From: a virus
Taxonomy: Duplodnaviria; Heunggongvirae; Uroviricota; Caudoviricetes
DNA: 13,238 nucleotides
Virus record (IMG/VR): IMGVR_UViG_2526164633_000018
Location: 1-13,238 of that record
Direction: 5' to 3' (one strand)
In this document: positions 1 to 13,238 of the stretch, piece after piece
Numbering within the stretch: the first letter of the stretch is position 1
How the letters are laid out: the number at the start of each line of letters is the position of its first letter
Position numbers and translations under genes: made by a program
The notes under the pieces: generated by a model
What the model saw: the letters and a program-made list of their open reading frames with translations, nothing else
What the model was told of the DNA's origin: nothing
Database searches by the model: none

Positions 1-4
1 GGGA

Positions 5-322
5 ATGACGTTCCCGGAACTGTATGACGACAGCCATCCGGAAGCCCTGGCCCGTAATACCCAGAAAATTTTCCGTTGGCTGGATAAAGACACCCCTGAT
101 GCTGTTGAAAAAATGCAGGCTCTGTTACCGGCGATCGAAAAGGCGATGCCGCCTTTGCTGGTGGCCCGTATGCGCAGCCACAGTTCTGAATATTACCGTG
201 AGATCGTCGAACGGAGGGATCGGCTGGTGAAGGATGTCGATGATTTTGTTGCGTCAGCGGTTGTTTTGTATGACCAGATGAATCGCGGCGGCCCGGCAGG
301 GAATGCTGTGGTGATGCACTAA
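5..322 (+). CDS. Phage early-region protein, probably 5'-truncated at the window edge; possibly a CII/YdaT-like regulator
   Basis: Reading frame is open back to nt 2 with no visible RBS, so the true start probably lies upstream of the window. Stop TAA at 320-322. It sits directly upstream of the replication initiator, as ydaT does in Rac-type modules. The family assignment is inference from position only. Confidence 0.4.
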   Translation: MTFPELYDDSHPEALARNTQKIFRWLDKDTPDAVEKMQALLPAIEKAMPPLLVARMRSHSSEYYREIVERRDRLVKDVDDFVASAVVLYDQMNRGGPAGNAVVMH

Positions 323-344
323 AAGCACGGTGTTCGGGGGTTTT

Positions 345-1493
345 ATGAGCAGCAAGCTTCATGGTCTTGTCTGGGAAGGGTGCGCCTTCACCGGCATGAT
401 CTTATCCAGGGTGGCGGTTATGGCCCGTCTTGCAGACTACAGCAATGACGAGGGCGTGTCATGGCCTGCCATTGAAACTATCCGGCGTCAGATCGGTGCA
501 AGAAGTGAATCCACAGTGAAATCGGCTATTGCAGAACTGGCGAAAGAGGGCTGGCTGACGAAGGAAGAGCGTAAGGTCGGTGGGCGTAATGTAAGCAATA
601 TCTATCGGCTTAATGTGGAAAAACTCGAAGCAGCTGCGGCGGCGGCGCGTGAGTCATATAAACCGAAAAGAAAAATTAGCCCGGCAAAAAATGACCCGTT
701 AACAGTTGACCCGTCAAATATTGACCCCTCAACGGTTGACCCGTCAAATTTTGATGGATCAACTGTTGATAAAAAACTGCCGATTAGGGGGGCGATGATT
801 GACCCCGATCCGTCAGTATTAAAACCTGATCCGTCAGATAAAAGATCTTCTTGTCCGGACGCTTCGCAACCGGACCCGCAGACGGCTGAACAGGATTTTT
901 TAACCCGACACCCTGACGCGGTTGTGTTCAGTGCGAAAAAACGCCAGTGGGGAAGTCAGGAAGATTTGGTGTGCGCACAGTGGATCTGGGGACGAATCGT
1001 GAGTCTTTACGAGCAGGCGGCCAGCGATGATGGCGAGATCACTAGACCGAAAGAACCCAACTGGACAGCATGGGCCAATGACGTTCGCACAATGCGGATG
1101 CTGGATGGCAGAACTCACAGACAAATTTGTGAAATGTTTGGGCGTCTCCAGCGGGATTCGTTCTGGGTAAAAAACATCATGAGTCCGGCAAAACTCCGGG
1201 AAAAATGGGATGAACTGGTTATCCGCCTGGGGCGTTCGCCTGCGCAGCGTTGCGTGAATCACATTTCTGAACCGGACACTGAAATACCGCCGGGATTCGA
1301 GGGGGTGACGTGTCATGAAAAACATTGCGGCAGGTTGGGGTTCTTGAACGTATTCGCAGACTTGCACCGACAGGGGTCGCTCCACCGTACCGGACGGTGG
1401 AGGAGTGGCGGGAATGGCAACTTGCTGAAGGACGAAAACGCAGCGAGGAGATTAACCGCCAGAATCGCCAGTTGCGGGTGGAAAAAATCCTGA
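345..1493 (+). CDS. Replication initiator (O-like): N-terminal HTH domain plus a C-terminal region resembling primosomal protein DnaT
   Basis: ATG at 345 follows a G-rich SD (cggggg, 335-340); the six-frame ORF opens at GTG 330. The N-terminus (ARLADYSNDEGVSWPAIETIRRQIGARSESTVKSAIAELAKEGWL) looks like an HTH. The C-terminal motif SEPDTEIPPGFEG matches my recollection of the DnaT C-terminus (…SEPDSQIPPGFRG). The last ~60 codons (VTCHEKHCGRLG…) are rich in C/H/R/G/W and look like an out-of-frame read-through into the next gene. Confidence 0.7.
   Translation: MSSKLHGLVWEGCAFTGMILSRVAVMARLADYSNDEGVSWPAIETIRRQIGARSESTVKSAIAELAKEGWLTKEERKVGGRNVSNIYRLNVEKLEAAAAAARESYKPKRKISPAKNDPLTVDPSNIDPSTVDPSNFDGSTVDKKLPIRGAMIDPDPSVLKPDPSDKRSSCPDASQPDPQTAEQDFLTRHPDAVVFSAKKRQWGSQEDLVCAQWIWGRIVSLYEQAASDDGEITRPKEPNWTAWANDVRTMRMLDGRTHRQICEMFGRLQRDSFWVKNIMSPAKLREKWDELVIRLGRSPAQRCVNHISEPDTEIPPGFEGVTCHEKHCGRLGFLNVFADLHRQGSLHRTGRWRSGGNGNLLKDENAARRLTARIASCGWKKS
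692..766 (+). repeat. Iteron array inside the initiator gene: five tandem 15-bp repeats (TGACCCGTCAANNNT consensus), putative origin of replication
   Basis: Direct repeats tgacccgttaacagt / tgacccgtcaaatat / tgacccctcaacggt / tgacccgtcaaattt / tgatggatcaactgt, each with an internal TGAC..GTCA dyad. An A-rich stretch (tgataaaaaactg) and two gatccgtcag repeats follow at 767-830. At protein level this encodes the (V/I)DPS(N/T) repeat. Lambda's ori lies inside O in the same way. Confidence 0.55.
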
Positions 1494-2062
1494 ATCGTTC
1501 GGGCATCCAGCCTCTGCACAGCAAATGCTCGTTTGCAAATTATCAGGTGCAGAACGACGGGCAAAAATACGCGCTGAGCCAGGCCAAATCCATAGCTGAC
1601 GAACTGATGACCGGGTGCACGAATTTTGTGTTCAGCGGTAAAACCGGCACCGGGAAAAATCACCTTGCAGCGGCGATGGGCAACCGGCTGATGGTGAAGG
1701 GGCGCAGCGTGATTATCGTCACCGTGTCTGACGTCATGAGCGTGTTGCATGACAGCTACGACAACGGCAAATCCGGGGAAAAATTTTTACAGGAGCTTTG
1801 CGGGGTTGATTTGCTGGTCCTGGATGAAATAGGCGTTCAGCGGGAGACGAAAAACGAGCAGGTGGTATTGCACCAGATAATTGATCGCCGGACAGCATCA
1901 CTGTGCAGTGTCGGGATGTTAACAAACCTGAATCATGCCGCAATGAGTACGCTTCTTGGTGAGAGGATTATGGACCGCATGACCATGAACGGTGGTCGAT
2001 GGGTGACGTTTAACTGGGATAGCTGGCGTCCAAATGTCAGCAATATGAGGGTTGTGAAGTAA
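1325..2062 (+). CDS. DnaC-like helicase loader (AAA+ ATPase, IstB/DnaC family); start uncertain and N-terminus apparently frame-disrupted
   Basis: Collinear similarity to E. coli DnaC as I recall it: Walker A FSGKTGTGKNHLAAA, Walker B LLVLDEIG, C-terminal WVTFNWDSWR. The six-frame ORF opens with TTG at 1325 with no SD. A well-placed ATG at 1315 (SD gaggggg 1299-1305) encodes MKNIAAGWGS then stops, in a different frame. Stop TAA at 2060-2062. Confidence 0.75.
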   Translation: MRQVGVLERIRRLAPTGVAPPYRTVEEWREWQLAEGRKRSEEINRQNRQLRVEKILNRSGIQPLHSKCSFANYQVQNDGQKYALSQAKSIADELMTGCTNFVFSGKTGTGKNHLAAAMGNRLMVKGRSVIIVTVSDVMSVLHDSYDNGKSGEKFLQELCGVDLLVLDEIGVQRETKNEQVVLHQIIDRRTASLCSVGMLTNLNHAAMSTLLGERIMDRMTMNGGRWVTFNWDSWRPNVSNMRVVK

Positions 2063-2083
2063 TTTTGTCCGGAGGAAATTTTA

Positions 2084-2287
2084 ATGGAAACCGTATCTGA
2101 CGCACTGAAAGCACTGAAAAAAGCCTCTTCACATGTGGTGGCAGCTCGCCTTGGAATCAGTCGTGAAGAGGCTGTCAACGAGCTGTGGGAACTCAAAAGA
2201 AATGGCGTCGTTGATAAAACTGGTCACACCTGGTTCTGGCTGGCGAAGGTGAATCCGGGTAACCGAAGAGCGGCCAGTAAAATCTGA
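2084..2287 (+). CDS. Small hypothetical protein (67 aa), winged-helix-like
   Basis: ATG at 2084 follows SD GGAGG (2071-2075) with 8-nt spacing. Motif [19 protein letters not shown] resembles an HTH. Compact genes on the same strand on both sides. Confidence 0.55.
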
Positions 2288-2297
2288 AGCACAGGAT

Positions 2298-2552
2298 ATG
2301 CTGACCGGGGAGGTCGAACAAAAAGTTACCGCAGACATGATGATTGAGTTTATCGGTCAGGATGGGGCTAAAACGTGTGAGGAACTGGCGGGTAAGTTCG
2401 GTGTCAGTACTCGCAAGGTTGCTTCCACGCTGGCGGTGGTAACCGCAACGGGGCGGCTGGCACGCGTTAATCAGAACGGTAAATTTCGTTACTGCATGCC
2501 GGGCGATAATTTACCAGCAGAGCCGAAAAGCCGCGCTGGTAACGGAAAGTGA
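2298..2552 (+). CDS. Small hypothetical protein (84 aa), winged-helix-like paralog of the preceding ORF
   Basis: ORF immediately follows the previous gene. Motif ELAGKFGVSTRKVASTLAVVTATG is HTH-like. The SD is weak, and an in-frame ATG at 2337 is an alternative start. Confidence 0.5.
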   Translation: MLTGEVEQKVTADMMIEFIGQDGAKTCEELAGKFGVSTRKVASTLAVVTATGRLARVNQNGKFRYCMPGDNLPAEPKSRAGNGK

Positions 2553-2634
2553 TGGTAAGGCCTTTCCTCAGCCAGCAGGTGCTGCGTTACCAGGCCGGGA
2601 AGCCGCAACACAGGAAGAAATTAAAACAGAAACT

Positions 2635-2853
2635 GTGGCGGACATTGTGCAGTCGTTGCCATCGTTTACCGAAACGCAAGCAGATGAGCTGATTTTTCCG
2701 TCCCTGCGCAGGGCAAACCTGGCGCTGCGCAGGGCGAAAAGTGATGTTCAGAAGTGGGAGCGAGTCTGCGCCGCGCTGCGGGAGCTGAACAAGCACCGGG
2801 ATATTGTTCGACAGATTACTGATTCTTCCCGCCGTGTTGTATCGGAAAAGTGA
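2635..2853 (+). CDS. Hypothetical protein (72 aa)
   Basis: ORF with a GTG start and no convincing SD. It fills the gap between flanking genes on the same strand, but the start and reality of the gene are uncertain. Confidence 0.3.
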   Translation: MADIVQSLPSFTETQADELIFPSLRRANLALRRAKSDVQKWERVCAALRELNKHRDIVRQITDSSRRVVSEK

Positions 2854-2868
2854 TTGCCGGAGGCGCTT

Positions 2869-3291
2869 ATGGCAAAAGTATTTACACAAGAAGAGCGGGA
2901 AAAAATTAAAGGGCAGGTTGTTGAGCTAGTACGCCGGAGTGGGCGCGAGACGTTACGGCAACTGGAAGCCAAGACAGGTGCGACAAGATATCTGATGAGT
3001 GTTCTCGCCAGAGAGCTGGTTGCCAGTGGCGATGTATACAACTCTGGTTACGGGTTATTCCCGTCTGAACAGGCGCGTAAGGACTGGCAAAACGCCCGCA
3101 AAAAACTCTCAAGGGCAAATCTGAAGAAACCATCTGTGGTTGATCCTGACCTTATCTGGCCATTACCAGACGGAGAAATACGCCGCTACGACAGGCGTCA
3201 AAACATAATCTGTAGCGAGTGCCGGAAGAGCGAAGCTATGCAGCGTGTACTGGCTTTCTATCAGGGTAATTTTCAGAAGGTGCTGTTGTGA
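2869..3291 (+). CDS. Hypothetical protein (140 aa) with an N-terminal winged-helix-like region and a C-terminal Cys-containing segment
   Basis: ATG at 2869 follows SD GGAGG (2859-2863); the six-frame ORF opens 5 codons earlier at 2854. Motif LRQLEAKTGATRYLMSVLARELVASG. Stop TGA at 3289-3291. Confidence 0.55.
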   Translation: MAKVFTQEEREKIKGQVVELVRRSGRETLRQLEAKTGATRYLMSVLARELVASGDVYNSGYGLFPSEQARKDWQNARKKLSRANLKKPSVVDPDLIWPLPDGEIRRYDRRQNIICSECRKSEAMQRVLAFYQGNFQKVLL

Positions 3292-3396
3292 GCCAAATTA
3301 ACAATCGGAACTTCGTGAAGAGAAAGCATAATCCAAATCTGAATAATTAAGTTCAGCACTGTAAATAAAATTTAATCCTTAACTGGAGGTATATCT

Positions 3397-3609
3397 ATGT
3401 CAAATACACAGAAAATTATTAACACTGAAAAATATAACGAGTGGGTGAAAAAATTCTCTGAGCAGATTTTTAAAATTACTGGCGACGAGAATGTGGCAAA
3501 AAATGAATTGGAACCGTGGACACCTGAAGGAAACGCACCAAATTATTGCTGGTGGGAGGTTGATCCGGTTGATGCTGCAAATGAAGCCATGAGTTACCAC
3601 AACGATTAA
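3397..3609 (+). CDS. Cassette gene A1: small acidic hypothetical protein (70 aa)
   Basis: Strong SD (ctggaggt) 7 nt upstream of ATG 3397. Intact paralog at 4663-4875 with about 9 of 70 residues different. Stop TAA at 3607-3609. Confidence 0.6.
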   Translation: MSNTQKIINTEKYNEWVKKFSEQIFKITGDENVAKNELEPWTPEGNAPNYCWWEVDPVDAANEAMSYHND

Positions 3610-3641
3610 TGTCGGGAGGCCGCCCGAAAGGGCGGTAAGAA

Positions 3642-3860
3642 ATGACTACATTATTCAGAAAAGAATATCCGCAAAAAAGTAGGGCGACAGAATTTTTGTT
3701 TCTCATTCTGTTTATCGTATTGATGATACCGATATCCCCTCTAATTTTTGTCTGGGCAATCGGGAAAATAATTGAGCCAGTTACTGAATTGTATAACGAC
3801 GTGGTATGGGCGTCATTCAACACACTGCACAATAAAATTAATCCGTATAAGGAAAACTGA
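3642..3860 (+). CDS. Cassette gene B1: small membrane protein (72 aa, one predicted TM helix)
   Basis: ATG at 3642 lies just downstream of a GC hairpin (gccgccc-gaaa-gggcggt) that follows a gggagg motif. Hydrophobic core FLFLILFIVLMIPISPLIFVWAIG. Stop TGA at 3858-3860 sits 1 nt before the next ATG. Confidence 0.5.
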   Translation: MTTLFRKEYPQKSRATEFLFLILFIVLMIPISPLIFVWAIGKIIEPVTELYNDVVWASFNTLHNKINPYKEN

Positions 3861-3861
3861 T

Positions 3862-4124
3862 ATGGCAACTTTGACAAAAAAGAACGGGCATGGTTGAACG
3901 AATTACAGGAAGTTCTTGATCGCTGTCCATCACCGAAAAAAATTGGCTTTTACACCATTGGCGATAAAAGCATTTACCTGTATGACCTACGCCGCATGGA
4001 TGAAATCATGGAGGCTCTTGATAATCGTTCGTCGATGGATTGGTGTGTTGCTGTTCATGATATGAATGCAGGGTTTGATGAAAAGATTTTGTTCCCCTCA
4101 TCAGTTGAAAGCACTGCGGGTTAA
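3862..4124 (+). pseudogene. Cassette gene C1, frameshifted in an A-tract (A6 here versus A7 in the intact paralog)
   Basis: ATG 3862 with the same SD context as C2, but atg gca act ttg aca aaa aag aac ggg cat ggt tga stops after 11 codons. The rest of the protein (NELQEVLDRCPSPKK…STAG) is intact in the +1 frame from TTG 3894. The paralog at 5127-5390 reads MATLTKKERAWLNELQ… uninterrupted. Confidence 0.45.
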
Positions 4125-4255
4125 GGAGTAACACATGACCACTATTACCAAAGAACGTATTGAATTGTTCATTAAATTTTCAGGAGGCGGTACTGTGAGT
4201 GAAATTAGCTATCAGGCTTCAATTACCGCTGGCATTCGCATCAAAGGAGAGGAGC

Positions 4256-4612
4256 ATGGAAATAAAACCAGAGGATGAGTTAAGCAATATCGTTTTATTT
4301 CCGGTAAAAGAGGATGACCCTCGTAATCAGGTTAATTTTCTTTATGAGCCATCGGAAAGACCATATTGCCATCACGCCTCTGTTCGGGTTGACGAAAAAG
4401 AGCGTCAGGTCCGCTGTAAAATCTGCGGTGCAGTTGTGGAGCCGTTTGACTGGATGCTCTCTGTGGCGAAAAGAGAAACCAGACTGGCAGATGATGTAAG
4501 GCTATTGCGCCAGGAGGAACAGGAAAGGCGGAAAAATATAGAAAAGTTAATTCAGATTGAGCGTAACGCGAAAGCGCGGATACGCAGGGCGACAAAATCC
4601 AGAACTGAATAA
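4256..4612 (+). CDS. Hypothetical zinc-ribbon-like protein (118 aa) with a basic, probably coiled-coil C-terminus
   Basis: ATG 4256 follows SD aggagaggag (4244-4253). Motifs PYCHH…CKICG are candidate metal ligands. C-terminus is rich in R/K/E/Q. Lies in the unique segment between the two cassette copies. The six-frame ORF opens upstream at 4199. Confidence 0.55.
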   Translation: MEIKPEDELSNIVLFPVKEDDPRNQVNFLYEPSERPYCHHASVRVDEKERQVRCKICGAVVEPFDWMLSVAKRETRLADDVRLLRQEEQERRKNIEKLIQIERNAKARIRRATKSRTE

Positions 4613-4662
4613 ATAAATTTAGCGCTGTAAATAAAATCTAATCCTTAACTGGAGGTATATTT

Positions 4663-4875
4663 ATGTTAAATACACAGAAAGCCATTAATGCGGAAAAATA
4701 TAACGAGTGGGCAAGAAAATTCTCTGAGCAGATTTTTAAAATTACTGGCGATGAGAATGCGGCAAAAAATGAATTAGAACCGTGGACGCCTGAAGGAGCC
4801 GACCCAAATTATTGCTGGAGGGAGGTTGATCCAGTTGATGCTGCAAATGAAGCTATGAGTTATCACAACGATTAA
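4663..4875 (+). CDS. Cassette gene A2: small acidic hypothetical protein (70 aa), paralog of A1
   Basis: Same SD (ctggaggt) and start context as A1. Protein is about 87% identical to A1 by eye. Confidence 0.6.
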   Translation: MLNTQKAINAEKYNEWARKFSEQIFKITGDENAAKNELEPWTPEGADPNYCWREVDPVDAANEAMSYHND

Positions 4876-4907
4876 TGTCAGGAGGCCGCCCGAAAGGGCG
4901 GTAATGA

Positions 4908-5124
4908 ATGGTCACATTATTTAGAAAAAATATCCGCGAAAGAGTAGAACAACAGAATTTCTGTTTCTCATTCTGTTTATCGTGTTGATGATACCGATAT
5001 CCCCGTTAATCCTAGCCTGGATAATCGGAAAAATAATTGAGCCAGTTATTGAATTGTATAACGACGTGGTATGGGCGTCATTCAACACACTGCACAATAA
5101 AATTAATCCGTATAAGGAAAACTG
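4908..5124 (+). pseudogene. Cassette gene B2, frameshifted by a 1-nt deletion in an A-rich tract
   Basis: ATG 4908 aligns with the B1 start. U1 reads agaaaagaatatccg where U2 reads agaaaaaatatccg, so the frame runs MVTLFRKNIRERVEQQNFCFSFCLSC then stops at 4986-4988. The TM-encoding remainder is only open in another frame, ending at TGA 5122-5124. Confidence 0.4.
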
Positions 5125-5126
5125 AT

Positions 5127-5390
5127 ATGGCAACTTTGACAAAAAAAGAACGGGCATGGTTGAACGAATTACAGGAAGTTCTTGATCGCTGTCCATCACC
5201 GAAAAAAATTGGCTTTTACACCATTGGCGATAAAAGCATTTACCTGTATGACCTACGCCGCATGGATGAAATCATGGAGGCTCTTGATAATCGTTCGTCG
5301 ATGGATTGGTGTGTTGCTGTTCATGATATGAATGCAGGGTTTGATGAAAAGATTTTGTTCCCCTCATCAGTTGAAAGCACTGCGGGTTAA
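5127..5390 (+). CDS. Cassette gene C2: hypothetical protein (87 aa), the intact copy
   Basis: ATG 5127 follows SD aaggaaaa. The six-frame ORF opens upstream at 5037 and includes this sequence. Stop TAA at 5388-5390. Confidence 0.6.
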   Translation: MATLTKKERAWLNELQEVLDRCPSPKKIGFYTIGDKSIYLYDLRRMDEIMEALDNRSSMDWCVAVHDMNAGFDEKILFPSSVESTAG

Positions 5391-5400
5391 GGAGTAACAC

Positions 5401-6270
5401 ATGACCACTATTACCAAAGAACGTATTGAATTGTTCATTAAAAATCCGCTTGAAAACGGGCTTACCCGTGGTGAACAAATGGAACTGGCACGGATTGCGC
5501 TGGCATCGCTGGAAGCAGAGCCGGTGGCAAAGATTATAGCTCATTACCCATTAGGGGTTGACGTAGGCAAACAAAAATTCGTACAGGCCATTAGAGAGCT
5601 TCCTGACTTTGGCGGATATCTATTTGCCGCCCCTCCAGCGCCGATAGTGCCGGAAGAAATGTATTGGCAGGATGCGCCAGTTGAAGGCAGCAGCAAAGCG
5701 ACTGCATACGCTACAGGCTGGAACGATTGCCGCGAAGCCATGCTTCAGTCCGGAAACTTTCGGGAAAATAAAGATTCGTCAACCAATAATTTTCGGAAAA
5801 TCCCGGAAGCGTCAACCAGCTCTCCGGTAACTCCGGCTCTTCTGCCTGGTGGTTTCACCATTGAGGAGGCGAAGGAATTACATGAAGACCTGGTACGCAG
5901 CCACATAAGCAAGGCCTTAAGTGGCGAAAAGATGAAAAAGAAAGATCGCGATGCTGATTTGCGCTGGATTCATGGCGTTATAGTTCAGGCAGCGTGGTTT
6001 GTAAAAGCATCACTGGAGCAGAATGCACTATCGGGCAACTATCCGGTAACTCCGGATAGTTGGATAAGCTGTAGTGAGCGAATGCCGGATACCAAAACAG
6101 CCGTTCTTGTTGCCAGGGATTTTGGCAGGAAAGGTGACTGGCGAATGAAATGGGCGACTTACATCCCGGGGCATCCTGACGCTAATGATGGGTGGATAAT
6201 ACCTGGTGCGTCGTGGATACCATCACACTGGATGCCTCTACCAGAACCGCCGCAGGAGGTGCGCCAATGA
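5401..6270 (+). CDS. Phage protein with a C-terminal DUF551-like domain (289 aa)
   Basis: ATG 5401 follows SD aaggag. The C-terminal segment (WISCSERMPD…VLVA…W…PSHWMPLPEPP) matches the DUF551 pattern as I recall it from lambdoid nin-region proteins. Stop overlaps the next small ORF. Confidence 0.65.
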   Translation: MTTITKERIELFIKNPLENGLTRGEQMELARIALASLEAEPVAKIIAHYPLGVDVGKQKFVQAIRELPDFGGYLFAAPPAPIVPEEMYWQDAPVEGSSKATAYATGWNDCREAMLQSGNFRENKDSSTNNFRKIPEASTSSPVTPALLPGGFTIEEAKELHEDLVRSHISKALSGEKMKKKDRDADLRWIHGVIVQAAWFVKASLEQNALSGNYPVTPDSWISCSERMPDTKTAVLVARDFGRKGDWRMKWATYIPGHPDANDGWIIPGASWIPSHWMPLPEPPQEVRQ

Positions 6271-6350
6271 ACTGGCCTGAAGCATTTGCAATTACAGGCG
6301 TTGCTATGGCTATCGCTTTTTTAGTATATGTTATTTGTCGGTGGGGGTAA
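6267..6350 (+). CDS. Possible micro-ORF encoding a 27-aa hydrophobic peptide
   Basis: ATG 6267 overlaps the stop of the upstream gene (aATGA). Peptide MNWPEAFAITGVAMAIAFLVYVICRWG has a single TM-like segment. Below usual gene-calling size, so low confidence. Confidence 0.3.
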   Translation: MNWPEAFAITGVAMAIAFLVYVICRWG

Positions 6351-6385
6351 AAACGTTCGCCGGGATTAACACCAAAGGAGGGAAT

Positions 6386-6490
6386 ATGTCGGATGATATA
6401 TCACTGGCAATGGAAGGTGCGCTGGCTGTTGTTGCTGTTGTGGGTGTTTACTGCCTGGTTGTGTTTTTGATGGAGCGCCTGGGGAACTGA
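6386..6490 (+). CDS. Possible micro-ORF encoding a 34-aa hydrophobic peptide
   Basis: Strong SD aaggaggg (6375-6382) before ATG 6386. Peptide MSDDISLAMEGALAVVAVVGVYCLVVFLMERLGN has an acidic N-terminus and a TM-like core. Confidence 0.4.
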   Translation: MSDDISLAMEGALAVVAVVGVYCLVVFLMERLGN

Positions 6491-6531
6491 ATTCATTCCG
6501 TATGGGAATTCCCATATCGGGTAAAAACGGT

Positions 6532-6559
6532 TTGCGGTAAAGCGAGAGTTAAGTAGAAT
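6532..6559 (+). promoter_or_regulatory. Putative sigma70 promoter of the hok mRNA
   Basis: -35 TTGCGG (6532-6537), 16-bp spacer, -10 TAGAAT (6554-6559). The predicted 5' leader begins …gcttgaggctatctgcctcagg, which resembles the conserved hok mRNA 5' element as I recall it. Confidence 0.45.
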
Positions 6560-6619
6560 TGCTGCGGGTGCTTGAGGCTATCTGCCTCAGGCATGAACAC
6601 CAAAAGGCAGATAGAGAAA

Positions 6620-6690
6620 AGCCCCAGTTAACATTACGCGTCCTGCAAGACGCTTAACATTAATCTGAGGCCCAATCTATGTCTCACAAA
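6620..6690 (-). ncRNA. sok: Putative Sok-like antisense RNA; boundaries approximate
   Basis: On the minus strand there is a promoter-like -35 TTGCCT (complement of 6717-6722), 17-bp spacer and -10 TAACCT (complement of 6694-6699). The transcript would be antisense to the upstream ATG at 6679 and its SD. Inferred from hok/sok locus organisation; ends not determined. Confidence 0.3.
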
Positions 6691-6735
6691 TGTAGGTTAG
6701 CCTCTTACGTGCCGAAAGGCAAGGAGAAGCAGGCT

Positions 6736-6891
6736 ATGAAGCAGCAAAAGGCGATGTTAATCGCCCTGATCGTCATCTGTTTAACCGTCATAGTGACGGC
6801 ACTGGTAACGAGGAAAGACCTCTGCGAGGTACGAATCCGAACCGGCCAGACGGAGGTCGCTGTCTTCACAGCTTACGAACCTGAGGAGTAA
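6736..6891 (+). CDS. hokD: Hok/Gef-family type I toxin (51 aa), HokD/RelF-like
   Basis: Translation MKQQKAMLIALIVICLTVIVTALVTRKDLCEVRIRTGQTEVAVFTAYEPEE matches the Hok family (TM helix plus the conserved periplasmic tail) and, from memory, HokD/RelF specifically. SD aaggagaag lies upstream. The six-frame ORF opens at an upstream in-frame ATG (6679). Confidence 0.85.
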   Translation: MKQQKAMLIALIVICLTVIVTALVTRKDLCEVRIRTGQTEVAVFTAYEPEE

Positions 6892-6958
6892 GAGACCAGG
6901 CGGGGGAGAATCCCTCGCCACCTCTGATGTGTCAGGCATCCTCAACGCACCCGCACTT

Positions 6959-6985
6959 AACCCGCTTCGGCGGGTTTTGTTTTTT
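6959..6985 (+). terminator. Rho-independent terminator ending the hok transcript
   Basis: Stem aacccgc / gcgggtt with loop ttcg, followed by ttttgtttttt. Confidence 0.6.
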
Positions 6986-7057
6986 CCTAGCATTCTGGTT
7001 TACAATTCGCACGCCAGCCTGAACAACTGGCACCTGCTGCGCCAGCAGAGACAACCG

Positions 7058-7336
7058 ATGGCGCACGATACCAAATTACACAATTCTGATGATTCTGCCG
7101 TCTTTGCCAGCAGGCACGGGCGGCGTTCCCGCACTTTCAAATCTGACTGGTTCCAGCATCCCCCATGCACTGAAGAACAGGCCGAGTGGCTAATTCAGTG
7201 CTACCGCAGACACGGATACGAGATTAAGAAAGCCCTCAGCCTCGATTATCGTCACTGGATAATCTCCGTCAGGCTTCCTTACTCCGAGCGCCCACCGCGT
7301 CCGTCCCGCACATTCCAGCAACGCATCTGGAGGTAA
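7058..7336 (+). CDS. Hypothetical protein (92 aa); by position possibly equivalent to the Qin-prophage rem gene
   Basis: ATG 7058 lies inside a longer six-frame ORF (6929-7336) whose upstream part overlaps the hok terminator. It sits between hok and the DUF968 gene, as rem sits between hokD and ydfU in Qin. The rem assignment is from synteny only. Confidence 0.45.
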   Translation: MAHDTKLHNSDDSAVFASRHGRRSRTFKSDWFQHPPCTEEQAEWLIQCYRRHGYEIKKALSLDYRHWIISVRLPYSERPPRPSRTFQQRIWR

Positions 7337-7337
7337 C

Positions 7338-8387
7338 GTGCGGGTATTACTTCGACCTGTTCTGGTACCGGAACTCGGGCTGGTGATCGTTAAGCCGGGC
7401 CGTGAATCCATGCCGGTATTCCACAATACCCGGGTACTGGTGGAGCCGGAACCGAAAAGCATGCGTAATCTGCCGTCCGGGGTTGTTCCTGCCGTTCACC
7501 AGCCGCTAGTGGAAGACAAAACATTGCTGCCGTTTTTCAGTAACGCACGGGTGATTCGTGCTGCTGGTGGTGCTGGTGCATTGTCTGACTGGCTGTTGCG
7601 CCATATTAAATCCTGCCAGTGGCCACACGGCGATTATCATCACAGCGAAACCGTCATTCACCGTTATGGTACCGGCGCAATGGTGTTGTGCTGGCACTGC
7701 GACAACCAGCTGCGTGACCAGACATCCGAATCACTCGGGCAACTTGCTCACCAAAATTTGTCAGCATGGATGATTGACGTCATACGCCATGCAATGAATG
7801 GCACGCAGGAGCGGGAATTATCTCTGGGTGAATTATCCTGGTGGGCGGTCTGCAATCAGGTGGCGGACGCGCTTCCGGAGGCAGTATTACGTCGTTCTCT
7901 GGGGTTACGTGCGGAAAAAATCCGCCCCTTGTACCGCGAAAGCGACATCGTACCGGGAGAGCAGACCGCCATCAGCATACTGAAACAGCGCACAAAAAAT
8001 CTTGCGCCGCTGCCTCACGCCCACCAGCAACAGAACCCACCACAGGAAAAGACGGTGGTCAGCATTGCCGTTGATCCTGAGCCTCCGGAATCTTTCATGA
8101 AACGACCTAAACGTCGCCGCTGGGTTAACGAGAAATACACACGCTGGGTGAAGACTCAGCCGTGTGCGTGTTGTGGTAAGCCAGCCGACGATCCCCATCA
8201 CCTGATTGGTCATGGTCAGGGCGGAATGGGGACAAAATCTCACGATATTTTCACGCTACCGCTGTGTCGGGAGCATCACAACGAGCTTCATGCGGATCCG
8301 CTGGCGTTCGAAGAAAAGCATGGCTCTCAGGTTGATTTAATTTTTCGTTTTCTTGATCACGCCTTTGCAACTGGCGTGCTTGGGTAA
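7338..8387 (+). CDS. DUF968-type phage protein (YdfU-like, 349 aa) with a C-terminal HNH-like Cys/His motif
   Basis: GTG 7338 follows SD GGAGG (7330-7334). C-terminus …WVKTQPCACCGKPADDPHHLIGHGQGGMGTKSHDIFTLPLCREHHNELH has HNH-type spacing of Cys/His ligands. Position between hok and rusA/Q matches Qin-like synteny. Confidence 0.7.
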   Translation: MRVLLRPVLVPELGLVIVKPGRESMPVFHNTRVLVEPEPKSMRNLPSGVVPAVHQPLVEDKTLLPFFSNARVIRAAGGAGALSDWLLRHIKSCQWPHGDYHHSETVIHRYGTGAMVLCWHCDNQLRDQTSESLGQLAHQNLSAWMIDVIRHAMNGTQERELSLGELSWWAVCNQVADALPEAVLRRSLGLRAEKIRPLYRESDIVPGEQTAISILKQRTKNLAPLPHAHQQQNPPQEKTVVSIAVDPEPPESFMKRPKRRRWVNEKYTRWVKTQPCACCGKPADDPHHLIGHGQGGMGTKSHDIFTLPLCREHHNELHADPLAFEEKHGSQVDLIFRFLDHAFATGVLG

Positions 8388-8399
8388 AAGAGGTGACTG

Positions 8400-8774
8400 A
8401 TGCTCATAGATTTGGTTTTACCTTACCCGCCAACGGTGAACACCTACTGGCGACGTCGTGGCAGCACATATTTTATCTCGGAGGAGGGAAAGCGTTATCG
8501 CCGGGCTGTGGCGCTTATTGTTCGCCAGCAGCGGCTGAAATTAATCCTGTCCGGAAGGCTGGCGATAAAGGTGATTGCAGAGCCACCGGATAAGCGTCGT
8601 CGCGACCTGGACAATATCCTGAAAGCACCGCTGGATGCGCTGACGCATGCGGGAGTGTTAATGGACGATGAGCAGTTTGATGAAATCAATATCGTTCGTG
8701 GTCAGCCAGTATCTGGTGGACGTCTGGGGGTGAAGATTTACCCCATAATGCTTGAAGGGCAGGTCAAAAAATGA
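8400..8774 (+). CDS. rusA: RusA-family Holliday-junction resolvase (124 aa)
   Basis: ATG 8400 follows SD agaggtg. Motif PDKRRRDLDNILKAPLDALTHAGVLMDDEQ matches the RusA catalytic region (recalled E. coli RusA …PDRRRRDLDNLQKA…). Stop overlaps the next gene start (ATGA at 8771-8774). Confidence 0.85.
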   Translation: MLIDLVLPYPPTVNTYWRRRGSTYFISEEGKRYRRAVALIVRQQRLKLILSGRLAIKVIAEPPDKRRRDLDNILKAPLDALTHAGVLMDDEQFDEINIVRGQPVSGGRLGVKIYPIMLEGQVKK

Positions 8775-9592
8775 AACTGGAAGATTTACCGAAATACTAC
8801 TCCCCAAAATCCCTCGGCCTGACTGATGCATCGGCCTCAACGTCGAAAGATACGCTGAGTATCACTGATGTGATGGCCGCGCAGGGCATGACACAGAATT
8901 GGGCTGAGATGGGGTTTTCTGCGTTCCTTGGGAAAATGGGCATTAGTATGAATGACAGAGAGCGGGCAACAGAATTGCTGACAGAATATGCACTCAGTCG
9001 GTGTGATCGCGTGGCGGCGTTAAGAAAACTCCCGGCAGAAATAAAACCGGCAGTGATGCGTATTATGGCTTCGTATGCGTTTGAAGATTATGCCCGTAGC
9101 GCGGCGAGCAAAAAACAGTGCCCCTGTTGTCACGGAAAAAAATTTATTGAAAGCGAGGTTTTTACAAACAAGATCCAGTATCCGGATGGTAAGCCGCCAG
9201 TGTGGGCAAAGTGCACAAAAGGAGTGTATCCGTCTTACTGGGAGGAATGGAAAAAAGTCAGGGAGGTGGTAAAAGTTGCCTGTCCGGAGTGTGGAGGGAA
9301 GGGAGAGGTATCCACTGCCTGTAAAGATTGTCGTGGGCGCGGTGTTGCCATTCATCGTGAAGAGTCGGTAAAACGTGGTATGCCTGTTATCAGAGACTGC
9401 CAGCGTTGTGGTGGTCGTGGCTATGAAAGATTACCTTCAACGGAGGCATTTAATGCCATATGTAATGTAACCGATGCCATATCTCTTGATACATGGAAAA
9501 AAACAGTTAAACGTTTTTACGATACGCTGGTGGTGCAGTTTGATATTGAAGAAGCATGGGCAGAACAACAACTGAAAAAGGTGACCAGATAG
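8771..9592 (+). CDS. Lambda-type late antiterminator Q (273 aa), longer than lambda Q
   Basis: Collinear with lambda Q as I recall it: SPKS…TDVMAA.GM…YA(F/Y)(E/A)DY.RSAA…Cys-rich zinc motifs…(F/L)YD.LVVQ…VTR at the C-terminus. It is followed immediately by a lambda PR'-like sequence. Confidence 0.85.
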   Translation: MKLEDLPKYYSPKSLGLTDASASTSKDTLSITDVMAAQGMTQNWAEMGFSAFLGKMGISMNDRERATELLTEYALSRCDRVAALRKLPAEIKPAVMRIMASYAFEDYARSAASKKQCPCCHGKKFIESEVFTNKIQYPDGKPPVWAKCTKGVYPSYWEEWKKVREVVKVACPECGGKGEVSTACKDCRGRGVAIHREESVKRGMPVIRDCQRCGGRGYERLPSTEAFNAICNVTDAISLDTWKKTVKRFYDTLVVQFDIEEAWAEQQLKKVTR

Positions 9593-9597
9593 CTTTG

Positions 9598-9633
9598 TTG
9601 ATTTTTCCCGAATCTGTGGTAAATTTGCCCTAA
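9598..9633 (+). promoter_or_regulatory. Late promoter PR' with probable qut / pause-inducing region
   Basis: -35 TTGATT (9598-9603), 16-bp spacer, -10 TAAATT (9620-9625). The segment ggtaaatttgccctaacgatggg closely resembles lambda PR' (ggtaaatttgactcaacgatggg, from memory). Predicted start is about 9632-9633. Confidence 0.6.
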
Positions 9634-9673
9634 CGATGGGCGTTTTATGCCTGACGTTAGAAGATTTTTTACA

Positions 9674-9696
9674 CCCGTCGCCAGGCGGGTTTTTTT
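9674..9696 (+). terminator. tR'-like rho-independent terminator downstream of PR'
   Basis: GC-rich hairpin cccgt / gcggg with a 6-nt loop, followed by T7 (9690-9696). Sits about 60 nt downstream of the predicted PR' start. Confidence 0.5.
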
Positions 9697-9741
9697 ATGA
9701 CTGAAATCACGCCAGTACAGTAAACGCGCTGGTGGTTGTGA

Positions 9742-10192
9742 ATACCGGTCTTTCAGCTTGCTGGCTTTTTCGACAAGAGTTATTGGTGTGTCACGTTAAC
9801 CGGAAAAAGGAAAGTTTGAGAAACGCGATCTGGCACAGGCGGTTATTAATGCTGCCTACCTGGTGGCCTGTGCAGATGGTGAATGTGAGGCTTCCTAGAA
9901 AGCGAAGATCGAACAGGTACTGCGTAATCAGCCTGCGCTGTCCGCGTTTACGTCAGAAATTAATGCGATTAGCGCAACCATTATCGGTCAGCTGGATACG
10001 AACTTTAAAACTGGTCGTCGTGCGGCGTTACGTGAGATCGAGGATGTGAAACACGATACGCGTGAAGCGGAAGATGTGCTGGATGTGGCGGTGGCCATTG
10101 CGGAGGCAGACGGCGAAATTGAGCCGGAAGAGCGCAAGGTGCTGGAAGAGATTGCCGGTGTTCTGGGTCTTCGTCTGGAGAATCACCTGTGA
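9742..10192 (+). pseudogene. Decayed TerB-like (tellurite-resistance TerB / DjlA-N-type) gene with an in-frame amber stop, a frameshift and no start codon
   Basis: Frame 2 reads …DLAQAVINAAYLVACADGECEAS*KAKIEQVL…AVAIAEADGEIEPEERKVLEEIAGVLGLRLENHL, showing two ADG-E…E repeats typical of TerB domains. A TAG at 9896-9898 falls where the second repeat has Glu. Upstream the frame closes at TAA 9797-9799 with no start, and the N-terminal-like segment GFFDKSYW… is in frame 1. Confidence 0.45.
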
Positions 10193-10320
10193 CGGTAAAA
10201 CTGCGCCTGGCTGTGGCTGCACTCCTGCTGTTTCTGGTGGTGATGGTGGATTTCACCAGCAGAATCATGTCGGTGCTGGCGGATGGGGTGCTGGTCTGCG
10301 GCATTGTGGTATTGCTGTAG
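10189..10320 (+). CDS. Possible small membrane protein (43 aa)
   Basis: GTG 10189 overlaps the TerB-like stop (GTGA) and follows SD ggaga (10176-10180). Peptide VTVKLRLAVAALLLFLVVMVDFTSRIMSVLADGVLVCGIVVLL is hydrophobic throughout. Not listed as its own ORF in the six-frame track; expression is uncertain given the upstream pseudogene. Confidence 0.3.
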   Translation: MTVKLRLAVAALLLFLVVMVDFTSRIMSVLADGVLVCGIVVLL

Positions 10321-10516
10321 CCGGTGATAAAAAGAAACAGCCTGCATAATGCTTGATTTTTTTATTTGCTGTTTATTAAAAATACTACTGCATGGTGAAT
10401 CCCCCTGTGCGGAGGGGCAATCAGCAAGTAGGTATATGTGATAATCGCGGATTCAGGTGCTGATACTGAATTCACCGGGAGGCACCCGGCACCATGCAAG
10501 AAAAAGAATGTGCATG

Positions 10517-10548
10517 CAAAAATGCCCCTCTCCGGAGGGGCATTTTTT
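10517..10548 (+). terminator. Strong rho-independent terminator, potentially bidirectional
   Basis: A-tract caaaaat, then 7-bp stem gcccctc / gaggggc with loop tccg, then atttttt. A second hairpin (gcccgaa-tggg-ttcgggc, 10562-10579) preceded by taaaaaa follows and is oriented for the minus strand. Confidence 0.6.
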
Positions 10549-10762
10549 ATGGGTAAAAAATGCCCGAATGGGTTCGGGCAATAGCATGAGATACTGATAT
10601 TGTTGTGTTGTTATCGTGTGGATTTTAACCAGGGTTTATCAGGCTGCGCAACTGCGTGGCCTTCTTCATTTCTTGGGCTGTAGTCCCCGTGTGTCATTCA
10701 GGCTTCCGGACTACAGCCCACTCCATATCTGATTTAATACACTATCCCGGCCGGGAGGAATA

Positions 10763-12616
10763 ATGACATTTAAACATTATGATGTTGTCAGGGCGGCGTC
10801 GCCGTCAGACCTTGCGGAAAAGCTGACACACAAACTGAAAGAGGGCTGGCAGCCGTTTGGTAGTCCGGTGGCCATAACCCCTTATACCCTGATGCAGGCG
10901 ATTACAGCAGAAGGTGATGTGGTGGTCAGTGGTGCAACTGAGCCGGATTGGTACTACGTCATCGTACTGGCCGGGCAGTCCAATGCCATGGCTTACGGTG
11001 AAGGGCTTCCGCTGCCGGATTCATACGATGCTCCGGATCCGCGCATTAAACAGCTGGCGCGCCGCAGTACAGTGACGCCGGGTGGGGCTGCCTGCAGATA
11101 TAACGATATTATTCCGGCCGACCACTGCCTGCATGATGTGCAGGATATGAGTACGCTGAATCATCCGAAGGCAGACCTGAGCAAAGGGCAGTACGGCTGT
11201 GTCGGCCAGGGCTTACATATTGCCAAAAAACTGCTTCCGTATATCCCGAATAACGCGGGGATCCTGCTGGCACCATGCTGTCGTGGTGGTTCGGCATTCA
11301 CCCAGGGCGCGGAGGGGACATTCAGTGCGGACACGGGGGCCAGCCAGGATTCGGCACGCTGGGGTGTGGGTAAACCGTTATATCAGGACCTGATTGCGCG
11401 CACTAAAGCTGCATTACAGAAGAACCCGAAAAATGTGTTGCTGGCGGTGTGCTGGATGCAGGGAGAGTTTGACATGAGCGCCGCCACCTACGCACAGCAA
11501 CCTGCGCTGTTTACAGCCATGCTGAAGCAGTTTCGTGCTGACCTCACTGTGTTTAACGCGCAGTGTCATGGTGGCAGTGCTGCAGATGTGCCGTGGATTT
11601 GTGGTGACACGACGTATTACTGGAAAAATACATACGCTACCCAGTACGACACCGTGTACGGCGGGTATAAAAACAGGGAGAGTGAGGGCGTTTATTTTGT
11701 GCCCTTCATGACAGACGGTAACGGCGTCAATACCGCCACTAACGCGCCGGCAGAAGATCCGGATATTCCGGCATCAGGATATTACGGTGCGGCATCGAGA
11801 ACGAATGGAAACCAGGTATCATCAAACCGCCCGACACATTTCAGTTCATGGGCGCGCAGGAGCATTATTCCGGATCGTCTGGCAACCGCTATTCTGAACG
11901 CAGCCGGGCGCACCTCAGCCTTCATCAGTGGTAAGGCACCGGAAATCAAACCCTCGCCCGGCGGCAACACGCCATCGGGTCCGTCTGCAGATACGTCCGT
12001 TCGCACAATCTCCCTGCTGCCGGCAGCCGGAGAGGCTGCTGCGCAGGGCTGGAGCATTAAGGATGGCGGAATTCAGTTGTCAGATGGTGTATTTAAGATC
12101 ACCAAGCAGAGCAATAAAACCTGGTCCCTGACGCATCCGGTGGATGACGCAATTACCCTGCTGACACAGGGCGGCAGACTGACCTGTAAGTTCCGCCTGT
12201 CAGGCGCACTGACCAACAATCAGTTCGGGCTGGGGATTTATCTGTATACGGATGCTCCCGTTCCTGATGGTGTGGCGATGACGGGTACCGGTAATCCGTT
12301 CCTGATGTCGTACTTCACTCAGACCACTGACGGCAGAGTGAATCTGATGCATCACAGGAAAGCCGGAAACACGAAGCTGGGGGAGTTCGGCGATTACGGT
12401 AACGACTGGCAGACGCTGGAGCTGGTGTTCACCGCCGGCAGTGCCACGGTTACTCCGAAACTGAATGGAGTGGCTGGCCCGGCATTCCAGGTTATAAAAG
12501 ACGGTCTGACACTGGGACTGAATGCGCTGACGCTGACGGATGTTACAAAAAATGCAGCGTATGGCGTTGAGATAGAAAGTCTGGTGCTGGAGATAAATGC
12601 ACCGGCATCATCATAA
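10763..12616 (+). CDS. Prophage sialate O-acetylesterase, NanS-p-like (617 aa): N-terminal DUF1737-like region, SGNH/SASA esterase domain, C-terminal extension
   Basis: ATG 10763 follows SD gggagg. N-terminus MTFKHYDVV…; esterase motif YVIVLAGQSNAMAYGEG (the GQSN block of sialate esterases). Size and position (after Q, before the holin) match nanS-p genes of Stx-type lambdoid phages. Confidence 0.8.
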   Translation: MTFKHYDVVRAASPSDLAEKLTHKLKEGWQPFGSPVAITPYTLMQAITAEGDVVVSGATEPDWYYVIVLAGQSNAMAYGEGLPLPDSYDAPDPRIKQLARRSTVTPGGAACRYNDIIPADHCLHDVQDMSTLNHPKADLSKGQYGCVGQGLHIAKKLLPYIPNNAGILLAPCCRGGSAFTQGAEGTFSADTGASQDSARWGVGKPLYQDLIARTKAALQKNPKNVLLAVCWMQGEFDMSAATYAQQPALFTAMLKQFRADLTVFNAQCHGGSAADVPWICGDTTYYWKNTYATQYDTVYGGYKNRESEGVYFVPFMTDGNGVNTATNAPAEDPDIPASGYYGAASRTNGNQVSSNRPTHFSSWARRSIIPDRLATAILNAAGRTSAFISGKAPEIKPSPGGNTPSGPSADTSVRTISLLPAAGEAAAQGWSIKDGGIQLSDGVFKITKQSNKTWSLTHPVDDAITLLTQGGRLTCKFRLSGALTNNQFGLGIYLYTDAPVPDGVAMTGTGNPFLMSYFTQTTDGRVNLMHHRKAGNTKLGEFGDYGNDWQTLELVFTAGSATVTPKLNGVAGPAFQVIKDGLTLGLNALTLTDVTKNAAYGVEIESLVLEINAPASS

Positions 12617-12701
12617 AAAGTGAGCCAGTCAAATGGAAGGTATCGTTAAACTCACCGGTAGTGTCAGTGGGTCGTCTGAGATGCCTGCATGAGTTATCAG
12701 A

Positions 12702-12731
12702 GCCATCAGTACTTAACTGGTGGCTTTTTTT
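12702..12731 (+). terminator. Rho-independent terminator after the esterase gene
   Basis: Stem ccatcag / ctggtgg (one G-U pair) with loop tacttaa, followed by T7 (12725-12731). Confidence 0.5.
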
Positions 12732-12766
12732 ATTGTTGTCAGCTTCCGGATAACGGGAGACGGGGT

Positions 12767-12982
12767 ATGTACCAGATGGAAAAAATCACAACAGGTGTGT
12801 CATACACCACGTCAGCGGTGGGAACGGGCTACTGGTTCCTGCAGTTGCTGGACAGGGTTTCCCCGTCTCAGTGGGCGGCAATAGGCGTGCTGGGGAGTCT
12901 GCTGTTTGGGCTGCTGACATATCTGACTAACCTGTATTTCAAAATCAGAGAGGACCGTCGTAAGGCTGCACGGGGAGAGTAA
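12767..12982 (+). CDS. Class I holin (lambdoid S-type, 71 aa) with a dual-start motif
   Basis: ATG 12767 follows SD gggaga. MYQMEK has Met1 and Met4, the holin/antiholin dual-start pattern. Hydrophobic segments [18 protein letters not shown] and a charged C-terminus [13 protein letters not shown]. The six-frame ORF opens upstream at 12689. Confidence 0.85.
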
Positions 12983-12986
12983 TTCA

Positions 12987-13238
12987 ATGACTCAAAACTA
13001 TGAACTGATTGTGAAAGGGATCCGCAATTTTGAGAATAAAGTTACGGTAACTTTAGCGTTACGGGACAAAAAACGCTTTGACGGTGAAATTTTTGACCTG
13101 GACATCTCGCTGGACCGTGTTGAAGGTGCCGCGCTGGAGTTTTATGAGGCAGCAGCCAGAAGGAGCATCAGACAGGTCTTCCTGGATGTTGCTGCTGGGT
13201 TATGTGAAGAGGATGAGCTGTTGCCGGAAAAGTGCCCC
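12987..13238 (+). CDS. Hypothetical lysis-region protein, 3'-truncated at the window end
   Basis: ATG 12987 follows SD ggagag. Open to the end of the window (84 codons, MTQNYELIVKGIRNFENK…). Not a recognisable lysozyme N-terminus. Confidence 0.55.
   Translation, partial: MTQNYELIVKGIRNFENKVTVTLALRDKKRFDGEIFDLDISLDRVEGAALEFYEAAARRSIRQVFLDVAAGLCEEDELLPEKCP

Follow-up and report, generated by a model that had tools for sequence, protein, structure and literature searches.

The closest described counterparts of this locus are the replication modules of lambdoid and Stx phages. Those compared here come from the Shigella phages POCJ13 and 75/02 Stx and from prophage copies in E. coli strains 12A and 4/1-1, and in all of them the initiator and loader genes meet at the same junction, a stop codon followed by a 6-nt spacer and an ATG. 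In the E. coli prophage copies the genes run in the order YdaT-family gene, HTH initiator, DnaC-like loader, DUF1627, and DUF977, an order that the DNA analyzed here shares, and in POCJ13 the pair is annotated as an initiator, 'primosomal protein I', and a loader, 'DnaC'. In lambda, ori sits within gene O.

Errors made in pyrosequencing have been sorted into extension, incomplete extension, and carry-forward classes (Huse et al. 2007, PMC2323236). Carry-forward inserts a base identical to that of an upcoming homopolymer, with at most two intervening bases, as in the example that 'GACTGGG could become GACGTGGG' (Huse et al. 2007, PMC2323236), and the mechanism has been restated by Gilles et al. 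2011 (PMC3116506).

Set beside the intact modules, the locus described here is broken in frame where the initiator and loader genes meet. From comparison of the sequences, we judge with a probability of about 0.88 that the prophage itself has no such break and that a consensus error in the draft assembly created it.

The initiator/loader junction as deposited

The window, by which we mean the whole stretch of DNA that was analyzed (13,238 bp), is the entire contig AIHB01000030.1 of draft assembly GCA_000250235.2, from E. coli DEC12B. Its initiator open reading frame (ORF; frame 0) opens at GTG 330 or ATG 345 and closes at TGA 1491-1493, reading on past ...EIPPGFEG (1290-1305) for 62 codons (VTCHEKHCGRLGF...CGWKKS), a count that includes the Val codon at 1306-1308; this run-on is rich in Cys, His, Arg, Gly, and Trp. 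The ATG at 1315 has AGGGGG (1300-1305) upstream with a 9-nt spacer, encodes MKNIAAGWGS, and meets a TGA at 1345-1347. As deposited, the only starts available to the DnaC-like frame are TTG 1325 and GTG 1397, from which it stays open through 2062, and this leaves the loader as the 245-aa TTG-1325 form or something shorter. The deposited gene calls (ECDEC12B_1938/1939 and neighbors) are a 357-aa 'initiator' (420..1493) and a 196-aa 'loader' (1472..2062), together with three pieces of the DUF1627 gene (2084..2287, 2298..2552, and 2635..2853), the last two with a DUF1627 Pfam hit. A first-pass annotation of this DNA had described the same break, with the ORF running to 1493, the ATG-1315 frame stopping at 1345-1347, and the loader frame opening at TTG 1325 or GTG 1397, and had recognized a good Shine-Dalgarno sequence for ATG 1315; our reading of the sequence agrees on each count. 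The frame discontinuity is a true property of the deposited sequence, not a misreading, and it is private to AIHB01000030.1.

Small indels had been offered as one explanation, and alignment to intact modules finds exactly two of them at the junction, one-base insertions at 1299 and 1333/1334. These lesions, their consequences, and a further pair of changes just downstream are as follows.

1299, + strand: extra G no. 1, probably spurious (TTC-G-AGGGGG; TTC-AGGGGG in intact copies)
1333/1334, + strand: extra G no. 2, probably spurious (GCAG-G-TTGGGG; GCAGGTTGGGG here, GCAGTTGGGG in intact copies)
1345..1347, + strand: TGA closing the 10-codon frame that opens at ATG 1315, a result of extra G no. 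2
1309..1493, + strand: probably artefactual extension of the initiator ORF, the loader N-terminal region read out of frame
1369..1381, + strand: self-compensating pair, G gained at 1369, then GGTT>GCT at 1380-1381

It is the G at 1299 that turns FRG-stop into FEG with read-through, and the G at 1333/1334 that shifts the loader frame after codon 6. The intact homologues aligned (E. coli 4/1-1, O111:H2 strain 12A, and POCJ13, the last 81% identical) read TTC AGG GGG TGA/TAA, then 6 nt, then ATG AAA AAC ATT; the intact junction of strain 12A is TTCAGGGGGTGACGTGTCATG...GCAGTTGGGG. In the alignment, the G at 1299 is without counterpart in strain 12A, strain 4/1-1, RM14723, and phage POCJ13, and the frame of the extension is closed by the initiator stop in orthologues. 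An unusual overlap of the two genes, the third option raised in the first-pass annotation, is refuted by these orthologues, in which the initiator finishes with ...PPGFRG-stop and the loader ATG follows after 6 nt. Two places had been singled out for scrutiny of the reads. The GGGGG run at 1301-1305 proves unchanged in length, the extra base being the G at 1299, upstream of the A at 1300 that adjoins the run, and the interval 1320-1345 does hold the second lesion, a single extra G at 1333/1334. The shift introduced by the 1369/1380-81 pair is cancelled 11 nt on, such that four codons are altered (QGSV to TGVA) with no net shift.

Uniqueness of the lesions was assessed with queries of 43 to 45 nt centered on each junction lesion, which cannot seed without the variant base. 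No 28-mer spanning the 1299, 1334, or 1369-1381 lesions has a match in 5,426 complete E. coli genomes. A pattern allowing zero or one extra base at both junction sites retrieved 120 IMG/VR loci with this junction, none of which (0/120; all 0/0) has an extra G at 1299 or 1333/1334; GTDB species representatives gave no match to the junction pattern, even with zero extra bases allowed. The tail peptide (63 aa), compared with 5.8 billion proteins, retrieved no fused initiator and no real homologue, its sole match being a 71-aa partial spurious ORF with the last 29 residues in common. Exact copies of the fused ORFs (382 and 387 aa) and of the 245-aa TTG-start loader are likewise absent from the protein collection; the starts chosen in the deposited annotation differ from these (420..1493 and 1472..2062). 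We also considered the 1369/1380-81 pair as a natural allele of a paralogous prophage, and rejected it: no 28-mer spanning the pair occurs in the complete genomes, and a collection of 15 billion proteins has no loader with TGVA.

The corrected initiator, loader, and DUF1627 genes

With the single-base differences from intact copies reverted, the region is predicted to contain the following features, and a YdaT-family gene lies just upstream of the initiator.

345..1308, + strand: replication initiator, predicted true coding region, with an HTH_36 N-terminal domain and a DnaT-like C-terminal tail
1300..1305, + strand: putative loader Shine-Dalgarno sequence AGGGGG, within the initiator's last codons and 9 nt before ATG 1315
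1315..2062, + strand: DnaC-like helicase loader gene, predicted true start ATG 1315, 248 aa without the G at 1333/1334
2084..2853, + strand: DUF1627 gene, split as deposited into ORFs 2084-2287, 2298-2552, 2549-2692, and 2635-2853

Without the G at 1299, the initiator is 320 aa long and ends ...SEPDTEIPPGFRG (PPGFRG) at TGA 1306-1308, and at least 1000 contigs encode exactly this repaired product (P0062). It matches HTH_36 with 27.6 bits (cutoff, 25). Its C-terminal 21 residues (...NHISEPDTEIPPGFRG) align with residues 159-179 of E. coli DnaT (9zbt_D), the final 21 of that protein, and its C terminus also aligns to the C-terminal constructs 2ru8 and 6aep. The DnaT model (NF002770) nonetheless gives 16.8 bits versus a cutoff of 201, with a match only at positions 159-179 of 179, and the protein is predicted to be an initiator with a DnaT-like tail but not a DnaT. 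Inside the initiator gene, window positions 671-775 hold at least four direct repeats of a TTGACCCGTCAA-like unit with a 15-bp period, and positions 701-767 a 33-nt inverted repeat; the repeats encode DP(L/S)TVDPSN peptide repeats. The 15-bp-period repeats and the inverted repeat look like origin iterons placed inside the initiator gene, in the manner of lambda ori in O.

The corrected loader scores 506.3 bits with NF009043 (PRK12377; cutoff, 389) over positions 1-248 of 248, and 299.2 bits with the chromosomal DnaC equivalog NF005931, which is under the cutoff of 357; the IstB_IS21 domain (PF01695) is found with 68.6 bits. It aligns to residues 2-242 of E. coli DnaC (6qel_G; E=2.4e-74), with the Walker A motif GKTGTGKNHLA and the Walker B motif DLLVLDEIG of an AAA+ core in that alignment, and a 56-aa DnaC chain (6kza_C) matches its residues 2-57 (E=2.2e-4), such that its N-terminal region too is homologous to DnaC. 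By these scores it is predicted to be a paralogous phage loader of the prophage subfamily NF009043, not DnaC itself. With the 1334 lesion and the 1369/1380-81 pair reverted, the QGSA form of the loader is found on 2 contigs and the QGSV form on at least 1000 (P0077). The gene identities proposed in the first-pass annotation, an initiator with a DnaT-like C terminus and a DnaC-like loader, are borne out by these profile and structure-chain matches.

With the Shine-Dalgarno sequence placed in the final codons of the initiator gene, and 6 nt between stop and ATG, initiator and loader are likely to be translationally coupled. Strain 12A and POCJ13 (81% DNA identity) retain this spacing of stop and ATG, and differences between the 12A and POCJ13 loaders fall at codon positions 1, 2, and 3 in numbers of 34:20:87, a bias that supports the single loader frame as the selected one. 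The DUF1627 gene is broken by TTT>TT at 2235, CCC>CC at 2256, and AAA>AAAA at 2529, and after these three single-base corrections it encodes an exact 256-aa protein found on 696 contigs (P0079).

Other assemblies also vary in this module. The G-run at about 1373-1376 (loader codons 19-21) has one-base length variants in other, independent assemblies, among them the complete genome CP043015.1 and a Logan assembly of SRR26139048, at loci L129-L134 and at 6 of 120 IMG/VR loci, and the loader is called there as 221 aa. The run could be either a true slippage hot spot or a site of recurrent sequencing error, and frameshifts in the loader's N-terminal region may sometimes be real. A 221-aa loader occurs in 56 blocks of the collection; we considered whether these carry the same lesion as the window, and they do not, reflecting one-base changes in other short base runs (mostly the G-run at about 1373-1376) or N runs at scaffold gaps. 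In E. coli RM14723 and HCP5S3_I4 (L003 and L004), which are the closest relatives of the window's right part, the loader and DUF1627 genes are absent (about 1307-2865) and DUF977 directly follows the initiator, a state suggestive of a true deletion within the replication module.

A mosaic boundary lies at about 4369-4658. To its left the window is, indels aside, the potC-adjacent prophage of strain 12A, and to its right it diverges from that prophage and matches one of RM14723 type (98.3-99.9%); the boundary could represent either natural lambdoid mosaicism or a chimeric draft join. In the right part, positions 10046-10192 encode a 48-aa TerB-family fragment, whose counterpart in RM14723 and HCP5S3_I4 is annotated as a pseudogene interrupted by an internal stop, and this disruption, unlike the junction indels, appears real and shared.

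Single-base differences along the contig

Over window positions 1-4368, comparison with the complete genome of E. coli O111:H2 strain 12A reveals no clean substitution and nine single-base events, which are listed here with the A-run affected by the last of them.

1299: G inserted
1334: G inserted
1369: G inserted
1380: G>C, with loss of T at 1381
2235: T lost (TTT>TT)
2256: C lost (CCC>CC)
2529: A inserted (AAA>AAAA)
3875: A lost (A7>A6)
3875..3881, + strand: A-run one short, A6 versus A7, which takes away the beginning of a hypothetical gene of 87 aa

At least 13 complete genomes score alike over window positions 300-2900 (99.7%, 4758 bits), from isolates of unrelated hosts (dog, duck, chicken, human, and wastewater), and this common score implies that these events are all that separates the window from a widely shared sequence. 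Eight of the nine fall within 1299-2529, a density of 6.5 per kb. Compared with RM14723, positions 6722-12628 have zero indels, and there is a further A7>A6 undercall near 4928 (about 4922-4928).

Each event is either a change in homopolymer length or a base identical to a same-base run 1-3 nt downstream. The G at 1299 is one base ahead of G5 (carry-forward class), the G at 1334 two ahead of G4 (carry-forward or extension class), and the G at 1369 three ahead of G4; positions no more than 4 nt from a run of at least four G's make up only 3.9% of this stretch, and the probability that all three G insertions fall there by chance is ∼6e-5. E. coli mutation spectra generally contain 10-25% indels, and if natural mutation had that share here, nine of nine events of indel type would have a probability of ∼1e-9 to 4e-6. 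The published definitions of pyrosequencing error (Huse et al. 2007) cover the events at 1299 (one intervening base), 1334 (two), 2235, 2256, 2529, and 3875; the insertion at 1369 is just outside them, with three intervening bases rather than at most two, and the C miscalled at 1380 matches the CC immediately after it, a run of only two bases. Sequencing error had been among the explanations first suggested, and it gains support from the lack of substitutions and from the seven similar differences in the next 2.6 kb; all of these events are homopolymer-associated, and no other assembly examined has any of them.

Explanations for the frame break and comparison with known systems

If the break is a consensus error, the two spurious G's at 1299 and 1333/1334 would remove the stop of the initiator and put the loader out of frame beyond codon 6, and the underlying locus would be an ordinary, intact, and tightly coupled early gene pair of a lambdoid prophage. 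Judging from what is known of these families, the initiator would bind the phage origin, probably at the repeats and 33-nt inverted repeat at 671-767 in its own gene, and would then recruit the DnaC-like loader, which would load host DnaB. Carry-forward and homopolymer miscalls, made during flow-based (454-type) base calling or while the consensus was built, are the source that we infer for the indels. The same laboratory then used either 454 with Celera or HiSeq with Velvet (PMC3715677), and the homopolymer signature would be harder to reconcile with HiSeq/Velvet.

Strain 12A and DEC12B are separate isolates, and a mutation private to DEC12B is formally a possibility. Were the events genuine mutations, the replication module of the DEC12B prophage would have been recently inactivated and be unable to replicate after induction: the initiator would carry a 62-residue junk tail, DUF1627 would be fragmented, and the loader would have lost its ribosome-binding site, its start codon, and the first residues of its DnaB-binding N-terminal domain. 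Decay of such modules is real, as illustrated by RM14723 and HCP5S3_I4, which have deleted the loader and DUF1627 entirely, and other assemblies with one-base G-run variants or scaffold-gap N runs yield 221-aa loader calls. We nevertheless consider inactivation by mutation, the one alternative with real weight, to be unlikely, in that nine indel-type events with zero clean substitutions in 4.4 kb is a very improbable outcome, all of the events lie in contexts prone to flow-sequencing error, none is common to another genome, and one pair compensates itself within 12 nt. About as unlikely is a genuine but localized burst of frameshifts in an otherwise pristine prophage, for example through an error-prone repair patch or a transient mutator state; such a burst would have knocked out three to four early genes in a row, at the end of the initiator, the start of the loader, DUF1627, and a small ORF, and the contig would be a snapshot of very recent prophage immobilization via the replication module.

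The contig is short and prophage-only, its left (1-4368) and right parts match different prophage types, and strain 12A has five places matching window positions 300-2900, all of which would suit an assembly artefact in which reads of paralogous prophage replication modules were collapsed, leaving indels where the copies differ. This is unlikely, since no donor copy is known, the variant 28-mers at the three junction lesions are absent from 5,426 complete E. coli genomes, and outside the indels the sequence is that of one copy throughout, with no single-nucleotide polymorphisms mixed in. We give almost no credence to a functional explanation, either a long true overlap or a programmed +1 frameshift at TCT-TGA (1342-1347, with GGGG before it), which would loosely resemble prfB. 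A slip at TCT/TGA would indeed rejoin the loader frame at L-E-R-I-R-R-L, and there is a G-rich tract immediately before it. UCU is not known to be a +1-slippery codon, however, and the G-tract spacing is 1 nt rather than the 3 nt of prfB. Moreover, the arrangement is not conserved (0/120 IMG/VR loci and none of 5,426 complete E. coli genomes), all orthologues examined encode the loader in a single frame, the extension peptide is without homologues, and neighboring genes bear the same type of lesion. The prfB-like appearance of 1337-1348 (GGGG-T-TCT-TGA-A) exists solely through the extra G, is absent from all orthologues, and was rejected as a signal.

A consensus error, the reading that we favor, makes this primarily a matter of data quality, and the fused and truncated gene calls should not be taken as a novel overlap, a pseudogenized module, or a defective prophage. 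As a rule, we suggest that frame breaks on short prophage contigs of early drafts be treated as artefacts until shown otherwise when three conditions hold jointly: they come without accompanying single-nucleotide polymorphisms, they lie at or just ahead of homopolymers, and they are gone in sister genomes. The underlying biology is already well represented, as a coupled dnaT-dnaC-shaped pair with origin-like repeats within the initiator gene.

The events resemble the 454 miscalls that make false frameshifts in draft genomes (PMC2323236, PMC3116506) in that same-base insertions precede homopolymers, run lengths err by one base, substitutions are rare, and errors cluster as they do in poor reads; they differ in the insertion at 1369, which is three bases from its run where the published limit is two.

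The corrected locus likewise resembles the E. coli dnaT-dnaC operon (DnaT, 179 aa, 9zbt_D; DnaC, 245 aa, 6qel). The upstream protein has a ...SEPDxxIPPGFRG tail, the downstream protein aligns to DnaC 2-242 with GK(T/P)GTGKNHLA (Walker A) and DLLV(L/I)DEIG (Walker B) as the motifs in the alignment, and the genes are adjacent and closely spaced. It departs from that operon in that the prophage initiator carries HTH_36 at its N terminus and is rich in repeats in its middle part, and in that the prophage loader is below the DnaC equivalog cutoff and belongs to NF009043. From the intact E. coli prophage copies, in contrast, the window appears to differ only by the two spurious G's and its other single-base errors.

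Follow-up and report, generated by a model that had tools for sequence, protein, structure and literature searches.

Recombination between permuted prophage mosaics as the probable origin of a doubled block of accessory genes in a lambdoid Escherichia coli prophage

Does a block of three small genes that occurs twice, in diverged form, within a phage accessory region represent a functional cassette, or a product of the exchange that shapes lambdoid prophages? The question is raised by the window analyzed here, a 13,238-nt stretch that makes up positions 1 to 13,238 of IMG/VR record IMGVR_UViG_2526164633_000018, in which genes designated A, B, and C occur on both sides of a gene for a putative Zn-ribbon protein (Zn). 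As set out below, the arrangement is probably a tandem duplication produced by recombination in the early accessory region of a Rac/Qin-type lambdoid E. coli prophage, with A, B, and C as separate accessory genes.

The repeat and its genes

The two copies form a direct repeat on the + strand, with copy 1 at 3327-4176, copy 2 at 4593-5442, and a period of 1266 nt. A sequence-only reading of this DNA had described collinear copies of ca. 840 bp with ca. 90% identity on either side of a unique zinc-ribbon gene. The collinearity is real and Zn is indeed single-copy and flanked by both segments, but the copies start ca. 10 nt to the left of the boundaries originally given, and the identity is not uniform. 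The 5' part (3327-3784, 458 nt) has 55 substitutions and 1 indel, or 87.8% identity, whereas the 3' part (3785-4176, 392 nt) is nearly 100% identical, with 0 substitutions and one indel, a run of six A residues (3876-3881) in copy 1 versus seven (5141-5147) in copy 2; overall identity is ca. 93%. The probability of finding 0 substitutions in 392 nt at the mean divergence is ca. 1e-11, and thus the mosaic structure of the repeat is real. The repeat also runs on for 42 nt into the start of the DUF551 gene downstream (4135-4176 is identical to 5401-5442).

The claim that each copy encodes A, B, and C holds for four of the six genes. A1 (3397..3609, +) is an intact gene for a 70-aa acidic protein that matches phrog_4659 over its full length (E 4.8e-51); A2 (4663..4875, +) is likewise intact, encoding 70 aa, 87% identical to A1 (dN 0.070, dS 0.35). 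B1 (3642..3860, +) encodes an intact 72-aa protein with a single transmembrane (TM) segment that belongs to DUF4014/phrog_1832, scoring 91.3 bits against PF13198 (cut-off 23.2) over model positions 1-72 of 72. C2 (5127..5390, +) encodes an intact 87-aa protein of the phrog_1714 family, with a match over the whole protein (E 9.5e-51). The other two genes are frameshifted in poly-A runs. B2, the second DUF4014 gene (4908..5125, +), carries a 1-nt deletion that leaves A6 at 4925-4930 where the intact allele has A7; the defect is annotated as 'frameshifted' in the E41 prophage and was found in 23 fetched loci, versus 13 with the intact allele. In C1, the phrog_1714 gene of copy 1 (3862..4124, +), the A6 run at 3876-3881 brings in a stop at 3895-3897 after 11 codons, and the remainder is readable from a TTG at 3894 as 76 aa. 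This A6 allele also occurs in an independent contig of the same lineage (IMG/VR 2526164633_000012), whereas other loci have A7. Thus, the redundancy of the doubled block is already decaying. Purifying selection on the three genes (pN/pS 0.22 for A, 0.24 for B, and 0.09 for C) argues that A, B, and C are genuine protein genes. Two further candidates were set aside. The exact 76-aa C1 product is present in 832 Shigella sonnei contigs, but a S. sonnei origin was rejected since its context there is different, the product being due to an IS3-family insertion 12 nt upstream rather than to a frameshift. Minus-strand open reading frames over B (3476-3877 and 4921-5199) were dismissed because their lengths differ between the copies.

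The sequence-only reading had also placed conserved hairpin and Shine-Dalgarno (SD) elements between the genes. This holds only in part: there is one strong hairpin per copy, in the A-B spacer; the B-C and C-Y spacers (Y being the DUF551 gene), of 1 and 10 nt, have SD sequences but no hairpin. The first hairpin (3619..3636, +) is a GC stem capped by a GAAA loop that separates the A1 stop from the B1 start (-18.8 kcal/mol, z -3.4), and 0 of 200 shuffles fold as well; the second (4885..4902, +) has -19.7 kcal/mol and z -3.65. The same element is present at other gene junctions. Its stem is followed by AAGAAAUG rather than a U-tract, and a terminator scan made no call. Shuffled sequence yields at least as many promoter- and terminator-like sites, and between the genes the + strand has none. 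Given this and the close spacing, A, B, and C would be read as part of a delayed-early transcript, which would run rightward here and from pL (exo-xis region) in Stx phages.

Parental prophage types and the crossover

Each half of the array has a close counterpart among known prophages. Window positions 80-4655 are collinear with a prophage of ATCC 25922 (98.95% identity), making copy 1 (3327..4176, +) an ATCC 25922-type allele block, and positions 4175-6324 are collinear with the E41 prophage (99.5% identity), making copy 2 (4593..5442, +) an E41/CB9615-type allele block. The first type, found in ATCC 25922, O104:H4, and ST131, has the order DUF977-A-B-C-Y'-Zn-DUF7167, and the second, found in E41 and O55:H7 CB9615, has the order DUF977-Zn-A-B-C-DUF551; both are widespread prophage mosaics in which the same small genes are permuted. 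At informative sites the window follows ATCC 25922 up to and including 4187 and E41 from 4503 on, with 4623 as the only later ATCC-type site; the parental signal is mixed at 4444 and 4456. The switch therefore falls between 4187 and ca. 4444-4503, which defines a crossover interval (4188..4503, +) inside the shared Zn-ribbon gene region. Comparison of the A-B-C blocks of the two parents shows 57 differing sites, confined to the first 489 nt, and identity over the remainder. Gene conversion between the copies was accordingly rejected as the cause of the identical 3' part, the parental types being already identical there.

The flanks record an older event as well. The DUF977 gene (X; 2854..3291, +; PF06163, 107.7 bits) is the left neighbor in both parental orders and precedes the A/B/C/Zn genes in most of 237 IMG/VR loci. 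Y' (4135..4176, +) is a remnant of the DUF551 gene, comprising its first 42 nt (14 codons), and opens a chimeric 47-aa reading frame (4135-4278) annotated in ATCC 25922 as a hypothetical protein. Next comes the 3'-terminal 22 nt of a DUF977 gene (4177..4198, +; stop at 4196-4198), recognizable from the repeat of 3268-3306 at 4175-4213; homology to E41 begins at 4175, within the E41 DUF977 coding sequence. The two remnants are joined by an old illegitimate junction. The Y'-Zn junction is 100% identical among 73 complete E. coli genomes, counting those in which 80% or more of the 211-nt query is present. The DUF551 gene Y (5401..6270, +; PF04448, 69.1 bits) is the right neighbor. A genuine hok/sok locus occurs 1.1 kb downstream.

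Zn itself (4256..4612, +), the single-copy recombination substrate, encodes a putative 118-aa Zn-ribbon protein with a coiled-coil tail that matches phrog_1621 over its full length (E 1.5e-56). Its score against the TFIIB Zn-ribbon (PF08271) is 21.5 bits, under the cut-off of 29, and C37-H38-H39 with C54-x2-C57 offers a possible CHCC site; a PDB sequence search found no relative. This exact protein appears in 8273 blocks of the searched collection, in diverse gene contexts, and the gene is under purifying selection (pN/pS 0.09).

The near-identical Zn-ribbon stretch of ca. 480 nt (4175-4655) could have misled an assembler into joining two separate lambdoid prophages of the source genome, one per arrangement, in which case the cell would have no tandem array. 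The contiguous order C-Y'-Zn-A was not found in 5,426 complete E. coli genomes, IMG/VR, GTDB representatives, or JGI metagenomes, which leaves the present sequence as the sole example of the tandem array. Scans for the exact Y'-Zn junction together with the start of A2 had no match in IMG/VR, GTDB representatives, or JGI metagenomes; among the complete E. coli genomes the closest relatives are all single arrangements, matches that cover both junctions being two permuted pieces, and look-ups by the DUF551 and Zn proteins returned single arrangements only. E. coli genomes often contain several such prophages, at up to 8 places per genome, and the closest draft contig ends inside the repeat at window position 3928, which implies at least two C copies in that genome although not their adjacency. 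The window also has at least five private homopolymer indels, of the kind typical of error-prone reads, and a shifted stretch at ca. 1369-1380, all absent from a 99.7%-identical relative and from ATCC 25922, which points to an error-prone assembly. Homopolymer indels stand at 1299, 1333, 2233, 2254, and 2526, besides the runs at 3876-3881 and 4925-4930. However, long reads, the technology that would best explain homopolymer errors, easily span a 480-nt repeat; the C1 frameshift was seen only in this lineage, as fits relaxed selection on a redundant copy; and analogous tandem products (X-Z-A-Z-A, A-B-C-C, and C-Y-C, with Z for Zn) were found in independent contigs among the 237 loci, so that real recombinants of this kind do occur. 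We regard a chimeric assembly as unlikely.

Families and assortment of A, B, and C

The sequence-only reading recognized no function for any of the three proteins. B proved to be a Pfam DUF4014 protein, and A and C have full-length PHROG matches; none of these families has a known function, phrog_4659 (A), phrog_1714 (C), and phrog_1621 (Zn) all being annotated 'unknown function'. A appears to be a small acidic helical protein, for which AF2 predicts three helices (pLDDT 81). HMMER searches of 1.84 billion representatives gave 8 matches to A, with only two distant full-length relatives (46-47% identity), and its family is restricted to Escherichia/Shigella. B has one predicted membrane helix, with a predicted N-in, C-out topology. 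Its homologs include 933W L0067 and Salmonella phage epsilon15 gp46, DUF4014 proteins with which B1 shares both its length (72 aa) and the single predicted TM helix, and gp46 has the same neighbors as B, namely Ead/Ea22 upstream and DUF551 downstream. Database labels for DUF4014 ('released from the phage upon host infection', 'acetyltransferase inhibitor') could be traced to no experiment, and the transacetylase repressor of epsilon15 is annotated on a different gene, gp28. A literature search for DUF4014, L0067, or the PHROG label returned no papers. For C, whose family spans the Enterobacterales, prediction confidently gives a small alpha/beta fold, to which no solved structure is related; a BFVD fold search matched it to one unnamed 93-aa protein. 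PDB sequence searches with A, B, C, and Zn gave nothing under E = 0.03.

The idea of a three-gene unit is not supported by comparison across loci. The 237 IMG/VR loci include many in which A, B, or C stands alone or in other combinations (Z-A-Y, Z-B-Y, Z-C-Y, Z-A-B, and B-C), and in the window itself 2 of the 6 reading frames are broken. The proteins are very common: of 5,426 complete E. coli genomes, 2,607 have part of this region, and it also occurs in Stx phages; 933W and ArgO145 have the genes flanked by exo/bet on one side and xis/int on the other. A conserved operon would show synteny across the taxonomic range of its members, and many alternative architectures are observed instead. Thus, A, B, and C assort independently of one another rather than as an obligate cassette, although some functional linkage may exist.

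We also weighed the proposal that A-B-C is one soluble-plus-membrane module, acting in superinfection exclusion, as toxin and antidote, or in anti-defense, with the doubled array kept because its alleles broaden specificity. Consistent with such a module, A-B-C is the order seen most often in close alleles (62 of 80 loci anchored on C, 47 of 78 on B, and 43 of 79 on A), the genes are closely packed, with a 1-nt gap between B and C, all three genes are under purifying selection, and B has a single predicted membrane helix, as do several known exclusion proteins. Against it, each gene is found without the others in many loci. A is about half as frequent as B and C (150, 285, and 292 relatives, respectively) and taxonomically confined, whereas C ranges across the Enterobacterales, its distant homologs in Edwardsiella, Pectobacterium, Serratia, and Klebsiella having neither A nor a DUF4014 gene as neighbor. 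With one gene broken per copy, neither copy is complete. PADLOC, NCBIfam, Pfam, PDB sequence, and fold searches gave the proposed roles no support: PADLOC-DB 2.0 had no match for A, B, C, DUF551, or DUF977 and only a chance-level one for Zn (E 0.03), and no toxin or antitoxin family in Pfam, NCBIfam, or PADLOC matched A, B, C, or Zn. Prophage toxin-antitoxin, exclusion, and kill modules (RelBE, YdaS/YdaT, Hok/Sok, SieB, and KilR) are likewise small early-region reading frames with one membrane peptide. However, A, B, and C have no sequence or profile similarity to them, have no detected promoter or antisense RNA of their own, and each occur alone, in contrast to the obligate partner co-occurrence expected of type II toxin-antitoxin systems. 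A joint module is therefore improbable. We give equally little credence to the related reading in which A, B, and C together, or B and C alone, form an undescribed early phage module, membrane-anchored via DUF4014 and employing a small alpha/beta protein, that alters the host envelope or blocks superinfection. If that reading were true, the doubling of alleles and the later loss of one B and one C would indicate dosage sensitivity.

Origin of the duplication and its meaning

In-situ tandem duplication of Zn-A-B-C by unequal crossing-over, with the copies diverging afterward, would account for direct repeats with a 1266-nt period, but it is scarcely credible, because the two copies, each taken together with its flanks, match two different extant prophage types at 99% or more, a copy-to-copy dS of ca. 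0.33 in A and B beside 0 in C is impossible by clock-like divergence after one event, and the same mosaic exists between the separate parental genomes. The sequence-only reading was right to attribute the divergence to recombination between alleles rather than to recent duplication in place: the copies and their flanks belong to different prophage types, and the crossover maps in the Zn-ribbon gene. We infer that a single homologous crossover within this shared gene left an A-B-C block on either side, and that the two blocks are old alleles, as the dS of A and B suggests.

Recombinational duplication of this kind resembles what is known of lambdoid mosaic accessory regions (the exo-xis or 'ea' region of lambda, 933W, and Phi24B, and the nin region), where homologous recombination at shared genes or junctions shuffles the content; here the exchange took place within a shared gene, that for the Zn-ribbon protein. 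The exo-xis region has a gene set that varies in number and kind, with known duplications (PMC8614690). Like it, the block consists of small, tightly packed, presumably non-essential early genes, and the same genes occur in the exo-xis region of Stx phages, 933W L0067 being B. Unlike it, the block belongs to the rightward early operon, with the replication genes on one side and DUF968/RusA/Q on the other instead of exo and xis, and A, B, C, and Zn are not among the characterized exo-xis genes (orf60a, orf63, orf61, orf73, ea22, and ea8.5). Judging from gene position and the analogy to those characterized genes, A, B, and C are most likely individually dispensable early accessory proteins, which may act on the host or on the lysis-lysogeny balance.

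The duplication is thus ordinary phage mosaicism, not a new system. For annotation, an apparent 'diverged duplication' of this sort is no evidence of a functional cassette, and assigning functions to A, B, and C would add modestly to the understanding of such early regions in Stx and related prophages. The locus offers a traceable example of how lambdoid prophages may gain local gene duplications, through a crossover in one gene shared by permuted mosaics, and of how the copies may then decay through homopolymer frameshifts.

The repeat and its prophage setting

The window corresponds to the early-right part of an Escherichia coli lambdoid prophage of the Rac/Qin type. A YdaT-like C-terminus is followed by an O-like replication gene, a DnaC-like gene, a split DUF1627 gene and the block under study, which is bounded on the left by DUF977 (2854-3291) and on the right by DUF551 (5401-6270); beyond it come hok/sok, DUF968, RusA, a Q-like antiterminator, the sRNAs STnc100 and AgvB, a SASA-family esterase and a holin. 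Within the O-like gene, an iteron-like array (671-767), the presumed prophage origin, combines TTGACCCGT-type units at 15-nt spacing (671-745) with an inverted repeat (701-767). The hok/sok type I toxin-antitoxin locus spans 6566-6891, with an Rfam sok match (121.7 bits) at 6566-6741 and a Hok-like ORF (MKQQKAMLIALIVICLTVIV...) ending at 6891. The sRNAs lie back to back at 10364-10616, between the antiterminator and the esterase: STnc100 at 10364-10554 on the + strand (146 bits) and AgvB, an anti-GcvB sRNA, at 10555-10616 on the - strand (96.5 bits). The window has no stx genes between Q and the 617-aa SASA-family carbohydrate esterase (10763-12616), and close relatives carry a SASA/DUF1737/DUF6645 esterase in the equivalent place. 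The next ORF (12689-12982) is presumably the holin.

A direct repeat with a period of 1266 nt (3327-4176 and 4593-5442) flanks Zn, a single-copy putative zinc-ribbon gene (4256-4612). The sequence-only reading described this as two collinear copies about 90% identical; the collinearity stands, but the identity is not uniform. Base-by-base comparison of both copies showed a mosaic, with 87.8% identity over 3327-3784 (55 substitutions and one 1-nt indel), followed by 392 nt (3785-4176) in which the sole difference is a 1-nt indel (A6 at 3876-3881 versus A7 at 5141-5147). The 3' end of the repeat reaches 42 nt into the DUF551 gene (4135-4176 equals 5401-5442). Each copy contains genes A (70 aa), B (72 aa) and C (87 aa), all preceded by a Shine-Dalgarno sequence. 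The gene content described earlier is only partly right, as two of the six genes are broken: B of the second copy (B2) terminates early because one A is missing from the poly-A run at 4925-4930, and the A6 run of C in the first copy (C1) leads to a stop after 11 codons. The B2 frameshift is already annotated in E. coli E41 and occurs in 23 fetched loci (the intact A7 allele is found in 13); it is older than the recombination event described below. Among the fetched loci compared, only the window and its sister contig, 2526164633_000012, carry the C1 frameshift, which is the expected outcome of relaxed selection on a redundant copy. The 76-aa ORF that remains of C1 is also widespread in Shigella sonnei, where the cause is an IS insertion: in chromosomes of this species, an IS3-family element 12 nt upstream of the same internal TTG of gene C leaves an identical truncated product. 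In these chromosomes A and B are inverted and lie ca. 2.5 kb away, adjoining IS1; thus, the S. sonnei prophage is heavily rearranged.

Origin of the duplicated block

Most E. coli genomes matching this region cover both query copies with a single 1.35-1.4 kb stretch, and so carry one A-B-C block. Two orders are common. The order DUF977-Zn-A-B-C-DUF551 occurs in E41, O55:H7 CB9615 and others, whereas ATCC 25922, O104:H4 2009EL-2071 and ST131 strains have DUF977-A-B-C-Y'-Zn-DUF7167, in which Y', a 42-nt DUF551 remnant, abuts the terminal 22 nt of a DUF977 gene at a TAA/A microhomology. The window is collinear with the ATCC 25922 prophage over 80-4655 (98.95%) and with the E41 prophage over 4175-6324 (99.5%), and the only gene in the overlap is Zn. 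At informative sites the window is of the ATCC 25922 type up to and including 4187 and of the E41 type from 4503, with the exception of 4623, which is ATCC-type; the sites at 4444 and 4456 are a mix of the two types. The earlier proposal of recombination between alleles is therefore upheld, with flanks matching two prophage types and the switch mapped to Zn. Given these flanks and this switch, a single homologous crossover inside Zn, between two permuted mosaics, would yield the observed A-B-C/Zn/A-B-C structure.

It is unlikely that the array is instead an assembly chimera. In favour of a chimera, the contiguous order C-Y'-Zn-A was not found in 5,426 complete E. coli genomes (best matches: two permuted pieces), in GTDB representative genomes, in JGI metagenomes or in IMG/VR, where 21 contigs contain the Y'-Zn junction and none has A next. 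The window also carries at least five private homopolymer indels (1299, 1333, 2233, 2254 and 2526), and a shifted stretch at ca. 1369-1380 probably reflects another. These indels fuse or shift the boundary of the O-like and DnaC-like genes and break DUF1627 up into three ORFs (2084-2287, 2298-2552 and 2635-2853). They are absent from ATCC 25922 and from contig 2526164633_000012, the nearest relative of the left part (99.67% identity over 1-3928), from which the window differs by one substitution; this ratio suggests sequencing errors rather than pseudogenisation, and the source assembly is thus probably error-prone. The sister contig has the A6 frameshift of C1 as well. It breaks off at 3928, within the identical part of the repeat, which shows that its genome has at least two copies of C, although adjacency is not implied. 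Against a chimera, independent IMG/VR contigs (within L084-L240) carry these small genes in other local tandem duplications (X-Z-A-Z-A, X-A-B-C-C-Y and C-Y-C, with X, Y and Z denoting DUF977, DUF551 and Zn). Recombination between permuted mosaics is recurrent in this region.

The crossover also accounts for the uneven divergence of the copies, a pattern inherited from the parents: the parental A-B-C blocks differ at 57 sites, all in the first 489 nt, and are identical beyond. Gene conversion after recombination is unneeded, because the parental genomes already share the identical 3' part. In-situ duplication followed by divergence is excluded, since dS between the copies, ca. 0.33 in A and B, falls to 0 in C. 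Overall, known gene families of uncharacterised function stand here in a new arrangement that textbook lambdoid mosaic recombination produced, with a small remaining chance that it is an assembly artefact.

The spacer between DUF977 and the first A gene (3292-3345) resembles both the Zn upstream region (3268-3306 versus 4175-4213, 77%) and the final 20 nt of the Zn reading frame (3327-3345 versus 4593-4611). The order lacking Zn seems to have arisen from DUF977-Zn-A by deletion.

Independence of A, B and C

Conserved hairpins had been described between the genes of each copy. This holds for the A-B junction of both copies, but the B-C spacer is merely 1 nt (C and the next gene are 10 nt apart). 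The A-B hairpin, GCCGCCC-GAAA-GGGCGGU, is an 18-nt, GC-rich element with a GNRA loop, located between the A stop and B start at 3619-3636 and 4885-4902 (ca. -19 kcal/mol, z ca. -3.5); no U-tract follows it in either copy. GGGAGG immediately 5' of the stem would lie near the B start codon only if the stem is folded. Among distinct contexts in the fetched loci (L004-L293), the hairpin separates A from B in 42, precedes B with no A beside it in 12, follows A with no B beside it in 11 and adjoins neither gene in 26; it looks like a boundary element, perhaps mobile, rather than part of a fixed unit.

In IMG/VR, A has 150 relatives, B has 285 and C has 292. A-B-C is the commonest arrangement among close alleles, and each gene is also found without the others (X-Z-A-Y, X-Z-B-Y, X-Z-C-Y, Z-A-B, B-C, and B followed by HNH). 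Distant C homologues adjoin neither A nor DUF4014, the family of B: in Edwardsiella C lies in the recT-int region, in Pectobacterium directly 3' of gpA in a P2-like prophage, in Serratia near int, and in Klebsiella between an upstream replication gene and a downstream Q. From these placements and those of the hairpin, we take A, B and C to be accessory ORFs that are shuffled independently of one another; the three-gene cassette of the first reading is not supported.

Protein families and likely role

Purifying selection acts on all four genes, with a population pN/pS of 0.22 in A, 0.24 in B, and 0.09 in both C and Zn. B matches Pfam DUF4014 (phrog_1832) over its full length and is homologous to 933W L0067 and epsilon15 gp46. 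Its basic N-terminus, single hydrophobic helix and acidic C-terminal tail suggest a bitopic inner-membrane protein, N-in and C-out. Databases label B "released from the phage upon host infection" and "acetyltransferase inhibitor", but we could trace no supporting data in the literature. A (phrog_4659) is confined to Escherichia/Shigella, and a search of 1.84 billion representatives turned up two distant relatives; three helices are predicted (pLDDT 81), and a fold search gave generic matches only. C (phrog_1714) ranges across the Enterobacterales and has a confident predicted alpha-beta-beta-alpha-alpha-beta fold (pLDDT 90.7). Zn (phrog_1621), with a possible CHCC knuckle and a basic coiled-coil tail, is very common and occurs in varied contexts. 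No solved relative of the four proteins was found by sequence, and none matched PADLOC, NCBIfam or any toxin/antitoxin family, leaving the defence and toxin roles once suggested for A, B and C unsupported.

The genes of the block are tightly packed and share one direction. Between 2800 and 6400, promoter-like and terminator-like sites are no more frequent than in shuffles, and none lies between genes on the + strand. In 933W and ArgO145 the same genes are found between exo/bet and xis/int, a stretch that forms the variable distal portion of the exo-xis region. Transcribed early from pL and dispensable under laboratory conditions, the exo-xis region affects lysogenisation and induction and includes duplications (PMC8614690, PMC3824215). 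Based on the packing, the lack of + strand signals and this placement, we infer that A, B and C would be delayed-early accessory proteins made from read-through transcripts after infection or induction, each of which may act alone, either on some target in the host or on the balance between lysis and lysogeny.

Follow-up and report, generated by a model that had tools for sequence, protein, structure and literature searches.

Two copies of a small prophage gene, here designated gene C (C1 and C2), lie 1.27 kb apart on one draft contig, and the first copy is one A short in a run that reads A7 in the second. The locus thus poses the question of whether the contraction is an inherited mutation, an error of the draft sequence or a device that regulates the gene. 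The window analyzed (13,238 nt) coincides with the full length of draft contig AIHB01000030.1 (assembly GCA_000250235.2; locus L084) and represents the early-right region of an Escherichia coli prophage of the Rac-like or lambdoid type. The features discussed below are collected in Table 1.

Table 1. Positions of the gene C copies, their tracts and the neighboring genes in the window
Feature	Position	Strand	Basis or remark
A1 (module 1)	3397–3609
B1, DUF4014 (module 1)	3642–3860
Near-duplicate block	3785–4176	+	pairwise alignment; equals 5050–5442 except for the tract
C1 (module 1), frameshifted copy of an 87-codon prophage gene (phrog_1714)	3862–4124	+	C2 minus one A
11-codon remnant frame MATLTKKNGHG plus stop	3862–3897	+	translation
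Heptamer A_AAA_AAG (A6 + G; zero frame ACA AAA AAG)	3876–3882	+	sequence
Rest of the original C frame, 76-aa ORF from TTG	3894–4124	+	mechanical ORF call
47-aa gene, between the modules	4135–4278
118-aa gene, between the modules	4256–4612
A2 (module 2)	4663–4875
B2 (module 2)	from 4908
C2 (module 2), intact 87-aa copy	5127–5390	+	translation; phrog_1714 profile match
A7 tract of C2 (ACA AAA AAA GAA = T K K E)	5141–5147	+
DUF551 gene, followed by hok, DUF968, rusA, Q and others	5401–6270		right of module 2

Pairwise alignment revealed that the two copies are embedded in a near-duplicate block, which takes in all of gene C, flanked by the 3′ end of the DUF4014 gene and by 42 nt from the start of the gene that follows. 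Over these 392 nt, C1 and C2 differ by a single base in the A tract (A6 at 3876–3881 in C1) and are otherwise identical, whereas upstream of the block (before 3785 and 5050) the copies are only ~90% identical. Base 3784, which lies 91 nt before the tract, is copy-specific (C in the first copy and T in the second), and further SNPs lie at 3660–3780. Each form of the tract, taken with its flanks, occurs once in the window, TTGAC-A6-GAACGGG at 3871–3888 and TTGAC-A7-GAACGGG at 5136–5154, with a chance expectation of 0.00–0.01 in either case. Read from ATG 3862, C1 shifts frame at codon 8, and TGA 3895–3897 ends translation after 11 codons; C2 encodes a product of 87 aa with the N-terminus MATLTKKERAWLNELQ. 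The original prediction that a contraction from A7 to A6 disrupts the first copy and leaves the second intact is thus borne out, with the start of the second copy now corrected to 5127. At the position of C1, near-identical relatives carry an intact gene of 264 nt (WP_000224233.1). Gene conversion was considered as the cause of the 100% identity of the copies and was rejected, because the WP_000224233.1 sequence is common to unrelated prophages.

Gene C is conserved as an accessory gene in lambdoid and Rac-like prophages and belongs to the family phrog_1714, the function of which is unknown. C2 matched the profile of this family over its full length (positions 1–87 of 87, E = 9.5e-51), and a Pfam search of C2 returned no family. 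A homologue search identified 135 homologues across Enterobacterales; in the 70 that were aligned, gene C is a single ORF in all 70, conservation reaches 90% or more at residues L4, T5, K6, K7 and E8, and W11 never varies. These N-terminal residues are located in a helix (residues 6–20) of a confident predicted model (pLDDT of 92.4). The restart at TTG 3894 that was originally proposed for C1 is mechanically correct, since this codon (3894–3896) overlaps the stop of the remnant as TTGA and the original frame reopens there and runs for 76 codons. The resulting 76-aa form, however, is without the LTKKE motif and the invariant W11, and the TTG is therefore not a credible functional start. In distant homologues, the residues Thr-Lys-Lys-Glu are coded by ACC AAA AAA GAA, ACC AAG AAA GAA or ACC CGG AAA GAA; the varied codons indicate that the A7 run is a lineage-specific outcome of Lys codon choice.

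Other lineages also disrupt gene C, through N-terminal replacements and fusions. A 76-aa variant from Shigella sonnei (P0052, 832 contigs) carries MVVSAIASTPH in place of its first 22 residues; the variant is fixed in many S. sonnei assemblies and presumably marks an insertion or rearrangement junction.

The surroundings of the two copies show that the contig joins two kinds of prophage. To the left, the genes are ordered ydaT, an O-like HTH gene, a DnaC-like ATPase gene, DUF1627, DUF977 and then module 1. Positions 1–4655 are 99.4% identical to prophages with the order DUF977-A-B-C-47aa-118aa-DUF7167 (for example, L001), and positions 4317–12628 are 99.9% identical to prophages with the order DUF977-118aa-A-B-C-DUF551 (for example, L077). 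The two types meet at a common segment (4175–4655), which carries the 47-aa and 118-aa genes. A simple tandem duplication of the modules was rejected, because the left and right parts match two different prophage types. The collinear A-B-C ... A-B-C arrangement (3397–5390) was absent from all 5,426 complete E. coli genomes and from every fetched locus, and it may therefore stem either from a rare recombination or from a chimeric assembly. The 118-aa protein (phrog_1621) gave a sub-threshold match to a Pfam zinc-ribbon of the TFIIB type (E = 1.6e-4, 21.5 bits against a cut-off of 29).

The quality of the draft consensus bears directly on whether the missing A is real. The original prediction suggested that related prophages be compared; a related-loci search gave only relatives at least 99% identical and hence no extra diversity. 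Ten near-identical relatives (98.9–99.7% identity over up to 4.66 kb) all have A7 at the C1 tract except one, L020. Relative to these ten, the window has seven private one-base indels (1299, 1333, 1369, ~1379, 2233, 2254 and 2526), by which the O-like gene is extended, the DnaC-like gene is truncated and DUF1627 is split into three ORFs; that these indels are clustered hints at a stretch of poor quality in the draft consensus. In addition, B2 (the second DUF4014 copy, 4908–5125) is frameshifted by another contraction from A7 to A6 at 4925–4930 (TTTAG-A6-TATCC); over 2,412 nt, nothing else separates the window from L077 and L029. Each module thus has one broken gene (C1 in the first and B2 in the second), so that B and C each survive intact in one copy, and two of the ten tracts expected at 7 nt are one base short. 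With eight private one-base indels besides the C1 tract, the consensus of this contig is clearly indel-prone.

These features make it possible, at a lesser though appreciable probability, that the contraction is a sequencing or assembly artefact, such that the genome has A7 in both copies, the draft under-called a homopolymer and C1 is intact in the cell. The seven private indels splitting three conserved genes on a whole draft contig and the second short tract at 4925–4930 favor this account, as do two results detailed below, the absence of an exact A6 copy from complete genomes and the presence of error-rich assemblies among the other A6 records. Three observations point the other way: (i) L020 is a separate contig of 9,242 nt, which ends inside C1, is 99.67% identical to positions 1–3928 of the window and has none of the seven private indels in 1299–2526, yet it carries the same A6; (ii) the same assembly calls A7 at the C2 tract (5141) and at both copies of a second A7 run inside gene C (CCG AAA AAA ATT, coding for P K K I; 3936–3942 and 5202–5208), so that any under-calling would not be systematic; and (iii) some assemblies with an A6 or A8 allele have no other indel within 5 kb. 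Homopolymer miscalls of draft and long-read assemblies resemble the C1 case in affecting a single base of a 7-nt run alongside other private one-base indels; they differ from it in that the A6 of C1 recurs in a second, otherwise clean contig. On this comparison of sequences, we consider it somewhat more probable than otherwise that the A6 of C1 is a real, inherited slippage mutation.

Changes of the same tract were found at low frequency wherever gene C was counted. Among complete RefSeq E. coli genomes, the exact A7 71-mer matched 393 records, and the exact A6 70-mer and A8 72-mer matched 0 records each. A7 was present in 72 of 73 IMG/VR loci, the remaining one being the near-identical contig L020 with A6; gene C was in frame in all 31 metagenome contigs (out-of-frame, 0/31); and no phage GenBank record gave an exact A6 match. 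In a collection of 15 billion proteins, the exact 87-aa product was found on at least 1,000 contigs and the exact 76-aa product, as annotated by gene callers, on 44, which include some contig-edge truncations (L086 and L087). Out-of-frame alleles thus make up roughly 0.1–1% of copies in every collection searched.

L086, L087 and ~9 similar draft contigs from different assemblies share an identical end base, which lies 7 nt before the TTG, shortly after the A tract, suggesting that assemblers often break near the A tract or the repeat boundary. A scan of species-representative genomes returned a single locus, L003 (JAJXBQ010000292.1), a 3.3-kb contig of this E. coli prophage region inside a “Segatella copri” MAG, the placement of which is likely binning contamination.

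The out-of-frame records that could be compared with close relatives are of two kinds. A6 was read in L079, L080, L081, L083 and L085, and A8 in L078 and L082. Three of these appear to be recent, isolated changes in assemblies that are clean in other respects: L082 (A8) shows no mismatch and a single gap in 5,000 nt against its A7 relative L050, L083 (A6) shows one mismatch and one gap against L043, and L081 (A6) shows four mismatches and one gap against L032. The A6 of L080, which has 39 gaps in 3.7 kb, looks like a sequencing error. In phage vB_EcoM-813R1 (ON470617.2), both A7 runs of gene C read A6 and the gene has no annotation (L213, 478–483), which is probably a homopolymer error in that record. 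The orthologue of Salmonella, whose allele has the codons AAA AAG GAA, varies as well: five assemblies of Salmonella Heidelberg have A5GG, a −1 frameshift relative to the in-frame form A6GG, and one Logan contig with the Salmonella allele has A7GG (+1). The frameshifted A5GG in five assemblies indicates that loss of gene C is tolerated, and the sporadic occurrence of A6, A8, A5GG and A7GG marks the tract as a weak hot spot of both mutation and base calling. In the Salmonella P22-like prophages (L088–L093), the orthologue is located between Ead/Ea22 and a dATP/dGTP pyrophosphohydrolase-DUF551 gene.

The same variants could be read as the states of an evolved slippage switch. Simple-sequence contingency loci are the phase-variable homopolymer tracts of Neisseria, Haemophilus and Campylobacter. 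In a locus of this kind, the poly-A run would toggle gene C at high frequency through slippage in replication or transcription. The C1 tract resembles such loci in lying in the 5′ coding region (codons 5–7), where a change of +1 or −1 flips the frame, so that A7, but neither A6 nor A8, yields the full-length protein, and in the existence of A6, A7 and A8 in public assemblies, together with A5GG and A7GG in the Salmonella allele. The under-representation of AAAAAAA in E. coli genes, possibly a result of slippage (PMC4066793), can also be counted for a switch. By contrast with contingency loci, the tract is just 7 nt long, its poly-A derives from Lys codons, its nucleotide sequence varies among homologues and off alleles are very rare among isolates, at ~0.1–1% of copies rather than tens of percent; the conservation of Lys-Lys as protein accounts for the A run. 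A promoter-spacer form of the switch was also rejected: TTGACA at 3871–3876 resembles a −35 hexamer, but none of the sites that pass the promoter scan includes it, the total of promoter-like sites equals the shuffle expectation, and TTGACA thus forms no promoter with a tunable spacer. Given the rarity of off alleles and the lack of conservation of the tract at the nucleotide level, a selected switch is not supported, and we consider this reading very unlikely. Of the three interpretations originally offered for the contraction, the slippage-based switch is accordingly left without support, whereas mutation and miscall are both retained, the former as the favored reading and the latter as a tentative one.

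The contraction has a consequence for decoding that the original prediction did not mention, namely the in-frame heptamer A_AAA_AAG created by A6. This heptamer corresponds to the dnaX-type pattern X_XXY_YYZ in the zero frame with an open −1 frame, and a simulated −1 shift at 3876–3882 gives MATLTKKERAW..., a product identical to that of C2. The A6 allele could in principle be a functional form in which dnaX-like decoding sets the level of protein C or makes an 11-aa peptide. The heptamer is identical to that of a dnaX-type site, its register is correct and its −1 product is the intact protein, and, given stimulators, A_AA.A_AA.G ranks with the most efficient E. coli motifs (PMC4066793). Unlike a dnaX-type site, however, C1 has neither an upstream stimulator nor a significant structure. 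No Shine-Dalgarno-like element was found 10–14 nt upstream of the heptamer, where the sequence reads ATGGCAACTTTGAC, and gene C's own AAGGA sits ~23 nt upstream. A predicted hairpin that starts 3 nt past the heptamer (−14.2 kcal/mol) gains nothing in stability over shuffled sequence (mean of −13.9 kcal/mol, z = −0.12). Motifs that are not accompanied by stimulators reach only 2.1–10 times the 0.055% background (PMC4066793). The configuration is also a rare allele rather than a conserved feature, with 393 A7 against 0 A6 complete-genome records and nearly all homologues simply in frame (31/31 in metagenomes and 70/70 of those aligned). A programmed −1 frameshift is therefore extremely unlikely. 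With no evident stimulators and the low rates of stimulator-free motifs, any translational rescue of C1 is probably well below 1%, a leakiness that would be incidental.

A combined reading, in which the poly-A run is a reversible on/off tract of low frequency whose A6 off state is deliberately leaky through the dnaX heptamer, is likewise highly improbable. If true, it would amount to a “saviour” frameshift that grades the expression of an accessory gene of novel predicted fold.

The best explanation overall, which we hold with moderate confidence, is an unprogrammed slippage mutation that made C1 a pseudogene. C1 would have lost one A from the A7 run of the codons ACA AAA AAA (Thr-Lys-Lys), most likely through unprogrammed replication slippage, and the change would have been inherited in a small prophage lineage. 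The frame shift and early stop would then render C1 a pseudogene, and the identical intact C2 downstream would keep supplying the protein, so that the loss of C1 would cost little. The tract would act as a weak mutational hot spot and not as an evolved switch, and the A_AAA_AAG of the A6 allele would be accidental, although a small fraction of ribosomes could slip −1 on it and make the normal protein. Whether mutation or miscall, C1 is an ordinary one-base homopolymer contraction in a redundant small prophage gene. It resembles the homopolymer frameshift pseudogenes among the decaying or redundant prophage accessory genes of E. coli and Salmonella, in which a one-base change of an A run kills a small non-essential gene; the only substantive difference is that C1 has an identical intact copy on the same contig.

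In annotations, C1 is best marked as a pseudogene caused by a frameshift or as a possible sequencing error, and the deposited 76-aa protein with a TTG start, found for C1 and on about 40 other contigs, should not count as a genuine isoform. The contig is an example of how spurious small proteins arise from drafts that are prone to indels. The perfect in-frame A_AAA_AAG that arose from the contraction is, at the same time, a convenient natural test case for the translational rescue of an indel.

Follow-up and report, generated by a model that had tools for sequence, protein, structure and literature searches.

A 47-codon open reading frame carrying two apparent nested recombination scars upstream of a zinc-ribbon gene in a lambdoid prophage of Escherichia coli

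Gene content of the locus

The stretch of DNA analyzed here (13,238 nt, hereafter the window) comes from a Rac/Qin-like lambdoid (lambda-like) prophage of E. coli, of which it represents the early-right region with its accessory genes. The gene order runs from replication genes through a split DUF1627 gene, a DUF977 gene (Ren-like, 2854-3291) and small accessory genes to a complete DUF551-domain gene of 289 aa (5401-6270, plus strand), beyond which follow sok/hokD, DUF968, rusA, a Q-type antiterminator and a SASA/NanS-like esterase. The small accessory genes are labeled A (70 aa, phrog_4659), B (DUF4014), C (87 aa, phrog_1714) and Zn (the 118-aa zinc-ribbon gene), and DUF977' denotes the second DUF977 allele. 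No Rfam family, promoter-like excess or terminator was found in 3200-5500. Rfam matches above the gathering score elsewhere in the window were the sok antitoxin RNA (6566-6741, plus strand), adjoining hokD (ORF 6679-6891), the sRNA STnc100 (10364-10554, plus strand) and the anti-GcvB sRNA AgvB (10555-10616, minus strand). The DUF551 gene contains an imperfect 33-nt tandem repeat (71%) at 5755-5818, encoding NFRENKDSSTN and NFRKIPEASTS.

Relative to sequences at least 99.4% identical (FDAARGOS_1059 and HCP5S3_I4), the window has single-base indels at 1299, 1333, 1369, 1380-1381, 2234, 2255, 2526, 3876 and 4925, mostly in homopolymer runs. They split the replication genes (overlapping ORFs 330-1493 and 1325-2062), the DUF1627 gene (2298-2552 and 2635-2853), and gene C of the first and gene B of the second of two repeat copies, and probably reflect sequencing errors left in an unpolished assembly, not genuine pseudogenes.

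Repeat search and pairwise alignment revealed that the accessory genes form an imperfect direct tandem repeat with a period of 1265-1266 nt. Copy 1 (3268-4176, plus strand, 909 nt) is without the zinc-ribbon core and comprises the tail of DUF977 allele 1, A (3397-3609), B/DUF4014 (3642-3860), C (3863-4124, with a 1-nt deletion in an A-run at 3876) and a 5' stub of DUF551. Copy 2 (4175-5442, plus strand, 1268 nt) comprises the DUF977' tail, the Zn gene, A2 (4663-4875), B2 (4908-5125, with a 1-nt deletion at 4925), C2 (5127-5390) and the 5' end of DUF551. The units stand head to tail with no foreign DNA between them. Their A and B portions are 89-92% identical (89% for 3327-3626 against 4593-4892, 92% for 3660-3881 against 4925-5146), and 3876-4175 matches 5142-5441 at 100%, the copies being identical through CATTAAA (4170-4176 = 5436-5442) and diverging from 4177. 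A GC hairpin with a GAAA tetraloop (CCGCCC GAAA GGGCGG) is conserved in both copies at 3620-3635 and 4886-4901; it lies in the interval from the gene A stop to the gene B start, with no T-run after it.

The preliminary description of this DNA had called the DNA after the break unique, which does not hold. The segment 4175-4213 matches the end of the DUF977 gene that precedes copy 1 (3268-3306) at 77% identity, so that the repeat unit restarts at 4175 and the sequence to the right of the break is the tail of DUF977' with its normal downstream region. Only a core of about 379 nt (4214-4592, plus strand, delimited by alignment) has no counterpart in copy 1. Since copy 1 retains diverged versions of both flanks of this core, among them some 20 nt from the 3' end of Zn, it looks like an allele from which Zn was deleted, and the difference would reflect deletion rather than insertion of 4214-4592, a direction argued from parsimony only. 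A second junction that had been placed at about 4604 does not belong to the same event but is the right edge (about 4592/4593) of this core.

The zinc-ribbon gene itself is intact (4256-4612, plus strand) and has its own Shine-Dalgarno sequence, AAGGAGAGGAG, at 4244-4254. Its 118-aa product contains C38-H39-H40 ... C54-x-x-C57 and a basic C-terminus, as had been described.

A chimeric open reading frame assembled from three genes

Immediately upstream of Zn, and overlapping its start, an ATG at 4135 opens an ORF of 47 codons (4135-4278, plus strand), annotated in RefSeq as WP_000207966.1 and belonging to PHROGs family phrog_19884, with the product MTTITKERIELFIK FSGGGTVSEISYQASITAGIRIKGEEHGNKTRG*. 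The coordinates given earlier for this ORF (4136-4279) and for the onset of divergence (4178, actually 4177) were each off by one. Sequence comparison shows the ORF to be a chimera of fragments from three genes, DUF551, DUF977 and an Ea22-like gene, carrying two nested scars. Its left part (4135-4176, plus strand) is the orphaned first 14 codons of a DUF551/EaA-type gene, preceded by the SD of that gene and identical to 5401-5442, the start of the complete DUF551 gene, which represents the donor type; the scar joining these codons to other DNA had thus been correctly recognized. After an AA shared by both parents (4175-4176), which marks the crossover point, the sequence continues with the last seven codons and stop (NFQEAVL*) of DUF977' (Ren-like, YdaW-type; 4175-4198, plus strand), read one base out of their native frame. 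A 29-nt spacer follows (4199-4227, plus strand); it is present in all DUF977'-Zn contexts and missing from Ea22-Zn contexts. The right part (4228-4278, plus strand) consists of the last 16 codons and stop (AGIRIKGEEHGNKTRG*) of an Ea22-like gene in its native frame.

Each of these pieces could be traced to a different intact gene elsewhere (DUF551, DUF977 and Ea22-like), and no related genome holds 4135-4278 inside a larger intact gene, in agreement with the earlier view of the ORF as a remnant rather than part of an intact conserved gene. DUF977 genes run without interruption into 4175-4198 and then into Zn in EPSSH018, phage vB_EcoS-813R8 and many E. coli genomes. The Ea22-like protein of the Stx2a phage ArgO145 ends in ...AGIRIKGEEHGNKTRG*, the last 16 residues of the 47-aa product in the identical frame, and in all Ea22-Zn contexts homology to the window begins at 4226-4228. 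The boundary at about 4227/4228 would therefore represent a second, older scar, parsimony being the only ground for its relative age. An Ea22-like gene upstream is the commonest context of the exact Zn protein; in ArgO145 and many prophages Zn is about 99% the same and the stop/start overlap of 23 nt is as in the window, whereas the window keeps only the last 16 codons of the Ea22-like gene. The overlap between the remnant ORF and the Zn start, which had been noticed earlier, is real, but it was inherited from the Ea22-like gene and not made by the joint.

No Pfam family matched the 47-aa product; the Ea22 domain (PF13935) is absent, the Ea22-like gene being reduced to its last 16 codons. The phrog_19884 profile matched over its full length (E = 2.4e-36, 1-47 of 47), and the family appears to consist of the same chimeric ORF only. 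At about 93% identity, the SD and first 14 codons of DUF551 (4120-4177) resemble the beginning of the eaA gene of Salmonella phage P22 (eaA/eaI boundary), and this 5' module, which also stands before DUF550 genes, is common to several different accessory genes. In each DUF977 allele the stop codon overlaps a GTG (GTGA) from which a short ORF begins (3293-3355, VSQINN..., 20 aa; 4195-4278, VSEISY..., 27 aa), the latter matching phrog_37408; this is probably a coincidence of homology.

Formation of the DUF551/DUF977 joint

At the joint, one repeat unit ends with DUF551 codon 14 and the following unit begins seven codons before the DUF977 stop, and the sequence relationship switches abruptly, from the DUF551 5' end left of 4176 to the DUF977' tail and Zn right of 4175. 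Alignment of the parental types, ...CATTAAA|AATCCG for DUF551 and ...GGGTAA|TTTTCAGG for DUF977' (in longer context ...TTGTTCATTAAA|AATCCG... against ...TATCAGGGTAA|TTTTCAGGAGG...), leaves only 2 nt (AA) shared at the crossover. In register, the parents agree at 14/60 positions left of the breakpoint and at 12/60 right of it, and shuffled controls score higher on average than the best local alignment of the two. Given the 2-nt overlap and the lack of flanking homology, the joint is the product of illegitimate recombination within a coding sequence, as the preliminary description had proposed.

A further route to such a joint would be homologous or homeologous (Red/RecT-type) exchange at a short conserved linker. 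Exchanges of this kind are described as frequent in lambdoid phages (PMC2327257, PMC3945230), and the DUF551 5' stub with its SD is shared by several gene types, including P22 eaA. The parental similarity on either side of the breakpoint is, however, nil beyond the 2 nt. Diverged "shoulders", which mark homeologous exchange in the lambdoid analysis of PMC2327257, were not found flanking the 4176 breakpoint in the parental comparison. This route is accordingly very improbable.

The right-hand parental type can be identified from FDAARGOS_1059 as DUF977'-Zn-DUF7167: starting exactly at the joint, 1,458 nt of its rightward sequence match phage 813R8, which has this gene order, at 99.3% identity. 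We propose that Zn first stood behind an Ea22-like gene whose last 23 nt overlapped the Zn start. An older non-homologous event would have swapped the Ea22-like gene, save its last 16 codons, for DUF977 and the 29-nt spacer, giving the common order DUF977'-Zn. A second non-homologous event, with the 2-nt AA overlap, would then have joined DUF551 codon 14 to the position seven codons before the DUF977' stop, the parents being a DUF977-A-B-C-DUF551 phage and a phage of the DUF977'-Zn-DUF7167 type resembling vB_EcoS-813R8. As the start and SD of DUF551 were kept and the new frame was open to the old Ea22 stop, the 47-codon chimeric ORF would have resulted, and the hybrid would then have spread widely in E. 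coli. Both of these events are shown by sequence comparison, and their order is supported by parsimony only. The account as a whole, with two non-homologous joints followed by a homologous crossover or a mis-join (see below), is likely to be correct.

Spread of the joint and status of the 47-codon ORF

The joint is present in 73 of 5,426 complete E. coli genomes, counted as those covering a 121-nt junction query and including ATCC 25922/Seattle 1946 and ST131 strains, as well as in 21 IMG/VR contigs, while 3,976 collection blocks contain the 47-aa product in exact form. Across the 144 nt of the ORF, 34/34 other joint-bearing loci that were retrieved show no differences, and all 34 carry alleles of the 813R8-like DUF977'-Zn-DUF7167 type. 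The joint is thus inherited, old and widespread, and did not arise in this genome. In E. coli the corresponding locus (for example in ATCC 25922, ZLWT, FDAARGOS_1059 and ST131 strains) reads C (87 aa)-WP_000207966.1 (47 aa)-WP_000403778.1/WP_000403785.1 (118 aa)-DUF7167, with the same upstream genes and an identical joint and 47-codon ORF. Where enough downstream sequence was available, the gene after Zn is DUF7167 in all but two joint-bearing loci and never a second A gene. In the window, by contrast, Zn is followed by a second A-B-C-DUF551 series, and the Zn allele switches at 4369.

An ORF with a good SD and ATG, which uses the native stop of the former upstream gene and is perfectly conserved in every copy seen, could be a selected gene, either for a functional micropeptide or as a translational relay. 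In the relay version, ribosomes starting at the DUF551 start codon would end at the old Ea22 stop, 20 nt inside Zn, and termination-reinitiation coupling would be kept; a same-frame GTG ORF is likewise sometimes annotated in DUF977'-Zn contexts (phrog_37408). Nevertheless, perfect identity here reflects recent common descent and has no power to detect selection, and by our own estimate (a factor of 1/3 for the reading frame, multiplied by about 0.44 for the absence of a stop over 17 codons) the frame would be open by chance in about 1 of 7 such joints. Furthermore, Zn has its own strong SD, and quite different genes stand upstream of its homologues in other genera. An RNA structure hiding the Zn ribosome-binding site was considered and dismissed, with no sequestration beyond shuffled controls (z-scores of +0.6 and +1.25). 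Selection for the ORF is therefore quite improbable, and the ORF is probably a fortuitous by-product.

A duplication particular to the window

The sequence of the window itself appears to combine two prophage types. Over 1-4368 it differs from FDAARGOS_1059 by one substitution and by 1-nt indels, mostly in homopolymers, and substitutions accumulate from 4369; the other joint-bearing loci all diverge from the window from 4369 on. Over 4317-11900 it differs at only 4 positions from HCP5S3_I4, a canonical DUF977'-Zn-A-B-C-DUF551 prophage. Canonical prophages of this order (DUF977-Zn-A-DUF4014-C-DUF551 in EPSSH018, HCP5S3_I4, RM14723 and O55:H7 CB9615) are 99.6-99.9% identical to the window from 4175-5442 onward, with a complete DUF977 gene in place of the DUF551 stub. 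Since the left side matches joint-bearing and the right side canonical prophages, the window would be a hybrid whose switch lies within 4188-4368, the interval bounded by the allele matches on either side. The SNP at 4187 was set aside as a discriminator of parentage, being polymorphic among canonical prophages and so not decisive.

In HCP5S3_I4, RM14723 and O55:H7-type prophages, 52 nt near the 5' end of Zn (window 4265-4316) are replaced by 14 nt, which breaks the gene (annotated as partial by PGAP), so that several canonical prophages (O55:H7 type, HCP5S3_I4) carry a damaged Zn gene where the window has an intact one. If the right-hand parent carried the damaged HCP5S3_I4 Zn allele, the range of the switch would narrow to 4317-4368, and the crossover would have restored an intact Zn gene.

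In the third step of the proposed history, a homologous crossover in Zn (4188-4368) would have joined the joint-bearing hybrid to a canonical DUF977'-Zn-A-B-C-DUF551 prophage, either in the lineage of the window or in its assembly. As the two parents carry Zn on opposite sides of A-B-C, downstream in the joint-bearing hybrid and upstream in the canonical prophage, a single crossover in Zn is enough to give a duplication of 1,266 nt. Only this imperfect tandem duplication would be particular to the window, and it may have come from such a crossover or from an assembly artefact. The arrangement joint-Zn-A2 had no match by pattern search in IMG/VR, GTDB representatives or JGI metagenomes, and none of the 5,426 complete E. 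coli genomes matched it in a single piece. Apparent matches at 100% coverage were rejected as artefacts, being two permuted pieces of single-copy loci joined together.

These absences are compatible with a chimeric assembly, in which a joint-bearing and a canonical prophage resident in the same cell were mis-joined via their shared Zn gene, the joint at 4176 being real all the same. E. coli often holds several related prophages (up to 7 places per genome matched here), and the 1-nt indels, mostly in homopolymers, relative to near-identical relatives indicate an error-prone assembly. On the other hand, errors of the homopolymer type suggest long reads, which would span the at most ~180 nt that are shared, and known prophages are otherwise collinear with each of the two halves. 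An equally simple explanation is that two such prophages recombined naturally by homologous crossover, the standard route to lambdoid hybrids. A mis-join of this kind is somewhat unlikely, though it has to be taken seriously.

The duplication could also be primary, arising in an illegitimate event directly between DUF977-A-B-C-DUF551 and DUF977'-Zn-A-B-C-DUF551 phages, with the joint-Zn-DUF7167 arrangement derived from it. A single event would then suffice to make the window, which is indeed nearly identical to canonical prophages from 4188 on. Such an order of events is nevertheless unlikely, given that 34/34 other joint-bearing loci have 813R8-like DUF977'-Zn-DUF7167 alleles, that one of them is 99.3% identical to 813R8 over 1.46 kb from the joint exactly, that the window is the sole joint-bearing sequence to switch allele type at 4369, and that the supposed primary product is seen nowhere else.

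Comparison with known lambdoid mosaics

Mosaic "novel joints" of lambdoid phages have been attributed to illegitimate recombination in the model of Hendrix and colleagues, as discussed by Martinsohn et al. 2008 (PMC2327257). The joint in the window resembles them in its abrupt switch with no border signal and almost no parental homology, in its position among small accessory genes of the early region, and in the subsequent spread of the product by homologous exchange. Unlike them, it does not fall at a gene boundary but has coding sequence to its left and right, and two scars are stacked here within 144 nt. It was tolerated since the truncations affected accessory genes alone and left the downstream gene with an SD of its own.

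The locus is ordinary lambdoid mosaicism, cleanly resolved, with a joint already present in many E. coli genomes, and it leaves the current understanding of phage evolution unchanged. It nevertheless serves as a compact worked example, in which two intragenic non-homologous joints were followed by homologous exchange, and in which the gene order, having been altered by an earlier event, would have made that exchange produce a tandem duplication. For annotation, it is useful that a "hypothetical protein" found in thousands of E. coli assemblies can be explained: WP_000207966.1 / phrog_19884 is most likely a chimeric by-product and not a gene. The locus also draws attention to a widespread, unnamed zinc-ribbon family of early phage proteins.

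The zinc-ribbon gene and its protein

Profile searching placed the 118-aa protein in phrog_1621 (E = 1.5e-56, residues 1-117 against profile positions 1-120 of 134), and it is a member of a large family without assigned function, comprising 1,593 clusters at 50% identity (profile search, E <= 1e-3), with homologues found across Enterobacterales. The residues C38, H40, C54 and C57, the predicted metal ligands, are invariant in 24 sequences across genera, as is the motif LR.EE..RR.NIEKLIQIERNAKARIR of the C-terminal helix across homologues. The AlphaFold2 model (pLDDT 73.6, moderate confidence) has a poorly defined N-terminus, two beta-hairpins with strands at 43-46 and 51-54, and a single helix at 63-117, which amounts to a predicted zinc ribbon of the CxH...CxxC type with one long basic helix (about 55 residues) C-terminal to it.

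The best, though weak, sequence and fold matches were TFIIB-type ribbons (PF08271) and ribosomal protein S27e, with residues 36-73 corresponding to the predicted two-hairpin ribbon. PF08271 (Zn_Ribbon_TF) scored 21.5 bits (E = 1.6e-4), under its gathering threshold of 29 bits, and the best Foldseek match, the TFIIB N-terminal domain, had E = 0.23, with nothing at E < 0.2 for the AlphaFold2 model against the PDB and BFVD. The ligand set is CxH...CxxC in the Zn protein and CxxC...CxxC in TFIIB/S27e ribbons, and the long conserved basic helix after the ribbon is absent from the TFIIB and S27e families. The profile and structure predictions proposed for this protein in the preliminary description yielded a family and a predicted ribbon-plus-helix fold, but the fold and profile matches gave no function. 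Pfam scans returned no family covering the zinc-ribbon family, and those of ten longer, distant members no informative fused domain; NCBIfam gave no match for the protein, nor did PDB searches by single sequence and by profile. No PADLOC defence model matched the six neighboring proteins better than E = 0.03, and two ORFs inside Zn (4332-4595, minus strand; 4314-4499, plus strand) had no PHROG match. In the literature search no paper mentioned the RefSeq protein ids, and the results for "LygF" and DUF977 were uninformative.

In Klebsiella, Serratia and Yersinia prophages the gene before the homologue (54-73% identity) is YbcO, RusA or NinH, and Q is found one or two genes downstream. These upstream genes rule out an obligatory pairing of Zn with Ea22-like genes, and Zn is a delayed-early accessory gene without a fixed partner. 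Given its intact ORF and strong SD, the Zn gene in the window is probably expressed as a delayed-early accessory protein. Our best guess for its activity, held with low confidence and built on the predicted ribbon and long helix, is an oligomeric zinc-ribbon/coiled-coil protein that may bind a host protein or nucleic acid. A bolder proposal is that the protein is the founding example of an unnamed delayed-early family (about 1,600 clusters, directly upstream of Q in other genera) with a specific regulatory or host-takeover role, that survival of Zn has been selected and that the 47-codon ORF serves as its lead-in; the maintenance of an intact Zn through three successive upstream rearrangements would then reflect selection for its expression. 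We consider this proposal unlikely.

In the loci of Klebsiella, Serratia and Yersinia, the Zn start mostly overlaps the stop of the upstream gene by 4 nt. Some database entries have Zn fused to an upstream domain, as Ea22::Zn (P0002, P0006, P0042), DUF977::Zn (P0040, P0043, P0061), DUF1133::Zn (P0015) and DUF1627::Zn (P0030), and these may be further rearrangements, frameshifts or gene-calling artefacts.

Follow-up and report, generated by a model that had tools for sequence, protein, structure and literature searches.

The window, by which is meant the whole 13,238-nt stretch of DNA analyzed here, carries between positions 6531 and 6985 what is very probably an intact, uninterrupted hok/mok/sok type I toxin-antitoxin cassette, an allele of the hokW/mokW/sokW locus of Shiga-toxin phages that is situated in the nin region of a lambdoid E. 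coli prophage and would act in the manner indicated by its homology to R1 hok/sok and hokW-sokW (Table 1). An earlier note on this DNA had described a complete hok/sok-type locus free of IS interruption, and this description stands: the toxin ORF, leader, terminator, promoters and antisense gene all lie at or close to the places it had assigned to them, and the locus aligns with that of phage 933W without insertion. The locus is already known, having been annotated in 933W in 1999 and characterized in Sp5 in 2021, and it is present in most complete E. coli genomes; at least 80% of a 501-nt query (window 6500-7000) was found in 3857 of 5426 of these, mostly at 95-99% identity.

Table 1. Features of the hok/mok/sok locus and of the neighboring phage genes, in window coordinates.
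Feature	Position	Strand	Details or basis
O-like initiator	330-1493	+	PHROG search
DnaC-like loader	1325-2062	+	PHROG search
Ren	2854-3291	+	PHROG search
hok promoter	6531-6559	+	-35-like TTTGCG (6531-6536), or TTGCGG one base on; -10 TAGAAT (6554-6559)
hok mRNA	6566-6985	+	ca. 420 nt; 5' end by inference, 3' end at terminator
5'-terminal tac region	6566-6577	+	predicted pairing with fbi; invariant in 69 loci
Sok antisense RNA	6617-6687	-	71 nt (6687 to 6617); coordinates transferred from annotated sokW of 933W
mok Shine-Dalgarno GAGG	6667-6670	+	8 nt 5' of ATG 6679; invariant in related loci
Hypervariable patch	6672-6693		22 nt, from the spacer between mok SD and ATG through codons 2-5; contains the target of the predicted Sok leader (nt 1-14) and bases just 5' of Sok start
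mok ORF	6679-6891	+	70 aa, in frame with hok; predicted product an N-terminally extended Hok
Sok promoter	6694-6722	-	-35 TTGCCT (6722 to 6717), 17-nt spacer, -10 TAACCT (6699 to 6694)
hok Shine-Dalgarno AAGGAG	6721-6726	+	9 nt 5' of hok ATG
hok toxin ORF	6736-6891	+	51 aa; PF01848; identical to E. coli K-12 HokD (RelF)
fbi (fold-back inhibition) element CCUCAACGCACCC	6940-6952	+	predicted pairing with mRNA 5' end; conserved in 933W and K-12 hokD
Intrinsic terminator of hok mRNA	6959-6985	+	7-bp GC-rich stem, then T run; common to K-12 hokD
HNH/DUF968	7338-8387	+	PHROG search
RusA	8400-8774	+	PHROG search
Q	8771-9592	+	PHROG search

The toxin gene encodes a 51-residue Hok protein (MKQQKAMLIALIVICLTVIVTALVTRKDLCEVRIRTGQTEVAVFTAYEPEE) that matches the Pfam family PF01848 (HOK_GEF) at 82.9 bits (cutoff 22; E = 1.2e-23), and this exact sequence is held under HOKD_ECOLI in UniRef and is annotated as hokD by PGAP. 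The hok Shine-Dalgarno sequence sits inside a conserved motif, CAAGGAGAA, that is common to R1, hokB, hokC and the window locus. As the earlier note had pointed out, an upstream ATG at 6679, served by the Shine-Dalgarno sequence GAGG, is in frame with hok: the two start codons are 57 nt apart, and the reading frame is open through to the hok stop (6891), giving an ORF of 70 codons. This frame, mok, reads across both the hok Shine-Dalgarno sequence and the hok start, and in alignments its start codon coincides with that of mok in R1-type loci and with those of mokC and mokW. The exact 70-residue Mok sequence occurs on at least 999 contigs, where it goes by the names Hok family toxin or regulatory protein.

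The leader (6566-6741) matches the Rfam model RF01794 over model positions 1-157 of 157, with a score of 121.7 bits (gathering threshold 59; E = 6.5e-28). The match begins at 6566, and the mRNA 5' sequence placed there, GGGUGCUUGAGGC, aligns with the leaders of R1, hokC and hokB. The full-length hok mRNA (6566-6984) has a calculated minimum free energy of -172 kcal/mol (z = -8.25 versus shuffles), and in this predicted fold nucleotides 1-12 of the mRNA would pair with 6940-6952, with a one-base bulge, to close the 5' end onto the 3' end; the names of the tac and fbi elements, and the fbi closure as a typical property of hok mRNAs, are those of the literature (PMC3851714). For Sok, the predicted fold (-29.2 kcal/mol, z = -5.3) leaves the first 14 nt single-stranded as a 5' leader, which is followed by a long hairpin and a U tail.

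The hok-type promoter and the candidate antisense promoter of the earlier note are both present as judged by homology and conservation, but both fall below the threshold of a consensus scan: a consensus sigma-70 promoter search returned no site at threshold on either strand, and it is therefore homology and conservation from which the two promoters are called here. The hok promoter elements of the window are those of 933W, and among 69 distinct loci that encode an identical Hok the -10 element is invariant and the -35 element nearly so, within a flank that is variable. The hok promoter of R1 is weak, and a sub-threshold hok promoter in the window fits with this. The Sok promoter, in turn, has the same sequence as that of sokW in 933W/Sp5 and belongs to a segment that is almost invariant across loci; in the promoter-less sokW construct of Takada et al. 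(PMC8621323), the mutagenic primer replaces exactly this -10 element, and antidote activity is lost. The length of about 65 nt that had been anticipated for the antisense RNA gives way to 71 nt (6687 to 6617) by homology to sokW, which in 933W overlaps the mokW start by 9 nt. The Northern probes of Takada et al. (PMC8621323) match the window outside the variable patch that is described below.

Within the prophage, hok lies between the replication genes and RusA/Q, and is co-oriented with the early-right operon. In a record that is 100% identical, the locus is found in a lambdoid prophage with small nin-type genes on one side and DUF968, RusA and Q on the other. Because of the shared orientation, the convergent Sok promoter could suffer interference from early-right read-through on induction. 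Directly 5' of the hok promoter there is a small hydrophobic ORF of 34 residues (MSDDISLAMEGALAVVAVVGVYCLVVFLMERLGN; window 6386-6490, + strand), which the identical E. coli record lists as a hypothetical protein and for which the PHROG search found no match. Two small RNAs were also identified by Rfam 3' of Q, namely STnc100 (146 bits; window 10364-10554, + strand) and the anti-GcvB sRNA AgvB (96.5 bits; window 10616-10555, - strand), the latter abutting STnc100 on the other strand.

Compared with hokW/mokW/sokW of the Stx2 phages 933W and Sp5 (AF125520), the window locus shows 94% DNA identity. In the 933W annotation, mokW (70 residues) and hokW (51 residues) run to one stop from start codons separated by 57 nt, and sokW measures 71 nt, and the same lengths are found in the window; the hok and Sok promoter elements, the Shine-Dalgarno sequences, tac and fbi are identical between the two, and 63 of the 70 residues of MokW are identical to those of the window ORF. 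The two loci differ at 5 of 14 nucleotides in the patch targeted by the Sok leader and at the Hok C-terminus, which reads FTAYEPEE in the window and FVDYESEK in 933W. They also differ after fbi, where window 6953-6995, like K-12 hokD, forms a canonical terminator hairpin, whereas the 933W sequence (L210 1935-1975) diverges completely and presents no aligned terminator. In Sp5, whose locus has the same sequence as that of 933W, the 51-residue HokW is toxic alone and sokW expressed from its own promoter neutralizes it (Takada et al., 2021; PMC8621323). The same study observed both hokW and sokW RNAs on Northern blots of Sp5 lysogens, a contribution of RNase III and Hfq, the disappearance of sokW and appearance of HokW upon RecA-dependent induction, and a halving of phage release on deletion of the locus (PMC8621323). 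Since in 933W hokW is located elsewhere in the genome, where it adjoins the very large ORF L0134 and is carried on the opposite strand, the role seen in Sp5, that of helping lysis and release, may not transfer to the nin-region copy.

The chromosomal relatives in K-12 place the window locus in its family. K-12 hokD (relF), in the cryptic prophage Qin, has a Hok, 3' UTR, fbi and terminator that are essentially identical to those of the window, but the K-12 locus matches window 6715-6985 only, from about 20 nt 5' of the hok ATG, with the promoter, tac, mok start and Sok target and gene being replaced by relBE sequence; the window thus holds the complete form of what is a truncated remnant in K-12. 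K-12 hokC (gef), which IS186 adjoins, encodes a Hok that is 82% identical, and its leader aligns throughout; mokC and hokC are read in one frame, from start codons separated by 57 nt to a common stop, and the overlap of sokC with the mokC start amounts to 9 nt. The annotated sokC measures 59 nt, whereas in the window the Sok hairpin is lengthened by a 16-nt insertion. Plasmid R1 hok/mok/sok (parB) shares the whole architecture of the window locus (leader fold, mok Shine-Dalgarno and start position, Sok promoter within mok, hok Shine-Dalgarno and 5'-3' closure), but R1 Hok is only 39% identical to the window Hok, and the R1 type is found on conjugative IncF plasmids.

The earlier note was right in stating that mok and hok of R1 are in different frames. 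In the canonical R1-type locus (L009, pAPEC-O2-R), mok starts 58 nt 5' of hok and runs for 70 codons in the +1 frame, stopping 4 nt before the hok stop. The window, with 57 nt and a shared frame, departs from this arrangement and has instead that of mokW and mokC, in which two starts 57 nt apart (6679 and 6736) lead to one stop (6891). The canonical locus was picked by means of a leader sequence which we take to be that of R1, and which is 100% identical in the plasmid records listed and at least 99% identical in 2660. A second plasmid locus (L004, IncFII plasmid NZ_CP128973), whose Hok is 100% identical to that of R1, was considered as R1 itself and rejected, as its mok is in frame and the canonical R1 leader has an out-of-frame mok at 58 nt; it is a variant one base shorter. 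The two plasmid loci (L004 444-659 and L009 516-732) encode the same 52-residue Hok and are set apart by a one-base difference in the mok leader, so that the former has its mok in frame at 57 nt and the latter out of frame at 58 nt. Both layouts also occur in the K-12 annotations, where the mokA pseudogene shares its stop with hokA, and mokB is out of frame, 58 nt 5' of hok.

Two surveys bear on how common each layout is. Among 80 IMG/VR loci encoding a Hok that is 100% identical to that of the window, 66 have an in-frame ATG at -57, and in 11 a 2-nt deletion together with a 1-nt insertion puts mok at 56 nt and out of frame; the remaining three are without the leader, two of them (L041, L045) being of the truncated, relE-joined Qin type and one having an unrelated leader. 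In out-of-frame loci of this set (L011, L021, L030, L033, L047, L062, L066, L087), mok comprises just 19 codons, and its UGA and the hok AUG overlap (AUGA), a classic termination-reinitiation layout. The other survey, a DNA scan for the leader motif in one genome per species, and hence limited to loci that keep the exact motif, yielded 69 distinct hok loci. In this set the largest class (24 loci) has mok in frame to the hok stop, 23 loci have a long out-of-frame mok of the R1/hokB type and four a short out-of-frame mok, with 13 lacking an ATG at the homologous place and five others. The scan also gave matches in non-enterobacterial MAG contigs (L188, L094, L097, L103, L104, L108); one of these, a 3979-bp Ferruginibacter MAG contig (L188), carries an R1-identical hok/mok and looks like plasmid contamination of the bin, and some of the other non-enterobacterial matches are without a hok ORF and are probably due to chance.

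The alignment with R1 and the chromosomal hok loci, which the earlier note had proposed as a check on its suggestion that the in-frame layout is special and points to different regulation, thus shows an in-frame ATG to be typical of hokD-type loci, an outcome that on that note's own terms refutes the novelty of the layout and leaves the suggestion unsupported, because the layout is annotated in 933W and K-12 (mokC/hokC), is the commonest in the surveys, and belongs in hokW-sokW to a conventional type I system. The in-frame mok re-identified here is the norm for this branch and is, as such, of little consequence. What the survey makes explicit is that the frame of mok flips between loci that carry the same toxin, in support of a view in which mok matters through its translation only. 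In the loci with identical Hok, codons 2-5 of mok are moreover hypervariable at the protein level (SHKC, LYTR, LDTC, LNTC, NGKS, TCTC and others). From the frame flips and from this hypervariability, we infer that neither the Mok peptide nor the frame of mok is likely to be under selection, and that only translation through the region would matter. This agrees with the accepted role of mok (PMC4147584; PMC3851714).

It is accordingly improbable that the in-frame loci constitute a functionally different system, in which a 70-residue Mok-Hok fusion is the real or an additional toxin and Sok controls toxin synthesis directly rather than by way of a coupling ORF. A ribosome that starts at 6679 must make the 70-residue protein, and the 19-residue extension is basic (MSHKCRLASYVPKGKEKQA), which by the analysis' own reasoning would suit an N-in membrane topology; in-frame loci are also frequent within the hok family, and no published test separating MokW from HokW was found, the C-terminal FLAG tag of PMC8621323 being one that would label both. 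However, the same Hok is found downstream of an out-of-frame mok, offset by 56 nt and with its stop overlapping the hok AUG, in the 11 loci described above, and in the R1-like plasmid variant a one-base difference switches the frame with the Hok kept; the N-terminal extension shows no conservation at the protein level, and the 51-residue HokW is toxic by itself (PMC8621323).

A slightly smaller probability still attaches to the proposal that the locus is a silent or decaying relic without current activity, as are hok loci of the K-12 chromosome. There, hokA, hokC and hokE are flanked by IS elements and hokD is without its whole 5' regulatory half, and the promoters of the window are below consensus. 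An intact hok sequence would in any case be no guarantee of activity, because several chromosomal E. coli loci (hokA, hokB, hokC) are reported not to mediate post-segregational killing (summarized in bioRxiv 10.1101/2025.08.07.668861). Transcription, processing, Sok length and toxicity are all carried over to the window from its homologues. Against decay, the window locus shows no IS, truncation or frameshift, and its promoter elements, Shine-Dalgarno sequences, tac and fbi are those of the experimentally active hokW-sokW. The transcribed region is almost invariant over dozens of prophages, save for one patch and a more variable 3' UTR, and the hok mRNA fold is far more stable than those of shuffled sequences.

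An intact type I cassette of the hokW-sokW kind would operate as follows. A weak promoter would give rise to a stable hok mRNA of about 420 nt, in which the 5' end, paired to the 3' fbi element, would be shut to ribosomes and to Sok alike, until slow trimming of the 3' end allowed the molecule to refold; shorter hokW RNAs were seen in PMC8621323, with processing and refolding going beyond what that paper showed. Ribosomes initiating at the mok AUG (6679) would then traverse the hok Shine-Dalgarno sequence, a passage that would be needed for the translation of hok. The unstable 71-nt Sok RNA, transcribed from its own promoter within mok, would engage the mok initiation region by base pairing of its single-stranded 5' leader, stopping the translation of mok and hence of hok and marking the duplex for RNase III. 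Once the supply of Sok ended, by induction or loss of the prophage, Hok would be made and the inner membrane depolarized. An in-frame mok is the normal state of this subfamily, and its only effect would be that a ribosome initiating at mok makes a 70-residue extended Hok in place of an overlapping peptide of unrelated sequence.

The most variable part of the locus is the 22-nt patch that the Sok leader would recognize (Table 1). Among 69 distinct loci with identical Hok, the mean pairwise difference in the patch is 31%, as against 7.4% in the upstream 5' UTR, 3.2% in the segment with the Sok promoter and hok Shine-Dalgarno sequence, and 13.7% in the 3' UTR; the hok coding sequence differs by 0.6%, a value to be read in light of the fact that these loci were selected for Hok identity. 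Of the 22 sites in the patch, 13 reach an entropy of 0.8 bit or more, compared with 11 of the 391 sites elsewhere (Fisher p = 7e-13). The variation takes the form of 22 patch alleles in 120 IMG/VR loci, about seven of them common, with that of the window the third most frequent (14 of 120). Between the major alleles, a median of 5 of the 14 leader positions is different, and the predicted leader-target duplexes have energies of -19 to -21.5 kcal/mol for cognate and -1.3 to -13.7 kcal/mol for non-cognate pairs. The pattern suggests, at the level of the sequences compared, a set of discrete antidote-specificity alleles, although Sok outside its leader stays complementary to every patch allele. 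In R1, as the title of Thisted et al. (1994) has it, the Sok leader is the element that recognizes hok mRNA, and a recent survey of Hok states that Sok and mok are outside its analysis (bioRxiv 10.1101/2025.08.07.668861).

Where copies reside in the same genome, seven of eight pairs differ in their patch allele, about 89% being expected to differ by chance. Across 21 patch alleles, a shallow set for this purpose, the mok hairpin had 84% of cells paired and no two-sided compensatory changes, and its covariation, no better than in shuffles, lends the helix no independent support.

Among the leads from this locus, only the hypervariable patch that Sok would target has real potential. It is conceivable, though somewhat short of probable, that its variants are Sok-specificity alleles kept apart by diversifying selection or by allele shuffling, such that each lambdoid prophage carries a private antidote for an otherwise identical toxin. 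The window would then carry one of about seven common specificity alleles, and a resident prophage would be unable, through its Sok, to protect cells against the hok mRNA of a second prophage after the loss or induction of the latter. If the patch does set specificity, it would account for the coexistence, in a single cell, of several prophages whose Hok toxins are identical, with no cross-protection between them.

Follow-up and report, generated by a model that had tools for sequence, protein, structure and literature searches.

A probable non-functional relic of the TerB-family gene tciA in the Q-proximal moron slot of a lambdoid prophage

The window, i.e. the whole stretch of viral DNA that was analysed (13,238 nt, IMG/VR record IMGVR_UViG_2526164633_000018, Caudoviricetes), contains the late antiterminator gene Q and, downstream of it, a leader, the remains of a TerB-like gene, a gene for a small membrane protein, two sRNA genes and an esterase gene. 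The features of this region are as follows.

8771-9592, + strand: late antiterminator Q, 273 aa (Pfam Antiterm PF03589, E 4.7e-50)
9593-9810, + strand: Q-proximal leader, comprising a putative PR' region, two terminator-like hairpins and a post-terminator leader
9811-9813, + strand: deletion or illegitimate-recombination junction in A-rich microhomology (AAAAAG-type)
9811-10192, + strand: tciA remnant (TerB family), a pseudogene consisting of the last base of codon 17, codons 18-143 and the stop
9869-9871, + strand: Tyr37Cys substitution (TAT to TGT) directly 5' of the first ADG motif, from alignments
9896-9898, + strand: amber TAG at the conserved Glu46 codon (GAG in intact alleles) in the first ADG-x5-E motif, from alignments
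10046-10192, + strand: in-frame ORF of 48 aa opening with GTG and containing the second ADG-x5-E motif, from the ORF list
10189-10320, + strand: tciB, coding for a DUF3927 small membrane protein of 43 aa (Pfam DUF3927, E 6.7e-12)
10318-10320, + strand: amber in tciB (TGG to TAG, Trp44), giving 43 aa instead of 55
10364-10554, + strand: full-length STnc100-family sRNA gene (Rfam RF02076, 146 bits)
10555-10616, - strand: full-length gene of the anti-GcvB sRNA AgvB (Rfam RF02702, 96.5 bits)
10763-12616, + strand: nanS-p-type sialate O-acetylesterase with DUF1737, SASA and DUF6645 domains (Pfam)

The product of Q is annotated as an antitermination protein in related genomes. The esterase, annotated as a SASA family carbohydrate esterase, marks the downstream boundary of the slot and has a P21-type holin gene on its 3' side. 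The site between Q/PR'/tR' and the lysis cassette is that of a lambdoid PR'-proximal moron, and its cargo varies among relatives, with stx2 in Stx2_EH1910, intact tciAB in IBS28 and PPyecE, and only iraM in UPEC69. A first reading of the letters alone (hereafter the sequence-only reading) had placed a decayed passenger in this slot, 5' of the nanS-p-type esterase and the holin, and our comparisons bear this out. Elsewhere in the window, a hok/sok type I toxin-antitoxin locus is present at 6566-6891 (Rfam Sok, 6566-6741, 121.7 bits; Hok/Gef ORF, 6679-6891).

A megablast search of phage records showed that the same DNA is annotated tciA/tciB ('TciA/TerB-like protein') in JLK-2012, PPyecE_EH1910 and Evi. 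In all three, tciA is intact (143 codons) and overlaps a tciB of 54-55 codons; these are intact homologues of the kind that the sequence-only reading had proposed to look for. The remnant corresponds to the 3' 382 nt of the gene (9811-10192, + strand) and shares 90-96% nucleotide identity with the three intact alleles. Other intact 143-aa homologues with an overlapping tciB are found in strains IBS28 and OkiPb01704 and in phage P1, and tblastn detected full-length TciA homologues in 130 phage records, ranging from P1 (42-51% identity) to Erwinia jumbo phages and Vibrio, Pseudomonas, Klebsiella and Salmonella phages. No complete tciA ORF of ~143 codons with a start was found in the window, where codons 1-17 are gone and codon 46 is a TAG. 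The feature is already known, as in every genome that we sampled NCBI PGAP labels the remnant a pseudogene ('tellurite resistance TerB family protein', 'internal stop').

In the frame of the codon that starts at 9815, the remnant reads PEKGKFEKRDLAQAVINAAYLVACADGECEAS*KAKIEQ...ADGEIEPEERKVLEEIAGVLGLRLENHL*, with the asterisks marking stops. Its 130-residue stop-masked frame matches Pfam TerB (PF05099) with 42.5 bits (E 9.5e-11). This score exceeds the gathering score of 24.4 bits, and the TerB-like frame is therefore real, well beyond chance; a profile search had been named beforehand as a possible refuter of the TerB relationship, and it recovered that relationship. Intact TciA scores 60.2 bits on the same model, matches PHROG 632 'tellurite resistance' (E 1.7e-69) and, in a sequence-level comparison, aligns over residues 14-137 with the solved TerB structure PDB 2JXU_A (E 4.4e-8). 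It harbours two (A/S)DG-x5-E motifs, ADGECEASE (38-46) and ADGEIEPEE (116-124), that align with SDGNFDDDE of PDB 2JXU. The two ADG...E repeats originally noticed in the remnant are thus those of the intact protein, A38-E46 and A116-E124. Glu46, in the first motif, corresponds to Glu124 in the second as well as to the Glu of the 2JXU motif.

The lesions were read from an alignment of the window with the three intact alleles. Homology with tciA begins at 9811, i.e. at nucleotide 51 of the gene, with the ATG and codons 1-17 missing. All intact homologues have GAG at Glu46, where the window has TAG (9896-9898), in line with the earlier claim that an amber codon replaces an expected Glu; TAG is also present at this codon in alleles that retain the 5' end. 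At the Tyr37Cys site, position 9870 is A in all intact alleles, and Tyr37 is still found in the intermediate allele of CAU16175. The lack of a start codon, claimed as well, also held. The stretch from the in-frame TAA at 9797 to the TAG at 9896 offers GTG 9863 as its sole candidate start, which is located 11 codons 5' of the TAG and devoid of a Shine-Dalgarno sequence.

Upstream of the remnant, a terminator scan predicted hairpins at 9626-9642 and at 9673-9690, the latter followed by a T-run and taken as tR'. The assignments of both PR' and tR' in this leader are putative and based on position. The leader (9593-9813) is 99.5% identical to the Q-proximal region of the Stx2a phage Stx2_EH1910, and the alignment that includes the 273-aa Q gene runs from 8701 with 99.4% identity. 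In Stx2_EH1910, the leader is followed by a 65-aa ORF, a DNA methylase gene, the tRNA genes Ile(CAU)-Arg(UCG)-Arg(UCU) and stx2A. In the window, the homology on the left (with Stx2_EH1910 and PPyecE) stops at 9813 and that on the right (with tciA) begins at 9811. The sequence AAAAAG is present at the break in both parental sequences, and the junction thus sits in a short A-rich microhomology.

It was near this point, at 9800-9817, that the sequence-only reading had placed a frame change. We discarded the frameshift, as the alignments show homology that is lost rather than shifted in frame, and what lies there is the deletion or recombination junction. The extent first given to the decayed frame (9742-10192) was right as regards the existence of the frame, but its start was set ~70 nt too far to the left, since the homology runs from 9811. 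The frame-0 ORF upstream, at 9732-10049, has no Pfam match and no likeness to the TciA N-terminus, and none of the ORFs overlapping that region on either strand has a Pfam match.

We estimated the size of the missing segment from related loci. In PPyecE_EH1910, 2,578 bp separate the end of the left arm (locus position 3623) from the start of the right arm (6202), and this gap contains a small ORF, the methylase gene, a RelE/ParE-type toxin-antitoxin pair and the 5' end of tciA. With the methylase-tRNA-tciA layout (IBS28, UPEC69), the missing piece would be ~1.9 kb. Judging from these layouts, the event at the junction appears to have removed codons 1-17 and about 1.9-2.6 kb of upstream DNA, including the small ORF, the DNA methylase gene and the tRNA trio. 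Since the best matches of the left and the right arm come from different phages, a simple deletion and a recombination of two phages are equally likely. The whole window is contiguous in none of 5,426 complete Escherichia coli genomes (best match, 89% coverage and 96.5% identity); the prophage is thus a mosaic that is not represented as such in that collection.

In general terms, the stop and the missing start might be sequencing or assembly errors affecting an intact gene. An 80-nt query corresponding to the junction nevertheless had matches of at least 80% coverage in 477 of the same 5,426 genomes, and a 155-nt query that extends over the TAG as well as the junction was found in 478. The carriers include O157, O145, O26, O103 and O121 strains as well as isolates from a dog and an echidna. 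The deleted allele is thus found in ~478 genomes vs ~448 for copies that retain the 5' end of tciA. Among 15 evenly spaced junction-bearing records, we distinguished two haplotypes over 9771-9925, one 100% identical to the window (7 of 15) and the other 97.4% identical (8 of 15). In the one copy of the second type that was checked, that of strain 86-24, the four differences are at synonymous sites between 9844 and 9856. All junction-bearing copies checked have retained the TAG. The occurrence of identical sequence in many independently sequenced complete genomes, of varied serogroups and hosts, indicates that the lesions are real rather than read errors, and the same TAG recurs in the intermediate alleles. 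We therefore give practically no credence to an intact gene hidden by errors.

The intermediate alleles also bear on the order of events. Strain CAU16175 has kept the tRNA genes and the 5' end of tciA together with Tyr37; its allele harbours the same TAG and a true frameshift, caused by one additional A within the poly-A of codons 6-8. The allele of SMN197SH3 is similar but has Cys37, and the window type combines Cys37, the amber and the deletion. The presence of the amber and the poly-A frameshift in intermediates that keep the 5' end implies that tciA was dead before its 5' end was deleted. We propose that the mutation of GAG to TAG at Glu46 arose together with the extra A in codons 6-8, and that Tyr37Cys would have followed. 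In a third step, a deletion of ~1.9-2.6 kb or an illegitimate recombination at the A-rich microhomology would have joined codon 18 of tciA to the leader at a point just past the Q-dependent late terminator, with the loss of the start codon, codons 1-17, the small winged-helix ORF, the DNA methylase gene and the tRNA trio.

The partner gene appears to have followed. The GTG start of tciB overlaps the tciA stop (GTGA, 10189-10192), and comparison with PHROG 1470 identifies its product as 'TciB-like'. The 55-aa version is encoded in Evi and in O26, O103, E2865 and 86-24 strains. The 43-aa version is confined to a sub-lineage of the junction-bearing copies, represented by the window, O121, the echidna strain and one O157 strain (FDAARGOS_293). 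Since the junction-bearing copies of O26, O103, E2865 and 86-24 keep the 55-aa TciB, the tciB amber arose later still than the tciA deletion. The removal of 12 C-terminal residues by this second amber fits with an erosion of the whole tciA-tciB pair. A Shine-Dalgarno sequence of its own (GGAG, 8 nt 5' of the GTG) has been kept, and tciB may still be translated from it. PGAP treats the 43-aa TciB as an intact protein (WP_001344632.1).

In both genes of the pair the frame is ended by a TAG (9896 in tciA, 10318 in tciB), and phages carry tRNA genes in this slot. These two observations would suit an amber suppressor, provided by the host or by a co-resident phage, that restores part of TciA, as the sequence-only reading had envisaged. 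This idea did not survive the comparisons, as the start codon and codons 1-17 are gone, leaving only GTG 9863 without a Shine-Dalgarno sequence, and suppression could not rescue a protein that has no start codon. Moreover, ARAGORN detected no tRNA gene in the window, and the tRNA genes of eight related loci have the anticodons CAU, UCG, UCU, UUU, GUU and UCC, with no CUA among them. No CUA anticodon loop was evident in the 'tRNA-OTHER' gene of OkiPb01704 either. In addition, the ancestral alleles that bear the amber are also frameshifted. Partial synthesis of TciA by suppression is thus extremely improbable.

Another product to consider is that of the 48-aa ORF at 10046-10192, which might be translated as a half-TerB mini-protein, possibly by coupling to tciB. 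The ORF is open, scores 32.3 bits on Pfam TerB and has a stop that overlaps the tciB start, and the 48-aa PHROG 3920 matches residues 96-143 of TciA, i.e. precisely this ORF (E 7.3e-36). Nevertheless, the members of PHROG 3920 are most simply explained as gene-caller artefacts from pseudogene copies of tciA. The spacing between GTG 10046 and its only Shine-Dalgarno-like motif, GAGG, is poor, at 2 nt, and half of a two-repeat domain is unlikely to fold. The pseudogene clade has also accumulated non-synonymous changes at the 3' end (His to Tyr at 10184 and Leu to Gln at 10188). On these sequence features, the 48-aa ORF is probably not expressed, and we hold a half-TerB mini-protein to be highly improbable.

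The remnant starts about 110 nt (9701-9810) past the strongest terminator-like hairpin after Q (9673-9690 and its T-run). Its position 3' of that hairpin means that its transcription is probably limited to passive inclusion in the late transcript antiterminated by Q. Passive transcription of this kind is the most likely mode in our proposal, and the TerB protein would not be made from the remnant. A more active role could be imagined at the RNA level, with the remnant kept as a leader for tciB, the sRNAs or nanS-p, or as a sponge, given that the region is rich in Hfq-bound prophage sRNAs (PMC4104026) and that the allele is widespread. Against this, we found no Rfam match in 9700-10192 at E values up to 1, no promoter-like site on the + strand in 9500-10800 and no terminator-like site inside 9701-10192, and the predicted folding is no better than that of shuffled sequences (z = -0.86). 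Hitch-hiking on a mobile prophage module also accounts for the spread of the allele. Retention as an RNA element is therefore very unlikely. A search for notable repeats returned none. A link with defence systems was also considered and set aside, as TciB had no match in PADLOC and intact TciA had only a marginal, partial one (PDC-S48, E 0.0035).

The STnc100 and AgvB genes, which separate tciB from the esterase gene, are convergent. This is the order described for O157 prophages, in which a moron CDS is followed by convergent sRNAs and then by a conserved ORF (Tree et al. 2014; PMC4104026). According to a 2026 preprint, PasA/PasC-type sRNAs occupy the interval that separates the sialate esterase from the holin in prophages with RusA, TerB and DUF1627. 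We considered these sRNAs as possible content of the tciA remnant and rejected them, as their place is between the esterase and the holin. The corresponding esterase-holin stretch of the window is 12617-12688. The window encodes RusA in addition to the TerB remnant, and related prophages have an annotated DUF1627 gene in the equivalent region.

Taken together, these data lead us to consider, with a probability of roughly 93%, that 9811-10192 is a non-functional relic of tciA in a lambdoid E. coli prophage, inactivated stepwise and then deleted at its 5' end, that is likely transcribed passively and would yield no TerB protein. It is a known and widely spread pseudogene, real but ordinary. The near-equal frequencies of the deleted and the 5'-retaining alleles (~478 vs ~448 genomes) are a counterpoint, as they might mean that the compact arrangement is selected for and that the decay is not neutral. 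Another is the 48-aa ORF at 10046-10192, which keeps one TerB motif next to the tciB start. We consider it unlikely that the presence of the deleted amber allele in ~9% of complete genomes, of unrelated serogroups, reflects selection and not mere decay. If it did, selection might have acted in lysogens against TciA, the methylase or the tRNAs, or else in favour of a compact layout that brings tciB, STnc100/AgvB and nanS-p nearer to PR', and a residual product, TciB alone or that of the 48-aa half-TerB ORF, might retain function.

As a relic, the locus offers a decay series of a single prophage cargo gene, from nonsense mutation and frameshift through missense mutation and 5' deletion to erosion of the partner gene. 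It also shows that a TerB-like frame and its moron slot can be recognised from raw sequence, and it brings out that one methylase-tRNA module can be followed by tciAB, stxAB or iraM as cargo.

The closest comparison as regards the site is with the stx locus of Stx-converting phages, whose order is Q, PR', methylase, tRNA genes ileZ-argN-argO, stxAB, sRNAs, nanS-p, S and R. The backbone is the same as that of the window, with Q and leader 99.4-99.5% identical in Stx2_EH1910, and convergent sRNA genes similarly separate the moron CDS from the esterase gene. In contrast, the cargo is stxAB rather than tciAB, and the window has lost the methylase and tRNA genes. As at the stx site, the cargo of the intact tciAB relatives is placed after the tRNA-Ile(CAU)-Arg-Arg trio. 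IBS28 and OkiPb01704 have the methylase and the tRNA trio, then intact tciA-tciB, then the esterase and holin genes. The analogy with the slot of Stx phages drawn by the sequence-only reading is borne out, since one and the same tRNA trio stands 5' of stx2A in Stx2_EH1910 and 5' of tciAB where this pair is intact.

UPEC69 has the same Q-methylase-tRNA backbone without tciAB or stxAB, and with iraM on the opposite strand. This anti-adapter gene is located at 10846-11377 of the UPEC69 locus and at 2345-2680 of the IBS28 locus, where tciAB is also present. The middle tRNA of the phage trio varies. Both the Stx2 phage and IBS28 have Arg(UCG), CAU16175 and Evi have Lys(UUU), and the OkiPb01704 gene, 81 nt long and annotated 'tRNA-OTHER' (L018:1107-1187), has a rearranged anticodon arm and is not called by ARAGORN. 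The middle-tRNA sites compared also included L016:1110-1185 and L003:2801-2877.

As regards the genes themselves, the intact lambdoid tciA-tciB pairs are recorded in Evi (VUF53482.1), JLK-2012 (AFB75444.1/AFB75445.1), PPyecE_EH1910 (BCI50129.1) and IBS28 (WP_001380362.1). The window shares with them the homology from codon 18 to the stop, the GTGA overlap and the position 5' of the nanS-p esterase and the holin. It differs from them by the absence of the start and codons 1-17, the Glu46 amber, Tyr37Cys and the reduction of TciB from 55 to 43 aa.

The names tciA and tciB derive from phage P1, whose tciA-tciB-tciC genes include a TerB-family TciA with 42% (mod749::IS5 c1.100, AF234172.1) or 51% (OP279344.1) identity. 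As in the lambdoid pair, tciB is small and overlapping, tRNA genes adjoin the set and a DNA methylase gene is found upstream. P1 differs by a third small gene, tciC, by another promoter context (the ban operon) and by the intactness of its genes. TciA has been described as resembling TerB (PMC9603915), and the P1 tci genes are non-essential, with a function assigned by homology only (PMC10695390). The tellurite-type names in both the P1 and the lambdoid records are likewise given 'by homology' only. The linkage of methylase, tRNA and tciAB genes recurs, as dmt, tRNA-Asn/Thr, tciABC and tRNA-Ile in P1 (AF234172.1, 67733-73155) and as methylase, tRNA-Ile/Arg/Arg or Asn/Thr/Gly, and tciAB in lambdoid prophages. 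This recurrence suggests that they form a shared mobile cargo module.

The TerB protein of the ter operon (terZABCDEF; PDB 2JXU) has the PF05099 domain and paired acidic motifs in common with TciA. In contrast with the ter operon, the context in the window is that of a phage moron devoid of other ter genes. No terZ, terA, terC, terD, terE or terF gene was found beside the remnant, whose neighbours are Q, tciB, the sRNA genes and the esterase gene. On the basis of family knowledge, the ancestral TciA would have been a cytoplasmic, two-repeat, acidic metal-binding TerB domain, probably acting with the small membrane protein TciB at the inner membrane through a putative interaction between the two. 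The second TerB repeat also gives weak profile matches to the N-terminal region of DjlA (E 1e-5) and to YebE/DUF533, which suggests by analogy that the same type of domain might act at the inner membrane. In DjlA and DUF533 proteins, a transmembrane helix is fused to the domain, whereas in tciAB the membrane component is encoded as a separate protein of 55 aa.
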